This document shows positions 1 through 64,000 of a stretch of DNA of 64,000 nt, in pieces. The notes below the pieces were generated by a model. That model did no database searches. It saw only the letters and a program-made list of their open reading frames with translations, and had not been told where the DNA came from. Each line of letters begins with the position of its first letter. Positions within the stretch are counted from its first letter, which is position 1. Position numbers and translations under genes: made by a program. The stretch spans positions 16,256 to 80,255 of the forward strand of contig JBKQIP010000174.1 of NCBI GenBank assembly GCA_052148295.1. The letters are read 5' to 3'. Origin of the DNA: Acidimicrobiales bacterium. Its GTDB lineage: Bacteria; Actinomycetota; Acidimicrobiia; Acidimicrobiales; RAAP-2.

Positions 1-1750
1 CGTCGAGCGCATGACCCGAGAGGATCGGCGGGGTGAGGGAGGCGTGGACGTCGCCGAACAGGACGGGGGTGTTCTGGCCGTCGATGTCCATGTCGTTGTA
101 ATTGGCGGCCGTTGCCGCGGCGACATCGGGGTCATGGCGGAGGAGCGTGAGGGTCTGCGGGGGGACACCGGCGTTGCCGGACCCCACCTGGTTGAACATG
201 TAGCTCCAGTTCCATCCGTAGAGGGCGGGACGGTTCACCAAGGTCTGCAAGCTGCTCCCGAAGGTGACCGTGGCCACCACCAGTGCCACGGCCAACGCGG
301 TGCCCACCAAGGCCGAGCGCACCGGCACCGCGGTGCGACCCGTGCCCGGCTCGAGCGCCATTCGTGCCCCCACTACGCCCGGCGGGGGAAGACCCGCCGC
401 CGCCGCTGCGGCGACGACCTTGGAGGTGGCCGGTGGGGCCAACCGGGTCCGCAGCGCGGTGCGATGGGGCGCCCCCAGAGAGACCAGGACGGCGGCGGCG
501 GCACCGAGGCCGGCGATCAACACGAGCAGGCCGGCGCCGAGCACCGTCCAGTCGGCCGAGACGCCGCGCGACGGGTACACGACCCGCACGGGGCCGAGGG
601 GCGAGAGGGGCGAGAGGGCCAGGGCGACCACGACGGCCAGCACCGACCCGAGCAGGACGGCGCCCAGGATCCCGACGAGACCGTCCGCCGCGGTGGTGGC
701 CGGGCCGGCGCCGAGTGCCCGTAGCACCCCCTCGTCCTCGGCGCTCTCGCGCACCCGGCGCGAGATCATCTGCGCGCCGATCAGCAGAGCGGCCAGCAGG
801 GCGACCAGCCCGAACATGGCGAGGGCGATGGCGATGGGCTTGAGGGCCCGGTCAGCCTTGGACGCCACGGGCGCCGAGGCATGGAACGAGTGGGTCGACG
901 AGGTCGGGATCACGCGGGCCAGCTCGTGTTCGACGGCGAGCACGTCGCCACTGCCGTGATCGAGTTGGAGGCCGTAGGTCGTGGCCGCCGAGAAGGACAC
1001 CTTCAGATCGGCCAGGACCTCCCGGGCCAACGCGGGGGTGAAGACGATGATGGTGGGGGTGCGGTCGATGTCGTCCTGTACGATCCCGTTGTTGAAGTCG
1101 ACGAGACCCACGATCGTGGCCTCCACGAGGAGCTTGGGCTTCACGCGCGCCGTACCGAATCCGGGTAGGGACTGTTGAGCCGTGGTGTACAGGCCGTAGG
1201 GAACCACCTGCCCCAGATGGAAGCCGAGCAATCGCGCCGCCGAGGGCGTCATCATGATCTGGTCGGGCCGGTCCGGGTCGGCCATCCGGCCGTCGACCAC
1301 GGTCACGCGGTCCTGGTCGAAGAAGAGCCCGTTGACGCTGGCGGTCGGGTACGCCAGCCCGAGGGTGCTGGTGCGTGGAGCTTCGTCGGGCCCCAGGGGA
1401 ACGCCGTTCAACTCGATCGCCTCTCGTGCGACCCGCACGTGCGGGAGATGGCTGATCTGGCGGGTCAGAGCCGGCGAGTAGCTCGGACTCGACCCCGGGA
1501 GGCCATACCCCGAGTAGACGGACACCTCCAGGTCCGACGGGTTGGTGCCGGCCAGGAAGGTGGTGAACGACGACTGCGTGCGTCGAGCGGACGCCACGCC
1601 GGCCATGGCCAGGCCCCCAACGAGGGCGATGAGGAGGACCAGGGACAGGTAGCCGCCCCAACGCCGGCCGATGGTGGCCCGGAAGCGGTACCACGCGACC
1701 CTCAGGGCGCGGCTCACGGGATCATGCCCGGGGTCCGTGGACCTCCTCAT
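1..1750 (-). CDS. ABC transporter permease, FtsX/MacB type (N-terminal ~583 codons; 3' end lies beyond the left edge)
   Basis: Not in the supplied track because it has no in-window stop. I hand-translated the minus frame from ATG (rc cat 1748-1750). I checked every tca/cta/tta in 1-1750 and none falls in this frame. Translation starts MRRSTDPGHDPVSRALRVAWYRFRATIGRRWGGYLSLVLLIALVGGLAMAGVA, a TM helix, then a large extracytoplasmic region. This is followed by an FtsX-type helix bundle (KPIAIALAMFGLVALLAALLIGAQMISRRV...LRALGAGPATT...). An alternative GTG start lies at 1717. Confidence 0.75.
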   Translation of the reverse strand, partial: MRRSTDPGHDPVSRALRVAWYRFRATIGRRWGGYLSLVLLIALVGGLAMAGVASARRTQSSFTTFLAGTNPSDLEVSVYSGYGLPGSSPSYSPALTRQISHLPHVRVAREAIELNGVPLGPDEAPRTSTLGLAYPTASVNGLFFDQDRVTVVDGRMADPDRPDQIMMTPSAARLLGFHLGQVVPYGLYTTAQQSLPGFGTARVKPKLLVEATIVGLVDFNNGIVQDDIDRTPTIIVFTPALAREVLADLKVSFSAATTYGLQLDHGSGDVLAVEHELARVIPTSSTHSFHASAPVASKADRALKPIAIALAMFGLVALLAALLIGAQMISRRVRESAEDEGVLRALGAGPATTAADGLVGILGAVLLGSVLAVVVALALSPLSPLGPVRVVYPSRGVSADWTVLGAGLLVLIAGLGAAAAVLVSLGAPHRTALRTRLAPPATSKVVAAAAAAGLPPPGVVGARMALEPGTGRTAVPVRSALVGTALAVALVVATVTFGSSLQTLVNRPALYGWNWSYMFNQVGSGNAGVPPQTLTLLRHDPDVAAATAANYNDMDIDGQNTPVLFGDVHASLTPPILSGHALD

Positions 1751-1968
1751 GACACCAACCCTCCCCTGAACGTGCGGCTCCTAGCCCACCAGGACAGTGT
1801 CCCGTGGACCGGCGTCATGGCCAAGGGTGTCACCATCCGGGGCGACGGGGTACCACCACCACTGCCACCACTGCGTCCCGGCCATCTCCCGAAGGCCCCG
1901 CCCGATGATCCGGGCGCACCGCCTGGTCCGGCTGCCGCCCAGCCCGTCGCGCTACCGTGACCGTACAG

Positions 1969-2643
1969 ATGACGGCAATTCGGGTCGCACTGGCAGAGGA
2001 CAACGCACTGCTGCGAGAGGGCATCTCTCGCATCATCGACGCCAACCAGGATTTCGACCTGGTCGGAACGGCCGGCGACCTGCCGCAGTTGCTGGCCCTG
2101 ATCGAAGCGGAATCCCCCGACGTGGTGGTGACGGACATCAGGATGCCCCCGACCGGCACCGACGAGGGCATCCAGGCCGCGTCGTGGCTGCGGGAACAGC
2201 GACCGCACGTCGGCGTCGTGGTCCTCAGCCAATTCAAGGCCCCGGCCTATGCCGTGGCCCTGCTGGAGACCGGATCCGCCGGCCGGGCCTACCTGCTAAA
2301 GGAGCGCGTGGCCGGGGTCGACGAACTGGCCCAGGCCATCCATACCGTGGCCCAGGCGGGATCGATGATCGACCCCAGTGTCGTCGATGAGCTGATCGAG
2401 GTGCGGACGTCCCGGCGGTCTTCGGACCTGTCGTGGTTGACGCCCCGGGAATCCGAGATCCTGGCCGAGATGGCGACGGGGAAGAGCAATGCCGCCATCG
2501 CCGCCGCGCTCAACGTCTCGGAACGGGCGGTGGAGAAGCACACCAACTCCATCTTCTCCAAGTTGGGCCTGACCGAGGAGAAGGAGGTCAACCGTCGGGT
2601 CAAGGCGGTGCTGGTCTACCTCAGTGAGCCGGGGGGAGGCTGA
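1969..2643 (+). CDS. NarL/FixJ-family response regulator (REC + LuxR-type HTH)
   Basis: Track ORF 1957..2643. Receiver motifs are IRVALAEDN and VVVTDIRMPP. The LuxR HTH reads LTPRESEILAEMATGKSNAAIAAALNVSERAVEKHTNSIFSKLGL. ATG 1969 is preferred over GTG 1957 on typical N-terminal length. Confidence 0.9.
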   Translation: MTAIRVALAEDNALLREGISRIIDANQDFDLVGTAGDLPQLLALIEAESPDVVVTDIRMPPTGTDEGIQAASWLREQRPHVGVVVLSQFKAPAYAVALLETGSAGRAYLLKERVAGVDELAQAIHTVAQAGSMIDPSVVDELIEVRTSRRSSDLSWLTPRESEILAEMATGKSNAAIAAALNVSERAVEKHTNSIFSKLGLTEEKEVNRRVKAVLVYLSEPGGG

Positions 2644-2660
2644 CCCCACATGGACAGGGT

Positions 2661-3101
2661 GTGCCAGCACCACCGTGGGCGACCCGCACCTCATGCGAAG
2701 ATGAAACCGTGAGCGCGCCACTGCCCGTGCTGGTCGTCGACGACCAAGCCCCCTTCCGCTCGGCCATGAAGGCCGTGCTGCGCCGCACCACGGAGTTCGA
2801 ACTGGTCGGCGAGGCGGCGAACGGGTCGGAGGCGATCGAGCTGGCCGACCGGCTCAACCCGGTCCTCGTCCTCATGGACATCAACATGCCGGAGATGAAC
2901 GGGATCGAGGCCACGCGTCAACTGGTCTCCAGCCACCCCGACGTGGTGGTGATCCTCTGTTCGACCTACGACGCGGGCGACCTTCCGCCCGAGGTGGCCA
3001 CCAGCGGCGCCCGGGCCTATCTCAACAAGGAGCACCTGGGAGCCGACTCCCTGCGGCGCCTGTGGGCGGAGCGGGACGCCGGCGAGTTCATCTCGGGCTG
3101 A
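2661..3101 (+). CDS. Single-domain response regulator (CheY-like receiver only)
   Basis: Receiver motifs VLVVDDQ, LVLMDINMPEMNG, VVILCSTY and AYLNKE, with no output domain. The start is uncertain (GTG 2661, or GTG 2709 giving VSAPLPVLVVDD). Confidence 0.8.
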   Translation: MPAPPWATRTSCEDETVSAPLPVLVVDDQAPFRSAMKAVLRRTTEFELVGEAANGSEAIELADRLNPVLVLMDINMPEMNGIEATRQLVSSHPDVVVILCSTYDAGDLPPEVATSGARAYLNKEHLGADSLRRLWAERDAGEFISG

Positions 3102-3120
3102 CGCGCTCCGTTCATTCCCT

Positions 3121-3331
3121 TCACTCCGCACGCAGCAGCGACGCGGTCGGCGTCCTCGCCGCGATACGCCCGGGGGGCCGCGACGAGCTCGGCGAAGACC
3201 CGGGGCATGCCGACGATGACCCCGACGACGGCCGACAGCGAGGCCTGCCAGGTCACCGTCGCCGCCAACTGACGCCTGGTGAAGCCGAGCGTCTCGAGGG
3301 CGGCCAGCTCGCGCCGGCGGCGCCGTCCGCA
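3121..3331 (-). pseudogene. Remnant of the C-terminal end of an FtsX-type permease (frameshifted, internally deleted)
   Basis: Hand translation. One minus frame reads CGRRRRRELAALETLGFTRRQLAATVTWQASLSAVVGVIVGMP, the typical loop plus TM of the last FtsX domain. It is bounded upstream by an in-frame TAG (rc of 3332-3334). A second frame reads RPPGRIAARTPTASLLRAE-stop (stop = rc of tca 3121-3123), a classic FtsX C-terminus. The two pieces lie in different frames and the helices normally between them are missing. Confidence 0.5.
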
Positions 3332-3491
3332 CTACGGCTGATGGACCGGCTGATTCGAGAGAGTGAGCGCAACCCTGCCGCCGGGGCTCACGCCCGGACG
3401 CGTGGTGACCGGCACCGCGTTCGGTCCGGCCACCGGGGCCTCCTGCTGGTTGAGGCTGCTGGCCGAGAAGAGCGATGACCGGTCAGACCGT

Positions 3492-5654
3492 TCAGATCAG
3501 TGGCACGGACCCGCGCACCTGCGAACCCTGGCCCAGCTCGGACTCCCAACGGACCGTGCCGCCGATGGCGCCCAGGCGGTCGGCCATGTTGATGTAGCCA
3601 TGCCCGTGCTGCGCCCGCTCCACGTCGAAGCCGGGACCGTCGTCGCTGACCACGAAGAGCAGCCCCCCGGACTCCTCCCACAACCGCACCTCCACCTGGG
3701 CGCCCTCGGCGTGCTTGGCCGCGTTCTGGAGTGCCTCGAGACAGCAGAAGTAGACCGCCGCCTCGGTCTCCGACGAGTAGCGGCCGATGCCGTCGGCCAC
3801 GACCTCCACCGACAGCGGGTTGCGGTTCCCCGCGGCGCGCAACGCTTCGACCAGGCCGCTGTCGACCAGCAGGGGCGGATAGATCCCGTGCGCCAACTCG
3901 CGCAGCTCCTGGATGGTCTCCTGGACCTCCCCGGCCAGCTCGTCCAGCATTTCCGCCCCGGCGGCGGGATCGTCGGTGATGACGTCGCGGGCGAGGCGCA
4001 GGTTCACGGCCAGGGCCACCAGGTGCTGCTGGGCCCCGTCGTGCAGGTTGCGCTCCACGCGGCGGCGCTCCGCATCGCCGCTGGCTACGATCCGGGCTCG
4101 CGATTCCCGCAGCGCGTCCGCCTGCTTGCGCAGCTCGTCGAGGGTGGTCTGGAGCGCGGTGTCGAGCTGGGAGTTGTGAAAGGCCAGGCCGACCTGCCGG
4201 GCCAGGTCCGTCAGCACCCGGTCGTCGTCCTCGGAGAACGAATTCCCCGCGCCCGGGCGTTCGACCACCACCAACCCCAACAACTCGCCCGCATGGCTGA
4301 TCGGCGCCACCCGCAGCTGCTGCTGCTCGCGCCCCTCCATCAGGGCGGGCAACCAGACCGACGTCCAGGCGCTCCCCGACACGCCGGCCCGCGTCACGAC
4401 GGGCCGCTCCCGGGGCGTCACGACGATCGACCGCGGTCCGGCGTCGGGAACCGACACGGCACGTTCGAGGACCTCCCCCATGCCGGTGTAGATCTCGGCG
4501 CTGGTGAGCCCCATGGTCTTGCGCAGGGACTCGGCCAGCTGCAACAGCAACTCGTCCATCGGTATGGCGCGGGTGAGCCGGGAGCCGAAGGTCCGCAGCA
4601 CTTCGTCCGGTGCCTCCCGGGCGCCGTAGACGAATCGCGTGGCCGAGCCGAGGAGCCGCTCACGCACCGGCACGAAGATCAACGCGGCCACACCGGTGGC
4701 CAGCATCGACAGGGCCAGGACGTCCTTGTCGCCATTGGTCTTGGGTGCATGCCCCAGCCCGAGGACCACCACGAGATAGATGGCCGACACGACGACGATG
4801 AAGCCGAAGGTGGACAGGACCTGCACCAGCAGCCGGCTGCCGTGGTGGGCCAGGCGCCGGCTCTCGCCCAGCAGCAGCCCGAGGGGGATGAACACCGTGC
4901 CACCGACCACCACCGCGGCCAGGGGTCCCGGCCAGCCGATCAAGAGGTGCAGCACCGTGGCGACCAGCGCCACATCGGCGGCCAGCACGACGCCGATCCC
5001 GAACCACTGCAACCGCTCCCGGTCGTGGCCGAGCGCATGGGCGTAGCGAAACCGCATGGGGAGCACGGCGACCGCGGCCGCGAGCGACCAGCACACGGCT
5101 CCGTCCTCCACCGAGAAGGTGTGGTGGCCCAGCGCCAGGACGATGCCGGCGACCAGGGCGGCCACGTAGACCGCCATGACGACCAGGCGTCGGCCCACAC
5201 CGGGGAGCCGGCCGTCGGGCAGGGCCAGCAGGAGGTGGAACGAGACGGCCGTGACCAGGACGGTCGTGATGGTGGCCACGGCCCGGGCGGCCCCGCCGGA
5301 GGTGACGTGCTCGCTGAGGGCCAGCCGGCTCGACGTCAGGGCCACGGCGGCCACGAGCGCGTCCACGCCGGCCAGGAGATGGAACGGTGAGACCCGCTCG
5401 GTCGTGGCTCCGGGCTCGCGGACCTTGACGAGTCCGACGACGGCCCACACCGCGGTGATCACGAAGGCGACCGCGTTGACGGCGGTGATCCCTCCGGGGA
5501 CCTGCGCCCGCAGGCCGACCACGACAACGGCGATGGTGAGGGCGAAGATCAGCCCCCGGAGCACGATCCCGGTGGCGGGGCTGGCCGCCCGCGACGCGCC
5601 GGTGACGGTCGACGCCTCCGTGACCGTCAGGTCCACCCGCCCTGCGGTGGTCAC
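3492..5654 (-). CDS. Sensor histidine kinase, NarL-partner type (multi-TM N-terminus, GAF-like region, HisKA_3, HATPase_c)
   Basis: Track ORF of 720 aa. The first ~330 aa is a hydrophobic multi-helix region. H-box is ERNLHDGAQQHLVAL, N-box is LEALQNAAKHA, G-box is VSDDGPGF...GHGYINMADR. Confidence 0.9.
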   Translation of the reverse strand: MTTAGRVDLTVTEASTVTGASRAASPATGIVLRGLIFALTIAVVVVGLRAQVPGGITAVNAVAFVITAVWAVVGLVKVREPGATTERVSPFHLLAGVDALVAAVALTSSRLALSEHVTSGGAARAVATITTVLVTAVSFHLLLALPDGRLPGVGRRLVVMAVYVAALVAGIVLALGHHTFSVEDGAVCWSLAAAVAVLPMRFRYAHALGHDRERLQWFGIGVVLAADVALVATVLHLLIGWPGPLAAVVVGGTVFIPLGLLLGESRRLAHHGSRLLVQVLSTFGFIVVVSAIYLVVVLGLGHAPKTNGDKDVLALSMLATGVAALIFVPVRERLLGSATRFVYGAREAPDEVLRTFGSRLTRAIPMDELLLQLAESLRKTMGLTSAEIYTGMGEVLERAVSVPDAGPRSIVVTPRERPVVTRAGVSGSAWTSVWLPALMEGREQQQLRVAPISHAGELLGLVVVERPGAGNSFSEDDDRVLTDLARQVGLAFHNSQLDTALQTTLDELRKQADALRESRARIVASGDAERRRVERNLHDGAQQHLVALAVNLRLARDVITDDPAAGAEMLDELAGEVQETIQELRELAHGIYPPLLVDSGLVEALRAAGNRNPLSVEVVADGIGRYSSETEAAVYFCCLEALQNAAKHAEGAQVEVRLWEESGGLLFVVSDDGPGFDVERAQHGHGYINMADRLGAIGGTVRWESELGQGSQVRGSVPLI

Positions 5655-5715
5655 GGGGCGCGCCGCTCGAGCGACCTCGGCGATCGGCCGGCCCGGCGGG
5701 CCGTCCTCCCCATGC

Positions 5716-6414
5716 TCAGCGCACTCCGACGGGCACGTCCGCCTGCTCGTTCACGATCCGCCCGTCCCGCATGCGGACCACCCGGTCCGCCGCCGCCGCT
5801 ACGCCGGCATCGTGGGTGACCAGGACGATGGTCTGCCCGCCCGCGTGCAGCCGGCTCAGCAGCTCAATGACCTCTTGGCCCCCTTCGGAGTCGAGGGCGC
5901 CGGTCGGTTCGTCGGCCAGCAGGAGCGTGGGCTCATTGGCCAGCGCCCGGGCGATGGCCAGCCGCTGGCGCTGCCCACCGGAGAGCATGCCGGGCACCGT
6001 CGAGGCCTTGTCCCCGATGCCCAGCAGGTCGAGCAGGTCGCGGGCGCGCGTCTCGGCCATCTTGCGCTTGCGGCCGGCGATGACGGCCGGCAGCGCGACG
6101 TTCTCCAGCACCGTCATGCCCTCGAGGAGATTGAAGAACTGGAACACGATGCCGATGTGCCGCCGGCGCAGTCGGGACAGCTCGTCCTCGCTGCGACCGG
6201 TCACCGGCTCACCGGCCACCGTGATGGTGCCCTCGTCGGCCACGTCCAGGCCGGCGACCAGGTTCAACAGGGTCGACTTGCCACAGCCCGAGGGTCCCAT
6301 GAGCGCCACGAAGTCCCCCGCCGGCACGACGAGGTCGGCCCCGCGGAGCGCCCGCACCGGGGCGTTCTCGGCCTCGAACGTCTTGCGCACCTTGTCGACT
6401 ACGAGGACATCCAT
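5716..6414 (-). CDS. ABC transporter ATP-binding protein (MacB/LolD-like)
   Basis: Walker A GPSGCGKST, signature LSGGQRQR, Walker B LLLADEPT, H-loop VTHD. Its ATG lies 1 nt after the stop of the upstream cyclase gene. No permease gene is adjacent. Confidence 0.92.
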   Translation of the reverse strand: MDVLVVDKVRKTFEAENAPVRALRGADLVVPAGDFVALMGPSGCGKSTLLNLVAGLDVADEGTITVAGEPVTGRSEDELSRLRRRHIGIVFQFFNLLEGMTVLENVALPAVIAGRKRKMAETRARDLLDLLGIGDKASTVPGMLSGGQRQRLAIARALANEPTLLLADEPTGALDSEGGQEVIELLSRLHAGGQTIVLVTHDAGVAAAADRVVRMRDGRIVNEQADVPVGVR

Positions 6415-6415
6415 G

Positions 6416-7798
6416 TCACAGCCTTTCGCTCGGCGCCATGACCGTGCTCGGGTCTGGCTGGTCGGTCAACTTGTAGGCGACGACGGGAGTGTCGCGCCCC
6501 TTCACCAGTTGCGGGAGCAGGGCGACGGTGGCCACCGGCACGTGGAGCGCCGCCAGGGTGCCTTCCGACAGCACCGTCTCCCCGGCGTCGGCCAACTGCT
6601 GCAGCCGCTGCGAGAGGTTGACGGTGTCGCCCACCAACGTGTACTCCAATCGCTCGTCGGATCCCAGCAGCGCGGCCGCCGCCTCTCCCGTCGACAGGCC
6701 GAGGCCCAGCCCGAAGGGCGGCAATCCCTCCTCCTGCCACCGTTCGTTGATGGCGTGCTGCTTGGCGTGCATTCCCCAGGCCGCCGCCACCGCCCGGTCC
6801 GCATGGTCCTCCTGGGCGAAGGGCGCGCCGAAGACGGCCATCACCGCGTCCCCGACGAACTGCATCACAGTGCCATTCTCCCCGAGGATGGCATCGTTCA
6901 TGGCGGCCCGATGGACGTTCAACTGCCCGGCCAGCTGGCTCGGGTCGGCGTGCTCGGCAATGGTCGAGTAGGAGCGGATGTCGCTCATCAACACGGTGAC
7001 CACCACGCGCTCGGTCTCGCCGATGTGGCGGCCGTCGCGCCGGAGCTTCTCGGCCAGACCGCCCGGCAGGAGCCGGGAGAGGGTCTCCCCCTGCTCCTCA
7101 CGGTCGACGATGGCCCGGTGCAGCAGACGGAGGCGCTGCAGCGCGCCCTGGGTGCCGGCCGACACCCCCTCGGCCAACTTGACGAACACCGCCTCCACCT
7201 CGGCATCGATGGCCTCGGCCGGCAGGTGCCGCGCCACGGCGATGGCCTTGATGGGCTTGCCCTCGGCCACCATGCTCAGGAGCTCCTCCTCGGACGGCGA
7301 CAGGCCGCCGTGGGTCGTCACCGGCCGCACCAGAGCCTCGACGATGGCCGGATCGAGGGCCGTGCCGCCGGTGGCGACGGCCCGGATCGCATCCACCAGT
7401 TGATCGCCCTGGGCGATGTGGTCCTTCAGGAGGTACCCGTAGCCGGCCGAGCCCTCCGAGAGCAGCGAGACGGCATATTCGGGGTCGTCGTACTGCGACA
7501 GCACGACCACCCCGGTGCCCGGATGGCGCTTGCGCACCTCTTTCGCCGCATCGATGCCCTCCCGGTTGAAGGAGGGGGGCATGCGAATGTCGGTCACCAG
7601 CACGTGGGGCTCGCAGGTGACCGCACCGTCCACGACCTCGTCGTAGTCGGCAGCCACGCCGACCACCCGCAGGTCCGCATGACGCTCGATCAGCGCCCGT
7701 ACCCCTTCACGCACGATCAGGTTGTCGTCGGCCAGGAGCACGTCGATCGTGGCCGAGAAGGTGGCGCCGGTGGGATTCATCGGGTCTAGTTCTCTCAC
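6416..7798 (-). CDS. Response regulator fused to a degenerate LuxR-like HTH and a class III adenylate/guanylate cyclase domain
   Basis: REC motifs: VLLADDN, LVTDIRMPP, VVVLSQ. It is paralogous to the 1969 regulator. The HTH-like segment reads LSPSEEELLSMVAEGKPIKAIAVARHL. Cyclase motifs are VTVLMSDIRSYS (metal Asp), FVGDAVMAVFGAP (second Asp) and YTLVGDTVNLSQRL (Asn/Arg). Confidence 0.85.
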   Translation of the reverse strand: MRELDPMNPTGATFSATIDVLLADDNLIVREGVRALIERHADLRVVGVAADYDEVVDGAVTCEPHVLVTDIRMPPSFNREGIDAAKEVRKRHPGTGVVVLSQYDDPEYAVSLLSEGSAGYGYLLKDHIAQGDQLVDAIRAVATGGTALDPAIVEALVRPVTTHGGLSPSEEELLSMVAEGKPIKAIAVARHLPAEAIDAEVEAVFVKLAEGVSAGTQGALQRLRLLHRAIVDREEQGETLSRLLPGGLAEKLRRDGRHIGETERVVVTVLMSDIRSYSTIAEHADPSQLAGQLNVHRAAMNDAILGENGTVMQFVGDAVMAVFGAPFAQEDHADRAVAAAWGMHAKQHAINERWQEEGLPPFGLGLGLSTGEAAAALLGSDERLEYTLVGDTVNLSQRLQQLADAGETVLSEGTLAALHVPVATVALLPQLVKGRDTPVVAYKLTDQPDPSTVMAPSERL

Positions 7799-7806
7799 AC
7801 CTGGCC

Positions 7807-7837
7807 GTCCCGGGAAAGGGGGCAGCCTTCCCGGGAC
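7807..7837. promoter_or_regulatory. Perfect 10-bp inverted repeat (gtcccgggaa N11 ttcccgggac) in the 65-bp divergent intergenic region
   Basis: Read directly: 7807-7816 is the reverse complement of 7828-7837. It lies between the cyclase start (7798) and the cNMP-binding gene start (7864), so it is a candidate operator. It cannot be a terminator, because both genes point away from it. Confidence 0.35.
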
Positions 7838-7863
7838 CCGGTGGTGCTAGGCCCACCAGACCC

Positions 7864-8931
7864 ATGCCTGGCAGCACACTGGCCACGGGCCAGGCACCGG
7901 CACAGGCTGGTGCCATGCCTACCGACCCAACCACCCGATACGAGGGATTGGTGACGTCGCTGTCGTGGATCCCATCGGAAGCCATCGAGAGCGCCCAGCG
8001 GATCGCCTTTGACTCGGGACTGACCCACTACGACCCGCCTCCCCCCGCGGAGGGGTTCGACCTCGCGCAATTGCGGGACACGGACCGGTTCCGCTTCGCC
8101 AACGAGCTTCGGGCCTGGATAGAGGTCGACCCCTCGGGGCGGATCGTCGGGTGCGGCTACTCGGGCGGGGGCGTGATGGGTTCGACGACGGTCAGCCTGG
8201 CCGGGCTTCGTCACAAGTTCCAGGCGGTCCAGCTCTCCGACCTGCAGCGCGAGCCCGAATACGGGGACGGGTGGGTGCGGTTCGTCCAGACGGTCGGGGG
8301 TCGCACGGGCATGCCCGCCCCCCGGCGGGTGCGGCGGAAGCCCTACATCCAGTGGCAGGCCCCGCTCGTCTGGACGACCCTCTCGCTCACCGTGTACGCC
8401 GACGGGCACACCGAGCACGCCCTGATCGGAGCCAGTCGATTCCCCCGCCATTGGGTCTACGACGCCGCCAACCACCTCACCCACAAGTCCGGACTGACGG
8501 ACTTCAAGGACTGGTACCAGAAGTCCTTCGGCCGCCACACCCCGTGGGGCGACGAGGAGTCCGAGGCGCTGGTCACCGCGGTGGAGTCGGCCCTCGAGCG
8601 TTCCCTCTCGGCCCAGGTGATGCAGGGGGCTCGCCGGATCAAGAAGTTCCCCGCCGGCGCGGTGCTCTTCGAGCAGGGCCACGAGGGGACACAGGTCCTG
8701 CTGGTCCTCGACGGCGTCGTGCGGGTCGAAAAAGACGGTGAGCGGCTGGCCGAGTACGGACCGGGGGCGATCCTCGGGGAACGGGCCCACCTCGAGGGGG
8801 GCGTCCGCACCTCGACCAACGTCGCCGTCACGGCGTGCCGGGTGGCCCTGATCGACGCCGAAGCGTTCGACCGGTCACATCTCGAGGAGCTCTCGAAGGG
8901 GCACCGCCGCGAAGAGCACGCGCCACACTGA
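7864..8931 (+). CDS. Protein with an unrecognised ~240-aa N-terminal domain and a C-terminal cyclic-nucleotide-binding (CAP/PKA-type) domain
   Basis: The C-terminus is FPAGAVLFEQGHEGTQVLLVLDGVVRVEKDGERLAEYGPGAILGERAHLEGGVRTSTNVAVTACRVALID. This matches the cNMP-binding beta-barrel with the G-E...R-(T/S) phosphate-binding cassette. No HTH is seen. An alternative ATG lies at 7915. Confidence 0.75.
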   Translation: MPGSTLATGQAPAQAGAMPTDPTTRYEGLVTSLSWIPSEAIESAQRIAFDSGLTHYDPPPPAEGFDLAQLRDTDRFRFANELRAWIEVDPSGRIVGCGYSGGGVMGSTTVSLAGLRHKFQAVQLSDLQREPEYGDGWVRFVQTVGGRTGMPAPRRVRRKPYIQWQAPLVWTTLSLTVYADGHTEHALIGASRFPRHWVYDAANHLTHKSGLTDFKDWYQKSFGRHTPWGDEESEALVTAVESALERSLSAQVMQGARRIKKFPAGAVLFEQGHEGTQVLLVLDGVVRVEKDGERLAEYGPGAILGERAHLEGGVRTSTNVAVTACRVALIDAEAFDRSHLEELSKGHRREEHAPH

Positions 8932-9012
8932 GCGGGTGCGGGCCCACGTCTGCGGCCGTCGCGGGCCGGACCCGGCGGAAGGTCCCGCGGCGGCCGTCGC
9001 CGGTGGGCACCC

Positions 9013-10452
9013 ATGAGACGGGCCGACGCCGTCGTCGTGGGCTCGGGCCCCAACGGCCTCGCTGCCGCGCTCGTCATGGCGCGTGCCGGCCTGGTGGTCG
9101 ACGTCATCGAGGGGGCGCAGGACCCGGGCGGAGGATGCCGCACGGAAGAGCTGACGCTGCCCGGATTCCACCACGACGTCTGCTCGGCCGTGCACCCGCT
9201 CCTCAGCGCGTCCCCCTTCTTCGCGCGGTGCGCGCTGCCCACCCGGGGCGTCAAGCTCCTCACGCCGCGCGTCGCCTTCGCCCATCCCCTCGATGGCGGC
9301 CGCGCCTCCACCGTGGAGGGCACGGTGGAGGGCACCGCGGCCGGGCTCGGCCGCGACGGTCCGGCCTTCCGGCGCATGTTCGGCTCGCTGGTCCGGGACG
9401 CGGACCGCATCCTGCCCAACTTCCTGGCGCCGATGCGGTCTGTCCCGAGCAGCCCGGTCGCCACCGCCCGGTTCGGCCTGAAGGGGCTGTGGCCGGCGCA
9501 GCATCTGGCCGCCCGGTTCGACACCGCCGAGGGCCAGGCCATGATCGGCGGAGCGGCCGCCCACGCCATGCTCCCGCTCTCGGCGCCGCTCACGGGTGCG
9601 TTCGCCCTGCTGTTCACCATGCTGGCCCACGCGCCGGGTTGGCCGGTGGTCGAGGGCGGGAGCGCACGCATCGTGGACGCCCTGGTGGCCGAGCTGGAGT
9701 CGTTGGACGGTCACATCGCCACCGGAGAGTGGGTCCGGGACCTGCGCGACCTCCCGCCCGCCCGCACCACCGTGCTCGACGTCACCCCGCGCCAATTCAT
9801 CGGTCTCGCCGGAGACCGATTGCCGGGCCGGTACCGCCGCAGTCTCGAGCGCTTCCGGTACGGCCCGGGTGTCTGCAAGGTCGACTGGGCCCTGAGCGGC
9901 CCCGTCCCCTGGACCGCGGAGCGCTGCCGCCTGGCCGGGACGCTGCACGTGTGCGGGACCCTGGCCGAGGTGGCCCGGAGCGAGGCGGAGGTGGCCGCCG
10001 GGCGCCACGCGGCGCGCCCCTATTGCCTGGTGGTGCAGCCGGGCGTGGTCGACCCCAGCCGGGCCCCTGACGCCGCACAGACGTTGTGGGCCTACTGCCA
10101 CGTCCCCAACGGGTCGACGGTGGACATGCGCGAGCGGATCGAGGCCCAGATCGAGCGCTTCGCACCCGGGTTCCGCGATCTCATCCTGGCCCACGCCACC
10201 ACCACGGCCCGGGGGTCAGAAGGTCACAACCCGAGCTATGTCGGCGGTGACATCGGCGCCGGCGCCGCCACGTTGCGCCAGACCGTGTTCCGCCCCACGG
10301 CGCGGTGGAACCCCTACCGCACCGGCCTCGAGGGTGTCTACCTGTGCTCGGCCTCCACGCCGCCCGGTGGCGGGGTCCACGGCATGTGCGGGGCCTGGGC
10401 GGCGCGCACCGCGCTGCACGATGTGGGCGTGCGGGCGGGGCTCGACGCCTGA
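9013..10452 (+). CDS. FAD-dependent oxidoreductase, phytoene-desaturase (CrtI)-like family
   Basis: N-terminal dinucleotide fold ADAVVVGSGPNGLAAALVMARAGLVVDVIE. Length and C-terminal motif LYLCSASTPPGGGVHG are typical of this family. Confidence 0.8.
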   Translation: MRRADAVVVGSGPNGLAAALVMARAGLVVDVIEGAQDPGGGCRTEELTLPGFHHDVCSAVHPLLSASPFFARCALPTRGVKLLTPRVAFAHPLDGGRASTVEGTVEGTAAGLGRDGPAFRRMFGSLVRDADRILPNFLAPMRSVPSSPVATARFGLKGLWPAQHLAARFDTAEGQAMIGGAAAHAMLPLSAPLTGAFALLFTMLAHAPGWPVVEGGSARIVDALVAELESLDGHIATGEWVRDLRDLPPARTTVLDVTPRQFIGLAGDRLPGRYRRSLERFRYGPGVCKVDWALSGPVPWTAERCRLAGTLHVCGTLAEVARSEAEVAAGRHAARPYCLVVQPGVVDPSRAPDAAQTLWAYCHVPNGSTVDMRERIEAQIERFAPGFRDLILAHATTTARGSEGHNPSYVGGDIGAGAATLRQTVFRPTARWNPYRTGLEGVYLCSASTPPGGGVHGMCGAWAARTALHDVGVRAGLDA

Positions 10453-10494
10453 AGCCGAAACCGGAACCGGAGCCGACGACGGGAGACCCGGTGC

Positions 10495-11337
10495 CTACTC
10501 GTCGGGTCGAGGTCCCGGACCCGTACCCACACCGAGCCGCTCCCGGAAGAAGGTCAGCGTCTGGTCCAGGGCGGCCCGCGTCGGCGTGCCCTCGCGGTCC
10601 TGGAGGTGCTCGGTGAGCACCGAGTGGGCCGCCTTGGGGTGGCCGTGCGGGTTGCCGGGGGCCGAGTCGATCTCGACGGCGATGAAGGCGTCTCCCAGCT
10701 CGCGCCGCAACGTGGCGAAACGCCCGGGAAAGCAGAACGGGTCGTTGGAGAAGCGCAGACCCAGCAGGCAGGCCCCGTCGGCCGTCCGCTCCTTGACCCG
10801 GGCCAGGTCGGCGTCGGAGATCCCCACGTCGGCCTTGAATCTCTTCGAGAGCGGGAACGGCAGCGACGGTTGGCTCAGCACCGGGGCCAGCACGACGTCA
10901 TCGACCATCATGGCCAGGGCGAAGCCGCCGGTGAAGCACATGCCGACCACTCCCACCCCCGGCCCGCCGCACCGTTGGTGCTCGGCCGCGGCCAGCCGGC
11001 GCAGCCACACGGTGACCGGGCTGGTCTTCTTGAGGGCGAAGGCGGCGAACTCGCGGGAGACGCAGGCCGGGCCGAGGGACTGGACGGCGTAGCCGGCCGA
11101 CGGGGGGCGGCCCGGGTCGCCGAAGAGCCTCGGCATGACGGCGGTGCACCCGGCCGCCACCACCTTCCGGGCGAAAGCGGCCACCAGGGGCGTGATGCCG
11201 GGCATCTCGCTGATCACGATCACGGCCGGTCCGCTGCCGGCCCGGTAGATGTCCCGTCGCTTCCCGTCGGCCTCGAAGGACTCCTGGGTGAAGCCCTCGA
11301 GCGCCGCGCTCCATTGCCCCACATCGCCCTTGGCCAT
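10495..11337 (-). CDS. Dienelactone hydrolase family protein
   Basis: This is the C-terminal 281 codons of track ORF 10495..12825, starting at MAKGDVGQW (rc cat 11335-11337). The Cys nucleophile elbow is VGMCFTGGFA. The upstream ~500 codons of the track ORF are Arg/Gly/Pro-rich shadow of the plus-strand gene. Confidence 0.75.
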   Translation of the reverse strand: MAKGDVGQWSAALEGFTQESFEADGKRRDIYRAGSGPAVIVISEMPGITPLVAAFARKVVAAGCTAVMPRLFGDPGRPPSAGYAVQSLGPACVSREFAAFALKKTSPVTVWLRRLAAAEHQRCGGPGVGVVGMCFTGGFALAMMVDDVVLAPVLSQPSLPFPLSKRFKADVGISDADLARVKERTADGACLLGLRFSNDPFCFPGRFATLRRELGDAFIAVEIDSAPGNPHGHPKAAHSVLTEHLQDREGTPTRAALDQTLTFFRERLGVGTGPGPRPDE

Positions 11338-11361
11338 GGTCGGACCGTAGCATCGCCTGTC

Positions 11362-12852
11362 GTGCCTTCCTCGAGCCGCATCGCAGACCCGCGCACCCCG
11401 GTGCTGGTGGGCGTGGGTACCGCCCAGGACAGCGCCCCCGTCGTCGAACTGATGACCGCGGCGTGCCGGTCGGCCGCGCTCGATGCCGCGGCCCCGGCCC
11501 TGCTGCCCGCCCTCGACCGCATCGTGGTCCCCCAGGGAAGTTGGGCCCTGCCCGACCCCGCCCGGGCGGTGGCGGCGCGCCTCGGTGCCCGGTCGGCACG
11601 CACCTACCTGGGCCAGGTCGGCGTGTCCCAGCAGGAGTTGATCGATGACGCCCTGGAGTCCATCGCCGCCGGTCGGGCCGACGTGGTCATGGTGGTCGGC
11701 GGCGAGGCGCGCGCCTTCGCGCGCCGCGGCGGCGACGAGTCCCTGGGCGCGGACGAGGGGGTGACCCCCGATGTGACGCTCACCCGCCCGGCCGACTTCA
11801 TCGCACCGATCGAGGTGGCCGCCGGCACGGTGTGGCCCGTGGTCCAGCAGTACGCGCTGATCGAGAACGCGCTGGCCGCCCACGAGCACCAAGATGCCGA
11901 CGCGCTGGCCCGCGACGTCTCCCGGCTGTGGGCCCGCTTCAACGAGGTGGCCCAGGGCAACGAGCTGGCCGCCTTCCCCGCTCCCCGCACCGCCGCGTCC
12001 ATCGCCACGCCCGGGCCCAAGAACCGGCCGCTGTCCCACCCCTACAACCTGTGGCATTCCAGCCAGTGGACCGTCGACCAGGCGGCCGCCCTCCTGCTCT
12101 GCTCGGCGGAGCGGGCCGGAGGGGCCGGGGTCCCGGCCGACCGCTACGCCTTCCCCCACGTGGCCCTGCACGCCTCCCACGCCATCACCCTCACGGCGCG
12201 CAAGGACCTGCACGCCTGGCCGGCCATGGCGGTGCTGGGTCGCCTCGCCGCCGGACATCTCCGCGCCCCCCTGGGCGAGCTGCCGCTGGCCGACGTCTAC
12301 TCCTGCTTCCCGTCCTCCGTGCGGGTGCAGCAGCGTGCCCTCGGCCTCGACCCCGAGGGGACGCCGACGGTGACCGGTGGCATGGCCTTCGCCGGCGGGC
12401 CGTTCAACAACTACGTCCTGCAGTCCACCGCCGCGCTCATCCGCCTGCTGCGCCACCGGCCGGCCGAGCGCGGGCTGGTCACCACCGTGTCGGGCATGCT
12501 GTCCAAGCCGGGACTGGCCGTATGGTCCTGCTCCCCGCCGCCCCCGGGCCGCGGGACCCTGATGGCCGATGTGGCCGACGACGCGGCCGCGGCCACCGAG
12601 ACGCTCCCCGTGGCCGCCCCCGAGGCCTCGCGGGGCCCGGCCACGGTGGCCTCGTACACCGTCACCTACGAGACCGGTGCCGACGGCGCCGGCGACCCCC
12701 CGCGCCCGCGGCGGACGGTGATCGTGGCCGACCTGGGCGACGGGAGGCGGACCGCCGCCGCCTGCGAGGATGAGTCCCTGGCCCGCCGCGCCCTGAGCGA
12801 GTCGCTCATCGGGCGGCCGGTCCACATCGACGGCGCCACCTTCACCCCATGA
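11362..12852 (+). CDS. Thiolase-fold protein (acetyl-CoA acetyltransferase-like) with a C-terminal OB-fold-like extension
   Basis: This is the real part of track ORF 10606..12852, from GTG 11362 (VPSSSRIADPRTPVLVGVGTAQ). Thiolase-like blocks are ADVVMVVGGEA and GGMAFAGGPFNNY. The tail GPATVASYTVTYE...RTVIVADLGDGRR resembles the OB part of DUF35 proteins. Confidence 0.6.
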   Translation: MPSSSRIADPRTPVLVGVGTAQDSAPVVELMTAACRSAALDAAAPALLPALDRIVVPQGSWALPDPARAVAARLGARSARTYLGQVGVSQQELIDDALESIAAGRADVVMVVGGEARAFARRGGDESLGADEGVTPDVTLTRPADFIAPIEVAAGTVWPVVQQYALIENALAAHEHQDADALARDVSRLWARFNEVAQGNELAAFPAPRTAASIATPGPKNRPLSHPYNLWHSSQWTVDQAAALLLCSAERAGGAGVPADRYAFPHVALHASHAITLTARKDLHAWPAMAVLGRLAAGHLRAPLGELPLADVYSCFPSSVRVQQRALGLDPEGTPTVTGGMAFAGGPFNNYVLQSTAALIRLLRHRPAERGLVTTVSGMLSKPGLAVWSCSPPPPGRGTLMADVADDAAAATETLPVAAPEASRGPATVASYTVTYETGADGAGDPPRPRRTVIVADLGDGRRTAAACEDESLARRALSESLIGRPVHIDGATFTP

Positions 12853-14558
12853 CCACCTCCCCGTCCACCCGCCTGCGCTCCCGCCCCCGGCTCGTCCCCC
12901 CCGAGCTGGCGGCCCGGGTACCCTCCCTGCGCGCCGCCGGCGCGGTCGCCCTCGTCCTCGGCGCCCTGACCGCCGCCGCCATCGTCGTCCAGGCCGTGGC
13001 CGTCGCCACCGCCGTGGACCGGTCGCTCCTCCACCACGCCTCGCTGCGCGACGTGCGTCCCCAGCTCGTCGCCATCGTCGTGGCCGTGGTGGCGCGCGGG
13101 GTCCTGCACTGGCTGGGGGAGGTGTCGGCCCAGCGGACGGCGGAGTCGGTGGCCCGCACCCTGCGCGGCCAGCTGCTGCGCCACACCCTCGACCTCGGCC
13201 CCGGTTGGCTGGCCGGCGAGCGGCCGGGGGAGCTCTCGCTCACCGCCACCAGGGGGCTCCGATCGCTGCACACCTACTTCGCCCGCTACGTCCCCCAGGC
13301 CGCGACGGCCGCCGTCGTTCCCGTCCTGCTCCTCGTGTGGGTGGGCACCCAGAGCTGGCTGGCCCTGGTGGTGGTGCTGGCGCTGCTGGCCGCCGTGCCG
13401 GTGACCATGGTCCACTTCGGACGGGAGGCCACCCGCCGCACCGAGCGCCAGTGGCGTCGCCTCGGTTCCCTGGCCGGCCGCTTCCTCCAGCTCATCGAGG
13501 GCCTTCCCACCCTGCGCGCCTTCGGGCGAGAGGGCCACGGGCGCCGCGAGGTGGCGGCCTCCTCGGACGGCGTCCGCACCGCCACCATGCGGACGCTGCG
13601 CGTGGCCTTCCTCTCCGCGCTGGCCATGGACATGATCGCCGCGTTCGGCGTCGGCCTCATGGCCATGGTGCTGGGCCTGAAGCTGCTGTGGGGAGAGCTG
13701 AGCCTGCAGACCGCCATGGCCGTCCTGCTGGTCGCCCCGGAGATCTTCATGCCGCTGCGCCGGGCCGGCGCCGAGTTCCACGCCAGCGCGGAGGGACAGG
13801 CCGCGGCGGCACGCGTGCTGGACGTGCTCGCCGTGCCCTCGCCGCACGTCGCCGCCGGCGAGCCTGCGCCCCGTGGCGCCTCGCCCTCCCCGCAGGTCAC
13901 CCTGTCCATCGACCGGCTGGGCCTCGCCTATGACGATCGCGCCGTCCCGGCCCTGCACGAATTCTCGCTGCTGGTGCCCCCCGGTGATCGCGTCGCGCTG
14001 GTCGGTCCGTCGGGTGCGGGGAAGTCGTCGGTCGTGGCCGCCCTGCTCGGCTTCGTCCGGCCCACCTCCGGCAGCATGTCGGTCGACGGGATGCCGTCGA
14101 CGGCGTGGACCATCGCGGCCTGGCGTGCCCACTTCTCCGCCCTGCCGCAACGGCCCCACCTCTTCACGGCGTCGCTGGCGGAGAACCTGCGCCTGGGGGC
14201 ACCCGAGGCCACGGACCAGGACCTGCACGAGGTCCTCGGCGCCGTCGGGCTGCGGGCGCTGGTGAGCCACCTCCCCCGGGGCCTTGACACCGCTCTGGGT
14301 CAGGACGGGTTGACGCTGAGCGCGGGCGAGCGCCAGCGGGTGGCCCTGGCCCGCGCCCTGCTGCGCCCCGCCCCGGTGCTCCTGCTCGATGAGCCCACGG
14401 CCTCGCTCGACCCGGCGACCGCGTCGGCTCTGGCCACGGCGATCGAGCCGTACCTGGTCGGCCGCAGCGTGGTCGTGGTCGGCCACGAGCCGGTGCTCCT
14501 CCCCCACTTCGACGCCGTGGTGCAGCTCGGCGCCCGCCCGACCCTGGCGGTGTCGTGA
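12849..14558 (+). CDS. cydD: ABC exporter, fused permease/ATPase, CydD-like (thiol reductant exporter)
   Basis: Six-helix TMD followed by an NBD with Walker A GPSGAGKSS, signature LSAGERQRVALARAL and Walker B LLLDEPT. It pairs with the next gene by a 4-nt overlap, as in cydDC. No cydAB is adjacent, so the symbol is tentative. Confidence 0.6.
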   Translation: MTTSPSTRLRSRPRLVPPELAARVPSLRAAGAVALVLGALTAAAIVVQAVAVATAVDRSLLHHASLRDVRPQLVAIVVAVVARGVLHWLGEVSAQRTAESVARTLRGQLLRHTLDLGPGWLAGERPGELSLTATRGLRSLHTYFARYVPQAATAAVVPVLLLVWVGTQSWLALVVVLALLAAVPVTMVHFGREATRRTERQWRRLGSLAGRFLQLIEGLPTLRAFGREGHGRREVAASSDGVRTATMRTLRVAFLSALAMDMIAAFGVGLMAMVLGLKLLWGELSLQTAMAVLLVAPEIFMPLRRAGAEFHASAEGQAAAARVLDVLAVPSPHVAAGEPAPRGASPSPQVTLSIDRLGLAYDDRAVPALHEFSLLVPPGDRVALVGPSGAGKSSVVAALLGFVRPTSGSMSVDGMPSTAWTIAAWRAHFSALPQRPHLFTASLAENLRLGAPEATDQDLHEVLGAVGLRALVSHLPRGLDTALGQDGLTLSAGERQRVALARALLRPAPVLLLDEPTASLDPATASALATAIEPYLVGRSVVVVGHEPVLLPHFDAVVQLGARPTLAVS

Positions 14559-16204
14559 GGCCCCTGCGCCGGATATGGCGCGAGCCGGGAACGCCGTACG
14601 GGCGCCTGGCCCTGGCCGGCGCGCTCGGGCTCCTCTCGGCGGCGGCCACCATCGCCCTCATGGCCGGGTCGGGCTACGTCCTGGGTCGGGCCGCCCAGCG
14701 CCCGGGACTGGACGCGCTGGTCGGGATACTGGCGGCGGTCGAGGTGGTGGCCTTCCTGCGCGGACCCCTGCGCTACGCCGAGCGCCTGGTGGGCCACGAC
14801 GCCGCCCTGCGGGCCCTGGCCGGGTGGCGCATCTGGCTCTACGACTGCCTGACGCCACGCGTGCCCGCTGCCCTGGCCGGCTGGCGCAGCGGCGACCTCT
14901 TGACCCGCGCCATCGACGACGTCGACACCCTGCAGGACCTCTACCTCCGCACCGTGCTGCCCCTCGGTGTGGCCCTGGGTGCCGCCCTGCTGGGTCTGGT
15001 CGTGGTCGGCCTCATCCTGCCCGTGGCCGTCCTCGCCCTGGGCGTCCCACTGCTGATCGCCTGCACCGTGCCACCGGCCCTGGTCTGGCGGCCCGGTGCC
15101 GACGACGAGGAGTCGGCCCTGGCGGGGGAGATCTCGGCGCACGTGGTCGACATGATCCACGGGGCGGCCGACCTCCTGGCCTTCGGCGCCGAAGATTCCG
15201 CCTTCGGCCGGCTGGACGAGATGAGCCGGCGGTCCGAGGCCCTGGCGCGCCGCCAGCACCGGTCGGCCGCGCTGGCCGCCTTCACGACGCAACTGTGCGT
15301 GGGCGCGGCGCTGACCGCGGTCCTGGCCGTCGCCGTGTCCGCCGTGCACGCGCACCACCTCGACCCGGTCATGGTGGCCGTCCTGCCCCTGGCCGCCCTG
15401 GCCACGTTCGAGCCGGTCCCCGGCGTGACCCAGGGCACGGCCCGCGCCCTGGCGGTCCGCGCCGCCGCCCGCCGCCTCCTGGCCCTCGAGGCCGTGCCGG
15501 TCCCGATCGGCGACCCCGGCGTCCCCCGCTCGCTCCCCGAGGGCACGCCGGACGTCTCCTTCGCGCGGGCGTCGTTGCGCTACGGGCCCGGGCTGCCCCG
15601 GGCGCTCGACCGGGTCGACCTGCACCTGGCCCCGGGAGGACGGGTGGCCGTGACCGGCTCCAGTGGCGCCGGCAAATCCTCCCTGGTCAACGCCCTCCTT
15701 CGCTTCTGGCCGCTGGAGGGCGGCACGTTGCAGCTGGGCCACGTGGCGACCGACGAGCTGACGCAGGCCGAGGTGCGGGCCGCCTGCGCCCTAGTCGACC
15801 AGCGCGCCCAGTTGTTCGCCGGCACGCTGCGGTCCAACCTGACCCTGGGACGCCCCGACGCCACCGATGAGGAGATCGGCAGGGCCCTCGACGCCGCCCA
15901 GCTCAGCGGCTGGGTGGCCGGGCTCCCGGCCGGCTTGGAGACGCCCGTCGGTGATGAGGGCGTCGCCCTCTCCGGAGGCGAGCGCAGGAGGGTGACCGTG
16001 GCCCGAGCGCTCCTGGCCGGCGGCCGGGTGCTCGTGCTCGACGAGCCGACCTCCGGACTCGACGACGAGGTGGCCGACCGGCTCATCGGCGACGTCTTCC
16101 GCGCCGCGGGCGATCACAGCGTCCTCCTGATCACCCACCGGCCCGCGGAGGCCGACCGCTGCCAGACCACCGTCACCCTCGAGGCGGGCCGCGCCGTTCC
16201 CTGA
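14555..16204 (+). CDS. cydC: ABC exporter, fused permease/ATPase, CydC-like
   Basis: TMD plus NBD with Walker A GSSGAGKSS, signature LSGGERRRVTVARAL and Walker B LVLDEPT. The GTGA overlap with the previous gene fits a heterodimeric exporter. Confidence 0.6.
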   Translation: MRPLRRIWREPGTPYGRLALAGALGLLSAAATIALMAGSGYVLGRAAQRPGLDALVGILAAVEVVAFLRGPLRYAERLVGHDAALRALAGWRIWLYDCLTPRVPAALAGWRSGDLLTRAIDDVDTLQDLYLRTVLPLGVALGAALLGLVVVGLILPVAVLALGVPLLIACTVPPALVWRPGADDEESALAGEISAHVVDMIHGAADLLAFGAEDSAFGRLDEMSRRSEALARRQHRSAALAAFTTQLCVGAALTAVLAVAVSAVHAHHLDPVMVAVLPLAALATFEPVPGVTQGTARALAVRAAARRLLALEAVPVPIGDPGVPRSLPEGTPDVSFARASLRYGPGLPRALDRVDLHLAPGGRVAVTGSSGAGKSSLVNALLRFWPLEGGTLQLGHVATDELTQAEVRAACALVDQRAQLFAGTLRSNLTLGRPDATDEEIGRALDAAQLSGWVAGLPAGLETPVGDEGVALSGGERRRVTVARALLAGGRVLVLDEPTSGLDDEVADRLIGDVFRAAGDHSVLLITHRPAEADRCQTTVTLEAGRAVP

Positions 16205-16225
16205 GCCGCCACTGCGCCGCGTCGG

Positions 16226-16321
16226 CTACTGGTTCATCAACGCCGAGTTCAGCCGGCGGAAGGTCGAGTCGACCTGCGTGAAGACCGACTCGATGTCCGA
16301 ACCACCCACGGCCGCTGGCAT
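16226..16321 (-). CDS. Candidate small protein, 31 aa (MPAAVGGSDIESVFTQVDSTFRRLNSALMNQ)
   Basis: Hand-found, and below the track length cutoff. ATG is rc of cat 16319-16321 and TAG is rc of cta 16226-16228. GGAGGG sits 3 nt upstream (rc of 16325-16330). 28 of 31 third codon positions are G/C, as in genuine genes here, and the composition is not Arg/Pro-rich like shadow ORFs. Confidence 0.3.
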   Translation of the reverse strand: MPAAVGGSDIESVFTQVDSTFRRLNSALMNQ

Positions 16322-16434
16322 CCACCCTCCGGCCCCGTCGGCGGAGACCCGGCACCCGAAATGCCTGCATGGGGGCTGTCCGGCCAGCGACGAGATACCC
16401 GGGTGTGACCTGCCCTTACCGAGCGCTTACCGTG

Positions 16435-17907
16435 ATGGCGCACAGTGAGCGGCGTGAGAGACTGCGCAGCAACCGGCGTCGGGCGAAGGAGGACAACGTG
16501 CCCGGTTCGGGTCCAGTGCCCACCGGGTACGGAAGCGTCGCAGTCGCGGCCGACCGTCGGGGAAGAAGGGTTGACTCGGAAGCGGGGGACGCGCCGGTGA
16601 TGGTGACGACGGAAACCGTGAGCGCCGTGCGGACGCTGCCCGTCCCCCCTGGCTCGCGCCCCCGCTCCACGCCGGTGCGCCTCCGCGTCTTCGCCGTGGC
16701 GTTGGTCCTCCTGGTCGTGCTGGCCGGACTGGTGGCCGGCCTGGCCACGTCCAACCGACAGAGTGCGACCACGGCGGCGGCCCAACAGGCGGAGCCGCTG
16801 CTGGTCTCGGCGCAGACCATCAACACGTCACTCTCCGACGCCGACAGCACGGCCGCCGCCTCGTTCCTGCGGGGCCGGCTCGAACCGGCGGCGCTTCGTG
16901 ACCGCTACGCCGCCGACGTGGATCAGGCCTCGACCGCACTGGCCACGGCCGCTCAGGAGGCAGGTACGGATCCCGCGGTCACGTCGTCATTGGCCGCTGT
17001 GTCGACCGAGGTGCCCGTCTACACCGGGCTGGTGCAGACGGCCCTCTTCAACGAGCGTCAGGCCTACTACCCGCTGGCCGCCTCCTACCTCGGCGAGGCC
17101 AACAACCTGATGCGCACCCGGATCCTGCCCGCCGCCACCCAGCTCTATGCCACCGAGCGCGCCCGTCTCGCCGCCGACGAGGGGAACGCGGTCAACCCGT
17201 GGCTGGCCGCCGCGGCGGGGCTCAGCGTGGCCGTCCTGCTGGTGCTGCTCGTAGGGGCCCAGTGGTGGATGAGCCGCCACTTCCGCCGGACGCTCAACGT
17301 TCCGCTGGTGACGGCCACCGTGCTCATCGCCGCCCTCGGTCTGTGGTTCGCCATCGCCCTGGTGGCCCAGGGCTCCGGCGTGACCACGGCCACGAGCCGG
17401 GGGTCGGGCCCCATCGACACCTACACGCAGGCCCGCATCCTCGCCCTCGAGATGCGGGCGGACGACGAGCTGACCCTGCTCACCCTGGACTCGGTGCCCA
17501 CGTACCAGCAGGACTACACCGCCGCCGCCGACCGCCTCGAGGCCCTGTTGGCCTCGTCGGGCGCGGTCGCAGGCGCCGAGCGGCCGCAGGCGGCGCACGC
17601 CCGCGCCGCCTTCGCCGCCTACACCAGAGTGCACCACCACATCCGCAGCCTGGACAGCGGGGGCAATCTGGACGGGGCCGACGCCGTGGCCTCCGGGCCG
17701 GCCGCGACGGATCTCCCGGCGGTGTCGTCGGATCTGGACACGGTGCTCACCGATGACATCTCCGGATCCCAGGGGACCTTCCACAGTGCGATGGCGGCGG
17801 CCACCGGAGATCTCGACGGCGTCCTCGTGGCCATCGCCCTGCTGGCGCTGATCTCGGCCGTGCTCGTCCTCGTCGGCTTCCAGTCCCGGATCGCGGAGTA
17901 CAGGTAG
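16435..17907 (+). CDS. glnX: GlnX-like integral membrane protein (4 TM helices with two long extracytoplasmic helical regions)
   Basis: Track ORF 16369..17907. TM segments are VFAVALVLLVVLAGLVAGLA, WLAAAAGLSVAVLLVLLVGAQWW, LVTATVLIAALGLWFAIALVA and LVAIALLALISAVLVLVGF. Its position directly upstream of glnH-pknG matches the known glnX-glnH-pknG arrangement. The start is uncertain (16369, 16435 or later). Confidence 0.7.
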   Translation: MAHSERRERLRSNRRRAKEDNVPGSGPVPTGYGSVAVAADRRGRRVDSEAGDAPVMVTTETVSAVRTLPVPPGSRPRSTPVRLRVFAVALVLLVVLAGLVAGLATSNRQSATTAAAQQAEPLLVSAQTINTSLSDADSTAAASFLRGRLEPAALRDRYAADVDQASTALATAAQEAGTDPAVTSSLAAVSTEVPVYTGLVQTALFNERQAYYPLAASYLGEANNLMRTRILPAATQLYATERARLAADEGNAVNPWLAAAAGLSVAVLLVLLVGAQWWMSRHFRRTLNVPLVTATVLIAALGLWFAIALVAQGSGVTTATSRGSGPIDTYTQARILALEMRADDELTLLTLDSVPTYQQDYTAAADRLEALLASSGAVAGAERPQAAHARAAFAAYTRVHHHIRSLDSGGNLDGADAVASGPAATDLPAVSSDLDTVLTDDISGSQGTFHSAMAAATGDLDGVLVAIALLALISAVLVLVGFQSRIAEYR

Positions 17908-17911
17908 GACC

Positions 17912-18925
17912 ATGCGACACCGTCACCCGACACCCCGGCGGCTCTCGCCCAGGACGATCACCGTCGTGCTGATCGGCACCGCGCTGGGCCTGGCCGGCTG
18001 CGGTACCGCTCCCGACGCGTCACGCCTCCCTCCGGCGGCGGTGCGGATGGCACCGCTCCTGCCCGCCTTTGCCGAGATCGTCCACCCCTCACCGCCCCCA
18101 CCGGCTCCGCCAGGTTGCACCGACCCGACGGCGAGCTCTGCACCTCCGGCCACCATGCCCGCCCCGGGCGACATGCCGGCCGGAAGCTGGATGTCCCACA
18201 TCCTCGCCCGGGGTTACCTGATCGTCGGGACCGGCCAGTCCACCTACGACTGGGGCTACCGGGACCCGGTCACGGGCCAGCTGAGCGGGTTCGACATCGA
18301 CATGCTGCGCCAGGTCAGCCAGGCGATCTTCGGCTCGCCGGACCGGATCCGCTTCGTGGTCGTCAACAACGACCAGCGGGTCCAGGCGGTACGGTCGGGC
18401 CAGGTCGACATCCTGGCCGAGACCATGACCATCAACTGCGCGCGTGAGAAGTACGTCGACTTCTCGACGGTCTACTTCGAGGCCGGTCAGGAGATCCTGG
18501 TGCCGACCGACTCGACCATCAGCGGCCCGTCCGACCTCAACGGAAAGCGCGTGTGCGCCACCTTCGGATCGACCTCCCTGCAGAACCTGGTCAAGGTGGC
18601 ACCCCGAGCCATTCTCTGGGCGGTTCAGAACGAGACCGACTGCCTTGTGATGCTCCAGCAGGGCCAGGTCGATGCCATCAGCACCGACAACGCGATCCTG
18701 CAGGGGCTGGCCGCCCAGGATCCCAACACCAAGATCGTGGGACCGCCCTTCACCTCCGAGCCCTACGGCATGGCCATCAGCAAGGCCCACCCCGAATTCA
18801 CGTCGTTCGTGAACGGCGTGTTGGCCCAAGAGCGGGCCGACGGCACCTGGGCCGCCATCTACGAGAAATGGCTGGGTCCCAACCCGCCGGCTCCGCCGGT
18901 GGCCACCTACACGGAGGCACCATGA
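17912..18925 (+). CDS. glnH: GlnH-like periplasmic amino-acid (Asp/Glu/Gln)-binding lipoprotein, SBP family 3
   Basis: Lipobox LGLAGCG. Blocks YDWGYRDPVTGQLSGFDIDMLR, ETMTINCAREKYVDFSTVYFEAGQ, GKRVCATFGSTS and DAISTDNAILQGLAAQDP closely resemble mycobacterial GlnH as I remember it. Confidence 0.85.
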   Translation: MRHRHPTPRRLSPRTITVVLIGTALGLAGCGTAPDASRLPPAAVRMAPLLPAFAEIVHPSPPPPAPPGCTDPTASSAPPATMPAPGDMPAGSWMSHILARGYLIVGTGQSTYDWGYRDPVTGQLSGFDIDMLRQVSQAIFGSPDRIRFVVVNNDQRVQAVRSGQVDILAETMTINCAREKYVDFSTVYFEAGQEILVPTDSTISGPSDLNGKRVCATFGSTSLQNLVKVAPRAILWAVQNETDCLVMLQQGQVDAISTDNAILQGLAAQDPNTKIVGPPFTSEPYGMAISKAHPEFTSFVNGVLAQERADGTWAAIYEKWLGPNPPAPPVATYTEAP

Positions 18926-20130
18926 GCACCCCGTCGCTCGACGCCATCGACCGGCGCCTCGCGAAGGTGGACACGATCGTGCAGCACATGGGGGAGAACC
19001 TGGTCGAACTCGACGCCGACGTCACCCGCCAGATGCTCGGAGCCTCCCCGAGCCTCACGGGACGGACAGCCGAGGCCTGGCGGCTGGCCGACGCGCAGCT
19101 GGCCGATCTCTGGCGCGGCCACGTCGCGCTGAAGGATCTCCTCGAGGCGATCGCCCATGAGCGCGGCACCAGGTCGTCCGTCCCCAGGGCCGCCCTCGGT
19201 CGCGTGGCCGCCCTGCTGGACGGGCCGTCGGTCTCACTGCCCAGCCCCGACCCGACCGGGCACCGCACCCTGACCGAGGGGGCGGACCCAACGGTCCCGT
19301 GCACGATCGACGAGCTGATCGACCAGATGTCCGCCGGCTACGACTCGGTGGTGGCGCTGGTCACGGCCGTGGGGTCGGTCTGGACCGAGACGGTGCCGGA
19401 GCTCACGGCGCTCGAGGCGCAGGTCGACCGGCTCGAGGCCACGGTCCGCGAGACCGGGTGCCGCCCGCCGAACGACCTGGCCGCCGCCCGGCGGGCCCTG
19501 GCGGAGGCCCAGGCGACGGCCCGCCATGACCCTCTCTCCCTCCCCGCCGGACTCGCACCGTCCATCACCGTCACGGTGGACCGGGCCACGGCATCGATCC
19601 GGGACGCCGCCGCGGCGAACCGGCAGCTGGCCGCCGAGAGAGCCGATCTCTCCTCGGCGCTCGACGACGGCGATGCCCGCCTGCGCCGTGCCCGCGCCGA
19701 ATGTCGGGCCATCGTCGAGAGGATCGTGCTGCCCCACACGGTCTGGGAGGATCTCGACCGGGCCGAAGCCGAGCTCGTCGGGCTGCACGCCGAGTTCGCC
19801 GCCCTGACCGCAACCGCCGGCGACGGGGCGGCGGCGCGTCGGTCGGTGGCCGCGCTGGCGCGGCGCACCGACCGCCTCAGTCGACACCTGGCGCGGCTCG
19901 AGGATTGTGGCGCCACCGACCTGGCCAAGCGCGACGAGCTGCGGGGCCGTCTCGACGCCTACCGGGCCAAGGCTCGGGCCATCGGCCTGGGTGAGGACAT
20001 CGAGCTCGACCGTCGCCAACGCGAGGCCGACGAGCTCCTCTACAGCGCACCGTGCGACGTTCGGCGGGCCGAGGATCTCGTATCCCAGTTCGAGCGCGCC
20101 GTCCGGGCCGGTGACGAGGGGGCGCGGTGA
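18922..20130 (+). CDS. Hypothetical all-helical (coiled-coil-like) cytoplasmic protein, 402 aa
   Basis: This is the in-frame part of track ORF 18553..20130, from ATG 18922. ATGA overlaps the glnH stop and GTGA overlaps the pknG start. It is Ala/Leu/Arg/Glu/Asp-rich with heptad-like stretches (LTALEAQVDRLEATVRE, ELRGRLDAYRAKARAIGL). No TM segment or recognisable enzymatic motif is present. Confidence 0.7.
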   Translation: MSTPSLDAIDRRLAKVDTIVQHMGENLVELDADVTRQMLGASPSLTGRTAEAWRLADAQLADLWRGHVALKDLLEAIAHERGTRSSVPRAALGRVAALLDGPSVSLPSPDPTGHRTLTEGADPTVPCTIDELIDQMSAGYDSVVALVTAVGSVWTETVPELTALEAQVDRLEATVRETGCRPPNDLAAARRALAEAQATARHDPLSLPAGLAPSITVTVDRATASIRDAAAANRQLAAERADLSSALDDGDARLRRARAECRAIVERIVLPHTVWEDLDRAEAELVGLHAEFAALTATAGDGAAARRSVAALARRTDRLSRHLARLEDCGATDLAKRDELRGRLDAYRAKARAIGLGEDIELDRRQREADELLYSAPCDVRRAEDLVSQFERAVRAGDEGAR

Positions 20131-22517
20131 CGGCGACCTGCGAGCGACCCGCGTGCACCGGTCAGATGGTGGACGGGTACTGCGACGTCTGCGGCCTGGC
20201 CCCCGCGGATCCCTCTCGGCGTACGACGGGGCTGGGCCGACCGCCGTCGCCGGTGACCAGGGGCAGCGACCCCCAGCCGTGCGGCCGACCCGGATGCGAC
20301 GGGAAGATCGAGGACGGGTACTGCGATGTCTGCGGCCTGGCCCCTTCGGGTCCGTCCTCGCGCACGGCGGGGCTGGGCGCGGGGCCGACCGCGGGGACCA
20401 GCGGCTCCGCCTCGTCCCTGGGCACGGCGACCTTCCGGTCGGGTACCGGCACGGCCACGGGGCAGCACACCGGTGCCGGCTCGCGCCGCGACCGGGGCCA
20501 CCTCGGTGCCGGTCTCGTCGAGATACCCGCCGTCCCCTCCCGCGACCCGCTGTCCGTGGTGCTGGCCGACCCCGAGGTCCCCGAGCGCAAGCGCACCTGC
20601 GCCCGCTGCGGGCATCCGGTCGGGCGGAACCACGAGGGTCGGCTCGCCCGCACCGAGGGCTTCTGCCCGCACTGCGGTGCGGCCTACTCGTTCACGCCCA
20701 AGCTCAGGCCCGGCGACGTCGTGGGCGGCCAGTACCAGGTGACGGGATGCATCGCCCATGGCGGCCTGGGCTGGATCTACCTGGCCCAAGACTTGAATCT
20801 GGACGGCAAGTGGGTGGTGCTCAAGGGCCTGCTCGACTCCAACGACGAGTCGGCGAAGGCGGCGGCGATCGCCGAACGCCGCTTCTTGATCGAGGTCGAT
20901 CATCCCGACATCGTCAAGATCTACAACTTCGTCCAGCACGAGGACGCCGGCTACATCGTGATGGAGTACGTCGGCGGGGCATCCCTGCGGGAGGTGCGCA
21001 ACCGTTGCCGGGACGAGACCGGCGCTCCCCTGCCGGTGGCGCAGGCCATTGCCTACGCGCTCGAGATCCTTCCCGCCTTCGGATATCTGCACCGCCGCGG
21101 GTTGCTCTATTGCGACTTCAAGCCGGACAACGTGATCCAGACCCACGAGCAACTCAAGCTCATCGACCTGGGGGGCGTCCGCGCCATCGGCGACGAGGAC
21201 AGCGATCTCTACGGCACCGTCGGCTACCAGGCACCCGAGGTACCCGAGGACGGGGCATCGATCTCGTCCGACCTCTACACCGTGGCCCGGACCCTGGCGG
21301 TGCTCAGCCTCGATCTCCCCGGCTTCCAGGACGAGAAGCGCTTCGCCACCAGCCTGCCACCGGCGCGTGAGGTCCCCCTGTTCGGCCGCTACGAGTCGTT
21401 TCACCGGTTCCTCAAGAAGGCCACTGCCGCCGATCCGGCCGCCCGCTTCCAGACGGCGGCCGAGATGGCCGACCAGCTGCTCGGCGTGCTGCGGGAGGTC
21501 GTCGCCCTCGACGGCGGCCAGCCGGCGCCCGCGCCGAGCGCCCACTTCAGCGCCGAACTCGGCCCGGCCACCGACGCCGGCGCCTGGCCGGACCTGCCCG
21601 TTCCCTCCGTCGACCCCTTCGACCCGGCCGCCGGGCTGTTGGCCACAGCGGCGCTCTCCAGCCCTGACCAGGTCCGGTCCATCCTCGAATCGGCTCCCCC
21701 CTCGCCAGAGCTGGCCTACCACTTGGCCCGCTCCCTCATCGAGGAGGGGGACTTCGCCGGGGCCGAGCGCCAGCTCGAGACGCCCGAAGCCGGCATGTCC
21801 GCCTGGCGCGTGGCCTGGTGGCGGGGTGTGCTGCACCTGGCCGCCGACCGACCCCGCGTGGCCCAGACCTTCTTTGCCGTGGTGGCGGGCGAGCTCCCGG
21901 GGGAACTGGCGCCGAAGCTGGCCCTGGCGCTCGCTCTCGAGAACGCGGCGGACCGCTCCGGTTCGTCGCCCCCCGGCGGGAGCACGGTCCCCACCGGTGC
22001 CGACGACGTGGACGAGGCGGCCCGCCTCTACGACCTCGTCGCCGCCACCGACCCGGGGTTCGCCAGCGCGAGCTTCGGACTGTGCCGGGTGCGGCTGTCC
22101 CGCCGGGACCGCGACGGCGCGGCGGCGGCACTGGCGCGCATCGCCGCCTCCTCCGGGGCCCACCAGGCGGCGCAGACCGCCCTGTGCCGCCTGCGCTGTG
22201 CGGATATGGGCGGCGTGCCGCCGGGCCTGAGCGACCTCGCCTCGGCCGCCGCGGTCCTCGAGCACCTGAAGGTCGAGCCCTCGCTGCGCCTCCCATTGCT
22301 GCGCGATCTGCTGGGTCAGGCCCTCCGTGTGCTCACCGATGGGCGGGCCGCCCCGGACGAGCACACGGTTCTCGTCGGCACACCCTTCACCGAGGTCGAC
22401 GTCCGGGCGGCCCTCGAGCGGACGTACCGGTCGCTGGCCAAGCTGGCCGGGACCGACGGCGAGCGCTTCGAGCTGGTCGACCTGGCCAACGCCCATCGCC
22501 CGCGGACCCTGACATGA
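20127..22517 (+). CDS. pknG: Ser/Thr protein kinase PknG (two extra N-terminal Zn-ribbons, rubredoxin-like CxxCG pair, kinase domain, TPR domain)
   Basis: Rubredoxin motif: CARCGHPV...CPHCGAAYSF. Kinase blocks: GGQYQVTGCIAHGGLGWIYLAQD, VVLKGLL, AERRFLIEVDHPDIVKIYNF, GYIVMEYVGG, LLYCDFKPDNVI and LIDLGGV (the DLG variant typical of PknG). TPR block: WRVAWWRGVLHL...FPGELAPKLALALALE...ASASFGLCRVRL. Confidence 0.9.
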   Translation: MTATCERPACTGQMVDGYCDVCGLAPADPSRRTTGLGRPPSPVTRGSDPQPCGRPGCDGKIEDGYCDVCGLAPSGPSSRTAGLGAGPTAGTSGSASSLGTATFRSGTGTATGQHTGAGSRRDRGHLGAGLVEIPAVPSRDPLSVVLADPEVPERKRTCARCGHPVGRNHEGRLARTEGFCPHCGAAYSFTPKLRPGDVVGGQYQVTGCIAHGGLGWIYLAQDLNLDGKWVVLKGLLDSNDESAKAAAIAERRFLIEVDHPDIVKIYNFVQHEDAGYIVMEYVGGASLREVRNRCRDETGAPLPVAQAIAYALEILPAFGYLHRRGLLYCDFKPDNVIQTHEQLKLIDLGGVRAIGDEDSDLYGTVGYQAPEVPEDGASISSDLYTVARTLAVLSLDLPGFQDEKRFATSLPPAREVPLFGRYESFHRFLKKATAADPAARFQTAAEMADQLLGVLREVVALDGGQPAPAPSAHFSAELGPATDAGAWPDLPVPSVDPFDPAAGLLATAALSSPDQVRSILESAPPSPELAYHLARSLIEEGDFAGAERQLETPEAGMSAWRVAWWRGVLHLAADRPRVAQTFFAVVAGELPGELAPKLALALALENAADRSGSSPPGGSTVPTGADDVDEAARLYDLVAATDPGFASASFGLCRVRLSRRDRDGAAAALARIAASSGAHQAAQTALCRLRCADMGGVPPGLSDLASAAAVLEHLKVEPSLRLPLLRDLLGQALRVLTDGRAAPDEHTVLVGTPFTEVDVRAALERTYRSLAKLAGTDGERFELVDLANAHRPRTLT
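20171..20354 (+). repeat. Intragenic direct repeat: two 33-nt copies (20171-20203 and 20322-20354, 1 mismatch) encoding the duplicated DGYCDVCGLAP zinc-ribbon knuckle
   Basis: Read directly: ggacgggtactgcgaCgtctgcggcctggcccc versus ggacgggtactgcgaTgtctgcggcctggcccc, 151 nt apart. The two protein repeats are C-x4-C-x9-C-x2-C modules (CERPACTGQMVDGYCDVCG and CGRPGCDGKIEDGYCDVCG). Confidence 0.9.
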
Positions 22518-23506
22518 GCACGACCGAACCGGGCGGGGCGGAGATGGCGCAGGAGGACTGCGCCGGCTGCGGTGCGCCCATGTTCGAGCAGGAGCGCTTC
22601 TGTGAGGTCTGCGGGGCGCGGGTGGGTCCCGAGCCCGAGCCGGAGCCCGATCCCCCCCGGCCCACTGCGCCGATGCAGCGGGTGGAGCAGGACCTCGGCG
22701 TGGTGGCCGCCGTGTCGGACCGCGGCCGGCGTCGGCCGCGCAATGAGGACGCCATGGCCCTGGCCACCTTCGAGGGTCGCAGCGCGGTGGTGGTGTGCGA
22801 CGGGGTGGCGTCGACCGCCAATGCCCACGAGGCCTCCCGGGTCGCGGTGGAGATGGCGATCCGGGTGCTCGAGGCGGCGCTGCGCCACCCTCCGTCCGAC
22901 CCCGAAGCCTGGGACCGACTCTTCGTCGAGGCGTGCGCCGAAGCACAGATCGCGGTGGCCGACGTGGATGCCGAAGGGAGCGGCCTCGCGCCCTCGACGA
23001 CCCTCGTCGCCGTGATGGCCACGCCGGGCCTCATCGCGGTGGCCAACATCGGCGACAGCCGCGCCTACCTGCTCGACGGCACACCCGAGGGGGGACGATG
23101 CCTCACCGTCGACGACACCTGGGCCGAGGAGATGATCGCGGACGGAGATCCACCGGAGCTGGCGTACGCCGACCCCGACGCGCGCACGATCACCCGGTGG
23201 GTGGGGGCGGACGCGGCATCGGTGCGGCCCGCGGTGACCGTGAGCGCGGTCGACCGGCCCGGCGTGGTCGTCGTGTGCACCGACGGCCTGTGGGACTACT
23301 TCGACCGGCCGTCGGCCCTGGCCGCGCTGGCGGAAGAGCCGGCCGGCTCGGCGCCGCTGGCCCTCGCCCGGCGCCTGGTCGAAGCGGCGCTGGCGGCCGG
23401 CGGCCGGGACAACGTGACGGTCGCCGTGGTGCCGGTGGCACCGGCGGTTGCGGGCGCCACACCGGGATCCGCGGTACCGACCATCGAAACGACGAGCGAG
23501 GAGTGA
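22514..23506 (+). CDS. PP2C-family Ser/Thr phosphatase with N-terminal zinc ribbon
   Basis: ATG 22514 overlaps the pknG stop (ATGA). Zn ribbon: CAGCGAPMFEQERFCEVCGARV. PP2C motifs: RRRPRNEDA, VVCDGVAS, IGDSRAYL, CTDGLWD and GGRDNVTVAVV. Confidence 0.9.
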   Translation: MSTTEPGGAEMAQEDCAGCGAPMFEQERFCEVCGARVGPEPEPEPDPPRPTAPMQRVEQDLGVVAAVSDRGRRRPRNEDAMALATFEGRSAVVVCDGVASTANAHEASRVAVEMAIRVLEAALRHPPSDPEAWDRLFVEACAEAQIAVADVDAEGSGLAPSTTLVAVMATPGLIAVANIGDSRAYLLDGTPEGGRCLTVDDTWAEEMIADGDPPELAYADPDARTITRWVGADAASVRPAVTVSAVDRPGVVVVCTDGLWDYFDRPSALAALAEEPAGSAPLALARRLVEAALAAGGRDNVTVAVVPVAPAVAGATPGSAVPTIETTSEE

Positions 23507-23511
23507 GCACC

Positions 23512-24783
23512 ATGCCCGAGTTCCGCATCGAAGCGTTCCAGAACGAGTTCCTCCCCGATGGGGCCCGCGTGATGAACGCCGTGGTCACGGTGACCGCCGA
23601 GGGGACCGCCAACGGTGCCGGCGCGGCCGGGCCGGCGGCCGACCGGGCCGAGGTGATAGTGCTCGACACGTCCGGTTCGATGGATGGGAAGAAGCTCCGC
23701 GAGGCCAAGGCGGCCACGGCGGCTGCCATCGACTGCCTCCCCGACGGCGTCCGCTTCGCCATCGTCCAAGGCAATCACCAGGCGGACCTGGTGTACCCGA
23801 CCTCGGCACGGCTGGCCGTCTCCTCGCCCACCGCCCGCGACGCGGCGAAGAGGTCGACCAAGAAGCTCGCCGCCGGCGGTGGTACCGCGTTCGGAACCTG
23901 GATCCGCCTCACCGCCCAGCTCCTCGACGACGAGCCGGGCCTCCGACACGCCATCCTGCTCACCGACGGCAAGAACGAGAGCGAGGCCCCCGGAGGCCTC
24001 GAGGACGCGTTGGTCCAGGCCGAAGGGGTCTTCCAGTGCGACTGCCGGGGGGTGGGCAGTGACTGGCAGGTGGCCGATCTGCGCCAGATCGCCACCGCCC
24101 TCCTCGGGACCTACGACATCGTCGCCGATGCGTCCGGGCTCAGCGCGGACTTCGCCGCCATGATGCACGACGCCCTCAGCAAGGAGGTCGCCGAGGTCAC
24201 GCTGCGAGTCTGGGCGCCCCAGGGTGCCGCGGTGGAGCTGGTCAAGCAAATGGCACCGGTCATGATCGATCTGGCCCCGTTGCGCGCCGAGGCGGGGCCG
24301 TTGGTCGTCGACTACGCCACCGGCTCGTGGGGTGACGAGTCCCGCGACTACTACGTGAGTGTGCGGGTGCCCCCGGGGCAGGTCGGCGACGAGATGCTGG
24401 CGGCGCGGCTCACCCTCCTGGTCGGCGGTGAGCCAGCGGGACAGGCCCTCATCAGGGCCGTGTGGACCGACGACACCGCCAAATCGACCCAGATCAACGG
24501 GCGGGTGGCCGAGGCCATGGGCGAGAAGGAGCTGGCCGACGCCATACAGGGAGGGGTCGACGCCCTGCGTGACGGCGACACCGACACGGCGACGAGCCGC
24601 TTCGGCCTGGCCAGGCGACTGGCTGCCGGGACCGGGAACGACGACGCCCTGGCCCGCCTGGACGCGGTGGTGGTGGAGGCGGACCCGCTGACCGGTCGAG
24701 TGCGGCTCAAGGGAACGGTCGACGACATGGACGTGATGATCCTCGAGGCCAAGTCGACGCGCACGGTGCGGACACGCAAATGA
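23512..24783 (+). CDS. von Willebrand factor A (vWA) domain protein with an uncharacterised ~230-aa C-terminal region
   Basis: ATG 23512 lies 5 nt after the PP2C stop. MIDAS motifs are VLDTSGSMDG, AGGGTAFG and LLTDGKNE. The C-terminal half has no motif I recognise. Confidence 0.85.
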   Translation: MPEFRIEAFQNEFLPDGARVMNAVVTVTAEGTANGAGAAGPAADRAEVIVLDTSGSMDGKKLREAKAATAAAIDCLPDGVRFAIVQGNHQADLVYPTSARLAVSSPTARDAAKRSTKKLAAGGGTAFGTWIRLTAQLLDDEPGLRHAILLTDGKNESEAPGGLEDALVQAEGVFQCDCRGVGSDWQVADLRQIATALLGTYDIVADASGLSADFAAMMHDALSKEVAEVTLRVWAPQGAAVELVKQMAPVMIDLAPLRAEAGPLVVDYATGSWGDESRDYYVSVRVPPGQVGDEMLAARLTLLVGGEPAGQALIRAVWTDDTAKSTQINGRVAEAMGEKELADAIQGGVDALRDGDTDTATSRFGLARRLAAGTGNDDALARLDAVVVEADPLTGRVRLKGTVDDMDVMILEAKSTRTVRTRK

Positions 24784-26228
24784 GTGAGAAGAGCTCGAAC
24801 GGGTCCGCCGCCGCACCGCGTCCGGCGAGCGCGAGGACCCCGACGGCGACGGCGGAGCCGGAACCCTCGCGGCAGTGCCCGAACTGCGGGTCGTTCCCCG
24901 AGACGGAGGCGGCCTGCGTGGAGTGCGGCTACCGCTTCGACGCGCCGGACAGCGTCCCGGTGTGGGACGAGCAGCTCTGGGAGGTGGTGGTGCGCCCGGA
25001 CCGCCAGTACTACGAGATGATCGAGCCCGACGGTCTGGAGTTCCCCGAGGCGCCGCACAACCGGCGCGTCGCCCTCCTCGGCGACCATGTGCGCATCGGG
25101 CGGCGCAGCACGCGACGGGGCATCACCCCCGAGATCGACCTGTCGGGGACCCTCGAGGACGTGGGCGTGTCGCACCGCCATGCCGTGCTCATGCGCCAAC
25201 CCACCGGCGACTGGGCCCTGGTCGATCAGGACTCGGCGAACGGCACCTATCTCAACGCCGACCGGGACCCCATTACCCCCAACCACCGGGTGCCGCTGCG
25301 GGACGGTGACCAGATCCACGTCGGAGCCTGGACGACCCTGACCGTCGAGCGGGCCGAGGCCGGCGGGAGCAGATCGGCCGAGGTCAGCACCCCTTCGAAG
25401 GACACCCGCAACGTGGCCCGGAGCCGGCTGGACCTCGAGATCGGCCTGCTCGGGCCGCTCCAGGTCGCCGTGGCCGGGACGGTGACGAGCATCACCGCGC
25501 CCAAGGCCCGCGCCGTGCTGGCCCTGCTGGCCCTGCGCATCGGATCCGCCGTGACGACCGGGGACCTCGAGTGGGCCTTGTGGGGGGACGACGAACCGAG
25601 GACGGCGGACACGGCCCTGCGGGGCTACATCTCGGCGCTGCGGCACATCCTCCCGGCCGGGGCCATCGAGACCACACCGCAGGGCTATCGGTTCACCGGA
25701 CCGAAAGAGATCGTCGACATCCACCGTTTCGAGCGTCGGAGCGTGCGGGGTCGAGAGCTGCTCGCCTCGGGCCACCCCGGGTCCGCGGTGGCCGAAATCA
25801 CCCGGGCCCTCGACCTCTGGCGGGGGGACCCGATCCCCGACCTGGCCGACGGCCCGGCCGGCCTCAGCGAGGTGACCCGCCTGCGCGAGCGCAAGGCGGG
25901 CACCGAAGAGGACCTGTTCGAGGGCCGCCTGCAGCTGGGCGACCACCAGGGTGTCCTCCCCGACCTCAGCGTGGCCGTCGAGGCGGAGCCGCTGCGCGAG
26001 CGGAGGTGGAGACAGCTCATGCTCGCCCTCTACCGCGACAGCCGGCAGGCGGAAGCCCTGCAGGCCTTCCAGCGCTTCCGCGCCATCCTCGGCGAGGAGC
26101 ACGGGGTCGAGCCCTCGGCCGCGATCGGGGACCTGGAGCGGGACATCGTGCTGGACAAGCCCGAGCTGCGCTGGACCCCGCCCGGCACGGCCGGCACGGC
26201 CGGCGGGGCGCCGGCTACCTCGGGTTGA
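24780..26228 (+). CDS. Zn-ribbon + FHA + SARP/AfsR-type (winged-helix + BTAD) transcriptional regulator
   Basis: ATGA overlaps the vWA stop. Zn ribbon: CPNCGSFPETEAACVECGYRF. FHA: VRIGRR...GVSHRHAVL...DSANGTYLN...GDQIHVG. wHTH: IGLLGPLQVAV...ALLALLAL...TALRGYISALRHIL. BTAD: RERRWRQLMLALYRDSRQAEALQAFQRFRAILGEEHGVEPS. Confidence 0.85.
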   Translation: MSEKSSNGSAAAPRPASARTPTATAEPEPSRQCPNCGSFPETEAACVECGYRFDAPDSVPVWDEQLWEVVVRPDRQYYEMIEPDGLEFPEAPHNRRVALLGDHVRIGRRSTRRGITPEIDLSGTLEDVGVSHRHAVLMRQPTGDWALVDQDSANGTYLNADRDPITPNHRVPLRDGDQIHVGAWTTLTVERAEAGGSRSAEVSTPSKDTRNVARSRLDLEIGLLGPLQVAVAGTVTSITAPKARAVLALLALRIGSAVTTGDLEWALWGDDEPRTADTALRGYISALRHILPAGAIETTPQGYRFTGPKEIVDIHRFERRSVRGRELLASGHPGSAVAEITRALDLWRGDPIPDLADGPAGLSEVTRLRERKAGTEEDLFEGRLQLGDHQGVLPDLSVAVEAEPLRERRWRQLMLALYRDSRQAEALQAFQRFRAILGEEHGVEPSAAIGDLERDIVLDKPELRWTPPGTAGTAGGAPATSG

Positions 26229-26889
26229 CGGGTGGGGGCTCGGCGACCCCGGCCTGGCGCCGCCTGATCTCCACCACCGTCGGGGCCGGGTACTCGGTGT
26301 CGCCCGGACGCCAACCCGAGGCCACCTTCTGCATGCCGGCACCGCCCTCGGCCCAGACGTGGCAGGTGTTGGTCAGCCACTCCATGCCGCCCCCACCCAG
26401 GGTGTGCTCGCCGTCGCCGTGCTCCACCCGGTAGGCGCCGGACGAGGTGATGGCCTGGATGACCACCGGGCCCAGGGCGCGGGCCAGGAACTCGAGATGG
26501 CTGCAGCCCCGCTCCCGCCCGAAGCGGGACTGGACGGCGCTGGTGTAGCCGCGCGAGACGGACAGGCCCACCAGCTCGGCGAAGGAGTCCTCGATGGTCG
26601 GGCACTCCGCGTGGGGGAACGTGCCCATGGTGGCCCGGGCGTCGACGATGACCAGATCGGACCGTCGCACCACGATCCCCAGTTCCATCCCGTGCAGGTC
26701 CCGCGGGCCGAGCGCTCCACTGGCCCACGGGCGCTGATCGAGCAGCGTGCCGATGACCACGTGGTACCCGTCGCGCTCGAACACCTCCACCTGTATGACC
26801 CGGCGGTGCACCGGCGTGTCCTCCCCGCCCGCGGCCGGGCGCAGTTCGGCCAGGCGGGGCGACCGGTCGGGCCCGGTGAGATCAGTCAC
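26215..26889 (-). CDS. DUF2889-like protein
   Basis: Track ORF of 224 aa. The GRERGCSHLEFLARALGPVVIQAI block and the FPHAECP motif resemble DUF2889 as I recall it. It is convergent with the previous gene and overlaps it by 14 nt. Confidence 0.5.
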   Translation of the reverse strand: MTDLTGPDRSPRLAELRPAAGGEDTPVHRRVIQVEVFERDGYHVVIGTLLDQRPWASGALGPRDLHGMELGIVVRRSDLVIVDARATMGTFPHAECPTIEDSFAELVGLSVSRGYTSAVQSRFGRERGCSHLEFLARALGPVVIQAITSSGAYRVEHGDGEHTLGGGGMEWLTNTCHVWAEGGAGMQKVASGWRPGDTEYPAPTVVEIRRRQAGVAEPPPVNPR

Positions 26890-27505
26890 GGCGTGATTGT
26901 GACCTGGCCTCGCGGTCCGGCGCCAGCTCGTTGAAGCTCTCGAGCACGGGGGTACCGTTGCCCCAGGCGATGCGGGTCAGCGAGGCCGTCTGCAGGTGCA
27001 GGCGCCACGCCAACCCCGGACCGGCACCCAGGGCCCAGGCCACCGCCGCCTTGATCGGCGTCACGTGACTGACCACCACCACGTCGCCGTCGGGCGATCG
27101 CGCCCCCTCCCCCCTGGTGGTGAAGAGCGCCTCGCAGGCCGCGCCGACGCGGGCGTCGACCTCGGCCAGGGTCTCGCCACCGGCGGGGCGGAAGCCCGGA
27201 TCCTCCCGCCACCGCTGCCAGACCTCGGCCGGCACGTCCGCCAGTCGTTGGCATTCGAACTCTCCGTAGTCGACCTCGATCCAACGGTCGTCGACCGCGG
27301 GCGCGACGCCGAGACCGAGCAGGGCGGCCGTGGAGCGGGCCCGCTCCAGCGGGCTGGTGCGCAGCGAGACGACCGGGCCCGCCAGCAGCGCACCCACCGC
27401 CGTCGCCTGCGCCCGCCCCGCCTCGGTCAGCGCGGCGTCGGTGCGGCCCAGCAGCAGACCCGCCGCGTTGGCGGTGGACTCGCCGTGGCGAACGAGGATC
27501 AGCAC
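26882..27505 (-). CDS. Histidine phosphatase family protein (phosphoglycerate mutase/CobC-like)
   Basis: N-terminal RHG motif MLILVRHGESTAN and a downstream VVVSHV histidine. It overlaps the DUF2889 start by 8 nt. Confidence 0.85.
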   Translation of the reverse strand: MLILVRHGESTANAAGLLLGRTDAALTEAGRAQATAVGALLAGPVVSLRTSPLERARSTAALLGLGVAPAVDDRWIEVDYGEFECQRLADVPAEVWQRWREDPGFRPAGGETLAEVDARVGAACEALFTTRGEGARSPDGDVVVVSHVTPIKAAVAWALGAGPGLAWRLHLQTASLTRIAWGNGTPVLESFNELAPDREARSQSRRD

Positions 27506-27506
27506 C

Positions 27507-28226
27507 TCACACGGGGACCAGGATGCGTCCGCACTGGTCGCAGGTGGCCACGGTGTCGGGGGGCATGGCGCGGATGCGGTCGACCTCGACGGCGGACAGC
27601 TCCAGATGGCACCCGTCGCACCGACGGCCGACGAGGCGCGCCGCCCCGGTGCCGTGCAGGCGGGTGCGGAGCCTCTCGTAGCGCTCGGCCAGCGCGGCCG
27701 GGAGCTCGGCCGCGGCCGCGGCCCGGGCGGCCCTGGCGGCCGTCAGCTCCTCGTCGATGGCGCGCTGCTCCGCCCCCACCTCGGCGCCCACCACCGCCAC
27801 CCGCTCCTCGAGCGGTGCCCGCCGGGCGACCAGGGAGGCCAGCTCGGCGTCGAGGGGTTCCTGGTTGACCATGGCCACCAGGTCCAGCTCCTCGAGCTCG
27901 GCCTGACGCCGGGCCAGGTGACGCACCTCGTCGTCCATGGCCTGGAGGTCGCGGGTGGACGAGCCCCGGGCGGCGTACATGCGTTGCTCGGTCAGGGTCC
28001 GCCGCTCGGTGATGGCGGCGATCTGGCCCTCGATGTCCCTCTGGGTGGCCACCAACTCGGCTCGTCGCTCCGTCAACGACGCCTCGTCGGCCCGCAGGAC
28101 GGCCAGCTCGGCCTCGAGGCCCTTCAGCCCGGTGCGCTCGGCCAGCGCCACCCGCCGGTGCTCGAGCTGGGTGATGGCGGTGTCGAGGTCCTGGACCACC
28201 AGCAGCTGGGCCAGCGGCCCGCTCAC
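27507..28226 (-). CDS. Coiled-coil protein with C-terminal C4 zinc ribbon (COG1579/DUF164-like)
   Basis: Starts at GTG (rc cac 28224-28226), overlapping the Nudix stop. It has long heptad-rich helices and then CDGCHLEL...CDQCGRILV. The same gene order (zinc-ribbon protein then phosphatase) is known in mycobacteria. Confidence 0.75.
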   Translation of the reverse strand: MSGPLAQLLVVQDLDTAITQLEHRRVALAERTGLKGLEAELAVLRADEASLTERRAELVATQRDIEGQIAAITERRTLTEQRMYAARGSSTRDLQAMDDEVRHLARRQAELEELDLVAMVNQEPLDAELASLVARRAPLEERVAVVGAEVGAEQRAIDEELTAARAARAAAAAELPAALAERYERLRTRLHGTGAARLVGRRCDGCHLELSAVEVDRIRAMPPDTVATCDQCGRILVPV

Positions 28227-28765
28227 GGCGACCGGGCCTCCCACTCGGCCCGGGCGATCGTCAGGGCGGGGGCCAACGCCTCGTCGGCCATGCCCTCGGC
28301 CTCCTCCCAGCTGCACCAGCGCGCCTCGGGGCTCTCGCCCGGCGGCGGGGTGGGGTCGGTGTCGGGCCCGATCAGGAGGTAGCGCAGGTCGAGATGGGTG
28401 TGGCCGAGTGCCGCCTCGTGGACGTCGAGGTGGAGCAGCCGCGGACCGTCCTCGGGGTGGGTCACGGCCAGGCCCAGCTCCTCTTGGGCTTCCCGGCGGG
28501 CGGCCACGGGTGACGTCTCCCCGGGGTCGATGTGGCCCCCGGGCTGCATCCAGCGACCGAGACGCTTGTGGAGATGGAGGACCGTGCCCCGGGTCCCGAC
28601 CACGATGCCCGATGCCGTGACGTGCGTGGGGTCGGCGTGCTCGTCGGTGGGCGCGGGCAGGCGGTCGAGCTCGGCCAGGAAGCGGTCCTTGGCCGCCGCC
28701 TCCCGGGGCGAGGCGGCCCGATGGTGCGCCACCAGTTCCCGGAGGTCCTCGGACGGCGCGGCCAT
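28223..28765 (-). CDS. NUDIX hydrolase
   Basis: This is the real part of track ORF 28223..29020, from MAAPSEDL (rc cat 28763-28765). Nudix box: GGHIDPGETSPVAARREAQEELGL. Confidence 0.85.
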   Translation of the reverse strand: MAAPSEDLRELVAHHRAASPREAAAKDRFLAELDRLPAPTDEHADPTHVTASGIVVGTRGTVLHLHKRLGRWMQPGGHIDPGETSPVAARREAQEELGLAVTHPEDGPRLLHLDVHEAALGHTHLDLRYLLIGPDTDPTPPPGESPEARWCSWEEAEGMADEALAPALTIARAEWEARSP

Positions 28766-28775
28766 GCAGCCATCG

Positions 28776-29576
28776 CTAGCACAGGTGGCCGTCGAACACC
28801 GCCACGGCGTTCCCGGCGATGTGGACCCGCTCCCCGTCGGGGCGCACGTAGAGGACTGCGCCCCGGCCCGACAGCTGCCGCGCCACCAGCGCCGGCCGGT
28901 CCAGGGTGGCGGACCAGTAGGGGCCGGCCGTGCACTGGGCCGACCCGGTGGCCGGGTCCTCGTCGATCCCGATCTTGGGCCCGAAGACCCGCAGGACGTA
29001 GTCGGCGTCCGCGGTGGCATCGGCCGCCGCCGTGACGAGGAGGGCGCTGCGGTCCACCGCGGCGATGGCGGCCAGGTCGGGCCGGTAGTCGCGCACGACC
29101 GCCTCGGAGCCCAGGACGACCACCGAGAAGAAGTCCGTGGCCCCGGTGGCCACCACGTCGGCGGCGTCCCACGCCCGCTCCAGGGACCCGGGCAGCGGTG
29201 CGTCGGTCATCGGGACGGCCGGGAAGTCCAGGGAGATGCGGTCGCCCTCGAAGCTGGCCACCAGGGGCCCGCTGCGGGTGTGGAACGTCACGGCCGCGGT
29301 GCCGTCGACCACCCCGCGCACCAGCAGCGCGTGGGCCGCCGCCAGCGTGGCATGGCCGCACAGGTCGACCTCGGCGGCCGCGGTGAACCAGCGCAGCCCG
29401 AACGTGGTGGCGTCGGCGCCGGGGGTGACGAACGCCGTCTCGGCGATCCCCAGCTCGAAGGCGAGGGACTGCATGCGGTCCTCGGCCAGGGGCGGGTCCA
29501 CCAGGCAGATCCCGGCCGGATTGCCCCCGAAGGGCCGGTCCGTGAAGGCATCGACCCAGGTGAGCGAGGTGGTCAT
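28776..29576 (-). CDS. PhzF-family isomerase-like protein
   Basis: This is the C-terminal 267 codons of track ORF 28776..30764, from MTTSLTWVDAFTDRPFGGNPAG. It has the typical PhzF N-terminus, CGHATLAAAH and EDPATGSAQC. Confidence 0.8.
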   Translation of the reverse strand: MTTSLTWVDAFTDRPFGGNPAGICLVDPPLAEDRMQSLAFELGIAETAFVTPGADATTFGLRWFTAAAEVDLCGHATLAAAHALLVRGVVDGTAAVTFHTRSGPLVASFEGDRISLDFPAVPMTDAPLPGSLERAWDAADVVATGATDFFSVVVLGSEAVVRDYRPDLAAIAAVDRSALLVTAAADATADADYVLRVFGPKIGIDEDPATGSAQCTAGPYWSATLDRPALVARQLSGRGAVLYVRPDGERVHIAGNAVAVFDGHLC

Positions 29577-30760
29577 GCCCACCGAGCCAGGCGTGCCAGC
29601 GCCTCCTCCAAGACGGCGTCCTGCTTGCAGAAGGCCCACCGGACCAGGGTGCGGCCGGCGGCGTCGTCCGGCGCGGTCCCCCCGGCCCCGTAGAACACCG
29701 AGCTGGGGATGGCCACCACGCCGCAGCGCGAGGGTAGGGCCCGGCAGAACTCGTAGGCCCCGAGGCCGGGGGCGACGTCGGCGATGTCGGTGGTGGCGAA
29801 ATAGGTGGCGGCCGGCCGGTGCACGGTGAACCCGAGGGTGGCCAACCCGCCGCAGAAGCGGTCCCGCTTGGCCTCGAGCTCGGCCCCCAGGCGGTTGATC
29901 CGCTCCGGTGGGTAGCCCAGGCCGCGGGCGATGGCGAGCTGGTAGGGGGCACCGGAGGTGTAGGTCAGGAACTGCTTGACGGCCCGCACGGCCGAGACCA
30001 GGGGGGCCGGCGCGGTCACCCACCCCACCTTCCAGCCGGTGAACGAGAAGGTCTTGCCACCCGACGAGATGGACACGGTGCGCTCCGCCATGCCCTTCAG
30101 GGTGGCCAGCGGGACGTGGGTCCCCTCGAAGACGAGGTGCTCGTAGACCTCGTCGGTCACCGCCAGGATGTCCCGGTCCCGGCAGAGCTGGGCGATCTGC
30201 CCCAGCTCCTCGGGGCCGAACACCTTGCCGGTCGGGTTGTGGGGGGTGTTGAGCAGGATGAGCCTGGTGCGCGGGCCCACGGCGGCGGCCAGCTCGTCGG
30301 GATCGAAGGTCCACGCCGGCGGGTGGAGGCGGACCAGGCGCGTGGTGGCGCCGGCCAGGGCCACACAGGCGGCATAGGAGTCGTAGGAGGGCTCGAACAG
30401 CACCACCTCGTCGCCGGCCTCGCACAGGGCCAGCAGAGTGGCGGCGATCGCCTCGGTGGCGCCGGTGGTCACCAGCACCTCGTCCTCGGGCGAGTAGTCC
30501 AGTCCGTACCACGACAGCTGGTGGGCCGCCACGGCCGCCCGCAGCTCGGGCGTGCCCGAGCTGGGCGGGTACTGATTGTGCCCGGCCTCGATGGCCTCGG
30601 CGGCGGTGCGGGCCAGCTCCCCCGGCCCGTCGGTGTCGGGGTACCCCTGGCCCAGGTTGAGGGAGCCGGTGGACGCCGCCAGTTCGGACATCTCGGCGAA
30701 GATCGTGGTCCCGAAGGACCGGAGGCGTTCGACGAGGTAGGGGGCGGGCCGGCACGACAC
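29573..30760 (-). CDS. Class I/II pyridoxal-phosphate aminotransferase (DapC/kynurenine-aminotransferase-like)
   Basis: Motifs LNLGQGYPD, LNTPHNPTG and the PLP-lysine block SSGGKTFSFTGWKVGW. ATGA overlaps the phzF-like start. Confidence 0.85.
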   Translation of the reverse strand: MSCRPAPYLVERLRSFGTTIFAEMSELAASTGSLNLGQGYPDTDGPGELARTAAEAIEAGHNQYPPSSGTPELRAAVAAHQLSWYGLDYSPEDEVLVTTGATEAIAATLLALCEAGDEVVLFEPSYDSYAACVALAGATTRLVRLHPPAWTFDPDELAAAVGPRTRLILLNTPHNPTGKVFGPEELGQIAQLCRDRDILAVTDEVYEHLVFEGTHVPLATLKGMAERTVSISSGGKTFSFTGWKVGWVTAPAPLVSAVRAVKQFLTYTSGAPYQLAIARGLGYPPERINRLGAELEAKRDRFCGGLATLGFTVHRPAATYFATTDIADVAPGLGAYEFCRALPSRCGVVAIPSSVFYGAGGTAPDDAAGRTLVRWAFCKQDAVLEEALARLARWA

Positions 30761-30799
30761 GCACCCGATGGTACCGGTGCCCTATCGTCGGCCCGGATC

Positions 30800-31618
30800 G
30801 TGCTCACCATCGCCAACTTCAACATGCACGCCGGGGTGGACGGGTGGGGCCGCCCGTACGATCACGTCGCCGTCTGCCGGGACCTGGGCACCGACGTCAT
30901 CGTGCTGGAGGAGGCGTGGGCCGGCGAGGCGGACCCCGCCGGCGGACAGGCCCAAGAGATCGCCCGCTCGCTGGGCTACGAGGCGGTGACCTGCGCCCTG
31001 GCCGAGGGGCGGCGGGCCCGGCCGGACCCTCGGGCCACCGACCGTTGGATGCCCCGCTACGCCATGCTGCGCTCGGGCCGCCACGCCCTCTTCCTCGACA
31101 GCGAGCGTCCGCTGTCCGCCGAGGCCGCGGCGTCGGCGCGCTTCGCCGAGGCCGAGCCGGGGAGCTGGGGCATCGCCGTCCTCACCCGTCGGGGCCTGGC
31201 CGTCGAGGACACCCGCGCCCTCCACCTGCCCCGCCTGGCCCGGGACCGGGTGCGCCGGGCCGCCATCGTGGTTGACCTGACCGTCGAAGGGCACAAGATC
31301 TCGGTCGTCGGCACCCACATGTCGCACCTGCAGTTCGGCTCGCACCGCCACTACGCGTTGCTGAAGAAGCGCCTGCGCTCCGAGGCCCGGCCCGACGCCA
31401 TCCTGTCGGGGGACATGAACCTGTGGGGCCCCCCGGTCCGGGCCTTCCTGCCCGAATGGCACCGGGCGGTGAAGGGCTCGACCTGGCCGAGCCGGAATCC
31501 GCACAGCCAGATCGACCACATCCTGGTCCGGGGCGAGGTGCTGGTGGTGTCGGGCGAGGTGCGCCCCGATGCCGGCTCGGACCACCGGCCCGTGCGGGCC
31601 CGGCTCACCCTGCGATAA
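30800..31618 (+). CDS. Endonuclease/exonuclease/phosphatase (EEP) family protein
   Basis: This is the real part of track ORF 29819..31618, from GTG 30800 (VLTIANFNMH). The terminal motifs GDMN and SDHRPV are typical of EEP enzymes. Confidence 0.75.
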   Translation: MLTIANFNMHAGVDGWGRPYDHVAVCRDLGTDVIVLEEAWAGEADPAGGQAQEIARSLGYEAVTCALAEGRRARPDPRATDRWMPRYAMLRSGRHALFLDSERPLSAEAAASARFAEAEPGSWGIAVLTRRGLAVEDTRALHLPRLARDRVRRAAIVVDLTVEGHKISVVGTHMSHLQFGSHRHYALLKKRLRSEARPDAILSGDMNLWGPPVRAFLPEWHRAVKGSTWPSRNPHSQIDHILVRGEVLVVSGEVRPDAGSDHRPVRARLTLR

Positions 31619-31645
31619 TCGCCGGGTGAGTGAAGGAGCATCACC

Positions 31646-33034
31646 GTGAGCAGCTACCCCTACGCCGACCGCTTCGAGATCCACCGGAGCCTGCCGGCAG
31701 AGGGCATGCCGCGGCCGGCCGTGCTGGCGCAGCTGCGCGCCATGGCCATGGAGGAGGACGCCTTCTGGGAGACGGGCAAGTGCTCGGGCACCATGTACTG
31801 CGGCGACCACGACCACTACCACTTCATGAACGAGGCCTTCGGCCTGTTCGCCCACGTGAACGTGCTCCAGCGCGACATGTGCCCCAGCGCCACCAAATTC
31901 GAGGCCGAGATCATCTCCATGACGCTGGACCTGCAACACGGCGGAGCGGCGGCGGCGGCCGGCGGCGACCCCTGCGGGCTGGTCACCACCGGAGGGACGG
32001 GGAGCATCCTCCACGCCGTGCTGGCCTACCGGGAGCACGGAGCGGGCCGGGGGGTGACCCGGCCCAACGTCATCAAGCCCGAGACGGCCCATCCGGCCTT
32101 CGACAAGGCCTGCCACCTCTTCGGGGTGGAGCTGCGGCGGGCCCCGGTGGACCCGGTGACCACGCAGGTCGACGTGGACTGGGTGCGCGACCACGTCGAC
32201 GACCAGACCGTGGCCCTCATCGGCTCGGCCTGCAATTACGGCTACGGCACGGTGGACCCCATCGGCGATCTCTCCGAGGTGGCCCTGGCGCACCACGTCG
32301 GCCTGCACGTCGACGGCTGCCTGGGCGGCTTCATCCTGCCCTTCGGCCAGGAGCTGGGCTACGACGTCCCCGTCTTCGACTACCGCATCCCGGGCGTCAC
32401 CTCCATCTCGGCCGACACCCACAAGTACGGCTACGCCTTCAAGGGATCGTCGGTGCTCACCTTCCGCACCAAGGAGCTCCGCAACGCCCAGTACTTCTAC
32501 CTGACCGACTGGAGCGGTGGGAAGTACTGCTCACCCGGCATGGAGGGCTCGCGCTCCGGCGGCCTCATCGCGGCCACCTGGGCCGCCATGGTCCAGCTCG
32601 GGCACGCGGGCTACCTGGGGTACGCCAAGGAGATCTTCGAGACGTCGTTCGCCATGCAGGAGGCCGTGCGCAGCCACCCCGAGCTGCGGATGATGGGCCG
32701 GCCCACCTTCCTCTTCTCCTTCACCTCGGACGCCTTCGACATCTACCACGTGAACGACTTCATGCGCACCCGGGGCTGGCGCTTCAACGGGCAGCAGTAC
32801 CCCAACGCGCTGCACATGGCGGTGACCCGACCCCAGACGCAGGCCGACGTGGCGTCCGCCTTCGCGGCCGACCTGGCCGACGCGGTCGACTACGCCCGGG
32901 CGCACGCCACCGAGGCGCCCGCGTCGGGGGCGATCTACGGGGGCGTGGCCGGCGGCATGACGGACGAGGCCGACGACGTCATCCGCGCCGTCATGGCCGA
33001 CATGCTGGACGCGCAGGCGGTCATCCCGGGTTGA
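31646..33034 (+). CDS. PLP-dependent group II decarboxylase-fold enzyme, sphingosine-1-phosphate-lyase-like
   Basis: GAAGGAG lies 6 nt upstream of GTG 31646. The PLP-lysine block SISADTHKYGYAFKGSSVL and CSGTMYCGD match the S1P-lyase subfamily signature (SADTHKYG) as I recall it. Confidence 0.7.
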   Translation: MSSYPYADRFEIHRSLPAEGMPRPAVLAQLRAMAMEEDAFWETGKCSGTMYCGDHDHYHFMNEAFGLFAHVNVLQRDMCPSATKFEAEIISMTLDLQHGGAAAAAGGDPCGLVTTGGTGSILHAVLAYREHGAGRGVTRPNVIKPETAHPAFDKACHLFGVELRRAPVDPVTTQVDVDWVRDHVDDQTVALIGSACNYGYGTVDPIGDLSEVALAHHVGLHVDGCLGGFILPFGQELGYDVPVFDYRIPGVTSISADTHKYGYAFKGSSVLTFRTKELRNAQYFYLTDWSGGKYCSPGMEGSRSGGLIAATWAAMVQLGHAGYLGYAKEIFETSFAMQEAVRSHPELRMMGRPTFLFSFTSDAFDIYHVNDFMRTRGWRFNGQQYPNALHMAVTRPQTQADVASAFAADLADAVDYARAHATEAPASGAIYGGVAGGMTDEADDVIRAVMADMLDAQAVIPG

Positions 33035-33648
33035 CGGGCCCCGGCTCGACGGACGGTCGGCCCGACGCGTGGATCGATGGCTGCCGGGCCGCCCACGCCG
33101 CGCTCCTGGCCGACATCGGCGGGTTGACCGACGCGGTGGCCCGGCGGCCGAGCGCCCTGCCCGGCTGGAGCGTGGGCCACGTCCTCACCCACGTGGCCCG
33201 CAACGCGGACAGCGTGGTGCGACGGCTCGAGGGGGCCCGCCGCGGGGAGGTCCTGGACCAGTACGTCGGGGGGATGGCGGGACGCCGCGACGCCATCGAG
33301 GCCGGTGCCGGCCGCCCGGCCGCGGTGCTGGTCGACGACGTCAGGGACACGGCGGCTGCCGTCGAGCGGACCATGGCGGACCTCCCGACGGCCGCCTGGG
33401 ACGGCCGCTCCCGCACCGTGCGGGGGGAGGAGACGACCTCGCGCCAGGTCGTCTTCGCCCGCTGGCGCGAGGTGGCGGTGCACCGGGGGGATCTCGGGCT
33501 GCAGCCCGGCCCGGTCCCTCTGCCCCCGGCCCTGGTGGCGGCCTGGCTCCCGGCCGAGGTGGCGGCACTCCCCGGCCGCACCGATCCGGGCGCCCTCTTG
33601 TCGTGGATCCTCGGCCGGGGCCCGGCCCCGGAGCTGACCCCCTGGTAG
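33031..33648 (+). CDS. Mycothiol-dependent maleylpyruvate isomerase-like / DinB-fold protein
   Basis: This is the in-frame tail of track ORF 31630..33648. Blocks LPGWSVGHVLTHVARNAD and WREVAVHRGDLGL are typical of the MDMPI_N/TIGR03083 family. The start is uncertain (TTG 33031 overlaps the upstream stop). Confidence 0.65.
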   Translation: MTGPGSTDGRPDAWIDGCRAAHAALLADIGGLTDAVARRPSALPGWSVGHVLTHVARNADSVVRRLEGARRGEVLDQYVGGMAGRRDAIEAGAGRPAAVLVDDVRDTAAAVERTMADLPTAAWDGRSRTVRGEETTSRQVVFARWREVAVHRGDLGLQPGPVPLPPALVAAWLPAEVAALPGRTDPGALLSWILGRGPAPELTPW

Positions 33649-33663
33649 AGGGGTGATCGCGCG

Positions 33664-34701
33664 CTACGCGTTCGCCCCGTCGGAGACGAAGGCGTCTCCC
33701 TGGCGGTCGACGGCCACGCAGTAGGTGACCGTGGGGCACGAGATGCTGGTGAACGCGTGCCCGTCGTCGATCAGGGTCCCCTTGCTCCACGTCGTGCCGT
33801 TGAAGCCGAAGACCCGACCGAGGGAGTCGACGGCACGGCAGAAGGTGGGGGTGGGGCACGACACCCCGGTCAGCCCCGAGGCGTCGGTGCCCGAGAGGGG
33901 CGGCTCGGTGGCCATCGGGGTCGGCGCCGAGAAGGCCGTCCCGTTCCACGTCAGGACGTCCCCGGCGCTGTCGACGGCGACGCAGAAGGTGGTGCTGGCG
34001 CAGGAGACGGAATTCAGTTGCCCCAGGTTGTCGGCGTTGCCCGGTTCGGTCCAGGCGCTGCCGTCCCACACCGTCGTCCCGCCCTCGACGGCCACGCAGA
34101 AGGACGGGTTGACGCAGGAGATCTCGTTGGCCGCCCCCCAGGCCCCGAGGTTGCCCGACCAGCCGCTGCCGTTCCACACGAACGAATTCCCCTCACCGTC
34201 GATCGTCATGCACCAGTTCGTACCCACGCAGTCGATGGACTCGATGCCCTGGGCGGCGGGGATGGTCATGGGGGCCGACCAGGCGCTGCCGTTGAACAGG
34301 AGGACCTGGTTGAGGTTGGGGGCACCCGCGCAGAAGGTGGGGGTGGTGCAGTCGAGGTAGGAGACCCCCGTGGGCGAGGGCGCGCTCCCCACCGGGCCGA
34401 CGTTGGTGACCCGGCCGTCGACCAGGCGGTAGGAATGGCCGGTGGACGAGCCGGTCAGGCACGTGCCGGCCACGGGGCACGAGACGACGGTGAGGTCCGC
34501 CCCGGCCGCCACCCGCACCGGCTTGGACCACACGCCGGCCCCGGCGTCGGCGGGAAGCGTGGTGGTGGTGCTGGTGGGGGGGGAGGAGGTCGAGGCCCTG
34601 GAGGTCGTCGGCGTCGCCGACGGTTTGGGCGCCGTGGTGCAGGAGGCCAGCACCACGGCGGCCGCCGCCAGGACGAGGACAGCACGGCCCGAACGGCGCA
34701 C
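33664..34701 (-). CDS. Lipoprotein built of seven ~40-aa repeats, each with a conserved Cys pair (SC-x4-5-C...AVD..G....W(N/D)G..W)
   Basis: GTG start (rc of 34699-34701) shares one base with the Lrp stop. Signal plus lipobox: VRRSGRAVLVLAAAAVVLASC, then a Ser/Thr/Pro linker. The seven repeats include VSCASTTFCVAVDSAGDVLTWNGTAFS, VSCPTPTFCRAVDSLGRVFGFNGTTWS and ISCPTVTYCVAVDRQGDAFV. A ~120-nt periodicity is visible in the DNA (gtcgacggc.acgcagaagg...). Confidence 0.75.
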   Translation of the reverse strand: MRRSGRAVLVLAAAAVVLASCTTAPKPSATPTTSRASTSSPPTSTTTTLPADAGAGVWSKPVRVAAGADLTVVSCPVAGTCLTGSSTGHSYRLVDGRVTNVGPVGSAPSPTGVSYLDCTTPTFCAGAPNLNQVLLFNGSAWSAPMTIPAAQGIESIDCVGTNWCMTIDGEGNSFVWNGSGWSGNLGAWGAANEISCVNPSFCVAVEGGTTVWDGSAWTEPGNADNLGQLNSVSCASTTFCVAVDSAGDVLTWNGTAFSAPTPMATEPPLSGTDASGLTGVSCPTPTFCRAVDSLGRVFGFNGTTWSKGTLIDDGHAFTSISCPTVTYCVAVDRQGDAFVSDGANA

Positions 34702-35180
34702 TAGTCGCGCCGGGCGGCCGGTCCCGACCCGTTGCCGCGATGGCGCGCCCACGTGTCGAGCACGATGAGGGTCTTGGTCCCCGTCACCCTCCCTCGCTTG
34801 CGGAGCTGCTCGATCACCTGGCCCAAGCGCTCGACGTCGGGCACCTGGAGCCACACCAGCGCATCGGGATCGCCCGCCGTGGTGAAGACGGCCTGAACCT
34901 CGGGCAGCTGGATGGCGGTGTCCTTGATCTCCTTCAGATCGGACGTGCCGGCGAACCGCACCTCGGTGAAGGCCTGGATGGGTCGCCCCGCCTTGCGGTG
35001 ATCGACCACGACGGTGTAGCCGGCGATCACGCCGGCACGTTCGAGCCGCTCGATGCGCCGCGTCACCGCCGAGGCCGAGAGGGACACCTTCTCCCCGATA
35101 TCGGCCATGGTCCGTCGCGCGTTCTGGGAGAGCAACTCGATGATCCGGTGGTCGGTTTGGTCGAGCTCGACGTCGCTCAT
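34701..35180 (-). CDS. Lrp/AsnC-family transcriptional regulator
   Basis: The HTH reads DHRIIELLSQNARRTMADIGEKVSLSASAVTRRIERLERAGVI, followed by a RAM/ACT-like C-terminal domain. Confidence 0.9.
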   Translation of the reverse strand: MSDVELDQTDHRIIELLSQNARRTMADIGEKVSLSASAVTRRIERLERAGVIAGYTVVVDHRKAGRPIQAFTEVRFAGTSDLKEIKDTAIQLPEVQAVFTTAGDPDALVWLQVPDVERLGQVIEQLRKRGRVTGTKTLIVLDTWARHRGNGSGPAARRD

Positions 35181-35321
35181 TGGCGTTCAGACTAACGAAG
35201 CCGGCTCAGATTGCGTATTCGCCGCGGGCCGGCGCACGGGGCTCGCCGGCCTTCGGCCACACCGACACGGCGCAGGTGCTGCGGGCCCCGAACGGCGGGC
35301 CGTCCCGGCGGGACCCGCGGT

Positions 35322-36602
35322 TCACGACCCCAGTCGGTCCACCAGCCGGGCGTCACGGGCCGAAGGGCGCCGGGCCAGGCGCTCGTCGAGGAGCGCCCTG
35401 GCCTCCTCGGCCCGGTTGGACCTGACCAGGCCGAAGAGCAGCGCGTCGTCGAAGAGCTCACGCTGGGCCCGGCTGCCCCCGATGCGCACGAACTCGGGGC
35501 GCACGGGCAGGAGCGCATCGGCCACCTCGCTCCAGGCGCCGGCGAAGGACGCGCTCGCGGCAGCGGCCACGGCATGCAGGACCGGTGCGGGTACCGGCGA
35601 TCCCCCCGCCGCCAGCCGGTCGGCCTCCTCGAGCAGCCGGCCCAGGCTCTGGTCGCCCAGCGCCGCCAGGACCACCGCGGCGCAGGCCGCGGGCAGCGGC
35701 GTAACCGGCCGCTGGGCCACCTCGTGGGCCAGCGGGGCCAACTCGGACCACGGCAGCTCCCAGCCCCCGAGTCCGTAGAGATGCCACCGCCAGAGCAGGC
35801 TGGCTCCGTCCTCCACGGCGCCCAACGCGACAGGCACGGCATCGGGCGCCAGCGCGGTGCGCCAGAGCCCACGGGCGCCCTCGGCGTCCCCGGTCGCCAG
35901 CAGGTGCAGGGCCAGATGCCAGCGCAGGTGGCGCTCGTGAAAGGCGATGGGCCGGTAGTCGTGGAGGAACGAGGTGAGCAGTTCCACGCCGTCGTGATGC
36001 CGGCCCGACTCGTAGGCCACGTGGGCCAGGCTGTGGACGGCGAAGGTGTCGTCGGGTCGCTCGGCCAGCACCTGCTCGCCGAGCCGGTGGGACTGGTCCA
36101 GGCGCCCGGCCTCGTGGCAGGCGAAGCTCCACGAGGCGGCGAAGCTCCAGTCGTCGTCCTGTCGGGGGGCCAGCCAATCGTAGAGCGCGATGATCTCCTC
36201 GCTCCGCCCGAGCAGGAACAGCACGAGCCCCACCGCCTCCCGGGCCACGTCGTCACGTGGGTACGACCGCAGGTGCGCCCGGCCCACGCTGGTGGCCGCA
36301 CCCAGGTCCAGCTCGCTCAGCGCCCGTACCAGTGCCGCTTGCCCCCGGGCCCGCTCGGTGGAGGCGCTGGCCTCGGCGGCGGCGAGCGCGGGCGTGGCGG
36401 TGACCAGGTCGCCCTCGAAGAGGGCGGCGAAGGCCAGCCCGGTGGCGGCCTCGGCACAGGCCGGATCGATGGCGGCGGCGGCGGCGAAGGCCTCGCCGGC
36501 CCCGGGTCGGCCGAGGAGGAAGAGGTCGGTGCCCCGCCGGTAGTGGGCGGCGGCGCCCGCCGACCGGGTGGACAGCGGCAGGCCGCGGCGGTCGAGTTCC
36601 AT
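35322..36602 (-). CDS. TPR-like helical repeat protein (TTC38-like family)
   Basis: Track ORF 35322..36800, trimmed to MELDRRGLPLST (rc cat 36600-36602). It is all-helical with repeated A/L-rich hairpins and FHERHLRWHLALHLL. The upstream 66 codons are low-complexity, so the start is uncertain. Confidence 0.6.
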   Translation of the reverse strand: MELDRRGLPLSTRSAGAAAHYRRGTDLFLLGRPGAGEAFAAAAAIDPACAEAATGLAFAALFEGDLVTATPALAAAEASASTERARGQAALVRALSELDLGAATSVGRAHLRSYPRDDVAREAVGLVLFLLGRSEEIIALYDWLAPRQDDDWSFAASWSFACHEAGRLDQSHRLGEQVLAERPDDTFAVHSLAHVAYESGRHHDGVELLTSFLHDYRPIAFHERHLRWHLALHLLATGDAEGARGLWRTALAPDAVPVALGAVEDGASLLWRWHLYGLGGWELPWSELAPLAHEVAQRPVTPLPAACAAVVLAALGDQSLGRLLEEADRLAAGGSPVPAPVLHAVAAAASASFAGAWSEVADALLPVRPEFVRIGGSRAQRELFDDALLFGLVRSNRAEEARALLDERLARRPSARDARLVDRLGS

Positions 36603-36827
36603 CCCACCAATCTCCCAGAGCCGGCCCCGGCCCGTCCCCACCTCCGGGGACCGGTGCCGCCGCCGCCCGACCGCCTGGGCACGATTCCCCGAAATCGCCC
36701 CCGGCGCCCCCCGACGGAGCGCCGGGGGCGTATGCTGCGGAGGTTGCAGGCGTGTCGACGGATCGCTGTTGGTCATCGTTCTCCCGCTGTCTGTGAACAC
36801 CTATAGATCCAGATGATCGGGAGGTAC

Positions 36828-36837
36828 AGGAATTCCT
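36828..36837. promoter_or_regulatory. 10-bp perfect palindrome AGGAATTCCT in an AT-enriched stretch upstream of the reductase-desaturase operon
   Basis: Read directly. It lies in the 277-bp divergent intergenic region 36603-36879, within the locally lowest-GC stretch (ctatagatccagatgatcgggaggtacaggaattcctagtcac). Confidence 0.25.
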
Positions 36838-36879
36838 AGTCACGACGGGCAACCGAGTGGGAATGCCGCGCCCGGCCTG

Positions 36880-38043
36880 ATGGCCTCCCCCTCGTCGCGC
36901 CTCCCCCGGCAGGGGCGGGACGCCACCGAGCCGTTCGACCCGGGCTCCTCGCGATCACTGACGAAGCGGATGATGCGACGGACGGTCCGTCTCTTCGACG
37001 CGGCGGCCACCCCCTACGGCGTGGATCGCTACGTGGAGCTGGTGCGCCCGTCGTGGTCGTCCACCGAGGTCAGGGCCAGGATCGTCGGGGTCGCCCGGAC
37101 CACCCCCCGCAGCGTCACCCTCACCCTGCGCCCCAACGGGAACTGGACCGGGTTCCGGGCCGGGCAGTACACCCAGCTCGGCGTCGAGATCGACGGTGTC
37201 CGCCATACCCGCTGCTACTCCATGACCAGTGCGGCCACGAACCGAGACGGCCTGATCGAGCTGTGCGTCACGGCTCACCCCGAGGGGCGGGTGAGCCGGC
37301 ACCTGGTCGACCGCGCCCGCCGAGGGGACATCGTCGCCCTGACCACCGCCCAGGGGCTCTTCACCCTGCCCGAGGTCGAGCCGTCGCACCTGCTGCTGAT
37401 CAGCGGCGGGAGCGGCATCACCCCCATGATGTCGATGCTGCGCACCCGGTGCGCCCTGGGGTGGACCCGCCCCGTCACCTTCGTGCACTACGCCCGGACC
37501 GAATCCGACATGCTGTTCCGCCCCGAGCTGGAAGATCTGGCGGACGCCCCGGGCCTCCGGCTGGTGCGGGTGTTCACCGAACAGCCGGGCGCCGGCGACG
37601 CGGACGGGTTCCTGTCGGCGGCCCAGTGGCGCCGCGCGCGGATCGGCTGGTCGACGTCGGAGGCGTTCGTCTGTGGTCCGGCCCCCCTCATGGACGCCGC
37701 CCAGGCGCTGTTCGCGGCGGGCCGGCGCGGCGACCACCTCCACACCGAGGCCTTCGGCCTGACCCAGTTCGCCGCCGAGGCGGGCACCGTGGACGGCGCC
37801 GTGCGCTTCGCCGCCAGCGAAGTCGGCTGCTCCAGTGACGGCACCCCGCTACTGGTCCAGGCCGAGGCGTCCGGCCTGACCCCCAAGCACGGCTGCCGCA
37901 TGGGCATCTGCCACACCTGCACCAGCCGGCTCTGCTCCGGCGTCGTACGCAACGTGGTGACGGGCCAGCTGACCAACGGGCCCGATGTCAACATCCGGAT
38001 CTGCGTGAGCGTCCCGGTGGGCGACGTCGAGATCGACCTGTGA
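36880..38043 (+). CDS. Ferredoxin reductase-type oxidoreductase (FAD/NAD-binding + C-terminal 2Fe-2S ferredoxin)
   Basis: FAD motif RCYS, NAD(P) motif LISGGSGITP, and 2Fe-2S cysteines CRMGICHTCTSRLCSG...IRICVS. It is the partner of the downstream desaturase, as in the mycobacterial DesA3 system. Confidence 0.85.
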   Translation: MASPSSRLPRQGRDATEPFDPGSSRSLTKRMMRRTVRLFDAAATPYGVDRYVELVRPSWSSTEVRARIVGVARTTPRSVTLTLRPNGNWTGFRAGQYTQLGVEIDGVRHTRCYSMTSAATNRDGLIELCVTAHPEGRVSRHLVDRARRGDIVALTTAQGLFTLPEVEPSHLLLISGGSGITPMMSMLRTRCALGWTRPVTFVHYARTESDMLFRPELEDLADAPGLRLVRVFTEQPGAGDADGFLSAAQWRRARIGWSTSEAFVCGPAPLMDAAQALFAAGRRGDHLHTEAFGLTQFAAEAGTVDGAVRFAASEVGCSSDGTPLLVQAEASGLTPKHGCRMGICHTCTSRLCSGVVRNVVTGQLTNGPDVNIRICVSVPVGDVEIDL

Positions 38044-38068
38044 TCCCTCCAGACCGACAGGGCCCCTC

Positions 38069-39202
38069 GTGACCACGGTCGCCGAAGCCCACGGGCTCAC
38101 GCCCGTGCAGCTCGACGCCCTGGCCGTCGAGATCGAGGACCTGCGGGCCAAGGTGGCGTCCCAGCTCGGCGCCGCCGACGTGCGGTACATCCGCCGCGTC
38201 ATCCGCGTGCAGCGCTGGTCCGAGATCGGCGGCCGGGCCTCGTTCTTCCTGGGCTTCCTCCCACCGTTCTGGCTGGCCGGGGTGGCCGGGCTCTCCCTCT
38301 CGAAGATCCTCGACAACATGGAGATCGGCCACAACGTCCTGCACGGCCAGTACGACTGGACCAACGACCCGGCCCTCTCCTCGACCGACTTCGAGTGGGA
38401 CTCCTCGTGCACGGCCAAGGGATGGCAGCACTACCACAACTACCTCCACCACACCTTCACCAACATCACCGGGAAGGACCGTGACCTCGGCTACGGCGTC
38501 GTCCGCATCAGCGGCGACACGCCCTGGTCACCGCTGAACCTGGGAAACCCGCTGTACGCGCTGGGGCTGGCCATGGTCTTCGATCACGGCATCATGTTCC
38601 ACGAGGTGGAGGTGGACCAGGTCCGCGACGGCGAGAAGTCATGGGACGACGTCAAGCCGGCCCTGCGCAACGGCCTGCGCAAATCGGGGAAGCTGGCCTT
38701 CCGGGACTACATCATGTGGCCCGCCTTCACCGGCCCGCTCTTCCTCCTGACCATGGCCGGCAACGCCCTGGCCAACCTCATCCGCAACCTGTGGGCCTTC
38801 ATCATCATCTTCTGCGGGCACTTCCCCAGCGGGGTGCTCGAGTTCACCGAGGAGGAGTGCGAGGGCGAGTCCAAGGGCCACTGGTACTTCCGCCAGATCC
38901 TCGGGTCGGGCAACATCACCGGCGGTCGCCTCTTCCACCTCATGAGCGGGAACCTGAGCTTTCAGATCGAGCATCACCTCTTCCCCGACATCCCGGCCCG
39001 CCGGTACCAGCAGATCGCCCCGCACGTCCGGGAGATCTGCCGGCGCTACGGCATCCCCTACAACACCGGCCGTCTCTCGCGGCAGTTCGGTTCGGTGATC
39101 GGCAAGATCTTCCGCTTCGCCTTCCCCTCCCGCAAGAGCCGCGACGTCTCGGCGCCCCCCGGGGCGCCACCGGGCGAGCCGGCCGAGCTCCTGGCCGCCT
39201 AG
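38069..39202 (+). CDS. Membrane fatty-acyl desaturase (DesA3-like acyl-CoA desaturase)
   Basis: Three histidine boxes: HNVLHGQ, HNYLHH and QIEHHLFP. Hydrophobic helices are present. Its TAG stop and the TAG of the convergent GH13 gene share the palindrome CTAG at 39199-39202. Confidence 0.85.
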   Translation: MTTVAEAHGLTPVQLDALAVEIEDLRAKVASQLGAADVRYIRRVIRVQRWSEIGGRASFFLGFLPPFWLAGVAGLSLSKILDNMEIGHNVLHGQYDWTNDPALSSTDFEWDSSCTAKGWQHYHNYLHHTFTNITGKDRDLGYGVVRISGDTPWSPLNLGNPLYALGLAMVFDHGIMFHEVEVDQVRDGEKSWDDVKPALRNGLRKSGKLAFRDYIMWPAFTGPLFLLTMAGNALANLIRNLWAFIIIFCGHFPSGVLEFTEEECEGESKGHWYFRQILGSGNITGGRLFHLMSGNLSFQIEHHLFPDIPARRYQQIAPHVREICRRYGIPYNTGRLSRQFGSVIGKIFRFAFPSRKSRDVSAPPGAPPGEPAELLAA

Positions 39203-40836
39203 CCGTCCGGCGGGCCCTGCTGGGCGACCACGGCCTCCCACGGACCCAGGCGCAGGGACCCGCCGACGGGTTCGCCGTCCCGCCGGCGATCGGTGCAGAT
39301 CCGCACCGAGCCGACGATGCCGTCGACCGCGGTGGCCCGATCGGCCATGTTCAGGACGACGACGACCCGCTCGCCCCGGCCCCAGGCCCACACATCGGCC
39401 GGCGCGTCCAGCGTCCGGTAGCGGCCCCGCTGGAGGTCGGGGAGCCGGCGGCGCAGGGCGATGAGGTCGCGGGCCAGGTGTAGCACGGAAGCCGGGTCCG
39501 CCCGCTGGTCCTCGACGTTGCCGGCCGCCGGATCGCCCAGGGGCAGCCACGGCCGCACCCCCGGTCGGGTGAAGCCGCCGCCGGGCGCGGCGCGCCACGG
39601 CATGGGCGTGCGGCAGGCGTCGCGGCCGGCGTAGTGCGGCCAGTACCGGACCCCCAAAGGGTCCTTCATGTCGGCGTGGGCCACGGCGGTGTCGCCCTGC
39701 CCGATCTCGTCGCCCTGGTACAGCACCGGTGTGCCCCGCAATCCCAGCAGCATGAGCAGGGCGACCCGGACCCGGCGCGGGTCGTCACCGGCCCACCGCG
39801 TGGGGAACCGGAACATGTCGTGATTCGAGCCGGTCCACGCCGGCCAGGCGCCGGGAGGCAACGCCGCCTCGGTCTCCTCCACCACGGCGCGCAGGGACGG
39901 GGCCTCGAGCGGGGCGCCGATGAAGGCGAAATTGAAGGCGAGGTGCAGCTCGTCCCCCCGGCCGTAGTAGGCGGCCAGCTGGTCCACCGGCACCGGGGTC
40001 TCGCCGATGAGCAGGCGCGCCTCGGCGTAGCCGTCGGCCACGGCCCGCCACCGTCTGATCACGTCGTGCACCTCGGGTCGGTTGGCGTTGTAGACCGGAC
40101 GCTGCCCGAACAACTGCGCCTCGAAATCGTCGTCCTCGGTCGCCACCGGGTTGTCCCGGAGCAGGGCGTCCTTGATGACGACATTGCACACGTCGATGCG
40201 GAAGCCCGCCACGCCGCGGTCGAGCCAGTACCGCATGATCCGGTCGAAGGCGGCACGCACGTCGGCGTTCCACCAATTGAGGTCCGGCTGCTCGGGGAGA
40301 TGGTTGTGCAGGAAGCACTGCCCCGAGGCGGGATGGAGGGTCCACGCCGGACCACCGAAGCTGCTCACCCAATTGTTCGGTGGCGTGCCATCGGGCCCCG
40401 GATCCGCCCACACATACCAGTCCCGCCGCGCCGACGCCCGTGACGACCGTGATTCGAGGAACCACGGGTGCCGGTCGCTGGTGTGGTTGGGCACCAGATC
40501 CAACAGGACGCGGATGCCACGGCGACCGGCCTCGGCGATGAGCCGGTCGACGTCGTCGAGCGTCCCGAAATCGGGGTGGACGGCGCAGAAGTCCGAGACG
40601 TCGTAGCCCCAGTCGGCATTGGGCGACGGCGTGACCGGCGAGAGCCAGATGCCGTCGACCCCCAGCCAGGCCAGATGGTCGAGGTGCGCGATGACGCCGG
40701 GGAGATCGCCCGTGCCGTCGCCGTCGGAGTCGGCGAAGGAGCGCAGGTAGATCTGGTAGAGCACGGCGGACGCCCACCACGGTTCGTCCCTCGACCCCTC
40801 CGGGGCGGGCCCGGCGCTCAGCGGGGTGGCCGCCAC
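39199..40836 (-). CDS. GH13 alpha-glucosidase / oligo-1,6-glucosidase-like
   Basis: YQIYLRSFADSDGDGTGDLPG, then GH13 regions DLVPNHTS, GFRIDV, IGE and SNHD. GTG 40836 is chosen because the longer track start would overlap the upstream gene by >100 nt. Confidence 0.85.
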   Translation of the reverse strand: MAATPLSAGPAPEGSRDEPWWASAVLYQIYLRSFADSDGDGTGDLPGVIAHLDHLAWLGVDGIWLSPVTPSPNADWGYDVSDFCAVHPDFGTLDDVDRLIAEAGRRGIRVLLDLVPNHTSDRHPWFLESRSSRASARRDWYVWADPGPDGTPPNNWVSSFGGPAWTLHPASGQCFLHNHLPEQPDLNWWNADVRAAFDRIMRYWLDRGVAGFRIDVCNVVIKDALLRDNPVATEDDDFEAQLFGQRPVYNANRPEVHDVIRRWRAVADGYAEARLLIGETPVPVDQLAAYYGRGDELHLAFNFAFIGAPLEAPSLRAVVEETEAALPPGAWPAWTGSNHDMFRFPTRWAGDDPRRVRVALLMLLGLRGTPVLYQGDEIGQGDTAVAHADMKDPLGVRYWPHYAGRDACRTPMPWRAAPGGGFTRPGVRPWLPLGDPAAGNVEDQRADPASVLHLARDLIALRRRLPDLQRGRYRTLDAPADVWAWGRGERVVVVLNMADRATAVDGIVGSVRICTDRRRDGEPVGGSLRLGPWEAVVAQQGPPDG

Positions 40837-41694
40837 GGTGTCAGGTCGAGCCGCGGGTAGCGCGCCGCCACGCCGCGCAGGGTCTCCTCGTTCCAGTAGG
40901 GGTGCCCGGGGGGCGGGAAGCCCAACAGGCACAGCTGCCGCACGGTGGGTCCCTGCATGAACCGGTGCCAGGCCATGCCCTCGGCCGCGCCGGGCCAGGC
41001 TTGGGAGCCCAGCCAGTCCGTCCCGGCCGGCTTGAAGGAGACGTGCAGCATGAAGCGGGCCGACGCCGGCGCGGTCATGCGGACCCCGCGGTGGTACACG
41101 TCGGGCCGGTAGGCCAGCACGGATCCGGAGGGGCCCTCGGCCGGCACCTCGGCCTGGTACAGGGGGCCGTACTCGTCCATGCTCAGGTAGGTGCGCTCCA
41201 CCGGGATGTGCCCGGTCAGCTGCCGCGACACCATCCGTGTCGCCGCGGTCTCGGTCGTGACGTCGCTCAGGTAGACGAAGAGCTCCAGGTGCTGATATCC
41301 CACATCGGCGCGCGGCACCACCAGCGTGTGGTTGCCGTAGTCGACGTGGTGCAGCTGCTCGTCGGACAGGGCGCCACCCGAGTACTTCGCGCTGAGCGCG
41401 CCCTGGTACAGGCGCAGGTCGGTGAGGCCCAGGAAGTCCTCGGCCAGATCGATCAGGCGCTCGTGCAGGACGAGGTCGTTCAGCGCGGCGCTCTCGAAGG
41501 GAAAGCGGGGCATCACCTCGTGGGAGTCGTTGCGGAAGGGATGGTTGCGCTCGGGCTCACGGTCCGCGGCGAAGTCCTCGGCCGTCGGGAACAGCTCCGG
41601 CAGCACCCGCTGCGCCGCCTGCACGGCCGCCGCGGGCAGGTAGCACTTCAGGAGACACCATCCCTCCGTCTCCCAGCGTTGCTTGGCCCCGGGC

Positions 41695-41702
<8 letters not shown>
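40818..41702 (-). CDS. Phytanoyl-CoA dioxygenase (PhyH)-family Fe(II)/2-oxoglutarate oxygenase-like protein
   Basis: This is the real part of track ORF 40818..41975, from GTG (rc cac 41700-41702). It overlaps the ettA stop by 8 nt. The H-x-D block is LHHVDYGNH, with a later HRG histidine (VYHRGV). Confidence 0.6.
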
Positions 41703-43374
<1,672 letters not shown>

Positions 43375-43503
43375 GACGCACAGTGTGGCCCACGGGATCC
43401 CGGCCGCGCCCACCGGGGGTCCCCGGCCGCGCCCGCCCGCCCTGGCCGCGCCGGTGTTCGAGAACCCGCTCGGCCCTCCGGCCGACCGCGGCCCTGCCCT
43501 AGC

Positions 43504-44541
43504 ATGAGCGACGTGCCCTCTCCGCTGATGCCGGCAGCCGTCTATGTGGGAGCCGGCAAGATCGAGGTCGACTACGTTCCCGTCCCCGAGCCGCGCCCCG
43601 GAGAGGTGTTGGTCGAGATCGCCGAGTGCGGGATCTGCGGGTCCGACCTCCACCTGGTCCTCGAGGACTACGCCAAGCCCGGGTCCATCCTCGGCCACGA
43701 ATGGTCGGGCGTGGTGGTCTCGGGGGACACCAGCGGCTGGGCGCCCGGTCAGCGGGTGGTGGGGAACCCGACGCCCGGATGCGGCGCGTGCCGGGCCTGC
43801 CGGCGGGGCCGGCCCTCCGTCTGCCTACACCGCCCGCCCGCCGACCTCCTCGGGTCGCACGGCGCCTTCTGCCGCTACAAGAGCGTCTCGACCGGCAACG
43901 TGCTGCGCATCCCCGACTCACTCTCCAGCCGGGCGGCGGCGCTGACCGAGCCGACGGCCATCGCGCTCCACGCCGTGCACATGGGCCAGGTGGATCCTGA
44001 CGATCGCGTCCTGGTCACCGGCGGTGGACCGGTCGGGTTGCTCATCGTCGCCGTCCTGCGCTCCCGGGGGGTGACCGACATCACCGTGAGCGAGCCCTCG
44101 CCCATCCGGCGCGAGCGGGCGCGGGCCGTCGGGGCGACACAGGTGGTGGTGCCCGACACCCTGGTGGACCCGCCCGTGGGCGTGTCGGTCGCCCAGCCCT
44201 ACGCCGTGGCCTTCGAGTGCTCCGGTCGGGCCACCGCGGTCGAGGGTGCGCTCGGCCAGCTGGACTACGCCGGCACCCTGGTCGTGGTGGGAACCGGCTT
44301 CGTGCCGCCGCGGGTGAACCAGAACCGCATGATCATCTTCGAGCTCGAGATCGTCGGCGCCTACAATTACGACGCGGCGGGCTTCGCACCCGCGGTGGAG
44401 CTGCTGGACAGCGGCGCGCTGCCCCTCGAGTTTCTCCTCGAGCCCGAGGACATCCCCCTCAGCGGGGTGATGGACGCCATGGAGCGGCTCTCCCGGGGGG
44501 AGATCCCGGGCAAGGTGCTGGTGCGACCGGAGGCGCCGTGA
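43504..44541 (+). CDS. Zinc-dependent medium-chain alcohol/polyol dehydrogenase
   Basis: This is the real part of track ORF 42487..44541, from ATG 43504. Motifs: CGICGSDLH, GHEWSG, structural zinc CGACRACRRGRPSVC and NAD fold VTGGGPVG. Confidence 0.85.
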   Translation: MSDVPSPLMPAAVYVGAGKIEVDYVPVPEPRPGEVLVEIAECGICGSDLHLVLEDYAKPGSILGHEWSGVVVSGDTSGWAPGQRVVGNPTPGCGACRACRRGRPSVCLHRPPADLLGSHGAFCRYKSVSTGNVLRIPDSLSSRAAALTEPTAIALHAVHMGQVDPDDRVLVTGGGPVGLLIVAVLRSRGVTDITVSEPSPIRRERARAVGATQVVVPDTLVDPPVGVSVAQPYAVAFECSGRATAVEGALGQLDYAGTLVVVGTGFVPPRVNQNRMIIFELEIVGAYNYDAAGFAPAVELLDSGALPLEFLLEPEDIPLSGVMDAMERLSRGEIPGKVLVRPEAP

Positions 44542-44999
44542 GCACCGAGGCCGCCTTTCGTCCCCGGATCAATCACGTGGCCATCAGCGTGGACGCCGCA
44601 CTGCTCGACCCCGAAGGGCGGGCCACGCTCCTCGCCTACTTCTCCGAGGTGTTCGGATGGACGGAGGGGGACAACACCGGCGAGACGGGCAATCCGCTCA
44701 TCCTCTACACCGGATCGCTCCGCCAGTTCCTCTACCTGCTGCCGGCCGCCCAGGACTTCCTGGTGGCCCCTCCGCTCGACCATTTCGGGCTCGAGGTGTC
44801 CTCGGTCGGAGAGCTGGAGGCGATCCTGGCGCGGGCCAGGGAGTACCAGCAGAAGGACGACCGGGTCCGCATCATCGACATCGGCACCATGGTGACCCAC
44901 GGCCCCACCGACGACTACACCTTGACCAACGCCTACATCGGGTTCGTGCTCCCGCTGATGATCGAGTTGCAGCACATCGAGCGCCAAGCCCGGCCCTGA
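44538..44999 (+). CDS. VOC (glyoxalase/bleomycin-resistance/dioxygenase) family protein
   Basis: GTG 44538 overlaps the ADH stop (GTGA). INHVAISV and DHFGLEV are the paired beta-alpha-beta-beta-beta metal ligand blocks. Confidence 0.65.
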   Translation: MSTEAAFRPRINHVAISVDAALLDPEGRATLLAYFSEVFGWTEGDNTGETGNPLILYTGSLRQFLYLLPAAQDFLVAPPLDHFGLEVSSVGELEAILARAREYQQKDDRVRIIDIGTMVTHGPTDDYTLTNAYIGFVLPLMIELQHIERQARP

Positions 45000-45035
45000 G
45001 CCGGCTGCCCTGAGCCGGCTGCCCTGAGCCGACCG
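44994..45035. repeat. Tandem repeat, 14-nt unit ccctgagccggctg x3 (third copy has 2 mismatches)
   Basis: Read directly: 44994-45007, 45008-45021 and 45022-45035. The first copy contains the TGA stop of the VOC gene (44997-44999). Confidence 0.9.
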
Positions 45036-45176
45036 GCCCCGCAGCCCGGCGGCGTTCCGGACCAGGTCTCCGGCCCGCCTCGGGGGGCGACGCCAACCGG
45101 CGTCCGGGCGAGGTTACCCTGCAGGTCTCCCTGGTCATGAGCCGTTGCGACCGGGAGCATTCCGAGATCCATTTCC

Positions 45177-46955
45177 GTGGTGCGGGACCGACTCATGGAG
45201 AGGAGCGAGAGAGTGCGGGGGTGTGCCGAGGCGATCGTGGGTCGCAGCCCCATCCCTCCGCGGCGTGCTCGCACCACGGTGGCGGCGCTCCTCCTCACCG
45301 GCGGGCTGCTCGCCGGCGGGCTGCTCACCGCTTGCGGACCGCCCGGCAACCCTGAGTCGCTGAGCACGCAGTACAGCTCTCCGGCCCAGATCCGATCCGA
45401 GGGCAACGGGCAGCACACCGTACTGGCATCCGACGGCGTCGTCTCCGGGGCGCTCCGGGCCCCCGGGGGTCCGTACCTCTATGACCGGTGGGGCAGGATC
45501 GTCACCCTGCACGGCGTCGACGCCGTGTACAAGCATCGCCCATTCGAGCTGTACCCCGATCCGGGCAGACCCTGGGACTTCACCGCCACCGACGCCCGGC
45601 GCATCGCCGATCTCGGCTTCGACGTGGTGCGTCTGGGGATCCTGTGGCAGGGACTCGAGCCGGGCACCGGCGGCCCGAACGACCCGGCCACCTGCACGGT
45701 CGGCGCACCCGGCCACGACTCCCTGTTCGACCAGGCGACGGTGGCCCGCTACCTGGCCCACGTCACCCGCACCGTCGACCTCCTCGGTCGGTACCACATC
45801 TACACCCTGCTCGACATGCACCAGGACGTGTACAACCAGGCGTTCCGCGGCGAGGGAGCGCCGGGCTGGGCCGTCTGCACCGATGGTCGGCCCATCGTGC
45901 CCCTGGGCGGCCGTTGGTCACGGAACTACAGCAGCGGGACCCTGATCACGGCCGAGACCCATTTCTGGCTGAACAACGTGGTCGGCAACCTGCAGGGTCA
46001 GTTCGACCAGGCCTGGGCGATGGTGGCGCACCACTTCGCCGAGAACCCCTGGGTCGTCGGCTACGACCCCTACAACGAGCCGTACTCCCCTGGGCTCTCC
46101 ACCTCCGGCGCCCAGACCTTCGCCGTGGACCTCGAGTGCTTCTACACCGGGCGGGCGCATCCCGGCACGCTCGACACGGGCTCGACGCCGATCGTCTGCC
46201 CGCCCGACGACCCGGCCGAAGGCGTCGTGCCCCGGATCGAAGCGGCCGACCCGCACCATCTCGTGTTCATCGAACCCGACAACTTCTCGGTGCGCCACCA
46301 CCTGCCGAGCCTGCTCGGTCGCATGGCGTTTCCCCGGCTCGTCTACAACTTCCACGCCTACTGCATCTTCAGGGACCCCGACACCGGCGACCCGACCGAT
46401 GTCGACGCCTGCAGCAACGAGGTGCTCCGCAACATCTCCACGCGCCAGCGAGAGCGGTCGGCCATGTCGACCAGGAAGCAGCCCGGCGGGCCGGCCTGGT
46501 TCATGAGCGAGTTCGGTGCCACCGACAGCGTGGCCCTGCTCGATCAGGTCACCGGCCTCGCCAACGACGTCGAGCTCGGTTGGGCCTACTGGGCCTGGAA
46601 GTTCTACGACGACCCGACGGGCAGCTCCCATGAGGGGCTCGTCGCGGCCGACGGCCGATTGAAGGCGACGGCCAAGGTCCTCTCCCGCCCGTACGCCCAG
46701 GCCATCGCCGGCACACCCGTGTCGACGCTGTTCGACATCGACGACGACCGCTTCCAGCTCGTCTATGCACCGTCACCCGACGTGGCCGCGCCCACCGTCA
46801 TCTTCGTGGACGGTGCCATGCAGTACCCGCACGGCTACTGCACCTCCGTCGTCGGCGGACAGGTCACGTCCCCGGCCGGCGCGACCCACGTGCTGGTGCA
46901 ACCGGATCAGGGCGCGACCCGTGTGTCGGTCACCATCGCCGGCGGGCCATGCTGA
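45177..46955 (+). CDS. GH5 glycoside hydrolase lipoprotein, endoglycoceramidase-like
   Basis: Lipobox LLTACG. GH5 acid/base block YDPYNEP and nucleophile block FMSEFG. The block LLDMHQDVYNQAFRGEGAPGWAV resembles endoglycoceramidase-type GH5 enzymes. The start is uncertain (45177, 45195, 45213 or 45237). Confidence 0.65.
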   Translation: MVRDRLMERSERVRGCAEAIVGRSPIPPRRARTTVAALLLTGGLLAGGLLTACGPPGNPESLSTQYSSPAQIRSEGNGQHTVLASDGVVSGALRAPGGPYLYDRWGRIVTLHGVDAVYKHRPFELYPDPGRPWDFTATDARRIADLGFDVVRLGILWQGLEPGTGGPNDPATCTVGAPGHDSLFDQATVARYLAHVTRTVDLLGRYHIYTLLDMHQDVYNQAFRGEGAPGWAVCTDGRPIVPLGGRWSRNYSSGTLITAETHFWLNNVVGNLQGQFDQAWAMVAHHFAENPWVVGYDPYNEPYSPGLSTSGAQTFAVDLECFYTGRAHPGTLDTGSTPIVCPPDDPAEGVVPRIEAADPHHLVFIEPDNFSVRHHLPSLLGRMAFPRLVYNFHAYCIFRDPDTGDPTDVDACSNEVLRNISTRQRERSAMSTRKQPGGPAWFMSEFGATDSVALLDQVTGLANDVELGWAYWAWKFYDDPTGSSHEGLVAADGRLKATAKVLSRPYAQAIAGTPVSTLFDIDDDRFQLVYAPSPDVAAPTVIFVDGAMQYPHGYCTSVVGGQVTSPAGATHVLVQPDQGATRVSVTIAGGPC

Positions 46956-46973
46956 GGCGGGGCGGGCCGCCAA

Positions 46974-46991
46974 GGTACATCATATTGTTCC
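46974..46991. promoter_or_regulatory. Imperfect inverted repeat GGTACA-N6-TGTTCC in an AT-enriched stretch upstream of the TetR-MFS operon
   Basis: Read directly. The half-sites match 5 of 6 as reverse complements. It lies 65 nt upstream of the TetR start, in the locally lowest-GC segment, so it is a candidate autoregulatory operator. Confidence 0.25.
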
Positions 46992-47055
46992 TTAGCTCCA
47001 CTACACTGAGGCCCATGGCGACGAGGACGGACCTCGCTGAACCGGCCGTGGCGAC

Positions 47056-47643
47056 GTGCCCGCACAGCCTCTGAGCCCCGGGCAGCACGCTGAAATCAGG
47101 AACCTGGTCGTCGCGCTCACCGCAGAACGCGGCTTCGACGGTTGGCGCATCCGGGACATCGAGGCGGCCACGGGCGTCTCCTCGCGCACCCTCTACAAGT
47201 ACTTTCCCAGCAAGGAGTACCTGCTCCTGAGCTCGCTGGTGGCCCAGGTGGGATCCCTCGAGGAGTTCCTGCCCGAGCGCCGACCCCGCGGCCGCACGCC
47301 GAGCACCCGCGTCCTGAAGGTGATCCGCGCCCTCACCGACGTCCAGATGCAGGTGCCGAACCTCTCGCGGGCCATGATCCGGGCCCTCACCTGCGGCCAG
47401 GAGGCCGTGGCGCCGGTCCTGCTGGGCTTTCACGACCTCTTTCGCGATGCGCTGGCGGCGGCCCTCTCCAACGGCGTGCCGACCGAGTCCGATCGCGACG
47501 TGGCGGAGGTCCTCGAGCAGGTCTGGTTCGCCTCCATCGTGGCCTGGGCCTCGAACATCCAACCACCGTCCTACGTGGAGGACGCCGTGCGCCGGGTGCT
47601 GAAGCTGGTCGAAGGGCAGCGACGTGACGGGGAGACGCACTGA
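47056..47643 (+). CDS. TetR-family transcriptional regulator
   Basis: N-terminal HTH: WRIRDIEAATGVSSRTLYKYFPSKEYLL. Confidence 0.9.
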   Translation: MPAQPLSPGQHAEIRNLVVALTAERGFDGWRIRDIEAATGVSSRTLYKYFPSKEYLLLSSLVAQVGSLEEFLPERRPRGRTPSTRVLKVIRALTDVQMQVPNLSRAMIRALTCGQEAVAPVLLGFHDLFRDALAAALSNGVPTESDRDVAEVLEQVWFASIVAWASNIQPPSYVEDAVRRVLKLVEGQRRDGETH

Positions 47644-48955
47644 GCACGGATCCGAGTGCCTCGTGGACGACGTAGTCCCGCCCGGATCCGCGCCGAGCCG
47701 TCCGCTCCGGTTGCACGGCTGGAGGGAGCCGGCGGTCCTCGGTGTGGCCCTGGTGGCCGTGGCGGCCGGCTTCGGGCAGTTCGGTCTGACCGCCACGCTC
47801 GGCGACGTGGCCCGGCACTACGGCCATGTACTGCACGGCGGCTCCATCACCGACAAGGCCGGTCTCTCGGGCACCGAGCTCGGCCTCGGGCTGGCGGCGA
47901 TCCGGCTGGCGTCGCTCGGTGGCCTGCCCCTGGCCGGGCTGGCCGACCGGGTGGGCCGGCGGCGGGTCCTGCTGCTCACCTGCGGTCTCGGGCTCGCCGT
48001 CACCGCGGCGTCGGCGGCCAGCCCGGGGTACTGGTGGTTCGTCTTCATCTTCGCCCTGGGTCGGCCGCTCCTGTCGGCGGCGTACGCCGTGGCCCAGGTG
48101 GGGGCGGCCGAGGAGACCGGTTCGGGCCAGCGCGCCTCGGCCGTGGCCCTGGTCGCCGGCGGCTACGCCCTCGGCGCCGGCGCCACGGCCGTGATCTACG
48201 GGTCGACCGGGCACACACTGGGGTTCCGGGGCATCTTCGTCCTGGCCCTCGTCCCCCTGATCGCGCTGCCGTTCGTGGCGCGGTGGGTGACGGAGCCCGA
48301 CCGCTTCCTCAACATCGAGGCCTCCGACGAACGGCGGCCGCCGATCCTCGGCGCGGTGGCCCGCCCCTATCGGGCCCGGCTTGCCCTCGTCGTGCTCCTG
48401 ACCTTCGCATTGGCGGTGATCACCGGCCCGGCCAACACCTTCGTGTTCCTGTACGCCCAGAACGTGAAGCGGTTCCCCGGCTACGCCGAGTCGGCCATGG
48501 TGGTCGGTGCGGGGATCCTCGGCTTCGCCGGCCTGCTGGCCGGGGTGTGGTTGGCCGACCGCATCGGTCGACGCCCGACGGCCATGGGGGCCATGGTCTG
48601 CATCGGGGCGTCCGCCATCCTCTGCTACAGCGGCGGGTCGATCGTGCTGGTGATCGGTTACCTGACCGGCATCACGGCCGGTGGGGTCATTGCGCCCGCG
48701 GCGGGAGCCTTCGTCAACGAGCTGTTCCCGACTGCGGTCCGGGCATCGGTGGCCGGGTGGAACGTGGCGGGAGCGGTGCTGGGAGCCGTGGCCGGCCTGG
48801 TGCTGTTCGGCGTCATCGCGGACGTGGGCAATCGCTTCGGCCCGGCCGCCCTGTGGACCTTCCTCCCGGCCATGGCGGTGAGCACCCTCGTCTTCCTCCT
48901 TCCCGAGACCCGGGGGCACGAGCCCGAGTACTTCTGGCCCGACGAGGGCACATAG
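47624..48955 (+). CDS. MFS transporter
   Basis: About 12 hydrophobic helices. MFS motif A-like blocks GLADRVGRRRVLL and WLADRIGRRP. The start is uncertain (GTG 47624 overlaps TetR by 20 nt). Confidence 0.8.
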   Translation: MTGRRTEHGSECLVDDVVPPGSAPSRPLRLHGWREPAVLGVALVAVAAGFGQFGLTATLGDVARHYGHVLHGGSITDKAGLSGTELGLGLAAIRLASLGGLPLAGLADRVGRRRVLLLTCGLGLAVTAASAASPGYWWFVFIFALGRPLLSAAYAVAQVGAAEETGSGQRASAVALVAGGYALGAGATAVIYGSTGHTLGFRGIFVLALVPLIALPFVARWVTEPDRFLNIEASDERRPPILGAVARPYRARLALVVLLTFALAVITGPANTFVFLYAQNVKRFPGYAESAMVVGAGILGFAGLLAGVWLADRIGRRPTAMGAMVCIGASAILCYSGGSIVLVIGYLTGITAGGVIAPAAGAFVNELFPTAVRASVAGWNVAGAVLGAVAGLVLFGVIADVGNRFGPAALWTFLPAMAVSTLVFLLPETRGHEPEYFWPDEGT

Positions 48956-48963
48956 GTCCCGGC

Positions 48964-49389
48964 GTGGCGGGTCGGGAGATCCCGGGACCTCGGCTGCTCA
49001 TCGCCCTGGCGGTGGCCGGCCTCGCCGCGGCCGTCGCGGCCTCCTTCACCCATCCCTTCACCCCGGGCGCGGACGTCGTCACCGCCATCCCCCTTGGCAT
49101 CGCCGTGGTGGTCCTGGCGCGTCGGCGGCACGCCGATGGGCGCCCCGCCTTGGATCCCCACCCGGCGCCCCCCGCCACCGGGTCGGTGCCGGCGCACCGA
49201 TGGGCGTCGGTGTGGCTCGCCCTGGCCACCGCCATCGTCGGCTGGGAGCTGTACTGCTACCTGAGCGCTCCCCGCTCGGCACACCCGACGTTGAGCGTTC
49301 TCATCAACATGCTCGAGGCCACCCCGACCGGGAAGGCACTGGCGTTCTTCCTGTGGCTCGCCCTCGGCTGGTACCTGGTCGTGCCGTGA
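48964..49389 (+). CDS. Hypothetical membrane protein (141 aa)
   Basis: This is the in-frame tail of track ORF 47656..49389, from GTG 48964. It has three or four hydrophobic helices (LLIALAVAGLAAAVAA, AIPLGIAVVVLA, VWLALATAIVGWELYCYL, ALAFFLWLALGWYLVV). Confidence 0.5.
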   Translation: MAGREIPGPRLLIALAVAGLAAAVAASFTHPFTPGADVVTAIPLGIAVVVLARRRHADGRPALDPHPAPPATGSVPAHRWASVWLALATAIVGWELYCYLSAPRSAHPTLSVLINMLEATPTGKALAFFLWLALGWYLVVP

Positions 49390-49586
49390 GCGGCCGGGAC
49401 TGGTCCTTCCTGGTCTGGGCCTGCCTCGGCGGCGCCGTCCTGGCCTGGCTGGTGATCACCTGGGTGTGGCGGGAACGCCTGGCCACGCTTGGAGCGGTGG
49501 TGAGCGGGTGGCGACGGAACCGGGTGGCCCGGGTCCTGCTGGTCGTGGGCTGGATGTGGCTGGGCTGGCACGCGTTCGCCCGCTGA
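49386..49586 (+). CDS. Hypothetical small membrane protein (66 aa)
   Basis: GTG 49386 overlaps the upstream stop (GTGA). It has two Trp-rich helices (FLVWACLGGAVLAWLVITWVW and VLLVVGWMWLGWHAF). Confidence 0.45.
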   Translation: MSGRDWSFLVWACLGGAVLAWLVITWVWRERLATLGAVVSGWRRNRVARVLLVVGWMWLGWHAFAR

Positions 49587-49599
49587 GGCTGCCCCCCCG

Positions 49600-51153
49600 T
49601 CAGCGGAGGCGTTCGGTCAGGTGGGCGCCCACCCGCAGGGCGTTGGCCATCGCCGTCAGCGCCGGGTTCACCGCGCCGATGCTGGGGAAGAAGCTGGTGT
49701 CGACCACGTAGAGGTTGTCGAGCTCGTGCGCCTTGCAGTCGGTGTCGAGCACCGACGACGACGGGTCGGTGCCGAAGCGGCACGTGCCGGCCTGATGGGC
49801 CACGCCGGCCACCGGGATGCTCATGGCCATGTAGAAATTCTTGTCGAGCACGTGGTGCTCGGCCATGCCCACGTGGTTGAGGATGGTCTTGAGCTCCCCG
49901 TAGAGGTCGGCCGCCTCCTTGTCGTTGGTGGGCGTGTAGGACAGGTGGATCTGACCGTCACCGTCGACCGTCACCCGGTTGTCCGCCCGGGGAAGGTCCT
50001 CGGTGGTGAGCCACCAGTCGACCCCGTGCTGGGCCACGTCGTCGAGGGTGAAGCGGGGGGCCAGGAGCGTGAGTTTGGGCTCCTCGCCCTTCATGGCTCC
50101 GGCATTGGACTTCCCGATCATCTGGATGTTGCCCAGCGGGAAGGGGCGCCCGTCTCCGGCCAGGTAGAAATCGTTCAGGCCGAGGGTCTTTTGGAAGACC
50201 GTCTCGTTGGGTTCCTTGGACAGCGACACCACGGCCTTGCAGTTGTGGAACATGTAGTTGCGGCCGACCTGGTCCGAGCCGTTGGCCAGACCCCGGGGGT
50301 GGGCGTCGTTGCCCGAGTTCAACAGCAGCTTGGCGCTGTTGGAGGCGCCGGCCGAGACCACGACGATGTCCGCGGCGTAGGTCTCGCGGTTCCCGTCGCG
50401 CTCGACCACCACCCCGCTCACCGTGCGACCGCTCGGGTCGGTCTCGAGGCGGACCGCCTCGGCGTTGACCAGCAGGGTCACGTTGGGGAGGTCGAGCAGC
50501 GGGCGGACGGCCACCACGTCGGCATCGGCCTTGGCGTGGACCAGGCACGGGTACCCGTCGCACCAGGCGCAGCGGATGCACCGGCTGCGGGCGCGATCGC
50601 CCTCGTCGAGCAGGATCCCGCAGGGGGCGGAGAAGGGGTGGTACCCGGCGGCGGTCAGGTTGTCGTTGATCTCCTGCAGGCGGGGTTCGTGGCTCACCGC
50701 CGGATGCGGGTACGGCCTCGACGCCGGTCCGTCGGTCGGGTCCTCGCCGCGGTTGCCGTGCACCTCGTAGAGCCACTCGGCCTCGGTGTACCACGGCTCG
50801 AAGTCCTCGTAGCCGAGGGGCCAGGCCGGCGACGGGCCGTCCATGTGGTCGATCTGGCCGAAGTCCTCGGGGCGCAAGCGGTACAGCGCCGCCCCGTAGA
50901 GCTTGGTGGCCCCCCCGACGAAATAGTGCACCTGGGGTTGGAAGGGGTGCCCGTCGTCGTCGTACCACGTGTCCGGTGAGATGTACTTCCCGTCGACGAA
51001 GACGGCGTCGGGGTTCCAGTTGTCCATCTCGCGGGGCAGGAAGTCCCCCCGCTCGAGGAGCAGGATCTTCTTCCCCGACGCCGCCACCGCGTGGGCCAGG
51101 GTCCCGCCTCCCGCGCCGGTCCCGATGATGATGAGGTCGTAGTGCTCTGGCAT
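49600..51153 (-). CDS. GMC-family FAD-dependent oxidoreductase
   Basis: N-terminal fold YDLIIIGTGAGGGTLA...LLLERG. AAGGAG lies upstream of the ATG. The C-terminal HQAGTCRFG and VVDTSFFPS blocks are typical of GMC enzymes. Confidence 0.85.
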   Translation of the reverse strand: MPEHYDLIIIGTGAGGGTLAHAVAASGKKILLLERGDFLPREMDNWNPDAVFVDGKYISPDTWYDDDGHPFQPQVHYFVGGATKLYGAALYRLRPEDFGQIDHMDGPSPAWPLGYEDFEPWYTEAEWLYEVHGNRGEDPTDGPASRPYPHPAVSHEPRLQEINDNLTAAGYHPFSAPCGILLDEGDRARSRCIRCAWCDGYPCLVHAKADADVVAVRPLLDLPNVTLLVNAEAVRLETDPSGRTVSGVVVERDGNRETYAADIVVVSAGASNSAKLLLNSGNDAHPRGLANGSDQVGRNYMFHNCKAVVSLSKEPNETVFQKTLGLNDFYLAGDGRPFPLGNIQMIGKSNAGAMKGEEPKLTLLAPRFTLDDVAQHGVDWWLTTEDLPRADNRVTVDGDGQIHLSYTPTNDKEAADLYGELKTILNHVGMAEHHVLDKNFYMAMSIPVAGVAHQAGTCRFGTDPSSSVLDTDCKAHELDNLYVVDTSFFPSIGAVNPALTAMANALRVGAHLTERLR

Positions 51154-51200
51154 GGCTGCTCCTTGGTTGCGGCTCCGCGGCGTGATCGCCCGCGTCGCGG

Positions 51201-51977
51201 TCAGAGCCCGGGGCTGCTCTGCATGATGCCGCCGTCGGCGAAGATGGTGGTGGCGGTGACGTAGCTGGCACCGTCACCGGCCAAGAAGGCCACCACGCTG
51301 CCGATCTCGGAGGGTTCGGCCATGCGACCGATCGGGATGGCCGCGTTGAGGGTGGCCAGCTTGCGCGGGTCCGCCATGGTCTCGGCGTTGATCGGCGTGT
51401 CCACCGCACCCGGACCGACCCCGGTCACCGTGATCCCGTGCGGTGCCAGCTCGACACCGGCGCAACGGGTCAGCATGCGCATGCCCCCCTTGGAGAGGCA
51501 GTACGCCGTGTTGCCCGGCATGGGCCAGTCCTCGTGCACCGAGGTGAGGTTGATGATCCGCCCGCCGCCCCCCTGGGCGATCATCTGCTTGGCCGCCAGC
51601 TGGGTGCCGAAGAACGCGCTCTTCAGGTTCACGTCCAGGACGAAGGCGTACTGCTTCTCAGTGGTGTCGAGCACCGAGGTGCGGGTCTCGACGCCGGCGT
51701 TGTTCACCATGATGTCGAGCCGGCCGAAGGCCTTGACGGCCGAGTCGACCAGCATCTGGAGGTCCTCGACCTTGCTCACGTCCGCTTCGATGCCGATGGC
51801 CTTGTCCCCGAGCGCCTCGACCTGGCGCTCGAGGTCCTCGGTGGCGTCGGGGTTGCTCACGTAGTCGATGACGATGTTCGCCCCCTCTTCGGCCAGGGCC
51901 AGGACGATGGCCTTGCCGATGCCGCTGTTGCCGCCGGTGACGATGGCCACCTTCCCCTTGAGTGCACCTGTGGCCAC
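51201..51977 (-). CDS. Short-chain dehydrogenase/reductase, glucose 1-dehydrogenase-like
   Basis: TGGNSGIG, NNAG and catalytic YCLSK. GTG start (rc cac 51975-51977) with AGGAGG 6 nt upstream. Confidence 0.88.
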   Translation of the reverse strand: MATGALKGKVAIVTGGNSGIGKAIVLALAEEGANIVIDYVSNPDATEDLERQVEALGDKAIGIEADVSKVEDLQMLVDSAVKAFGRLDIMVNNAGVETRTSVLDTTEKQYAFVLDVNLKSAFFGTQLAAKQMIAQGGGGRIINLTSVHEDWPMPGNTAYCLSKGGMRMLTRCAGVELAPHGITVTGVGPGAVDTPINAETMADPRKLATLNAAIPIGRMAEPSEIGSVVAFLAGDGASYVTATTIFADGGIMQSSPGL

Positions 51978-51995
51978 GGGCCACCTCCTCTTCTC

Positions 51996-52075
51996 AGTGC
52001 CGGACGCTTCTTTCGTGCTCGGACTCTTGTCGGACTCTTGTCAGTGCTCGGACGCTTGTCGGTGCGCGGACCGGG
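51996..52075. repeat. Array of 4-5 direct repeats, consensus GTGC(T)CGGAC(G/T)CTTGTC, immediately upstream of the SDR-GMC operon
   Basis: Read directly: agtgccggacgcttc (51996-52010), cgtgctcggactcttgtc (52014-52031), ggactcttgtc (52032-52042), agtgctcggacgcttgtc (52043-52060) and ggtgcgcggaccggg (52061-52075). It lies between the SDR start (51977) and the GH15 stop (52148). Confidence 0.85.
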
Positions 52076-52147
52076 CTCGCTCCGCGGCGCCGGCCCCCGC
52101 CGGGGCCACCGCTCCGCTGGTGCCGCGGGCGGGAGCGCGGTCGGGGG

Positions 52148-54004
52148 TCAGGGGGCGGCCGCCTCGGCCTCGATGAGGCGGGACACGGCTTCGATCAGGG
52201 CGAGGTGGGTGAAGGCCTGGGGGAAATTCCCGAGGTGCTCACCGGTGGCGGCGTCGATCTCCTCGGCGTAGAGCTGCATGGGGCTGGCGAAGGAGAGCAG
52301 CTTCTTGCACAGGGCCCGGGCGCGGTCGAGCTCCCCGATCATGGCCAGCGCGGTGACCAGCCAGAAGGAGCAGATGGTGAACGTGCCCTCCTTGCCCGCG
52401 AACCCCGTGTCGGTGGTGTCCACCTTGTAGCGCAGCACCAGGTCGTCCTCGGTCAGCTCGTCGGCGATGGCCAGCACCGTGGTGCGCACCCGCTCGTCGT
52501 CGGGAGGCAGGAAGCCGAGGATGGGGATGAGGAGCAGCGAGGCGTCGAGCTCGTCGTTGCCGTAGTGCTGGCGGAAGCGGCCCCGCTCGTCCACGCCCTT
52601 GTCCAGTATGTCCGCCTGGCACGCGTCGGCCGCCTGCTGCCATTTCTCGGCCCGCTCGTCGTGACCGCGCTGGGCGGCCATGTCGGCCCCGCGGGCCATG
52701 GCCACCCAGCACAGCACCTTGGACGCCGTGAAGTGCTCCGGGTCGCCCCGGATCTCCCAGATGCCCTGGTCGGGATCGTCCTGGTGGGCGATGGCGGCTT
52801 CGACCAGGGTGGCCAGCCCCTCCCACACCGGCGGCGCGATCTGCGCGGCGCCTTGGTGCAGATGGGTGTCCACCGCGTCGAGGAGCATGCCCCACACGTC
52901 GTTCTGGTGCTGGTTCCACGCCCCGTTGCCCACCCGCACCGGGGAGGCCCCGTCGTAGCCGCTGAGATGGTCGAGCGTGTGCTCGGTCAGGTCGCTCTCG
53001 CCGCCGATGCCGTACATGATCTGGAGCTCCCAGTCCCCGCTGGGCCTGGGCCCGCCGACCGATTCGAGAACGAAGGCGAAGTACTCGAGCGCCTCCCACT
53101 CGAAGCCCAGGCGATAGAGCGAGCGGAGCATGAAGGCGGAGTCGCGGATCCAGGTGTAGCGGTAGTCCCAGTTGCGGGCGCCGCCCGGCGTCTCGGGCAA
53201 CGAGGTGGTCGACGCCGCCATGATCGCCCCCGTCGGCGCGTAGCTGAGCCCCTTGAGGGTGAGCGCGCTGCGCTCGAGGTAGGAGCGCCACGGGTGGTCC
53301 GGGAACGTGCCGGCACTGAGCCAGTCCCGCCAGAAGGCCACGGTGGTGGCGAGCTGGCCGACGGCCTCGTCCTGGGTGGTCGGACCGCTCCCGTTCCACG
53401 ACAGGGCCACGAAGGCGGACTCACCCGCCGCCAGGGTGGTGCGCCCGTAGCAGCGGGCACCCGCCGTGCCCAGCATCATGGAGCTGGTCACGGTCAGGGC
53501 CGGGCCCTCCTCCGGCGGGCGGGCGCTCATCGACTGGTACTCGGCCTGGTCGTACTCCCAGGTCACCATGGTGGTGCCGTAGTCGAGGAGGGGCACGCAG
53601 TTGGCGACGATCTCGACCTTCCCGCCGATGCAGGTGGCCAGGCGCACCAGGGATCGCACCGCCGCCGCATCGCCGGGCGGCCGCCGGTACTCGGGGCGCC
53701 GGGCGCCGTGGGGGACCGGCCCGATGGAGAGGAAGTCCTGCACGAGCAGCCATCCGGTGGGGGTGTGCCACGTGCTCTCGAGCACCATCGTCCCGGGGAG
53801 GTACCGGCGCTGGTGCGGGACCTGGGTGTTCATGGGGCCGAAGCGGAAGTCGCCGGCCCGGCGGTCGAGCAGCGCGCCGAAGATGCTCGGGGCGTCGGGC
53901 CGGGGCAGGCACATCCACTCGACGGAGCCGTCCGGCGCCACGAGGCAACTGCTCTCACAGTCGGAGAGGAACCCGTACTCCGCGATGGGTGGGAACGCGC
54001 TCAT
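52148..54004 (-). CDS. GH15 glycoside hydrolase (glucoamylase/trehalase-like)
   Basis: This is the real part of track ORF 52148..54250, from MSAFPPIAEYGFLSDCES (rc cat 54002-54004). GH15 blocks: NWDYRYTWIRDSAF, WNQHQNDVWG, IWEIRG, FTICSFWLV and FPQAFTHLALI. Confidence 0.85.
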   Translation of the reverse strand: MSAFPPIAEYGFLSDCESSCLVAPDGSVEWMCLPRPDAPSIFGALLDRRAGDFRFGPMNTQVPHQRRYLPGTMVLESTWHTPTGWLLVQDFLSIGPVPHGARRPEYRRPPGDAAAVRSLVRLATCIGGKVEIVANCVPLLDYGTTMVTWEYDQAEYQSMSARPPEEGPALTVTSSMMLGTAGARCYGRTTLAAGESAFVALSWNGSGPTTQDEAVGQLATTVAFWRDWLSAGTFPDHPWRSYLERSALTLKGLSYAPTGAIMAASTTSLPETPGGARNWDYRYTWIRDSAFMLRSLYRLGFEWEALEYFAFVLESVGGPRPSGDWELQIMYGIGGESDLTEHTLDHLSGYDGASPVRVGNGAWNQHQNDVWGMLLDAVDTHLHQGAAQIAPPVWEGLATLVEAAIAHQDDPDQGIWEIRGDPEHFTASKVLCWVAMARGADMAAQRGHDERAEKWQQAADACQADILDKGVDERGRFRQHYGNDELDASLLLIPILGFLPPDDERVRTTVLAIADELTEDDLVLRYKVDTTDTGFAGKEGTFTICSFWLVTALAMIGELDRARALCKKLLSFASPMQLYAEEIDAATGEHLGNFPQAFTHLALIEAVSRLIEAEAAAP

Positions 54005-54319
54005 GCGGCACCGGTCCCGCGGACCCGCACCGACCGGTCCCGCACCACCCGGCCGGGATCGGCATCTCTGGGCCTTCGCCCGGTCGTCCCGATCGCTCCT
54101 CCCACGGCAACGCCCTCCTTCGTGACTTCCGAGGCGGTGTCCGCGTGCCGGCCGGCGCCGGCCGCCGGCGGCCTCCGACGGGACGCCGCACCGACTCCGC
54201 AGTTCACCGTGCCCACACTGGCACGGGTTCCCTGGTGTCGCAACTCGCACGCGACGCCCCGGTGCCGGAGGCGGGCCTGCTAACGTCCCGTCGTTTCCGG
54301 GCCGACGCTGGGAGCGAAG

Positions 54320-56380
54320 ATGCGCCTACGGCAGGTGTTCAAGCTGGCCACCGAGGAGCTCCGGGCCTTCCGTGAGGCGTCGAAGGTCAGCGGAGGACGC
54401 GACGCTCTGATTGCCCGGGCGCGACACGACCTCGATCTCGAGCAGGTGGACGAGAGCCGCGTGGCGACACTCGAGTCGAGGGTGTCCGCTCTGGAGGCGA
54501 GCGCGCTGGAGGCCGGACCGCAGGTCGGTCAGCTCGACGCTCAGCTCAAGGGCACCGTCGAGGCCCTGCGCAGCCTCGATGCGGCGACGCAGGTCCGCCT
54601 GGCCGCCATCGATCGCCGGGACGGGCGGGCCGCGCTGGCGGCGCACATCGATGCGGTCACCACATGGGTCCGCCGCGCCCGGCTGACCACCAGCACCCGG
54701 GTCACGGTCGTTCTGGCCACCTACAACCGGTGCGGCCTGCTGCCCCGGGCCGTGGACTCCGTGCGGGCCCAGGAGTACCCCCACTGGGAGCTGGTCGTCG
54801 TCGACGACGGGAGCTCGGACGACACCGCGGCCTTGCTGAAGCAGCTTGCGTCGGAGGACGAGCGGATCGTGGTCGTCTCGCTGCCCCACCATGGCGTGGG
54901 CGCGGCCCGCAACGCCGGACTGTCGGCGGCCACCGGGGACATCATCTGCTACCTCGACGACGACAACCTGATGGAGCCACTCTGGTTGAAGGCCGTGGCG
55001 TGGGCATTCGGGCGCCGACCCGACCTGCAGCTCCTCTACGGCGCCAGGGTGATGGACGTCGAGGCCGATGGGGACCCCGAGGCGGACGCGCTGCCCTACC
55101 TCCAATTCGAAGCCTTCGAGCGGCACCGGCTGGAGGCGGCCAACTTCATCGACCTCGGCGTGGTGGCCCACCGGCGCGACCTCCCCGACGCGCACTTCGA
55201 CGAGTCCCTCGCTGCACTGGGGGACTGGGAGCTGATCCTCCGGATGACCGTGGACCGGCCCCCGCTGGCGCTGCCCGTGGTGGCGTCGATCTACACCACG
55301 TCGGCCCCGAGCCGGATCAGCCGGTCCGGCCACCCGGCCGTCGCCGGGGCAACCGTGCTGGCCCGCATGGCCCGGGCCCGGCCCCCGCGCGTGCTGGCCT
55401 ACAACTCGCTCTTCCCGCTGGTGCCCGAGACCTACATCCAGGACGAGATGCGGGCGCTCACCGACAACGGGGCGATGCTGGCCTGGTGCACCGATCGATG
55501 GTCCCCGTCGCCGGTGACGGTGCCCGAGCCCACCTACACCGACCTGGACACGGCGGTCGGCGACTTCGCGCCGGACGTCCTGGTGCTGTACTGGTCGACC
55601 TTCGCGCTGGGCCGCCTCGATGCCCTGTCCCGGGTGGGCAAGCCCTTCGCGCTCCGCGTGCACTCGTTCGATTTCGACCTCGAGGCCATCGAGCGCGTCC
55701 GCACCCACCCGCTGTGCATCGGGACCTGGGCCTACCCCCACCACGCGCGTCACATCGCCGGCGCCCACGACCTCGTCCCCCTGTTGACCAGCGGCTCGGA
55801 GTTCCCCGAACCCGCCGCCGAGCGGACGGTCGTGCTGGCGGCGTGCGCCGGAGTGCCGAAGAAGGACTGGCCGACACTGGTGACGGCCTTCGCCGAGCTG
55901 GCCCGGCAAGGGACTGATTGCCGCATTGTGGTGGGGGTCACCGACCAGCACGAGGAGGAGCCCGCTCGGATCCGTCGCCTGATCGAAGACAGCAAAGCAC
56001 CGGTCAAGCTGTCCGTCGACGTCCCCCACGATCAGGTGCTCGCCTTGCTGGCGCGCACGGCGGTGGTCGTCTACACCAAGGCGGCGGGCGTGCCGTTCGG
56101 CATGCCGCGTTCGATCGTCGAGGGCATGTACGCCGGCACGGCGGCGGTCCTGCCCGCGGAGCCCGAGGCACGCCTGGTGGCCGGCCCGAACTGCCGCACC
56201 TACGCGCACCCGCAGGACATCGTGCGTCACGTGGACGAGGTCCTGGCCGGTGGCCCCGAGATCGAGGCCGAGCGGCAGTGCAACCGCCACTTCGCGCAGA
56301 CGCATTTCGCCGACCCGGCGCTGGCCGCGGCCTTCGCCGCGCAGCTGGCCCGGGCCCTGGCGCAGTGGCGGGCCGGCTGA
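54320..56380 (+). CDS. Fusion glycosyltransferase: N-terminal coiled coil + GT2 domain + C-terminal GT-B (GT4-like) domain
   Basis: GT2 motifs: VTVVLATYNR, LVVVDDGSSD and YLDDDN (DxD). The C-terminal half ends with GVPFGMPRSIVEGMYAGTAAV, typical of the GT-B E-x7-E region. The first ~130 aa are heptad-like. Confidence 0.75.
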   Translation: MRLRQVFKLATEELRAFREASKVSGGRDALIARARHDLDLEQVDESRVATLESRVSALEASALEAGPQVGQLDAQLKGTVEALRSLDAATQVRLAAIDRRDGRAALAAHIDAVTTWVRRARLTTSTRVTVVLATYNRCGLLPRAVDSVRAQEYPHWELVVVDDGSSDDTAALLKQLASEDERIVVVSLPHHGVGAARNAGLSAATGDIICYLDDDNLMEPLWLKAVAWAFGRRPDLQLLYGARVMDVEADGDPEADALPYLQFEAFERHRLEAANFIDLGVVAHRRDLPDAHFDESLAALGDWELILRMTVDRPPLALPVVASIYTTSAPSRISRSGHPAVAGATVLARMARARPPRVLAYNSLFPLVPETYIQDEMRALTDNGAMLAWCTDRWSPSPVTVPEPTYTDLDTAVGDFAPDVLVLYWSTFALGRLDALSRVGKPFALRVHSFDFDLEAIERVRTHPLCIGTWAYPHHARHIAGAHDLVPLLTSGSEFPEPAAERTVVLAACAGVPKKDWPTLVTAFAELARQGTDCRIVVGVTDQHEEEPARIRRLIEDSKAPVKLSVDVPHDQVLALLARTAVVVYTKAAGVPFGMPRSIVEGMYAGTAAVLPAEPEARLVAGPNCRTYAHPQDIVRHVDEVLAGGPEIEAERQCNRHFAQTHFADPALAAAFAAQLARALAQWRAG

Positions 56381-56458
56381 ACCGGATCGGTCGCTACGCG
56401 CTCGAGGTGACCCACCCGACGACGGCTCGGGGACGTACGTGAAGCTCACCGTGAGTGG

Positions 56459-56489
56459 AACGGGGACGGGAGCGGCACCCGTCTCCGTT
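56459..56489 (+). terminator. Stem-loop (12-bp stem with one G-T pair, 7-nt loop) 79 nt downstream of the glycosyltransferase gene
   Basis: Read directly: aacggggacggg agcggca cccgtctccgtt. No U-tract follows, so it is at best an I-shaped terminator. Confidence 0.3.
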
Positions 56490-56544
56490 GACGCCTGGCC
56501 GGCGGCGTGCCACCATGCGGCCCCCGCCAACGATCGGAGTCGCC

Positions 56545-57384
56545 ATGGGCCGCCTCGAGGGACACCGCACCGTCATCACCGGCGCCGCCAGTGGGATCGG
56601 GGAGGAGACCGCCCGGCTCTTCAGCCGTGAAGGAGCCTCCGTCGTGCTGGCCGATGTCGACGACGAGCGCGGCAAGCGCATCGCCGGCGAGTGCGGGAGC
56701 CGCGCCCAGTTCGTGCACGTCGACGTCGCCGTGGAGGGCGACACCGACACCGCCGTGGCGGCGGCGGTGAGCGAGTACGGCGGGCTGGACAGCTTGTTCA
56801 ACAACGCCGGCAATCCGGGATCGGTCGGCGGGATCGAGGAGATCGACCTGGCCGTGTTCGACCGCACGGTGGCCATCCACCTGCGGGGCGTGTTCCTCGG
56901 CATACGGGCCGCCGCCCGGGTCATGCGGCCCCAGGGTCACGGCAGCATCATCAACACCTCGAGCGTGGCCGCCCTCGCCGCCAATTACGGTGGCCACGAC
57001 TACAGCGCCTGCAAGGCGGCCATCGCCCATCTGACCCGGACGGCGGCGAGCGAGCTGGGCGAGGACGGGATCAGGGTCAACGCCATCTGCCCCGGCGGTA
57101 TCGCCACGTCGATCTTCGGGCGAGCGGCCGGACTCGACAGCGAGGCCGCCCAGTCGACGGTGGACACCATGGCGGTGGCGCTGGCCGATATGGCCCCGAT
57201 CCGGCGCTCGGGACGGCCCCTCGACATCGCCGAGGCCGTGCTGTGGCTGGCCGGCGACGGTGCGTCCTTCGTCAACGGCCAGGCCATCGCAGTCGACGGC
57301 GGCCTCACCACCGGACCCCTCTTCCGCCAGTCCCACGCCCGCATCGAGGGCCTGCTCGAGATCCTGCAAGCGTCGGGGACCTGA
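56545..57384 (+). CDS. Short-chain dehydrogenase/reductase
   Basis: Track ORF 56455..57384, trimmed to MGRLEGHRTVITGAASGIG. Motifs NNAG and YSACK. Confidence 0.88.
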   Translation: MGRLEGHRTVITGAASGIGEETARLFSREGASVVLADVDDERGKRIAGECGSRAQFVHVDVAVEGDTDTAVAAAVSEYGGLDSLFNNAGNPGSVGGIEEIDLAVFDRTVAIHLRGVFLGIRAAARVMRPQGHGSIINTSSVAALAANYGGHDYSACKAAIAHLTRTAASELGEDGIRVNAICPGGIATSIFGRAAGLDSEAAQSTVDTMAVALADMAPIRRSGRPLDIAEAVLWLAGDGASFVNGQAIAVDGGLTTGPLFRQSHARIEGLLEILQASGT

Positions 57385-57454
57385 TCCGCCGGCGCCCCGA
57401 CGCCACCCCGTCCCTCACACTCTCCACATATCTGCCCGTCATCATGAGGGCACG

Positions 57455-58696
57455 ATGGCAGCGACTCCGTGCCGGTGGTCGTGGCGCCGCGCCTGGGTCG
57501 GCGCCGTCACCACGCTGGCCACCGTGGTGGTAAGCGGGGGCGCCGGCGCGTCCAGCGCGTGGGCGCAGCCGGCCACTCCCATCCCCGCCCCGTTCCAGAG
57601 CACGTACGACACGTTGCAGGGTCAGCTCACCAAACTGGCCTCGCTGGCGCCGGGCACGCGGTCCTCCCAGGAGACGACGGTGCTGTCGTCGGGCCTCGAG
57701 TCCGCCAACGGCAATGCGATGCACCCCGGTGTTCTGAGTGGTCCGGACCTGGCTGACTCCACGCTCATCGTGCAGCGGATGAAGGCCATGGGCCTGACCG
57801 GCGTCACCATTGAGGTGAGCTTCCCGCTGCTGGTCTCGAACTTTCCCGACAGCGGAGAGTACACGACGTTCTACCGGGACATCGCCGGCGTGGTGCACCG
57901 CGAGCACATGACCCTCACGGTGGAGCAGAACCCGCTGTTCGAGAACATCTCGTCCATTCCGGTGGCCTCCTATTATGCCGGGCTCACCTTCCAGAGCTAC
58001 GCGGCGGCCGACCACCAGATGGCGCAGACCATCATCGACGTCATGCACCCCCGGTACCTGTCCATCCTCACCGAGCCGGACACCTACACGGCGCTGCTGC
58101 ACCAGCCCGGCATCGATCTCAGCGTGGCCGCCAACGGCGTCCAGTTCGTCAACACCGTCATGCGCGGGCTGGCGCAGCACGGCACGCTGGTCGGTGGGGG
58201 CACCGGCAGCTGGACCGACGCCTCCTACGACCGGGCCCTGTTGGCGGGTACGCCGATCGACTTCCTCGATCTGCACGTCTACCCCATCGGGCCGGAGGAC
58301 CTCCACAACATGCAGGCGCAGGTCGCCGAGGCCAAGGCGGCGCGCAGGCCGATGATCATGAGCGAATGCTGGCTCTACACCTTGACCACCGGCGACTCCC
58401 CGGACTTCGGTGTGACGGCGGCGCCCGACGAGCAGGCCGTCATGACCTACAGCTTCTGGGAGCCGCTCGACCAGCAGTTCCTCGCCTCCATGGTGCGCTA
58501 CACCCGTGCCCACGGCTTCCTGGTCGTGTCGCCGACCTCGGTACTCAATCTCTTCGCCTACCAGCCGTACACGGCAGCACTGGGTGCGGAGTCCTCCCAG
58601 CAGGTGCGGTCGAGCTTCTACCAGACGGTCACCGCCGCGCTGGCGGCCCAGACGCTCTCTCCGCTGGGCCGGGCCTACGAGCGCCTGGCCCGGTGA
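57455..58696 (+). CDS. Secreted hypothetical protein (possible TIM-barrel glycosidase-like fold)
   Basis: This is the real part of track ORF 57260..58696, from ATG 57455. Signal peptide: WVGAVTTLATVVVSGGAGASSAWAQP. The alternating beta/alpha pattern and an MSECW block are suggestive only. Confidence 0.5.
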   Translation: MAATPCRWSWRRAWVGAVTTLATVVVSGGAGASSAWAQPATPIPAPFQSTYDTLQGQLTKLASLAPGTRSSQETTVLSSGLESANGNAMHPGVLSGPDLADSTLIVQRMKAMGLTGVTIEVSFPLLVSNFPDSGEYTTFYRDIAGVVHREHMTLTVEQNPLFENISSIPVASYYAGLTFQSYAAADHQMAQTIIDVMHPRYLSILTEPDTYTALLHQPGIDLSVAANGVQFVNTVMRGLAQHGTLVGGGTGSWTDASYDRALLAGTPIDFLDLHVYPIGPEDLHNMQAQVAEAKAARRPMIMSECWLYTLTTGDSPDFGVTAAPDEQAVMTYSFWEPLDQQFLASMVRYTRAHGFLVVSPTSVLNLFAYQPYTAALGAESSQQVRSSFYQTVTAALAAQTLSPLGRAYERLAR

Positions 58697-58753
58697 ACGG
58701 CCGGGCGTGAACCCTCGCCCAAGAGTCGCGCCGCGGTCACCCCGGACTCGGGC

Positions 58754-59347
58754 ATGGATGAGGGCCCGTCGAGACGCGGCGCCGGCGGCCATGATGGTGG
58801 CGTGGAGATCTCCGACCGCCTGGTGCCCCTGGTCGGCGCCTTCAACTTCCGAGACCTCGGCGGGTACCCCACGATGCCACCGGACGCCCAGGTGGTCCTG
58901 GCCATGCGCTACCTCTGGTACCTCGACGTCGGGCGAGAGGCCATTGTGGAGGCGCTCACCATGGCGGCGGAGCCCGACCATCATCCCCTCGTCTTCCACC
59001 GTGCGGCGGGCAAGGACCGCACCGGCGTCGTGGCCGCGCTGCTCCTGGACATCTTGGACATCGAGCGGAGCGTGATCGTCGAGGACTACGCATTCACCGC
59101 CACTCGCATGGACCTCATCCTGTCGCGGTTCGAACGTGGGCCGGATGCGGAGGCCCGCATCGCCGAGATCCCACCCTTCATGCTCCGTGCCGAGGCGGCG
59201 ACGAGGGAGACGTTCCTGCACCTGCTCGACCAGCACCACGGGGGTGCGCGCGCATGGGCCCTGGCGGCCGGCCTGCCGGCGGAGCGCCTCGAGGCGATGG
59301 CCACGCACCTGGTGACAGGAGGCAGGGAGGTCGGGCCGCCGAAATGA
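58754..59347 (+). CDS. Tyrosine-phosphatase-like protein (Y_phosphatase3 type) with Cys-to-Arg change in the P-loop and an apparent internal deletion
   Basis: The family N-terminal motif NFRDLGGYP is present. The P-loop reads FHRAAGKDRTG where the family has HC-x-AGKDRTG (Arg codon cgt at 59000-59002). Only 41 residues separate the two motifs, whereas I remember roughly 100 or more in intact members. Confidence 0.55.
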   Translation: MDEGPSRRGAGGHDGGVEISDRLVPLVGAFNFRDLGGYPTMPPDAQVVLAMRYLWYLDVGREAIVEALTMAAEPDHHPLVFHRAAGKDRTGVVAALLLDILDIERSVIVEDYAFTATRMDLILSRFERGPDAEARIAEIPPFMLRAEAATRETFLHLLDQHHGGARAWALAAGLPAERLEAMATHLVTGGREVGPPK

Positions 59348-59441
59348 CGAGCAGTGACCGGGCGCCCAGGCACGGTTGACCGCCGGGAAGCCCAAGAACT
59401 ACCACCCTGGCCTGCTGCCGCGCCATAATCTGCCGGTGGAG

Positions 59442-60083
59442 ATGACGACCGAACAGGACCGCGGAGCGGTGGCCACGGAGTACTGGGCGGGCAACGGCAC
59501 CGCCCTCCATGGTGTGCCGAGCGTGCCGGCGCAACCCCCCGAGACACAGGCGAAGGAGTTCTTCGACGCCGGTGGCGTGGTGGTTCCCGACGAACCAGTG
59601 CCCGGGACGGCTCGACGCCGATGGTGGGTGGGCGCGGTGGGTGTCGTCGTCGTCGCTGTCGTCATCGTCGCCGTCGCGGTCGGAGTGACCCACGGCACAT
59701 CCGGCAAGACGTCGTCGCACGGGGCGGCGCGGCCCAGCACGGCCAACCGGGCGAGCGCGCCGCTCCTCTCGAGCGGCGCGGTGGTGGTCCAAGTGCTCAA
59801 CGCGTCCGGGTCGGGGCACCTGGCCGGTCGGGCCGCCGTGAGCCTCAGGCGGGACGGCTTCGTCATCAGCGGTGTCCACATGGCGCCCGGCGTGCTCTCC
59901 CGCGGGCAGCCTTCGGGCATCTTCTACGGTCCGACCGGCCTCTCCGCCGCGCACACGCTGGCGCACGCACTGCAGGGTCCGGTGGCCTATGTACCGGATC
60001 ACGCCCTCACCGGCAACAATGTCTCGCTTTGGATCGCCGATCCTGGCCTGACGGTGAAGAGCGCCCGGCACCGAGCAGGGTGA
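59442..60083 (+). CDS. Membrane-anchored LytR_C (LytR cell-envelope-related C-terminal) domain protein
   Basis: TM helix WWVGAVGVVVVAVVIVAVAVGV, then VVVQVLNASGSGHLAGRAAVSLRRDGFVI, typical of LytR_C. The start is uncertain (59376 or 59442). Confidence 0.65.
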   Translation: MTTEQDRGAVATEYWAGNGTALHGVPSVPAQPPETQAKEFFDAGGVVVPDEPVPGTARRRWWVGAVGVVVVAVVIVAVAVGVTHGTSGKTSSHGAARPSTANRASAPLLSSGAVVVQVLNASGSGHLAGRAAVSLRRDGFVISGVHMAPGVLSRGQPSGIFYGPTGLSAAHTLAHALQGPVAYVPDHALTGNNVSLWIADPGLTVKSARHRAG

Positions 60084-60161
60084 ACCCGCTTCACTGAGAG
60101 CCGATCTCGGCACCCGGGCGCCGCGACCCTCTCGGGTGGCGCAGACCACCCTACGCTCGCG

Positions 60162-60635
60162 ATGATGAAGAGGTCGGCCTGTGCCCTCGTGACCGCGGTG
60201 CTGTGCGTCACGCTGGCGGGGTGCGCCACGTCGAACGACGGCGTGCCGGGCTACGTGGTGGATTCCACCGACTTTCCCGGACCCGGCCACGTGCTGGTCG
60301 ACGGAGCGGGCGACACGCTGTACGTCTACCTGCCGGACCAGCAGGGAGCCTCGCGCTGTGTGAGCGCCTGCGCCAAGGCGTGGCCGCCGCTCCTCTTGCC
60401 ACGCGGCGTCCGCCATCCCGTTGCCGGTCGCGGCGTCGATGCCGCTCTGCTCGGCGTGTCCCGGAGGCCGAACGGGTCCCGCCAGGTGACCTACGACCGG
60501 TGGCCCTTGTACCTCTACATCGAGGACGCCAGGGGACAGGCCAACGGCCAGGCCGAGGGCATGGGGGCGTGGTACCTGCTCTCCACCAGTGGCGCGGTCG
60601 ACCGGCAGCCACTGCGGGGAATCCCGGGCGGCTGA
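60162..60635 (+). CDS. Lipoprotein with two Yx(FWY)xxD-type repeats (COG4315 / Lipoprotein_15-like)
   Basis: Lipobox LTLAGCA. Blocks LVDGAGDTLYVYLPDQ...CVSACAKAWPP and VTYDRWPLYLYIED...GAWYL. Confidence 0.75.
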   Translation: MMKRSACALVTAVLCVTLAGCATSNDGVPGYVVDSTDFPGPGHVLVDGAGDTLYVYLPDQQGASRCVSACAKAWPPLLLPRGVRHPVAGRGVDAALLGVSRRPNGSRQVTYDRWPLYLYIEDARGQANGQAEGMGAWYLLSTSGAVDRQPLRGIPGG

Positions 60636-60692
60636 CGCGGGGCACCACGACAACCGAGCCTCCGGGGTGGGCCTGTGGTGTGCTACACAGCC

Positions 60693-61427
60693 ATGATCCC
60701 CCGCCACGTCGTTCTCCTCCCGTCACTCGGCCGCCCGGCCGGCGACTTCGCCGATCTGGTGCAGCGGCTCCGCGCCCGGGGCTTCACGACCCATGCCATG
60801 GAACCACCGGCATCGGTCGCCGACGGCACCACGCTGCACGGGTTGGCCACCGAGGTCGTCTCCCGCCTCGACGACGCGGCCGTGCCGCAATTTCACCTCG
60901 TCGGTCATGCCTTCGGCAACCGTCTCGCTCGAGCGGTCACCGCTGACTTCCCCGACCGGGTGGCCTCGCTCACCCTGCTCGCCGCCGGCGGTTTCGACCC
61001 CCCATCGGCGGAGGTGGCGGACTCCTTGCGCGCCTGCTTCGATGCGACGCTGCCCCACCGCGAGCGCTTGGCACAGGTGGGGCGGGCCTTCTTCGCGCCC
61101 GGCCACGATCCGTCGGTCTGGGCTTCGGGCTGGATGTTCGACGTCGCCGCCTACCAGGGTGCGGCACTGGGGGCGACGCCACGAGACGACTGGTGGGACG
61201 CCGCCGCGCCGCGGGTGCTGGTGATCCAGGGGCTCGACGACCTCGTGGCGCCCCCGCAGAACGGGCGGCGCTACGTCGGAGACCACCCCGACGTCGCCCG
61301 TCTCGTCGAGATCCGTGATGCCGGTCACGCCCTTATCGTCGAGCAGCCCGAGCGTGTCGGTGAGACGATCGTCCAGTTCCTTCTCGATGACCGGCGCGGA
61401 CAGCCCTCAGAGGGCCCGGAGAGATGA
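60693..61427 (+). CDS. Alpha/beta-hydrolase-fold protein with Ala in place of the nucleophile Ser (GHAFG)
   Basis: VVLLPSLGRPAGDF, nucleophile elbow HLVGHAFGN (Ala codon gcc at 60909-60911), C-terminal DAGHALIVEQP histidine block. An alternative GTG start lies at 60675. Confidence 0.7.
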   Translation: MIPRHVVLLPSLGRPAGDFADLVQRLRARGFTTHAMEPPASVADGTTLHGLATEVVSRLDDAAVPQFHLVGHAFGNRLARAVTADFPDRVASLTLLAAGGFDPPSAEVADSLRACFDATLPHRERLAQVGRAFFAPGHDPSVWASGWMFDVAAYQGAALGATPRDDWWDAAAPRVLVIQGLDDLVAPPQNGRRYVGDHPDVARLVEIRDAGHALIVEQPERVGETIVQFLLDDRRGQPSEGPER

Positions 61428-61452
61428 AGCAGGCGGGGGAGCTCCGTCTGCT
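61428..61452. terminator. Stem-loop (11-bp stem including two G-T pairs, 3-nt loop) between convergent genes
   Basis: Read directly: agcaggcgggg gag ctccgtctgct. It starts right after the hydrolase TGA (61425-61427) and ends 10 nt before the minus-strand stop at 61462. Confidence 0.35.
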
Positions 61453-61461
61453 CGAGAGGTG

Positions 61462-61785
61462 TCAGCGTCGCCCTCCCCGGTAGAGCACCGTGACGAAGGG
61501 GAGCTCGGCCGATCCACCGAACTTCTCCCACACGATCCGTTCCATGGTTTCCAGCACGAACTTCTGCGTGTCCTCGGGCAGCCGCCGGACACCGATGAGC
61601 GAGGCATAGAGGGAACGAACGGCCCGGGGCGACATGCGTGCCGTCCACTGGATGCGTTCACTCTCGACGTGCTCGAGCCCGGCCAGCTGCCTGAGGTCCG
61701 CCCGTCGCTGTGCCTCGTCGAGCTGAAACCGCGACGCCGACCGCGGTCGTCCCCTACCTCCCCGTCGATCGACCCAAGATGACCA
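61462..61785 (-). pseudogene. C-terminal remnant of a class I SAM-dependent methyltransferase-like gene
   Basis: Hand-translated open frame of 107 codons with no ATG/GTG/TTG before codon 51. It reads ...FQLDEAQRRADLRQLAGLEHVESERIQWTARMSPRAVRSLYASLIGVRRLPEDTQKFVLETMERIVWEKFGGSAELPFVTVLYRGGRR-stop. The W...Y..L......LPE...........GG....P..T.LY..R pattern resembles the tail of actinobacterial methyltransferases. No Rossmann/SAM-binding part is present. Confidence 0.35.
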
Positions 61786-62790
61786 TCAGCTGGTGGGGGG
61801 TCGGCTCGCCCCACGTGCGGGTGCAGCGGCGGCGCGCACCGCGGGGAGGACCCGGGTGGCGACGTACTCGAGGCGCTCGGACGCACTCTCGAGCCGCTCG
61901 CCGGGGAAGAGCGTCCACGAGAAGCAGTCGACCACGGGTCCGGTGGCGACGAGCCGGCGCAGCTCTGCCGCGGCGCCATCGGCGTCGAGCAGGCGGTAGA
62001 AGCCGAGATCGACGAGCTGTCGGGCCTCGGTGAGAGGGGCCGCGTCGCCGAACATGCCGAACGCGGCGTAGGCGTTGACCTGGTACAGGAGGTGGGGGGC
62101 GATGGCCGCGAACGCGCGCTCGGGGTCGTCCGCGACCACCCACTGGCACCCGAGGGCCACCTGGCCGTCGTCCTGCCCGAGGGCGCGGCGACCGTCGACG
62201 TAGAGGCCGATCTGGTCGGGCAGGACGCAGAGGAATCCGTCGGCCAATCGGGCCGCCCGCTCGACGGCGGGACGGGAGAGGGCCCCGATCCACAGCTCCG
62301 GACCGCCCGCTCGAACGGGTCGGGGCGCGACACGGACCCCGTCCACCTTCTCGCCGCGCAATGCCTGTCGCAGCGTGGCCAGTGCGGCCTCAAAACGCGG
62401 CCGCCGTTCGGCCAGCGCTGTCCCGAAGGGGAGGAAGTCGGCTTCGCGGTAGCCCATGCCGACACCCAGGCGGAGGCGGCCTCCCGACAGGGCGTCGACG
62501 GTGAGCGCCTCCTCGGCCAGCCGCAGTGGGTGATGGATGGGCAGCACGACGACGTTGGTGCCCAACAGCATCCGCTCGGTGCGGGCCGCCAGGGCGGCCG
62601 CCAACGTGAGCGTCGACGATGCGTAGGCGTCGTCGACGAAGTGATGCTCGGAGATCCACACCGACCCGAACCCGAGTTGTTCGGCCCAGGTGACCTGCTC
62701 GAGAATCCCGGCCCAGCGGCGATGGAGAGCGGCCGGATCGGGATCGGTGCAGCGGAAGTCGTAGTACAGGCCGAACGTCAGGTCCGTCAC
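61786..62790 (-). CDS. LLM-class (luciferase-like) flavin-dependent oxidoreductase
   Basis: The N-terminus FGLYYDF...LGFGSVWISEHHF and the block LRLGVGMGY are typical of the family. Confidence 0.85.
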   Translation of the reverse strand: MTDLTFGLYYDFRCTDPDPAALHRRWAGILEQVTWAEQLGFGSVWISEHHFVDDAYASSTLTLAAALAARTERMLLGTNVVVLPIHHPLRLAEEALTVDALSGGRLRLGVGMGYREADFLPFGTALAERRPRFEAALATLRQALRGEKVDGVRVAPRPVRAGGPELWIGALSRPAVERAARLADGFLCVLPDQIGLYVDGRRALGQDDGQVALGCQWVVADDPERAFAAIAPHLLYQVNAYAAFGMFGDAAPLTEARQLVDLGFYRLLDADGAAAELRRLVATGPVVDCFSWTLFPGERLESASERLEYVATRVLPAVRAAAAPARGASRPPTS

Positions 62791-62842
62791 GCTCCCATCA
62801 TGCCCAGTTGACGAGGTCGATGCGTTCGGTGAGCATGGATCC

Positions 62843-63994
62843 GTGGCATCACTCGCCCCGAGCTTCCTTTACGATCCGTCGACCCTCGAGTTCCAGGAGG
62901 CGATCTGGGACGTCTACCGCACCATGCGCGACGAGCACCCGGTCTACCGCGATCCCGGCGGCGCGTTCTTCGCCCTGTCCCGCTTCGAGGACGTCTCGGA
63001 AGCGGCGCGTGACTGGGAGACGTTCTCGAGCATCGTGCCCGAAGCGACGTCGCTGCTACCCCAGATGATCTTCATGGACCCGCCGCGACACACCGCGCTG
63101 CGCCGGCTCGTCTCGCACGCCTTCACCCCCCGGCGCCTGGCCCAGGTCGAGCCCTTCGTCCGGGAGACGTCCCGTGACCTGATCGCCCACGTGGCGGAGC
63201 GCGGCGTCTGCGACGCGCAGCACGAGTTCGCCGCCGTCGTTCCCAGCTTGGCCATCGCCAGGCTGATCGGTGTGCCCCCCGAGCACATCGGGGATTTCCG
63301 GTCCTGGACGAGGTCGTTCATCGAGATCACGGGCAAGGACGACTATGCCGAGGCGGCCGCCAACATCTACGGCCTGTTCGCCGAGCTCCTGACCGAGCGG
63401 CGCCGCGCCCCCGCTGGTGACCTCATGACGGCCTTGCTCGACGCCGAGGTCGACGGGCAGAGGCTCAGTGACGACGAGCTCCTCGGCTTCTGCCTCCTGC
63501 TCATTCTGGCCGGCAACGACACCACCTCGAGCCTGATCGGCAGTGGCATCGCGCTCCTCGCCCGCGACCCCGTCCAGCGGGCGCGCCTGCTCGCCGACCC
63601 CTCGCTGTGGCCCAACGCCGTCGAGGAGCTCAATCGCGTCGAGTCACCGACCCAGGCGCTGTCGAGGACCCTGACCCGTGAAGTCGCCCTCCACGGCGTG
63701 ACCATCCCGGCGGGCTCCCGGGTCATGCTGCTCTGGGGCGCAGCCAACCACGATGAGCGTGAGTTCCCCGACCCGGAGCGATTCGACGTCACCCGGCAGT
63801 TCTCGCGACATCTTGCCTTCAGCCACGGCGTGCACTTCTGCCTGGGCGCCAACCTGGCCCGCATCGAAGCCCGTGCCGCGCTCGAGGAATGGCACGCTCG
63901 CTTTCCCGAGTACGAGCTGGACGGTGAGCCGGTGCGGGCCCGGTCGATGTGGGCTCGGGCGCACCGTCTCATCCCGGTGCGCGTCCAGCCTTGA
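62843..63994 (+). CDS. Cytochrome P450
   Basis: I-helix LILAGNDTT, ExxR EELNRV, heme-binding loop FSHGVHFCLGANLAR. Confidence 0.92.
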   Translation: MASLAPSFLYDPSTLEFQEAIWDVYRTMRDEHPVYRDPGGAFFALSRFEDVSEAARDWETFSSIVPEATSLLPQMIFMDPPRHTALRRLVSHAFTPRRLAQVEPFVRETSRDLIAHVAERGVCDAQHEFAAVVPSLAIARLIGVPPEHIGDFRSWTRSFIEITGKDDYAEAAANIYGLFAELLTERRRAPAGDLMTALLDAEVDGQRLSDDELLGFCLLLILAGNDTTSSLIGSGIALLARDPVQRARLLADPSLWPNAVEELNRVESPTQALSRTLTREVALHGVTIPAGSRVMLLWGAANHDEREFPDPERFDVTRQFSRHLAFSHGVHFCLGANLARIEARAALEEWHARFPEYELDGEPVRARSMWARAHRLIPVRVQP

Positions 63995-64000
63995 TCTCGG

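Follow-up and report, generated by a model that had tools for sequence, protein, structure and literature searches.

Seven genes of an Acidimicrobiales genome form a translationally coupled operon, which in our judgement is probably a self-contained, extended PknG signalling unit comprising an amino-acid sensor, a vWA/FHA phospho-switch, a PP2C phosphatase for its reset and autoregulation through a SARP domain. Read in this way, the operon is an extended form of the actinobacterial GlnH-GlnX-PknG sensor that carries its own regulator, and it is of high specialist interest. The arrangement is widespread but apparently undescribed, as no published description of the seven-gene order was found. 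The relevant elements are listed below.

16416–16432, + strand: SARP box TTACCG-AGCGC-TTACCG (direct repeat, 11-nt period); predicted site for the operon's own FHA-SARP
16441–16446, + strand: -10-like hexamer CACAGT, exactly 8 nt 3' of the second repeat
16600–17907, + strand: glnX, signal-transducing membrane protein (GlnX family); 435 aa from the revised start
17912–18925, + strand: glnH, amino-acid-sensing solute-binding lipoprotein; signal peptide with lipobox LAGC; Pfam SBP_bac_3
18922–20130, + strand: hel, 402-aa cytoplasmic all-alpha protein with repeated helical bundles
20127–22517, + strand: pknG, two N-terminal zinc ribbons, Ser/Thr-rich linker (including T100-A-T-F-R), rubredoxin, kinase and TPR domains
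22514–23506, + strand: PP2C phosphatase, N-terminal zinc ribbon C-x2-C-x10-C-x2-C; Pfam PP2C_2 (4.9e-17)
23512–24783, + strand: vWA protein of the ArnB/4FX5 type, with vWA, middle and C-terminal helical domains; Pfam VWA and VWA_3_C
24780–26228, + strand: FHA-SARP, zinc ribbon C33-C49, FHA 104-182, winged helix 240-305, BTAD 312-456

Organization of the operon

The DNA analysed (hereafter, the window) is a single stretch of 64 kb, and the source organism is a MAG. Re-reading of the sequence recovered the seven near-contiguous, same-strand open reading frames of the preliminary description at the coordinates given there, with GC3 of 0.88–0.93 and a coding-type GC distribution over codon positions in each, and all six junctions agree. 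The genes overlap by ATGA at glnH/hel (18922–18925), pknG/PP2C (22514–22517) and vWA/FHA-SARP (24780–24783) and by GTGA at hel/pknG (20127–20130); glnX (TAG 17905–17907) is separated from the ATG of glnH at 17912 by 4 nt, and the PP2C gene (TGA 23504–23506) from the ATG of the vWA gene at 23512 by 5 nt. Upstream, the operon is bounded by an ABC-exporter gene ending at 16204 and a gap of about 230 bp, and downstream by a convergent DUF2889 gene (26215–26889, minus strand) that overlaps the stop codon of the last operon gene. The operon is more than a chance alignment of genes, because its order recurs at PknG loci of other genomes (56 of the 80 that are fully flanked). Profile searches with Pfam and NCBIfam uphold all seven earlier domain assignments (GlnX, GlnH-type solute-binding protein, helical protein, PknG, PP2C, vWA, and FHA with winged helix and BTAD), and every enzyme has kept its domains together with its catalytic or binding residues.

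The sensor pair and the helical protein

GlnX scores 350.7 bits against the GlnX family model NF058618 (cut-off 250). The nearest solved relative of GlnH is the M. tuberculosis protein of the same name (PDB code: 6h1u, E=1.2e-72), followed by another solute-binding protein at 1e-47, and by sequence comparison it is judged a true orthologue of M. tuberculosis GlnH. The backbone-binding residues are kept; W232, which in M. tuberculosis GlnH hydrogen-bonds the ligand carboxylate, and K161 are both replaced by Glu. As these ligand residues differ from those of the Asp/Glu type, the extracellular Asp/Glu sensing proposed earlier was overstated, and these amino acids are not secure as the ligand.

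A search of Pfam-A (2025 copy), NCBIfam and PADLOC returned no match for the helical protein, Hel. Its AlphaFold2 model has a pLDDT of 92, and the best hit of a fold search with it, EzrA, was not significant (E=0.08). The family comprises 2,546 representative clusters, and Hel may serve as a scaffold.

The kinase and the history of the operon

The kinase is, by sequence, a genuine PknG, as proposed earlier. It contains all three characteristic Pfam domains (PknG_rubred, Pkinase and PknG_TPR), matches M. tuberculosis PknG (PDB code: 2pzi) at E=2.9e-138 with both halves covered, and retains invariant catalytic residues (K233, D330, N335 and D347) and rubredoxin cysteines. In the kinase tree M. 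tuberculosis PknG nests among kinases of the seven-gene operon type with a bootstrap of 99/100. Of 57 long-form kinases, 55 carry N-terminal zinc ribbons; none of the canonical short-form (three-gene) kinases does. A TxT[VFL]R motif in the linker is confined to the SARP clade; the phospho-acceptor sites named here are guesses.

The order GlnX-GlnH-Hel-PknG-PP2C-vWA-FHA of the 56 long-form loci spans three actinobacterial classes. FHA is present in 55 of the 56 and Hel in 47 to 50 (directly 5' of pknG in 47 by HMM, with 3 more by gene list), and neither FHA nor Hel was found in the 24 short-form loci, which lack PP2C and vWA. The seven-gene order with an FHA-only last gene occurs in Thermoleophilia, Acidimicrobiia and many orders of Actinomycetes, and the kinase tree groups by taxonomy.

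This distribution bears on the proposal that two modules have been merged here, with GlnX-GlnH-PknG fused in this lineage to a TerY-P triad, the FHA-SARP reading phosphothreonines on the PknG N-terminus directly, as GarA does, and the vWA protein acting as a passive scaffold or side substrate. The gene composition does fit a vWA/PP2C/kinase triad, and autophosphorylation of N-terminal threonines is the means by which PknG draws in its FHA substrate in M. tuberculosis and C. glutamicum (PMC8546545); the N-terminal linker of the present kinase is rich in Ser and Thr, and GarA and OdhI are among the best bacterial matches of the FHA part. However, the long form is the common one and branches deeply, with M. 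tuberculosis PknG inside it, which argues for loss rather than fusion: the long form is probably ancestral to the known three-gene operon, which looks reduced. The zinc ribbons, moreover, are N-terminal here, whereas the TerY-P kinase has a C-terminal zinc ribbon or OB fold (PMC11090510); the vWA protein matches no PADLOC defence model and the PP2C only PDC-M21C, weakly; and conservation of the vWA protein, including its invariant Thr-rich tail, equals that of the kinase, a sign that this protein plays an active part. We therefore regard this model as unlikely. What is special to this Acidimicrobiales clade is the FHA-SARP fusion alone; in most actinobacteria the reader consists only of a zinc ribbon and FHA.

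The phosphatase, vWA and FHA-SARP proteins

The catalytic motifs RNED, DGV, TDGLWD and DNVT of the PP2C are legible in its translation, and the match to the NCBIfam Stp1-type PP2C model lies below cut-off. The vWA protein has an intact MIDAS motif (D52-x-S54-x-S56) and ends in the conserved tail K-S-T416-R-T418-V-R-T-R-K, which is near-invariant across long-form loci as RSTKTVRV(K/R)K. It matches the Catenulispora protein caci_2163 (PDB code: 4fx5) over its full length (E=7.5e-109) and ArnB (8s05_A) weakly; 4FX5 shares a tripartite fold with ArnB/vWA2 (PMC6509490).

The last protein matches the Pfam families FHA, Trans_reg_C and BTAD, and its SARP part finds AfsR and EmbR at about 1e-29. Across 52 homologues the zinc-ribbon cysteines and FHA residues G107, R108, S131, H134 and N154 are invariant or nearly so; all 52 have the FHA domain, 38 a Pfam zinc-ribbon match and only 2 the SARP part. 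Among solved structures, those closest to a zinc-ribbon-FHA homologue are of ArnA (5a8i and 8s05_C). The last protein thus appears to combine a phosphothreonine reader resembling ArnA with a transcription activator of the SARP type.

Modules of vWA, PP2C and kinase resembling TerY-P are reported to act as defence systems on their own (PMC11090510), and among the PADLOC kinase models the kinase domain matches, for instance, PD-T4-6 and mad6. On these grounds, the last three or four genes might be an anti-phage or stress defence module of that type that merely shares the transcript of a nutrient sensor. We consider this extremely improbable: the kinase hits are generic matches to the kinase domain, the PP2C reaches only E=4.9e-06 against its single model, the conserved synteny over three classes and the taxonomic grouping of the tree are unlike mobile defence islands, and no nuclease, restriction or mobile-element genes were found in the flanks of the examined loci.

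The promoter and the start of glnX

The TTACCG-N5-TTACCG box with its -10-like element lies 5' of glnX in all 8 FHA-SARP loci, 3 of which were fetched once the pattern had been fixed, against 0 of 82 other loci. Alignment of the 8 sites shows no variation in the repeat bases, nor in the A and the T at hexamer positions 2 and 6, while flanking bases have diverged; the loci are mutually related, and shared ancestry could explain part of this conservation. An nAnnnT hexamer at the same 8-nt spacing is found in 10 of 11 sites. The geometry agrees with the published SARP rule, in which the 3' repeat lies 8 bp from the -10 element (PMC10936776), and transcription is predicted to start near 16453.

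SARPs are classically cluster-situated activators (PMC10936776), and additional boxes stand before adjacent genes in three loci (L002, L084 and L085), as would be expected if the FHA-SARP activated, in a pathway-specific way, the metabolic or biosynthetic genes around it and sat in the PknG operon incidentally. That reading is highly improbable, given that flanking genes vary among FHA-SARP loci, that the glnX-upstream box is the sole one common to all 8, that the last gene starts within an overlap with the end of the vWA gene, and that in the window the box is the single exact match, with no second one at ≤1 mismatch (0.25 matches expected). With a conserved box 5' of glnX, it is autoregulation that is predicted: the FHA-SARP appears to control the promoter of its own operon, and the transcriptional output suggested earlier is plausible.

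The promoter also bears on the start of glnX, previously set at 16435. That ATG falls between the SARP box and the hexamer and hence upstream of the predicted transcription start, the N-termini of homologous GlnX proteins align to the Met at 16600, and GC3 of 16435–16599 is 0.75, versus 0.92 inside glnX. For these reasons 16600 is most likely the start, although the frame stays open back to 16435 and 16369. The stretch 5' of it is probably a leader of about 150 nt, which matched no Rfam family.

Proposed mechanism

In the extended PknG operon that we favour, the GlnH lipoprotein would, by homology, bind an extracellular amino acid, and GlnX would relay this signal through the membrane to the PknG-type kinase, at its TPR domain. 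The conserved linkage and the ArnA/ArnB/ArnC precedent suggest that PknG would then phosphorylate threonines in the conserved vWA C-terminal tail, and possibly its own N-terminal linker, and that the FHA domain of the last protein would bind these phosphothreonines. The N-terminal zinc ribbons of kinase, phosphatase and FHA protein would dock onto the vWA hub, and the PP2C would reset the switch. Such a switch is supported by the co-variation of the PknG zinc ribbons with the PP2C/vWA/FHA module, and by published work showing that ArnB is bound by the zinc finger of ArnA and, once a kinase has phosphorylated its C-terminus, is also bound there by the FHA domain of ArnA, the latter depending on nutrients (PMC6509490, PMC12852372). 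Against it, sequence similarity to ArnA and ArnB is weak (E=7e-8 and 5e-3), and the likeness is drawn mainly from architecture and the published structural comparison; the FHA domain could instead dock on the kinase, as the example of GarA and PknG would suggest. Finally, the conserved promoter suggests that two FHA-SARP copies would bind the repeats 8 nt 5' of the glnX -10 element, placing the operon under the control of amino-acid supply, where the phospho-complex could either activate or sequester the SARP.

Comparison with known systems

The GlnH-GlnX-PknG-GarA/OdhI system of Mycobacterium and Corynebacterium shares GlnX, GlnH and PknG orthologues in unchanged gene order: the sensor is a solute-binding protein, the relay a membrane protein, and the non-RD kinase bears TPR and rubredoxin domains, with an FHA protein as presumed downstream reader. 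The present operon adds Hel, PP2C, vWA and zinc-ribbon-FHA(-SARP), its kinase bears two zinc ribbons that canonical PknG lacks, and the GlnH pocket residue W232 is Glu. Whereas GarA/OdhI is an inhibitor of metabolic enzymes, the FHA reader here belongs to the operon itself and is joined to a DNA-binding domain.

The TerY-P triad (PMC11090510) and the Deinococcus DRA0331-0334 vWA/kinase/FHA/PP2C operon (bioRxiv 10.64898/2026.01.23.701218) encode the same domain types together. Membership of such a triad was not sustained here: the vWA lacks a PADLOC match and is of the ArnB/4FX5 type, the PP2C has only its weak one, the FHA protein is ArnA-like, and the kinase, matching generic models only, belongs to the PknG type and has TPR and rubredoxin domains. 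The neighbourhood contains no Ter or restriction genes, and the module comes with an extracellular sensor of its own and a transcription factor. Nor is triad function wholly unexplored, as had been supposed, TerY-P-like modules having been reported as anti-phage systems (PMC11090510).

By sequence and architecture the vWA and zinc-ribbon-FHA pair appears to fit the archaeal ArnB/ArnA phospho-switch better than the triad. In the biochemically studied ArnA/ArnB/ArnC system of Sulfolobus acidocaldarius archaellum regulation, a zinc-finger-FHA protein stands beside a protein with vWA, beta-sandwich and helix-bundle domains; a Hanks-type kinase and a phosphatase are their partners, and they react to the supply of nutrients. 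The structure 4FX5, the solved actinobacterial vWA homologue, is a published structural match of ArnB/vWA2 (PMC6509490, PMC12852372). The system here, in contrast, is bacterial, with marginal sequence similarity, its kinase is PknG with an extracellular sensor, and its phosphatase is PP2C rather than PP2A. Its FHA protein bears its own DNA-binding output, while the route from ArnA/ArnB to transcription is still unknown.

The preliminary description knew of no characterised example; for an FHA-SARP under a Ser/Thr kinase there is one, EmbR with PknH of Mycobacterium tuberculosis, with reversed domain order (PMC10936776, PMC9239209). EmbR likewise combines winged helix, BTAD and FHA in one polypeptide with its partner kinase encoded nearby, and the predicted promoter has the classic layout of SARPs such as AfsR. 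The FHA domain is C-terminal in EmbR, whereas zinc ribbon and FHA are N-terminal here; the partner kinase is PknG, not PknH, and the FHA-SARP gene closes a sensor operon that its product apparently autoregulates.

Organization of the operon

Seven plus-strand open reading frames, each with coding-type codon-position GC and a GC3 of 0.88–0.93, are packed into an operon in the window, whose overall G+C content is approximately 72%. The six junctions comprise, in order, a 4-nt gap, an ATGA overlap, a GTGA overlap, a second ATGA overlap, a 5-nt gap and a final ATGA overlap, at which the start codon of the FHA-SARP gene overlaps the stop codon of the vWA gene. The kinase, PP2C and vWA genes are adjacent and translationally coupled, and one extra gene, hel, separates glnH from pknG. 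The codon-position GC and the junction sequences bear out the reading frames and junctions of the preliminary description, the start of glnX excepted, and family searches agree with its seven domain assignments. The genes and the predicted promoter elements are as follows.

Features of the operon and its upstream region in the window
16416–16432, upstream of glnX: SARP box TTACCGAGCGCTTACCG, the only exact match to the pattern in 64 kb
Exactly 8 nt downstream of the SARP box: -10-like hexamer CACAGT
glnX (g1), 16600–17907, + strand: GlnX-family membrane transducer, 435 aa (NF058618, 350.7 bits versus a cut-off of 250)
glnH (g2), + strand: solute-binding lipoprotein; M. tuberculosis GlnH is by a wide margin its closest solved relative (E=1.2e-72)
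hel (g3), + strand: helical protein with no family match in Pfam, NCBIfam or PADLOC
pknG (g4), + strand: rubredoxin, kinase and TPR domains (Pfam PknG_rubred 1.5e-29, PknG_TPR 4.4e-55)
PP2C gene (g5), + strand: phosphatase with intact PP2C motifs
vWA gene (g6), + strand: vWA and VWA_3_C domains (Pfam), MIDAS motif D52-x-S-x-S56 intact
FHA-SARP gene (g7), + strand: FHA, winged-helix and BTAD domains (Trans_reg_C 2.9e-6, 27.7 bits versus a cut-off of 26.2; BTAD 4.2e-38)

The glnX start was originally placed at 16435. That ATG lies between the SARP box and the -10 element, the N-termini of homologous GlnX proteins align to the methionine at 16600, and GC3 amounts to 0.75 over 16435–16599 versus 0.92 within glnX. 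For these reasons translation most likely begins at 16600, after a leader of roughly 150 nt, for which no match was returned from Rfam.

An ABC-exporter gene ends at 16204, upstream of the operon, and a convergent DUF2889 gene (26215–26889, - strand) overlaps the last stop codon. The exporter belongs to a same-strand run situated directly upstream (9013–16204, + strand), which contains an FAD/NAD-binding oxidoreductase, a protein of 748 aa whose sole match is weak, thiolase-like and C-terminal, and two fused ABC exporter genes with overlapping start and stop codons; this run is not kept beside the operon in the other loci compared. The window also encodes, at 6416–7846 on the - strand, a response-regulator receiver joined to the catalytic domain of an adenylate/guanylate cyclase.

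Kinase, Hel protein and amino acid sensor

In the window kinase the PknG-specific rubredoxin and TPR domains flank a non-RD kinase core, and the match to M. tuberculosis PknG (2pzi) covers both halves of the protein (E=2.9e-138). Residues K233, D330, N335 and D347 and the rubredoxin cysteines are intact. C4 zinc ribbons are found at the N-termini of the kinase (two), the phosphatase and the FHA protein. Those of the kinase are present in 55 of 57 long-form loci, in which the PP2C and vWA genes directly follow pknG; canonical three-gene operons encode kinases that lack them. A motif resembling the vWA tail, TxT[VFILM]R, was considered as a general feature of the PknG N-terminal linker and rejected, being present only in the FHA-SARP clade. 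Three loci from other genomes (L037, L038 and L074) encode PknG-type kinases that keep the N-terminal zinc ribbon; the other six operon genes are all missing within 10 kb, and any partners must be encoded elsewhere.

The Hel family comprises 2,546 clusters (50% identity, E<=1e-3). The predicted model is all-alpha and confident (pLDDT 92), and a fold search with it returned no significant structural relative, the best hit being EzrA with E=0.08.

The Asp/Glu pocket of M. tuberculosis GlnH is formed by R147, T162, W232 and, via water, K161, and the side-chain carboxylate of the ligand is hydrogen-bonded by W232 (PMC6069109). R147 and T162 are kept in the window protein, as are the contacts to the amino acid backbone (S164T, R169 and D250), but W232 and K161 are both replaced by Glu. 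The pocket thus departs from the Asp/Glu-specific set at two positions, and the Asp/Glu sensing proposed earlier is not supported. Among the GlnH homologues of loci L001–L083, W232 is invariant in short-form loci, those with the three-gene GlnX-GlnH-PknG operon, and is also kept in two long-form loci, both from Nocardia and the closest to M. tuberculosis; elsewhere in long-form operons the position is occupied by Q, H, R, F, I, D, A or E, depending on lineage. This pattern suggests that different lineages sense different amino acids, and the signal for the window GlnH is likely to be an amino acid.

Distribution and origin of the long form

The best 80 loci from a PknG-alignment scan of one genome per species were taken, and the seven window proteins were mapped onto the loci. 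Among the 80 loci with complete flanks, a set that includes loci obtained by other routes, PP2C and vWA genes lie directly downstream of pknG in 56. An FHA gene follows the vWA gene in all but one of these (55/56), and Hel is found directly upstream of pknG in 47 of the 56 by HMM and in three more by gene list. Neither FHA (0/24) nor Hel (0/24) occurs in the 24 loci lacking the PP2C and vWA genes. In Actinoplanes, a MAG and Streptomyces, homologues of Hel are found in the same seven-gene order. One Streptomyces locus, L003, carries an intact pknG (11359–13770) that gave no tblastn match from the window PknG, with approximately 50% identity when aligned by MAFFT, and was entered by hand; tables of gene presence or absence that use tblastn only can therefore miss genes.

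The long form is found in Thermoleophilia (Solirubrobacterales) and Acidimicrobiia (Microthrixaceae and Ilumatobacteraceae), and also in Micromonosporaceae, Streptomyces, Kitasatospora, Nocardia, Kribbella, Nocardioides, Intrasporangiaceae, Catenulisporales and Streptosporangiales-type genera. The three-gene form is represented in the sampled loci by Pseudonocardiaceae only, and has been described in Mycobacterium and Corynebacterium (PMC6069109, PMC8546545). A rearranged variant is seen in Microtetraspora (L029) and Spirillospora (L054), where GlnX-like and GlnH-like genes, with 26–31% identity to those of the window, lie downstream of the FHA gene and not upstream of hel. The long form extends outside Actinomycetota to one MAG of Candidatus Dormiibacterota (L071, 8318–15224), in which PknG, PP2C and vWA genes form a unit followed downstream by a GlnX-like gene. 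Its kinase nests within actinobacterial sequences in the kinase tree, and may have been acquired by horizontal transfer.

Trees were calculated by neighbour-joining from 339 columns of the rubredoxin and kinase core, with no outgroup root. The short-form kinases form a single clade (100/100), M. tuberculosis PknG groups with the Nocardia long-form kinases (99/100), and the window kinase groups with those of other Acidimicrobiia. Together with the match to 2pzi, the tree places the window kinase within the PknG clade, in keeping with its original assignment. The preliminary description had also regarded the operon as a merger, in this lineage, of two separate modules. Such an origin is not borne out by the recurrence of the seven-gene order across the loci or by the nesting of M. 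tuberculosis PknG in the long form, and loss of four genes in some lineages is the more likely course. The distribution, and the nesting in this unrooted tree, indicate that the long form is probably ancestral.

Similarity of the vWA and FHA proteins to ArnB and ArnA

The window vWA protein matches the Catenulispora protein caci_2163 (PDB code: 4FX5) over its full length (E=7.5e-109), and chain A (ArnB) of 8S05 weakly. The latter structure shows ArnA and ArnB of Sulfolobus acidocaldarius in complex (PMC12852372). The tripartite fold of 4FX5, composed of a vWA domain, a beta-sandwich and, at the C-terminus, a bundle of helices, is common to ArnB/vWA2 (PMC6509490), and the window protein has the architecture of ArnB. 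The vWA C-terminal tail is near-invariant, RSTKTVRV(K/R)K, and reads KSTRTVRTRK in the window; a hydrophobic residue occupies the +3 position relative to the tail threonines.

The last gene of the operon encodes a zinc ribbon and an FHA domain in all 52 homologues aligned, and a Pfam zinc-ribbon model matches 38 of them. The ribbon cysteines are invariant, C49 nearly so, and the FHA residues G107, R108, S131, H134 and N154 are conserved across the same set. A C4 zinc ribbon, an FHA domain with intact pThr-binding residues and a position next to a vWA gene correspond to the architecture of ArnA. For a Nocardia zinc-ribbon-FHA homologue, the best solved relatives are indeed ArnA (5A8I, the top hit) and chain C of 8S05. 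A specific relationship of the FHA domain to GarA/OdhI was considered and rejected, the similarity being generic (E ~1e-5 to 1e-8). The operon carries its own FHA protein, which differs from GarA/OdhI.

In the archaeal system the zinc finger of ArnA binds ArnB, the kinase ArnC phosphorylates the C-terminus of ArnB, where the FHA domain of ArnA then binds, and the complex changes with nutrient supply (PMC6509490, PMC12852372). This logic fits the operon because of the zinc-ribbon-FHA last gene, the near-invariant Thr-rich vWA tail and the kinase zinc ribbons of the long form. By analogy, the FHA domain would bind the kinase-phosphorylated C-terminus of the vWA protein, and the zinc finger would bind the vWA protein as well.

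The SARP fusion and its predicted promoter

The last gene of the window operon contains an OmpR-type winged helix followed by a BTAD domain, the arrangement that defines a SARP, with matches to AfsR and EmbR at approximately 1e-29. The SARP part is present in two of the 52 aligned last genes, those of the window and one other. More than 100 zinc-ribbon-FHA-SARP clusters were returned by a separate search at 50–76% identity, the named ones originating from Acidimicrobiales MAGs, and all seven FHA-SARP proteins examined are encoded by the last gene of the same operon.

A direct repeat, TTACYG-N5-TKACCG, is located upstream of glnX in the first five FHA-SARP loci, the window included. It was found again upstream of glnX in three of three additional FHA-SARP loci that were examined once the pattern had been fixed, and none of the 82 loci lacking a SARP contains it. 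An nAnnnT hexamer lies at the 8-nt distance in 10 of 11 sites from the eight loci; in an alignment of eight sites whose flanks have diverged, positions A2 and T6 do not vary. In SARP-dependent promoters the repeats are spaced by 11 or 22 bp, and 8 bp separate the 3' repeat from the -10 element (PMC10936776); the region upstream of glnX in the window presents this layout as a site predicted from sequence. No second SARP box was found in the window at up to one mismatch, matches with two mismatches lie inside genes in about the number expected by chance, and a simple sigma-70 promoter and terminator scan of this 72% GC DNA gave nothing useful. Given the SARP promoter signature upstream of glnX, the operon is very probably autoregulated by its own last gene, and the conserved predicted promoter is new support for a transcriptional output.

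Additional SARP boxes, spaced from their -10 element as at glnX, precede adjacent genes in three other loci: L002 (17519–17535), L084 (11551–11567) and L085 (1254–1270, - strand). The gene behind the L002 box encodes a second, 810-aa vWA paralogue, which matches the vWA gene of the window and is the sole such match among the extra-box neighbours. A 357-aa protein of no family lies behind the L084 box. The L085 gene is divergent and encodes a secreted protein of approximately 466 aa with GYW..DGGVF..GDA repeats, with a homologue at the same place in L089. The genes beside the L084 and L085 boxes, and the L089 homologue, have no homologues in the window, and the extra-box genes have no counterpart near the window's operon. 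A 785-aa fusion of VWA, VWA_3_C, Trans_reg_C and BTAD domains (P0360) is encoded on a 13.9-kb contig of JGI metagenome 3300047160, beside genes for an ECF-type sigma factor and a small SARP. This fusion hints that such vWA proteins and SARPs work together physically.

Discussion

PknG is a virulence and metabolic-control kinase. To our knowledge, work on PknG has been almost confined to Mycobacterium and Corynebacterium; there its operon has three genes, and its output is phosphorylation of the small FHA protein GarA/OdhI, a regulator of 2-oxoglutarate enzymes encoded at a separate locus. If the seven-gene form is the commoner and the older one, the field has studied a reduced system, and the phosphatase, the vWA hub, Hel and the operon-encoded FHA reader are core parts that have gone unstudied. 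The pathway sketched in the preliminary description appears broadly reasonable; what changes is its origin (more likely by loss elsewhere), its closest analogue (ArnA/ArnB), the ligand of GlnH, which is uncertain, and the glnX start, most likely at 16600.

The families that make up the operon are known and its FHA-only form is widespread, but as a unit it appears to be undescribed in the literature searched. Papers on GlnH, GlnX and PknG present a three-gene operon and leave the extra genes unmentioned. Related assemblies that have been characterised include a Deinococcus vWA/kinase/FHA/PP2C operon (bioRxiv 10.64898/2026.01.23.701218) and TerY-P-like defence modules (PMC11090510). A characterised FHA-SARP protein is EmbR, which acts with PknH (PMC10936776, PMC9239209); its domain order is opposite to that of the window protein.

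The comparison with TerY-P triads follows the definition in PMC11090510. As in such a triad, vWA, PP2C and Ser/Thr kinase genes occur together in the window operon. The TerY-P kinase, however, has a C-terminal zinc ribbon or OB fold and is associated with Ter, restriction or defence systems (PMC11090510), whereas the window kinase has its zinc ribbons at the N-terminus and ends in the PknG TPR domain. From PADLOC, the kinase matches generic kinase models only, the PP2C protein matches only PDC-M21C, weakly (E=4.9e-06), and the vWA protein has no match; no defence genes are present in the operon flanks. The earlier assignment to TerY-P thus agrees with the gene trio, but is not supported as regards a TerY-type vWA protein, a triad-type kinase or a defence context. 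Because of the PADLOC results for the vWA protein and the kinase, together with the three ArnA/ArnB-like features, we prefer the analogy to ArnA/ArnB over the TerY-P label for the vWA and FHA genes.

Taken together, it is conceivable, though we hold the combined proposal only tentatively, that the ancestral PknG system of Actinomycetota was the seven-gene unit, of which the mycobacterial and corynebacterial three-gene operon is a stripped-down relic. The core would be a bacterial counterpart of ArnA/ArnB, in which kinase, phosphatase and FHA reader share a zinc-ribbon 'address tag' by which an ArnB-like vWA hub recruits them, and the Acidimicrobiales FHA-SARP would complete an autoregulated path from an extracellular amino acid to a promoter. 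Because a precise DNA site is predicted for the FHA-SARP variant, the whole path, which leads from the ligand via kinase and phospho-reader to the promoter, is open to direct tests in vitro. The resemblance to ArnA/ArnB links a nutrient-responsive phospho-switch of bacteria with one of archaea, and the proposal, if correct, would also provide the DNA-binding link that Arn-type modules have been missing.

Follow-up and report, generated by a model that had tools for sequence, protein, structure and literature searches.

The GlnX-GlnH-PknG operon of Mycobacterium and Corynebacterium (PMC6069109, PMC8546545, PMC9769921) encodes a membrane transducer of the GlnX family, an SBP_bac_3 lipoprotein, and a kinase that combines rubredoxin, kinase, and TPR domains. 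Published models state that no interaction between GlnX and PknG has been demonstrated (PMC9769921). The locus described here lies in a 64,000-nt stretch of Acidimicrobiales DNA (the window) and encodes these three proteins with their order unchanged; a phospho-threonine/FHA output is expected for both systems. However, there are several differences between the two. In the canonical operon, glnH abuts pknG, as an earlier, sequence-only reading of the window had assumed, and the controls L095 and L096 have no intervening gene and no PP2C, vWA, or FHA gene after the kinase. In contrast, the window harbors a 1,209-nt gene, termed ORF402, between glnH and pknG, and three further signaling genes follow the kinase. 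The window kinase has the canonical domain set of rubredoxin, kinase, and C-terminal PknG TPR, yet it also carries two N-terminal CxxC...CxxC zinc ribbons, and its PknG_TPR match spans profile positions 44-340 only, leaving the first ~44 positions unmatched. The window GlnX falls below the cut-off of the mycobacterial equivalog model NF041460 (159 bits against 780), while it exceeds that of the broad model NF058618 (Table 1).

The downstream half of the operon shares its cast with the archaeal Arn module, which consists of ArnA (a zinc-ribbon FHA protein), ArnB (a vWA protein), the ArnC/D kinases, and PP2A (PMC7472852). Common to both are a kinase, a phosphatase, a vWA protein with a VWA_3_C domain, and an FHA protein. 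In archaea, phosphorylation of the vWA protein drives formation of the FHA-vWA complex and its oligomerization (PMC7472852). The window differs in having a PknG-type kinase with a TPR domain, a periplasmic sensor, and a PP2C in place of PP2A, and no ORF402-like helical protein has been described in the Arn network.

The PpkA-PppA-Fha1 pathway of the Pseudomonas H1 type VI secretion system employs a vWA-bearing kinase, a PP2C, and an FHA protein as a reversible switch that is fed by periplasmic and membrane sensors. In the window, by contrast, no secretion genes are seen and the vWA is a separate cytoplasmic protein. The Pseudomonas pathway is not known to include an ORF402-like component.

A recurrent trio of active zinc-ribbon kinase, PP2C, and standalone vWA protein has been reported in actinobacteria (Kaur et al. 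2020, PMC7159879). The same paper describes vWA-centered "ternary" conflict systems in which peptidases and other effector domains are attached via adaptor modules, an arrangement recalling the trypsin-fused paralogues of ORF402 discussed below. These systems center on GAP1-N2 GTPases or MoxR ATPases, neither of which is seen here, and the passages searched contain no mention of PknG and no description of an ORF402-like helical family.

The ORF402 gene and its genomic setting

Table 1. Coordinates of the extended PknG cluster in the window and of the features within ORF402.
Feature	Coordinates	Strand	Description	Evidence
glnX	16369..17907	+	glnX-family four-TM signal-transduction membrane protein	NCBIfam NF058618 transduce_GlnX, E 1.4e-104, 350 bits (cut-off 250)
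glnH	17912..18925	+	glnH-like periplasmic amino-acid-binding lipoprotein	Pfam SBP_bac_3 E 5.7e-30; lipobox (LAGC) near N-terminus
Shine-Dalgarno of ORF402	18913..18917	+	GGAGG inside glnH 3' end, 4 nt before ATG 18922	read from sequence
ORF402	18922..20130	+	402-aa soluble all-helical protein, unnamed PknG-associated family	translation, GC3, homologues, AF2 model
ORF402 N-half	18922..19536	+	residues 1-205	alignment A1, AF2 secondary structure
ORF402 C-half	19597..20121	+	portable module, residues 226-400	hhalign to trypsin-fused paralogue C-termini
Invariant motif	19930..19974	+	R337-x-E-L-R-G-R-L-D-A-Y-R-A-K-A351	conservation in alignment
APCD motif	20047..20058	+	A376-P377-C378-D379, loop between last two helices
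PknG-type kinase	20127..22517	+	Ser/Thr kinase	Pfam PknG_rubred 1.5e-29, Pkinase 1.8e-28, PknG_TPR 4.4e-55
PP2C	22514..23506	+	zinc-ribbon PP2C phosphatase; ATG overlaps pknG stop	Pfam PP2C_2 E 4.9e-17
vWA	23512..24783	+	cytoplasmic ArnB-type vWA protein	Pfam VWA_3 1.7e-13, VWA_3_C (PF18571) 1.3e-9
FHA	24780..26228	+	zinc-ribbon FHA protein fused to SARP (Trans_reg_C + BTAD) DNA-binding output	FHA 7.2e-12, Trans_reg_C 2.9e-6, BTAD 4.2e-38

ORF402 runs from the ATG at 18922 to the TGA at 20128-20130. The sequence-only reading placed it as a complete frame between glnH and pknG that overlaps both, and the two junctions and the domains of the flanking genes bear this out: an SBP_bac_3 lipoprotein, itself preceded by GlnX, lies upstream and a PknG_rubred/Pkinase/PknG_TPR protein downstream. 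At the upstream ATGA junction, the ATG (18922-18924) overlaps the glnH stop TGA (18923-18925), an overlap recorded as three shared bases at these coordinates. At the downstream GTGA junction, the stop overlaps the GTG start of the kinase (20127-20129). A more upstream start, GTG 18553, was rejected: the alignments of homologues begin at residues 1-9 of the product read from ATG 18922.

Long spurious reading frames are common at 75% GC, and ORF402 could in principle be a chance open frame or a hitchhiker with a function unrelated to the kinase. This explanation is scarcely credible and is effectively refuted by third-position GC, dN/dS, homologues, and synteny. The GC content at codon positions 1, 2, and 3 is 0.78, 0.54, and 0.90, matching the flanking genes, and the frame signal changes exactly at both junctions. 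The dN/dS values for 11 close ortholog pairs are 0.08-0.32. Full-length homologues of ~400 aa number in the hundreds; the family comprises 1,077 clusters at 50% identity and occurs in at least 572 species genomes, with strict synteny across three classes (Acidimicrobiia, Thermoleophilia, and Actinomycetes). ORF402 is a real gene, and its family is under purifying selection. In one large-genome genus, inferred to be Streptomyces, 100 of 101 genomes carry it, so that it is close to a core gene there, and more than 2,500 sequences are of the Streptomyces type. No Pfam or NCBIfam model covers the family.

A PknG-type kinase gene lies directly downstream of the ORF402 homologue in all 61 loci with full flanks, and PP2C, ArnB-type vWA, and FHA genes are each found downstream in 60 of them; one locus (L082) lacks PP2C and FHA but keeps the vWA. 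The same array is seen in Catenuloplanes and Nocardia with independent NCBI gene calls and precomputed Pfam assignments, where ORF402 is again the only gene without a family. Among 401 evenly chosen Actinomycetota genomes, ORF402 is present in exactly those 14 whose PknG_TPR match begins at profile position 28-46 and absent (0/8) from those with full-length, mycobacteria-type matches. In 40 near relatives, ORF402 and the kinase gene are present or absent together, with the exception of two fragmentary assemblies. The tie to pknG goes beyond what the sequence-only reading could show: it holds in the 61 loci and genome by genome, where ORF402 tracks the non-mycobacterial PknG_TPR kinases. The ORF402 family is a constant component of an extended PknG cluster composed of GlnX, GlnH, ORF402, PknG-type kinase, PP2C, ArnB-type vWA, and FHA.

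In Actinomadura, Spirillospora, and Actinoallomurus, glnX-glnH have moved downstream of the FHA gene while ORF402 remains before the kinase; the linkage of ORF402 is therefore with the kinase and not with glnH. The branching of the family tree agrees with taxonomy. The arrangement of seven genes is of old standing and wide distribution, and ORF402 did not enter the canonical operon as an insertion, as had been supposed; rather, the three-gene mycobacterial and corynebacterial operon looks like a reduced form.

Two proteins resembling natural GlnH-ORF402 fusions (P0219 and P0137) have garbled junction sequences; they are taken as frameshifted or mis-called genes and were set aside. A literature search retrieved no paper on an extra gene between glnH and pknG, and a search for SCO1466-SCO1469 returned a single passing mention, of SCO1468.

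Predicted fold and conserved motifs

The ORF402 product is a soluble, cytoplasmic protein of ~43 kDa in which long helices pack into bundles. Its Kyte-Doolittle hydropathy over 19-residue stretches peaks at 1.24, and a search of the sequence for a TM segment, signal peptide, or amphipathic terminus found none. Its composition (A 18%, L 12%, R 12%, D 9%, E 7%) and AlphaFold model agree with the earlier description of an Ala/Leu/Arg/Glu-rich protein with long helices and no membrane or export signal. The coiled coil envisaged there needs revision: the prediction is not a simple coiled coil but a confident, almost wholly helical multi-helix bundle (pLDDT 92.6, pTM 0.74) in which long helices of 50-55 residues form successive bundles. 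Helical-bundle proteins can serve other roles, such as membrane remodeling and chaperoning, that are hidden from gene order.

Scans of ORF402 and all 53 aligned members against Pfam, NCBIfam, and PADLOC returned no family, only sub-threshold coiled-coil noise (DUF7603, E 0.012; ZorA, 0.099; DUF6237 in 5 members). No enzymatic, catalytic, nucleic-acid-binding, or DNA-binding family was matched in these databases, in agreement with the motif-free protein first described. Among the neighbors, the vWA, FHA, and GlnX proteins, like ORF402, have no match to PADLOC defense families, the kinase has only generic kinase-domain matches, and the PP2C weakly matches the candidate-system model PDC-M21C (E 4.9e-6). 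A sequence-profile search of the PDB returned coiled-coil noise, the best match being dynein light chain over 74 residues (E 1e-4), and Foldseek searches of the model against PDB and BFVD gave nothing at E < 0.01 (best BFVD match, E 0.019). The Foldseek check proposed earlier thus yields no significant relative and no confident homology to an unrelated family. No confident homology to SMC/chromosome-partition or phage coiled-coil proteins emerged, the PDB-profile and BFVD matches being low-complexity coiled-coil or tape-measure noise. Homology to the helical bundles of GlnX was rejected, BLASTP having found nothing.

The highest Foldseek probability (0.97) belongs to the cytoplasmic domain of EzrA (PDB 4uxv), with E 0.18, TM scores of 0.39/0.31, and 11% identity. 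Both proteins are elongated and all-helical with successive antiparallel bundles, EzrA being built of spectrin-like triple-helix-bundle repeats. As the sole structural match of high probability, and with the 50-55-residue helices in successive bundles, EzrA raises the alternative that ORF402 is a cytoskeletal or membrane-proximal organizer that localizes the module (e.g., to the membrane, septum, or hyphal tip) without regulating catalysis. This is very unlikely: the E value is not significant, none of the 53 family members has an EzrA Pfam match, the signal for internal repeats is weak (hhalign between segments reaches a probability of 39% at best), and ORF402 has neither the N-terminal membrane anchor of EzrA, nor an amphipathic terminus, nor a link to cell-division genes. 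The modeled likeness appears to be a resemblance in shape only.

Conservation was assessed in alignment A1, which contains 53 diverse members with ORF402 of the window as the reference row; this row carries all family motifs (W64, D203-P-L, RxELRGRLDAYRAKA, and APCD). The N-half has near-invariant residues L45, G47, T49 (94%), W53, and W64, a modeled beta-hairpin with a flexible loop at 108-123, and an invariant D203-P204-L205 at its end. Conservation is concentrated in a 15-residue stretch of the C-half in which every helix face is conserved (95%): residues 341-350 are 95% conserved across the 53 members, with R337, R341, A346, and K350 invariant. Such all-face conservation would fit a buried protein-protein interface. 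In the APCD motif, P377 is invariant, and C378 and D379 are 98% and 94% conserved, respectively.

The C-terminus of a set of proteins of 566-756 aa, which carry a Trypsin_2 domain at the N-terminus, is homologous to residues 226-399 of ORF402 (hhalign probability 97.8%, E 8.5e-13). These trypsin-fused paralogues lack the N-half and have APCE/PCDV as counterparts of the APCD motif; the C-half is portable. In 6 of 8 loci inspected, the paralogue lies directly upstream of a second PknG-type kinase and a vWA, with no glnX, glnH, PP2C, or FHA near these sets. In one other locus (L101), it stands beside a kinase remnant only, and in another (L103), the second PknG-type kinase has no trypsin-fused neighbor. 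In contrast, the N-half is confined to clusters that also hold a GlnX-type sensor.

Candidate partners of ORF402

ORF402 is probably an overlooked non-enzymatic subunit of the PknG nutrient-sensing kinase system. More specifically, the balance of evidence leans modestly toward a scaffold or regulatory subunit whose C-half docks on the kinase and/or the vWA and whose N-half offers a candidate surface for GlnX or for PP2C/FHA; physical binding, the choice of partner, and the direction of regulation are what we infer. In this scheme, the C-half (approximately residues 226-400, including the RxELRGRLDAYRAKA helix and the APCD loop) would be a docking module for the PknG-type kinase, most likely at its TPR domain (residues ~489-796), and/or for the vWA, and the N-half may either receive the GlnX signal or place the PP2C and FHA proteins in position. 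Tight translational coupling to both neighbors would keep ORF402 in proportion to GlnH and the kinase.

The kinase and the vWA are both always found with the C-half, and gene linkage therefore cannot tell which of the two is the partner. On a rival reading, the partner is the vWA and not the kinase: ORF402 would be the ligand or platform of the vWA/FHA pair, and one of its invariant acidic residues (D203, E339, D345, or D379) would complete the metal-binding MIDAS of the ArnB-type vWA. It is well established that such sites in vWA domains accept acidic side chains from partner proteins, and the window vWA has an ArnB-type C-terminal domain. The vWA gene co-occurs as strictly as that of the kinase, being kept both in L082, where PP2C and FHA are lost, and in the minimal paralogous triads. 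However, the gene that ORF402 always adjoins and often overlaps is that of the kinase, not the vWA; the presence of ORF402 follows the TPR-bearing PknG type specifically; and, in the passages searched of PMC7159879, TPR-less sets of zinc-ribbon kinase, PP2C, and vWA are described without such a protein. An exclusive vWA partnership is accordingly rated unlikely.

Less probable still is that ORF402 serves mainly as a kinase substrate and phospho-dependent docking platform, in which the FHA protein would bind a phospho-threonine (for example, T49 or one in the flexible R-x-L-T-G loop 108-123) and the PP2C would reset the system. No dedicated substrate is obvious in the cluster, although it encodes a kinase, a PP2C, and an FHA reader; T49 is highly conserved, the loop is the only low-confidence exposed stretch (pLDDT ~55) and contains a semi-conserved Thr, and the vWA partner in the archaeal ArnA/ArnB pair is a phospho-substrate read by the FHA protein (PMC7472852). 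Yet the loop Thr is replaced by Leu in Actinoplanes members, the best-conserved region of ORF402 has no Ser or Thr, and the paralogous triads keep the C-half without an FHA or PP2C gene. By analogy with ArnB, the C-terminal region of the vWA and the Thr/Ser-rich kinase linker would be likelier FHA targets.

The sequence-only reading had proposed, as a plausible role for ORF402, an adaptor between the cytoplasmic face of GlnX and the TPR domain of PknG. Several observations speak against GlnX as the principal partner: ORF402 stays with the kinase when glnX-glnH move downstream, the C-half recurs in kinase and vWA clusters that have no glnX or glnH, and canonical GlnX-PknG systems work without ORF402 (PMC8546545, PMC9769921). 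For this last reason, ORF402 is not needed for GlnX-to-PknG signaling in general. A refined adaptor, whose C-half would sit on the kinase or vWA while its N-half faces GlnX, is possible.

A bolder version of the scaffold hypothesis, which is tentative and rather doubtful, holds that ORF402 supplies the missing physical link in an ancestral PknG "signalosome", acting as a dedicated bacterial scaffold for the kinase with a logic like that of eukaryotic scaffolds such as KSR or Ste5. In mycobacterial PknG, the concave face of the TPR domain is occupied by the kinase's own C-T linker. In the signalosome, the ORF402 C-half would plug this concave face, the N-half would read the state of GlnX, and the helical body would gather the zinc-ribbon-tagged PP2C and FHA proteins along with the vWA protein. 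If so, the three-gene mycobacterial and corynebacterial operon would be a reduced derivative in which the function of ORF402 has been internalized, and the trypsin-fused paralogues would represent reuse of the same plug, placing a protease under the control of a PknG-type kinase.

Implications for PknG signaling

For the route by which the periplasmic amino-acid signal travels from GlnX to PknG, ORF402 is a concrete and testable candidate for a coupling or regulatory subunit. Outside the mycobacterial type, every PknG-type kinase sampled is accompanied by an ORF402-like protein and the PP2C/vWA/FHA set, which would make the much-studied operon of three genes the exception and not the rule. As the sole gene of the seven-gene array without either, the ORF402 family deserves a name and a domain-database model.

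The operon and its 402-residue gene

The window has a GC content of about 75% and carries a tightly packed row of + strand genes (see table). ORF402, the 402-aa open reading frame between glnH and pknG, begins at an ATG sharing bases with the glnH stop codon (ATGA), with a GGAGG 4 nt 5′ of this ATG; at the other end, its TGA stop and the GTG start of the kinase gene overlap (GTGA). The GC content at codon positions 1/2/3 is 0.78/0.54/0.90, matching the neighbouring genes, and the frame signal switches exactly at both junctions; on codon usage, this is a real gene. Eleven close ortholog pairs in the family give dN/dS values of 0.08-0.32. ORF402 encodes a genuine member of a large family that has no name, and a spurious ORF is excluded. 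The protein lacks any hydrophobic segment (maximum KD19 of 1.24), has a pI of 5.2, and contains abundant Ala, Leu, Arg, and Asp. The sequence-only reading had described overlapping junctions, no transmembrane segment, and a helical, Ala/Leu/Arg-rich protein; the junctions, hydropathy, composition, and AlphaFold2 model show this description to be correct.

Genes of the window operon and its flanks, and selected genes at other loci (L-numbers)
Feature	Location	Strand	Match or remark
Two overlapping half-ABC exporter genes	12849-16204	+	ABC_membrane + ABC_tran, CydDC-like; directly 5′ of glnX
GlnX-family membrane protein	16369-17907	+	NCBIfam NF058618, 350 bits
GlnH-like lipoprotein	17912-18925	+	SBP_bac_3
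ORF402	18922-20130	+	translation
Kinase	20127-22517	+	PknG_rubred, Pkinase, PknG_TPR
Kinase N-terminus	20127-20400	+	two tandem CxxC...CxxC zinc ribbons
Zinc-ribbon PP2C	22514-23506	+	domain match
vWA protein	23512-24783	+	VWA_3 + VWA_3_C
Zinc-ribbon FHA protein fused to SARP output	24780-26228	+	Trans_reg_C + BTAD
Whole operon	16369-26228	+	
DUF2889 protein	26215-26976	-	just past operon end
Half-size (216 aa) GlnX-like protein	L034:9241-9891		directly upstream of ORF402; matches only C-terminal half of GlnX profile
279-aa gene, no family	L037:8893-9732		corresponding place, Streptosporangiaceae-type cluster
Trypsin_2 + ORF402 C-half fusion	L099:8064-10019	-	large-genome (Streptomyces-like)
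Trypsin_2 + ORF402 C-half fusion	L100:6702-8402	+	large-genome (Streptomyces-like)
Trypsin_2 + ORF402 C-half fusion	L101:6024-8294	+	large-genome (Streptomyces-like)

The GlnX-like gene corresponds to PF28326 (“Sensor_actino”) in precomputed Pfam matches at two loci (L107, L108); the window GlnX has no Pfam match because this model is missing from the Pfam version scanned. In many kinase orthologues the alignment starts no earlier than residue ~45-52 or ~123, and thus the number of N-terminal zinc ribbons differs among lineages. The PP2C and FHA proteins likewise begin with zinc ribbons, of which the A. madurae PP2C has two. Weak ABC matches occur inconsistently near the cluster in a few other loci.

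An unnamed family with a predicted helical fold

A word-indexed search returned 122 full-length homologues of ~400 aa, each annotated as “hypothetical protein”. When 1.84 billion cluster representatives were searched exhaustively with HMMER, 1,077 matched at E ≤ 1e-3, 440 of them at E ≤ 1e-10, and almost every match covers the full length; a scan of one genome per species located at least 572 loci. Seeding with a Streptomyces member recovered over 2,584 proteins at E ≤ 1e-40, nearly all “hypothetical”; automatic DUF349 labels on a few of these are not reproduced by Pfam scans. No Pfam, NCBIfam, or PADLOC model scores above noise for ORF402 or any of 53 diverse members, in agreement with the sequence-only reading, which recognised no enzymatic or DNA-binding motif.

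In an alignment of 53 sequences, W64, D203-P204-L205, R337, R341, A346, K350, L373, and P377 are invariant. Conservation peaks within the block R-x-E-L-R-G-R-L-D-A-Y-R-A-K-A (residues 337-351), where residues 341-350 are 95% conserved versus 35-50% elsewhere, and an L-Y-x-A-P-C-D motif lies C-terminal to the block. The AlphaFold2 model built from this alignment is confident (mean pLDDT 92.6, pTM 0.74). Its N-terminal part has four helices and a β-hairpin, and confidence is low only in the hairpin loop (108-123); long helices then span residues 129-178, 211-265, and 302-353, accompanied by shorter return helices. The evidence for internal repeats is weak.

The predicted fold is a multi-helix bundle of a kind tied to no characterised family. 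A Foldseek search with the model found no significant relative, and viral structures gave only tape-measure noise. The sole high-probability match, the spectrin-like cytoplasmic domain of EzrA, has a probability of 0.97 but an E value of 0.18 and TM scores of 0.39/0.31. In a rival reading, ORF402 could be an EzrA-like localisation scaffold.

Gene order and descent

Flanks of 10 kb on each side were extracted for the best 80 of the at least 572 species loci, and the window operon proteins were mapped onto them. In all 61 loci with full flanks, a PknG-type kinase lies directly downstream of ORF402 (found by single-query search in 5 of the 61, and in 6 of the 80 overall), so the conservation next to pknG that the sequence-only reading had proposed to check is present. 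PP2C, vWA, and FHA genes are each found downstream in 60/61. GlnX is encoded directly upstream in 48 loci and downstream of the FHA gene in 9; the corresponding counts for GlnH are 45 and 11. In Actinomadura, Spirillospora, and Actinoallomurus, glnX-glnH has moved downstream of the FHA gene, and ORF402 still stands in front of the kinase (L049, L055, L057, L060, L074, L075, L082, L083, L085, and L093). Some Streptosporangiaceae-type clusters, L034 and L037 among them, have no glnH. ORF402 belongs to the kinase.

At one of the Actinomadura loci (L082, Actinomadura spongiicola), PP2C and FHA are missing and ORF402, kinase, and vWA are kept. An identical seven-gene array, based on independent NCBI gene calls and precomputed Pfam matches, occurs in Nocardia inohanensis and in Catenuloplanes japonicus, the weakest among the matches listed, with ORF402 as the only gene without a family. 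Five other ORF402 carriers in the window's own genus share the order. Related Acidimicrobiaceae (L015-L020) have an additional vWA paralogue ~1.2-1.5 kb 3′ of the FHA-SARP gene, with 41-43% identity to the vWA protein of the cluster; it is not present in the window.

Across 401 evenly sampled Actinomycetota genomes, true ORF402 matches occur in 14. PknG_TPR occurs in 22, namely these 14 and 8 of one family, presumably mycobacteria. The 8 match PknG_TPR over its full length, from position 1 (E about 1e-150), and none has ORF402; the two inspected show a contiguous textbook glnX-glnH-pknG followed by nothing like PP2C, vWA, or FHA. In the 14 carriers the match begins only at profile position 28-46, and thus the kinase-TPR linker has diverged in precisely those kinases that accompany ORF402. 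Of 40 genomes closely related to the window genome, 5 have both ORF402 and PknG_TPR and 33 have neither; the 2 that disagree involve contig ends or error-rich assemblies. ORF402 is also found in 100/101 genomes (5.5-12 Mb) of one genus, apparently Streptomyces, almost always as a single full-length copy.

In a maximum-likelihood tree built from 80 members of the family, the orders group together with as few label changes as possible, which favours an old origin and mostly vertical inheritance across Acidimicrobiia, Thermoleophilia, and Actinomycetes. By the phyletic pattern and this descent, ORF402 is not the insertion into the canonical operon that was first suggested; the three-gene operon is more likely the reduced form.

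A portable C-half and a putative kinase partner

The genus-wide search also returned second, weaker matches to ORF402 positions ~202-397 only. These belong to proteins of 566-756 aa that combine a Trypsin_2 peptidase domain at the N-terminus, a ~280-residue middle region without a family, and a C-terminus that shares homology with residues 226-399 of ORF402 (hhalign 97.8%, E 8.5e-13) and retains ELRGRL and APC(D/E). In 6 of 8 inspected loci, including L102, L104, L105, and L106, the fusion gene immediately precedes that of a second kinase of the PknG type (zinc ribbon, rubredoxin, kinase, TPR), and a vWA gene comes next; no glnX, glnH, PP2C, or FHA gene is near these six sets. Of the exceptions, one has only a kinase remnant and the other a second kinase without a Trypsin_2-fused neighbour. 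The recurring minimal set is therefore the C-half module (residues 226-400), a PknG-type kinase, and vWA. The N-half (residues 1-205) is specific to clusters with a GlnX-type sensor. The Trypsin_2 triad may be a kinase-controlled protease, possibly of a conflict or defence-type system.

On the basis of its strict adjacency to and co-inheritance with the kinase, the conservation of a short helical stretch on all its faces, the absence of any catalytic signature from the protein, and the recurrence of the C-half with another N-terminal domain beside paralogous kinases, ORF402 is proposed to be a non-enzymatic subunit whose C-half would dock on the kinase and/or the vWA protein. The kinase TPR domain is the favoured partner, since the family tracks the TPR-bearing PknG type specifically and the associated kinases do not match the first ~44 PknG_TPR profile positions. 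These positions probably represent the C-T linker, which fills the concave TPR face in mycobacterial and corynebacterial PknG structures (PMC8546545). The suggested coiled-coil adaptor between GlnX and the PknG TPR domain is partly supported in a refined form, in which the C-half would bind the kinase or the vWA protein. With vWA in the minimal set, its MIDAS site could instead be the true partner. ORF402 could also be a phospho-substrate read by the FHA protein, which is encoded in 60/61 full-flank clusters and near none of the six Trypsin_2 sets.

The rest of the cluster (kinase, phosphatase, vWA, FHA) resembles the archaeal ArnA/ArnB switch, in which a vWA protein is phosphorylated by a kinase, bound by an FHA protein, and reset by a phosphatase (PMC7472852). 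In the window and other Acidimicrobiaceae, the FHA protein carries a fused SARP DNA-binding output, and the output of the cluster in this lineage is therefore probably transcriptional; in Streptomyces, Actinomadura, Amycolatopsis, and others the alignment covers just the FHA portion, making the fusion lineage-specific.

Papers on GlnH/GlnX/PknG describe a three-gene operon and mention no intervening gene. Kaur et al. 2020 (PMC7159879) report actinobacterial neighbourhoods of a zinc-ribbon kinase, PP2C, and standalone vWA, and do not mention PknG. No paper on the helical family was found in the open-access literature, and an earlier description is possible. ORF402 is a conserved, unnamed component of a widespread, non-mycobacterial form of the PknG system, in which it would act by the mechanism proposed here.

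Follow-up and report, generated by a model that had tools for sequence, protein, structure and literature searches.

EmbR of Mycobacterium tuberculosis is a SARP regulator with an FHA domain and is phosphorylated by PknH. The window, a 64,000-nucleotide stretch of Acidimicrobiales DNA, encodes a protein in which these domains run in the opposite order, and the locus raises the question of what controls this protein and which genes it controls in turn. To our knowledge, few bacterial Ser/Thr kinases have been tied to a transcriptional output, the outputs of vWA-PP2C-kinase groups are essentially unknown, and the PknG pathway of amino-acid sensing has been described only as acting post-translationally on the 2-oxoglutarate node, through GarA/OdhI. 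We consider it probable that the protein, FHA-SARP, is a SARP-type activator with a Zn ribbon (ZnR)-FHA phosphothreonine (pThr) reader, and that through it the seven-gene sensory cassette that its gene closes acts on transcription (Table 1).

Table 1. Features of the cassette and its predicted promoter, in window coordinates.
Feature	Coordinates	Strand	Evidence or remark
Predicted SARP box, two 11-nt direct repeats	16412..16433	+	TTACCG at 16416-16421 and 16427-16432; sequence, conservation, PWM
-10-like hexamer CACAGT	16441..16446	+	8 nt past the downstream repeat
RBS GAAGGAGGA of the GlnX gene	16485-16493	+	precedes the likely GTG start at 16498
GlnX-family membrane transducer gene	16498..17907	+	NCBIfam NF058618, 350.9 bits (cut-off 250)
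GlnH-like family-3 solute-binding protein gene	17912..18925	+	Pfam SBP_bac_3; NCBIfam amino-acid-binding protein models
402-aa all-helical conserved protein	18922..20130	+	AlphaFold2 pLDDT 91; colinear in 31 loci
PknG-type Ser/Thr kinase gene, two extra N-terminal Zn ribbons	20127..22517	+	Pfam PknG_rubred, Pkinase, PknG_TPR
Zn-ribbon PP2C phosphatase gene	22514..23506	+	translation; NCBIfam Stp1/PP2C
Cytoplasmic vWA protein gene (VWA_3 + VWA_3_C)	23512..24783	+	Pfam
FHA-SARP regulator gene (ZnR-FHA-wHTH-BTAD)	24780..26228	+	482 aa; open ORF, translation, Pfam, AlphaFold2, Foldseek
Zn ribbon CxxC-x9-CxxC, residues 33-49	24876..24926	+	cysteine conservation among homologues
FHA domain and conserved N-terminal extension, residues 62-192	24963..25355	+	Pfam FHA, residues 104-182, E 7e-12; Foldseek FHA matches
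Linker motif P-S-K-D-T209-R-N-V-A-R	25392..25421	+	candidate phospho-acceptor and putative FHA ligand
OmpR-type winged helix DNA-binding domain (wHTH), residues 219-305	25434..25694	+	Pfam Trans_reg_C, residues 240-305, 27.7 bits (cut-off 26.2); AfsR/EmbR alignment; Foldseek
BTAD helical domain, residues 312-456	25713..26147	+	Pfam BTAD, residues 312-456, E 4e-38; Foldseek

The first-pass annotation had read the protein as the EmbR domain set inverted and preceded by a Zn ribbon, a reading that failed profile searches for FHA or BTAD would refute. Pfam instead supports both domains, and the invariant residues bear the reading out. The Zn-ribbon cysteines C33, C36, C46, and C49 are kept in all 28 homologues that span the region (of 32 compared); in most homologues two such ribbons stand at the N terminus, and the window's protein has the second only. 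The residues of the FHA pThr pocket (G107, R108, S131, H134, N154, and G155) are unchanged in 32 of 32 homologues. T209 is kept in 31 of the 32, with V, L, I, F, or M at the +3 position in every case. Outside this motif the linker is variable and disordered, and residues 196-214 have a pLDDT below 50 in the AlphaFold2 model.

Structure prediction, proposed earlier as a check, recovers both the SARP and the FHA folds. The model has a pLDDT of 84 and a pTM of 0.79, and Foldseek superposes its C-terminal half on the SARP domain of AfsR (8k60; TM 0.92, rmsd 1.8 Å) and on EmbR (2ff4; rmsd 1.5-1.6 Å) and its N-terminal half on FHA domains. A phmmer search aligns the protein with AfsR (E 6.5e-30) and EmbR (E 1.5e-29). 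An OmpR-type wHTH followed directly by BTAD, the arrangement that defines the SARP family, is present. FHA-SARP shares with EmbR the wHTH, the BTAD, an FHA domain with its pThr residues intact, the fusion of pThr reading with a SARP, and a Ser/Thr kinase partner. The order is different: EmbR runs wHTH-BTAD-FHA and aligns with residues 218-461 only, whereas in FHA-SARP the FHA domain is N-terminal and follows one or two Zn ribbons. FHA-SARP also differs in having a PknG-type kinase in the same operon and a conserved linker Thr motif.

AfsR and the small SARPs of Streptomyces share the SARP fold with FHA-SARP, which has no NOD or TPR domains and no antibiotic gene cluster. T88 and R92 of AfsR contact bases (PMC10936776); in the sequence alignment, read by hand, they appear to pair with G282 and A286 of FHA-SARP.

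The FHA-SARP gene closes a cassette that runs GlnX, GlnH-like binding protein, 402-aa helical protein, PknG-type kinase, PP2C, vWA, and FHA-SARP. This order is colinear in 31 of 31 species loci with sufficient flank, and FHA-SARP is last in each. The genes next to the cassette, an ABC exporter upstream and DUF2889 and histidine-phosphatase genes downstream, are not conserved across these 31 loci. The FHA-SARP start overlaps the vWA stop as ATGA at 24780-24783, in agreement with the translational coupling proposed in the first-pass annotation, and the PknG-like kinase that it placed 2 kb upstream has the rubredoxin, kinase, and TPR domains of PknG. The cassette kinase is the sole PknG_TPR kinase in the window's genome and carries a conserved GTxT-hydrophobic motif and the sequence GAGLVE(I/M)P. 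The C-terminal tail of the vWA protein is conserved as [RK]-S-[TV]-R-T. The 402-aa protein has no family match, with Pfam, NCBIfam, and PADLOC among the sources searched, and no fold match to its confident model was found in the PDB. Other starts considered for the GlnX gene were GTG 16454 as a leaderless start, which is out of frame and fits less well than GTG 16498 with its strong RBS, and ATG 16369 and ATG 16435, which were rejected because they come before the predicted promoter or fall within it.

A four-TM transducer of the GlnX family, a solute-binding protein, and PknG are encoded together, as in the PknG-GlnH-GlnX pathway. The cassette shares with the PknG-GarA/OdhI system of Corynebacteriales the glnX-glnH-pknG order, the GlnX family, and the rubredoxin and TPR domains of PknG. 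Its FHA protein, which has a pT-x-x-hydrophobic motif close by, is a likely substrate. The genome also has a GarA orthologue, which may be a substrate as well or in its place and is encoded by a GarA-like ZnR-FHA gene on a separate contig in gcvH-garA-merR synteny. The differences are that the cassette adds the helical protein, PP2C, vWA, and FHA-SARP, and that its kinase has two extra Zn ribbons. The candidate FHA substrate is here fused to an activator, so the predicted output is transcription and not enzyme inhibition.

The region upstream of the cassette contains the pattern TTACCG-N5-TTACCG, followed after 8 nt by a -10-like hexamer; a -35 element is missing, and the predicted TSS of the operon is near 16453. 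This box occurs with fixed geometry in 32 of 32 orthologous promoters from 32 species. When the 4.25-Mb genome is scanned with the PWM, four matches score 24.8-30.5 bits and the next best 16.6, and the operon box, at 30.5 bits, is one of only four sites above 20 bits. Controls with the reversed genome and with shuffles gave none above 20.2. The four sites, on C174, C92, C171, and C78, are all correctly oriented and lie directly 5' of ORFs. Across 15 genomes with FHA-SARP the pattern occurs 66 times versus 2 in the reversed control. At SARP promoters the direct repeats are spaced by 11 or 22 bp, a distance of 8 bp separates the 3' repeat from the -10 element, and the afsS -10 is CACTGT (PMC10936776). 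The predicted cassette site fits this rule, with repeats 11 bp apart, the 8-bp spacing, and a CACAGT hexamer that resembles the afsS -10. The predicted 22-bp box, the weak -10, and the missing -35 are also features in common with AfsR and the small SARPs; the repeat, TTACCG, is different.

Box geometry alone is not proof of a SARP, because response regulators of the OmpR/PhoB type bind direct repeats of similar geometry. PhoB/PhoP boxes likewise consist of 11-bp direct repeats in the place of the -35 element, and TTTACC resembles GTTCACC, the core of the Streptomyces PHO box. The repeats might thus be the site of another regulator, either an OmpR/PhoB-family response regulator, for example PhoP or GlnR, or the one other SARP domain encoded in the window's genome (on contig C66), with FHA-SARP acting on other promoters. 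The distribution of the box makes this quite unlikely. It is present in 16 of 16 genomes with FHA-SARP and has zero occurrences in 13 of 15 without it; one of these 13 is G111, which otherwise carries the cassette. The operon of FHA-SARP also has the box at its promoter in every case. The four genome sites are all accounted for, and so no typical phosphate or nitrogen gene is among the targets. G014, a control genome that lacks FHA-SARP, contains five TTACC boxes of similar form, an indication that other regulators make use of related boxes. The predicted box, canonical in form for a SARP, is new here.

The other three sites in the window's genome precede envelope genes, and the orthologues of these genes carry the box in other species. 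The genes 3' of the boxes form target groups that are conserved across species. One predicted target encodes a membrane-anchored paralogue of the cassette vWA protein (TM-vWA), which retains the box both where it lies beside the operon and where it lies at a distant location. Pfam analysis of the predicted target proteins detects vWA, bPH_6, and DUF4389 only. The regulon had been called unknown in the first-pass annotation; that description now gives way to a predicted SARP box with four promoters as its predicted targets. FHA-SARP probably switches on its own operon and a few cell-envelope genes through this box.

The cassette also contains adjacent genes for a TerY-like vWA protein, a PP2C, and a Ser/Thr kinase, which is the composition of the TerY-P triad (Anantharaman et al. 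2012, cited in PMC10542128). The resemblance extends to the VWA_3_C domain of the vWA protein and to the Zn ribbons on signaling proteins, and the differences lie in the kinase and in the surroundings. The C-terminal Zn ribbon of TerY-P kinases, or the OB fold of their defense variants, is missing: the cassette kinase is of the PknG type and ends in PknG_TPR, and its ribbons are N-terminal. The triad is placed between GlnX/GlnH and FHA-SARP. It is very improbable that kinase, PP2C, and vWA form a TerY-P-like conflict or defense module in which FHA-SARP turns on defense or stress genes upon phage or metal stress, in place of an output tied to amino acids. The shared gene set and the uncharacterized envelope proteins among the predicted targets are compatible with such a module, but the vWA and FHA-SARP proteins are unmatched by PADLOC models, the PP2C has one weak unnamed match, and the kinase has generic matches only. 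The kinase is instead orthologous to PknG, has its rubredoxin and TPR domains, and shares an operon with a GlnX-family transducer and a GlnH-like protein, and the cassette is located outside any variable island of defense genes.

As judged from sequence comparisons, FHA-SARP most likely gives the PknG pathway a transcriptional output and regulates its own operon. The synteny in 31 of 31 loci and the conserved pT-x-x-hydrophobic motifs support the earlier proposal that the protein is the output of the PknG-like kinase. As the upstream signal, GlnH and GlnX would probably sense an amino acid outside the cell. The kinase and PP2C would set the activity of FHA-SARP after the PknG-GarA pattern, in which case the FHA domain would dock on the autophosphorylated G-T-x-T-hydrophobic motif in the kinase N terminus and the docked kinase would next phosphorylate T209 in the linker sequence K-D-T-R-N-V. 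The FHA domain could then bind pT209 in cis, as a latch beside the DNA-binding domain, or in trans, giving head-to-tail dimerization, and either mode may raise or lower DNA binding or RNA polymerase recruitment. Two protomers are proposed to sit side by side on the two repeats and to recruit RNA polymerase in the manner of AfsR, and therefore the cassette would activate itself and a small envelope regulon.

Control could run through the vWA protein and not through the linker Thr. In that case the kinase and PP2C would govern whether a site in the vWA tail, or in the kinase, is phosphorylated, and binding of the FHA domain to this phospho-site would sequester the regulator from DNA or release it, as with a partner-switching anti-activator. 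The vWA and FHA-SARP genes are adjacent in every locus and coupled by the ATGA overlap, the conserved vWA tail is a candidate alternative FHA ligand, and a membrane-anchored vWA paralogue lies within the predicted regulon. TerY-P triads are themselves thought to be phosphorylation switches centered on the vWA protein (PMC10542128). One metagenomic protein (P0126) fuses a vWA domain straight to a SARP of the FHA-SARP type without an FHA domain. Considered as a Rosetta-stone link, this fusion gives weak support only, because it occurs in another gene context that lacks a kinase or PP2C. We regard control through the vWA protein as unlikely. In several orthologues Val stands in place of the first Thr of the tail, and the +3 residue is not always hydrophobic. 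The T209 motif of the linker shows stronger conservation and obeys the pTxx-hydrophobic rule.

The T209 route leads to a fuller reading that we offer tentatively, as a possibility. The Acidimicrobiales PknG pathway may have acquired a dedicated, positively autoregulated transcriptional arm, built from a GarA-like FHA adaptor and a SARP with a pT209 self-latch, that serves a small envelope regulon including the membrane-tethered vWA paralogue. If true, this would be the first defined output of a cytoplasmic vWA-PP2C-kinase triad. One operon combines the sensor (GlnH/GlnX), the kinase and phosphatase, and a fusion of phospho-reader and activator, and the locus adds a predicted DNA site with a short target list conserved across species. 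All parts are in one locus, so the hypothesis can be tested with few proteins and oligonucleotides even though the hosts are uncultured.

More than 100 homologues of FHA-SARP were found, every one from Acidimicrobiales MAGs or metagenomes and annotated in generic terms only. On these records the family is confined to uncultured Acidimicrobiales, and the cassette is a feature of soil Acidimicrobiales. The window's own MAG has 7% contamination, and its relatives at the family level lack the cassette. The possibility raised in the first-pass annotation of a common, already characterized family thus stands with regard to number and falls with regard to characterization: annotation is generic, the hosts are uncultured Acidimicrobiales only, and a literature search found no paper on a SARP with an N-terminal FHA domain. 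In a profile search of 1.84 billion proteins the family is one 50%-identity representative, and no other N-terminal-FHA SARP is among the best 150 matches. Matches in two stretches with N-terminal extensions were considered as FHA fusions and proved to be tandem or large SARPs (also among the best 150).

The relationship of the SARP domain to EmbR was judged by percent identities. Outside the family, the nearest SARP domains (46-51% identity) belong to large SARPs, where they form N-terminal modules, and EmbR is at 31%. The FHA domain is nearest to GarA/OdhI. In G111, which belongs to another family of the same order, the cassette ends in a stand-alone double-ZnR-FHA protein without a SARP, and therefore the SARP module probably joined an existing FHA adaptor independently of EmbR. 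The inverted domain order, the affinity to large SARPs, the GarA/OdhI-like FHA domain, and the stand-alone protein of G111 all support the independent domain shuffling suggested in the first-pass annotation. The locus would document the conversion of an FHA adaptor into a transcription factor by gain of a SARP, in parallel to EmbR.

The ORF that closes the seven-gene cassette of the window (G+C ~72%) encodes a 482-aa protein, FHA-SARP, and Pfam profiles uphold the FHA, wHTH and BTAD domains that the first-pass annotation had read in it: FHA at residues 104–182 (E = 7e-12), Trans_reg_C at 240–305 (27.7 bits; cut-off 26.2) and BTAD at 312–456 (E = 4e-38). The best partial NCBIfam matches are AfsR (residues 196–464) and OdhI (the FHA part). 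The Zn ribbon claimed for the N terminus is present as CxxC-x9-CxxC at residues 33–49. In an alignment (A1) of 32 full-length homologues, all four of its cysteines are kept in every sequence covering the region, and the FHA pocket residues G107, R108, S131, H134, N154 and G155 are invariant. Most homologues have two N-terminal Zn ribbons, of which the window protein retains only the second. Structure prediction, proposed earlier as a check, gave an AlphaFold2 model (pLDDT 84, pTM 0.79) in which the linker at residues 196–214 is disordered. In Foldseek searches its C-terminal half matches the SARP domain of AfsR (8k60; TM 0.92, rmsd 1.8 Å) and also EmbR, and its N-terminal half matches FHA domains.

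The cassette genes are tightly packed with the FHA-SARP gene last, and the overlap of the vWA stop and FHA-SARP start codons (ATGA) bears out the proposed translational coupling. Searches with the cassette proteins (tblastn) found the seven genes colinear in all 31 related loci with sufficient flank; in these loci conservation does not extend to the ABC exporter genes upstream or to the genes downstream. No other kinase of the genome has a PknG_TPR domain. The 402-aa protein matches no family and no PDB fold (best Foldseek E = 0.2), and its place between glnH and pknG is colinear in all cassettes, including one that lacks the SARP.

Locations of the cassette genes, promoter elements and related features
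Feature	Location	Basis or remark
GlnX-family transducer	16498-17907	NF058618, 350.9 bits, cut-off 250
GlnH-like family-3 binding protein	17912-18925	Pfam, NCBIfam
402-aa helical protein	18922-20130	all-helical, confident AlphaFold2 model (pLDDT 91)
PknG-type kinase	20127-22517	Pfam PknG_rubred, Pkinase, PknG_TPR
Kinase N-terminal region compared	20127-20700	
Zn-ribbon PP2C	22514-23506	translation; NCBIfam
vWA protein with VWA_3_C	23512-24783	Pfam
FHA-SARP	24780-26228 (+)	ORF translation; Pfam
First TTACCG repeat	16416-16421	
Second TTACCG repeat	16427-16432	
-10-like hexamer	16441-16446	
RBS	16485-16493	
GarA/OdhI-like ZnR-FHA gene	L004 1462-2007 (-)	same MAG, contig C36
SARP-less ZnR-FHA gene	L135 (G111:C1:3612000-3631999) 15352-16092	246 aa
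Box in G014, example	G014:C1 957533-957563	
Divergent repeat-protein targets	L035 1329 (-), L046 1164 (-), L056 1037 (-) and similar	predicted

FHA-SARP is real, conserved and uncharacterised. A word-indexed search found over 100 full-length proteins (50–76% identity) that combine FHA, Trans_reg_C and BTAD; their annotations go no further than 'DNA-binding SARP family transcriptional activator' or 'BTAD domain-containing putative transcriptional regulator [Acidimicrobiales bacterium]'. Full-length relatives occur in ~35 species of the GTDB species set, all of them Acidimicrobiaceae or Acidimicrobiales MAGs, mostly from soil; the sampled genomes (200 of the class, 300 of the order) held no further full-length copy. 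Among the matches listed from a library of 1.84 billion proteins (50% identity clusters), the family comprises one representative plus fragments, and the other top matches are SARPs of ordinary, large or tandem form. No paper on a SARP with an N-terminal FHA domain came up in full-text searches.

FHA-SARP is a member of the SARP family and, because its domain order is not that of EmbR, it is not of the EmbR type. PknG was found in one of 10 other Acidimicrobiales genomes, G111, a complete genome from another family of the order. Its cassette encodes GlnX, GlnH, the helical protein, PknG, PP2C and vWA, and ends with a stand-alone double-ZnR-FHA protein lacking a SARP, followed by a convergent epoxide hydrolase gene. 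Outside the family, the SARP domains nearest in sequence (46–51% identity) form the N-terminal modules of large SARPs, for example a 1759-aa Mycobacterium protein; EmbR is at only 31%. Therefore the cassette most probably already had an FHA adaptor, which gained a SARP module at its C terminus in an event separate from EmbR, in line with the independent domain shuffling proposed from the sequence alone.

The sequence 5' of the glnX-family gene reads CCCTTACCGAGCGCTTACCG-TGATGGCG-CACAGT, with two TTACCG repeats spaced exactly 11 bp apart, a -10-like hexamer 8 nt past the second repeat and no -35 element. All 32 orthologous upstream regions contain [C/T]TTAC[C/T]G-N5-TTACCG, 8 nt and then TACCGT, TACGGT or CACAGT. 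SARP promoters as described in PMC10936776 have repeats 11 or 22 bp apart, and 8 bp separate the 3' repeat from the -10 element, which is CACTGT in afsS. The predicted operon promoter has this architecture. The glnX-family gene probably starts at GTG 16498, because ATG 16369 or ATG 16435 would over-extend the ORF to include the conserved promoter and because a strong RBS (GAAGGAGGA) precedes this GTG. The start codon lies 7–9 nt past the -10 element in many orthologues, which suggests leaderless mRNAs there.

A PWM scan (24-bit) of the 4.25-Mb genome gave exactly four sites (30.5, 30.1, 25.9 and 24.8 bits); the next-best site scored 16.6 bits, the reversed genome reached 20.2 and shuffles stayed below 19. 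The three additional sites each lie immediately 5' of an ORF and have a -10-like hexamer 8 nt away. These ORFs encode a 299-aa exported or membrane protein (contig C92), an 896-aa multi-TM protein with a C-terminal vWA/VWA_3_C that is a paralogue of the operon vWA protein (C171) and a 180-aa membrane or exported protein (C78). Across 15 genomes with FHA-SARP, the pattern TTACY-N6-TTACC-N10-A-N3-T has 66 occurrences, versus 2 in the reversed control. It is absent from 13 of 15 genomes without FHA-SARP, among them G111, whose cassette is otherwise complete and which has no TTACCG-type boxes. The complete Acidimicrobiales genome G014 lacks FHA-SARP and has five TTACCCCGCTG-TTACC boxes of its own, each with a -10-like hexamer after it, that may be the regulon of another SARP; the single site in G100, also without FHA-SARP, adjoins a SARP gene. 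The predicted targets fall into conserved groups: the operon, an exported repeat protein whose gene is transcribed divergently, the TM-vWA paralogue, a membrane protein with a bPH domain, and proteins like those of C78 (four genomes) and C92 (two genomes). The TM-vWA gene directly follows the FHA-SARP gene in several species and lies on another contig here with its box kept. FHA-SARP now has a specific, testable regulon prediction; the predicted SARP binding site and regulon are new here.

The predicted divergent targets are exported proteins with ~40-aa tandem repeats (LNxPIVGMAxTPDGxGYWxVxxDGGVFxxGDAxFxGS) without a Pfam match. The MAG (4.25 Mb) has a contamination of 7.2%, and its three other box sites are on other contigs than that of the window (C174). 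Other members of its GTDB family are ~2 Mb and have neither PknG nor the cassette. The placement of C174, or else of the MAG, deserves a check.

The FHA-wHTH linker is variable and disordered apart from one conserved stretch, P-S-K-D-T-R-N-V-A-R, whose threonine, T209, is kept in 31 of 32 homologues; the residue at +3 is hydrophobic in all. Many FHA domains prefer pT-x-x-hydrophobic, and the putative T209 motif fits this preference. The kinase N terminus has two extra Zn ribbons (three in the orthologue in L032) and conserved [G/D]-T-x-T-[VLIF]-[RK], followed by a GAGLVE(I/M)P segment that we take to resemble the corresponding segment of M. tuberculosis PknG. FHA-SARP resembles EmbR in joining a pThr reader to a SARP, and PknG-GarA in that a PknG sensor would act on an FHA substrate. 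Domain content, synteny and motif conservation are observed, and every mechanistic step beyond them is our inference. By analogy with PknG-GarA, the kinase would autophosphorylate and be bound by the FHA domain, after which T209 would become phosphorylated. This pT209 would be bound by the FHA domain, in cis or trans, unless the FHA ligand is instead the [RK]-S-[TV]-R-T tail of the vWA protein. Binding of pT209 would change SARP dimerisation, DNA binding or RNA polymerase recruitment, and PP2C would undo the switch.

The kinase, PP2C and vWA genes match the TerY-P gene set (Anantharaman et al. 2012, as cited in PMC10542128), but unlike TerY-P the cassette kinase lacks the C-terminal Zn ribbon that defines the TerY-P kinase. 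PADLOC models did not match the vWA protein or FHA-SARP, and gave one weak unnamed match to the PP2C and only generic ones to the kinase. A 785-aa metagenomic protein (P0126; JGI metagenome 3300047160, 13.9-kb contig) has vWA and VWA_3_C fused directly to a SARP of the FHA-SARP type without an FHA domain; its neighbours are a small SARP and an ECF sigma factor, with neither kinase nor PP2C nearby. A separate GarA/OdhI-like gene of the MAG lies in a gcvH-garA-merR arrangement, which is typical of actinobacteria. ZnR-FHA may be a recurrent module in this lineage, because the GarA/OdhI-like protein also begins with a CxxC...CxxC Zn ribbon.
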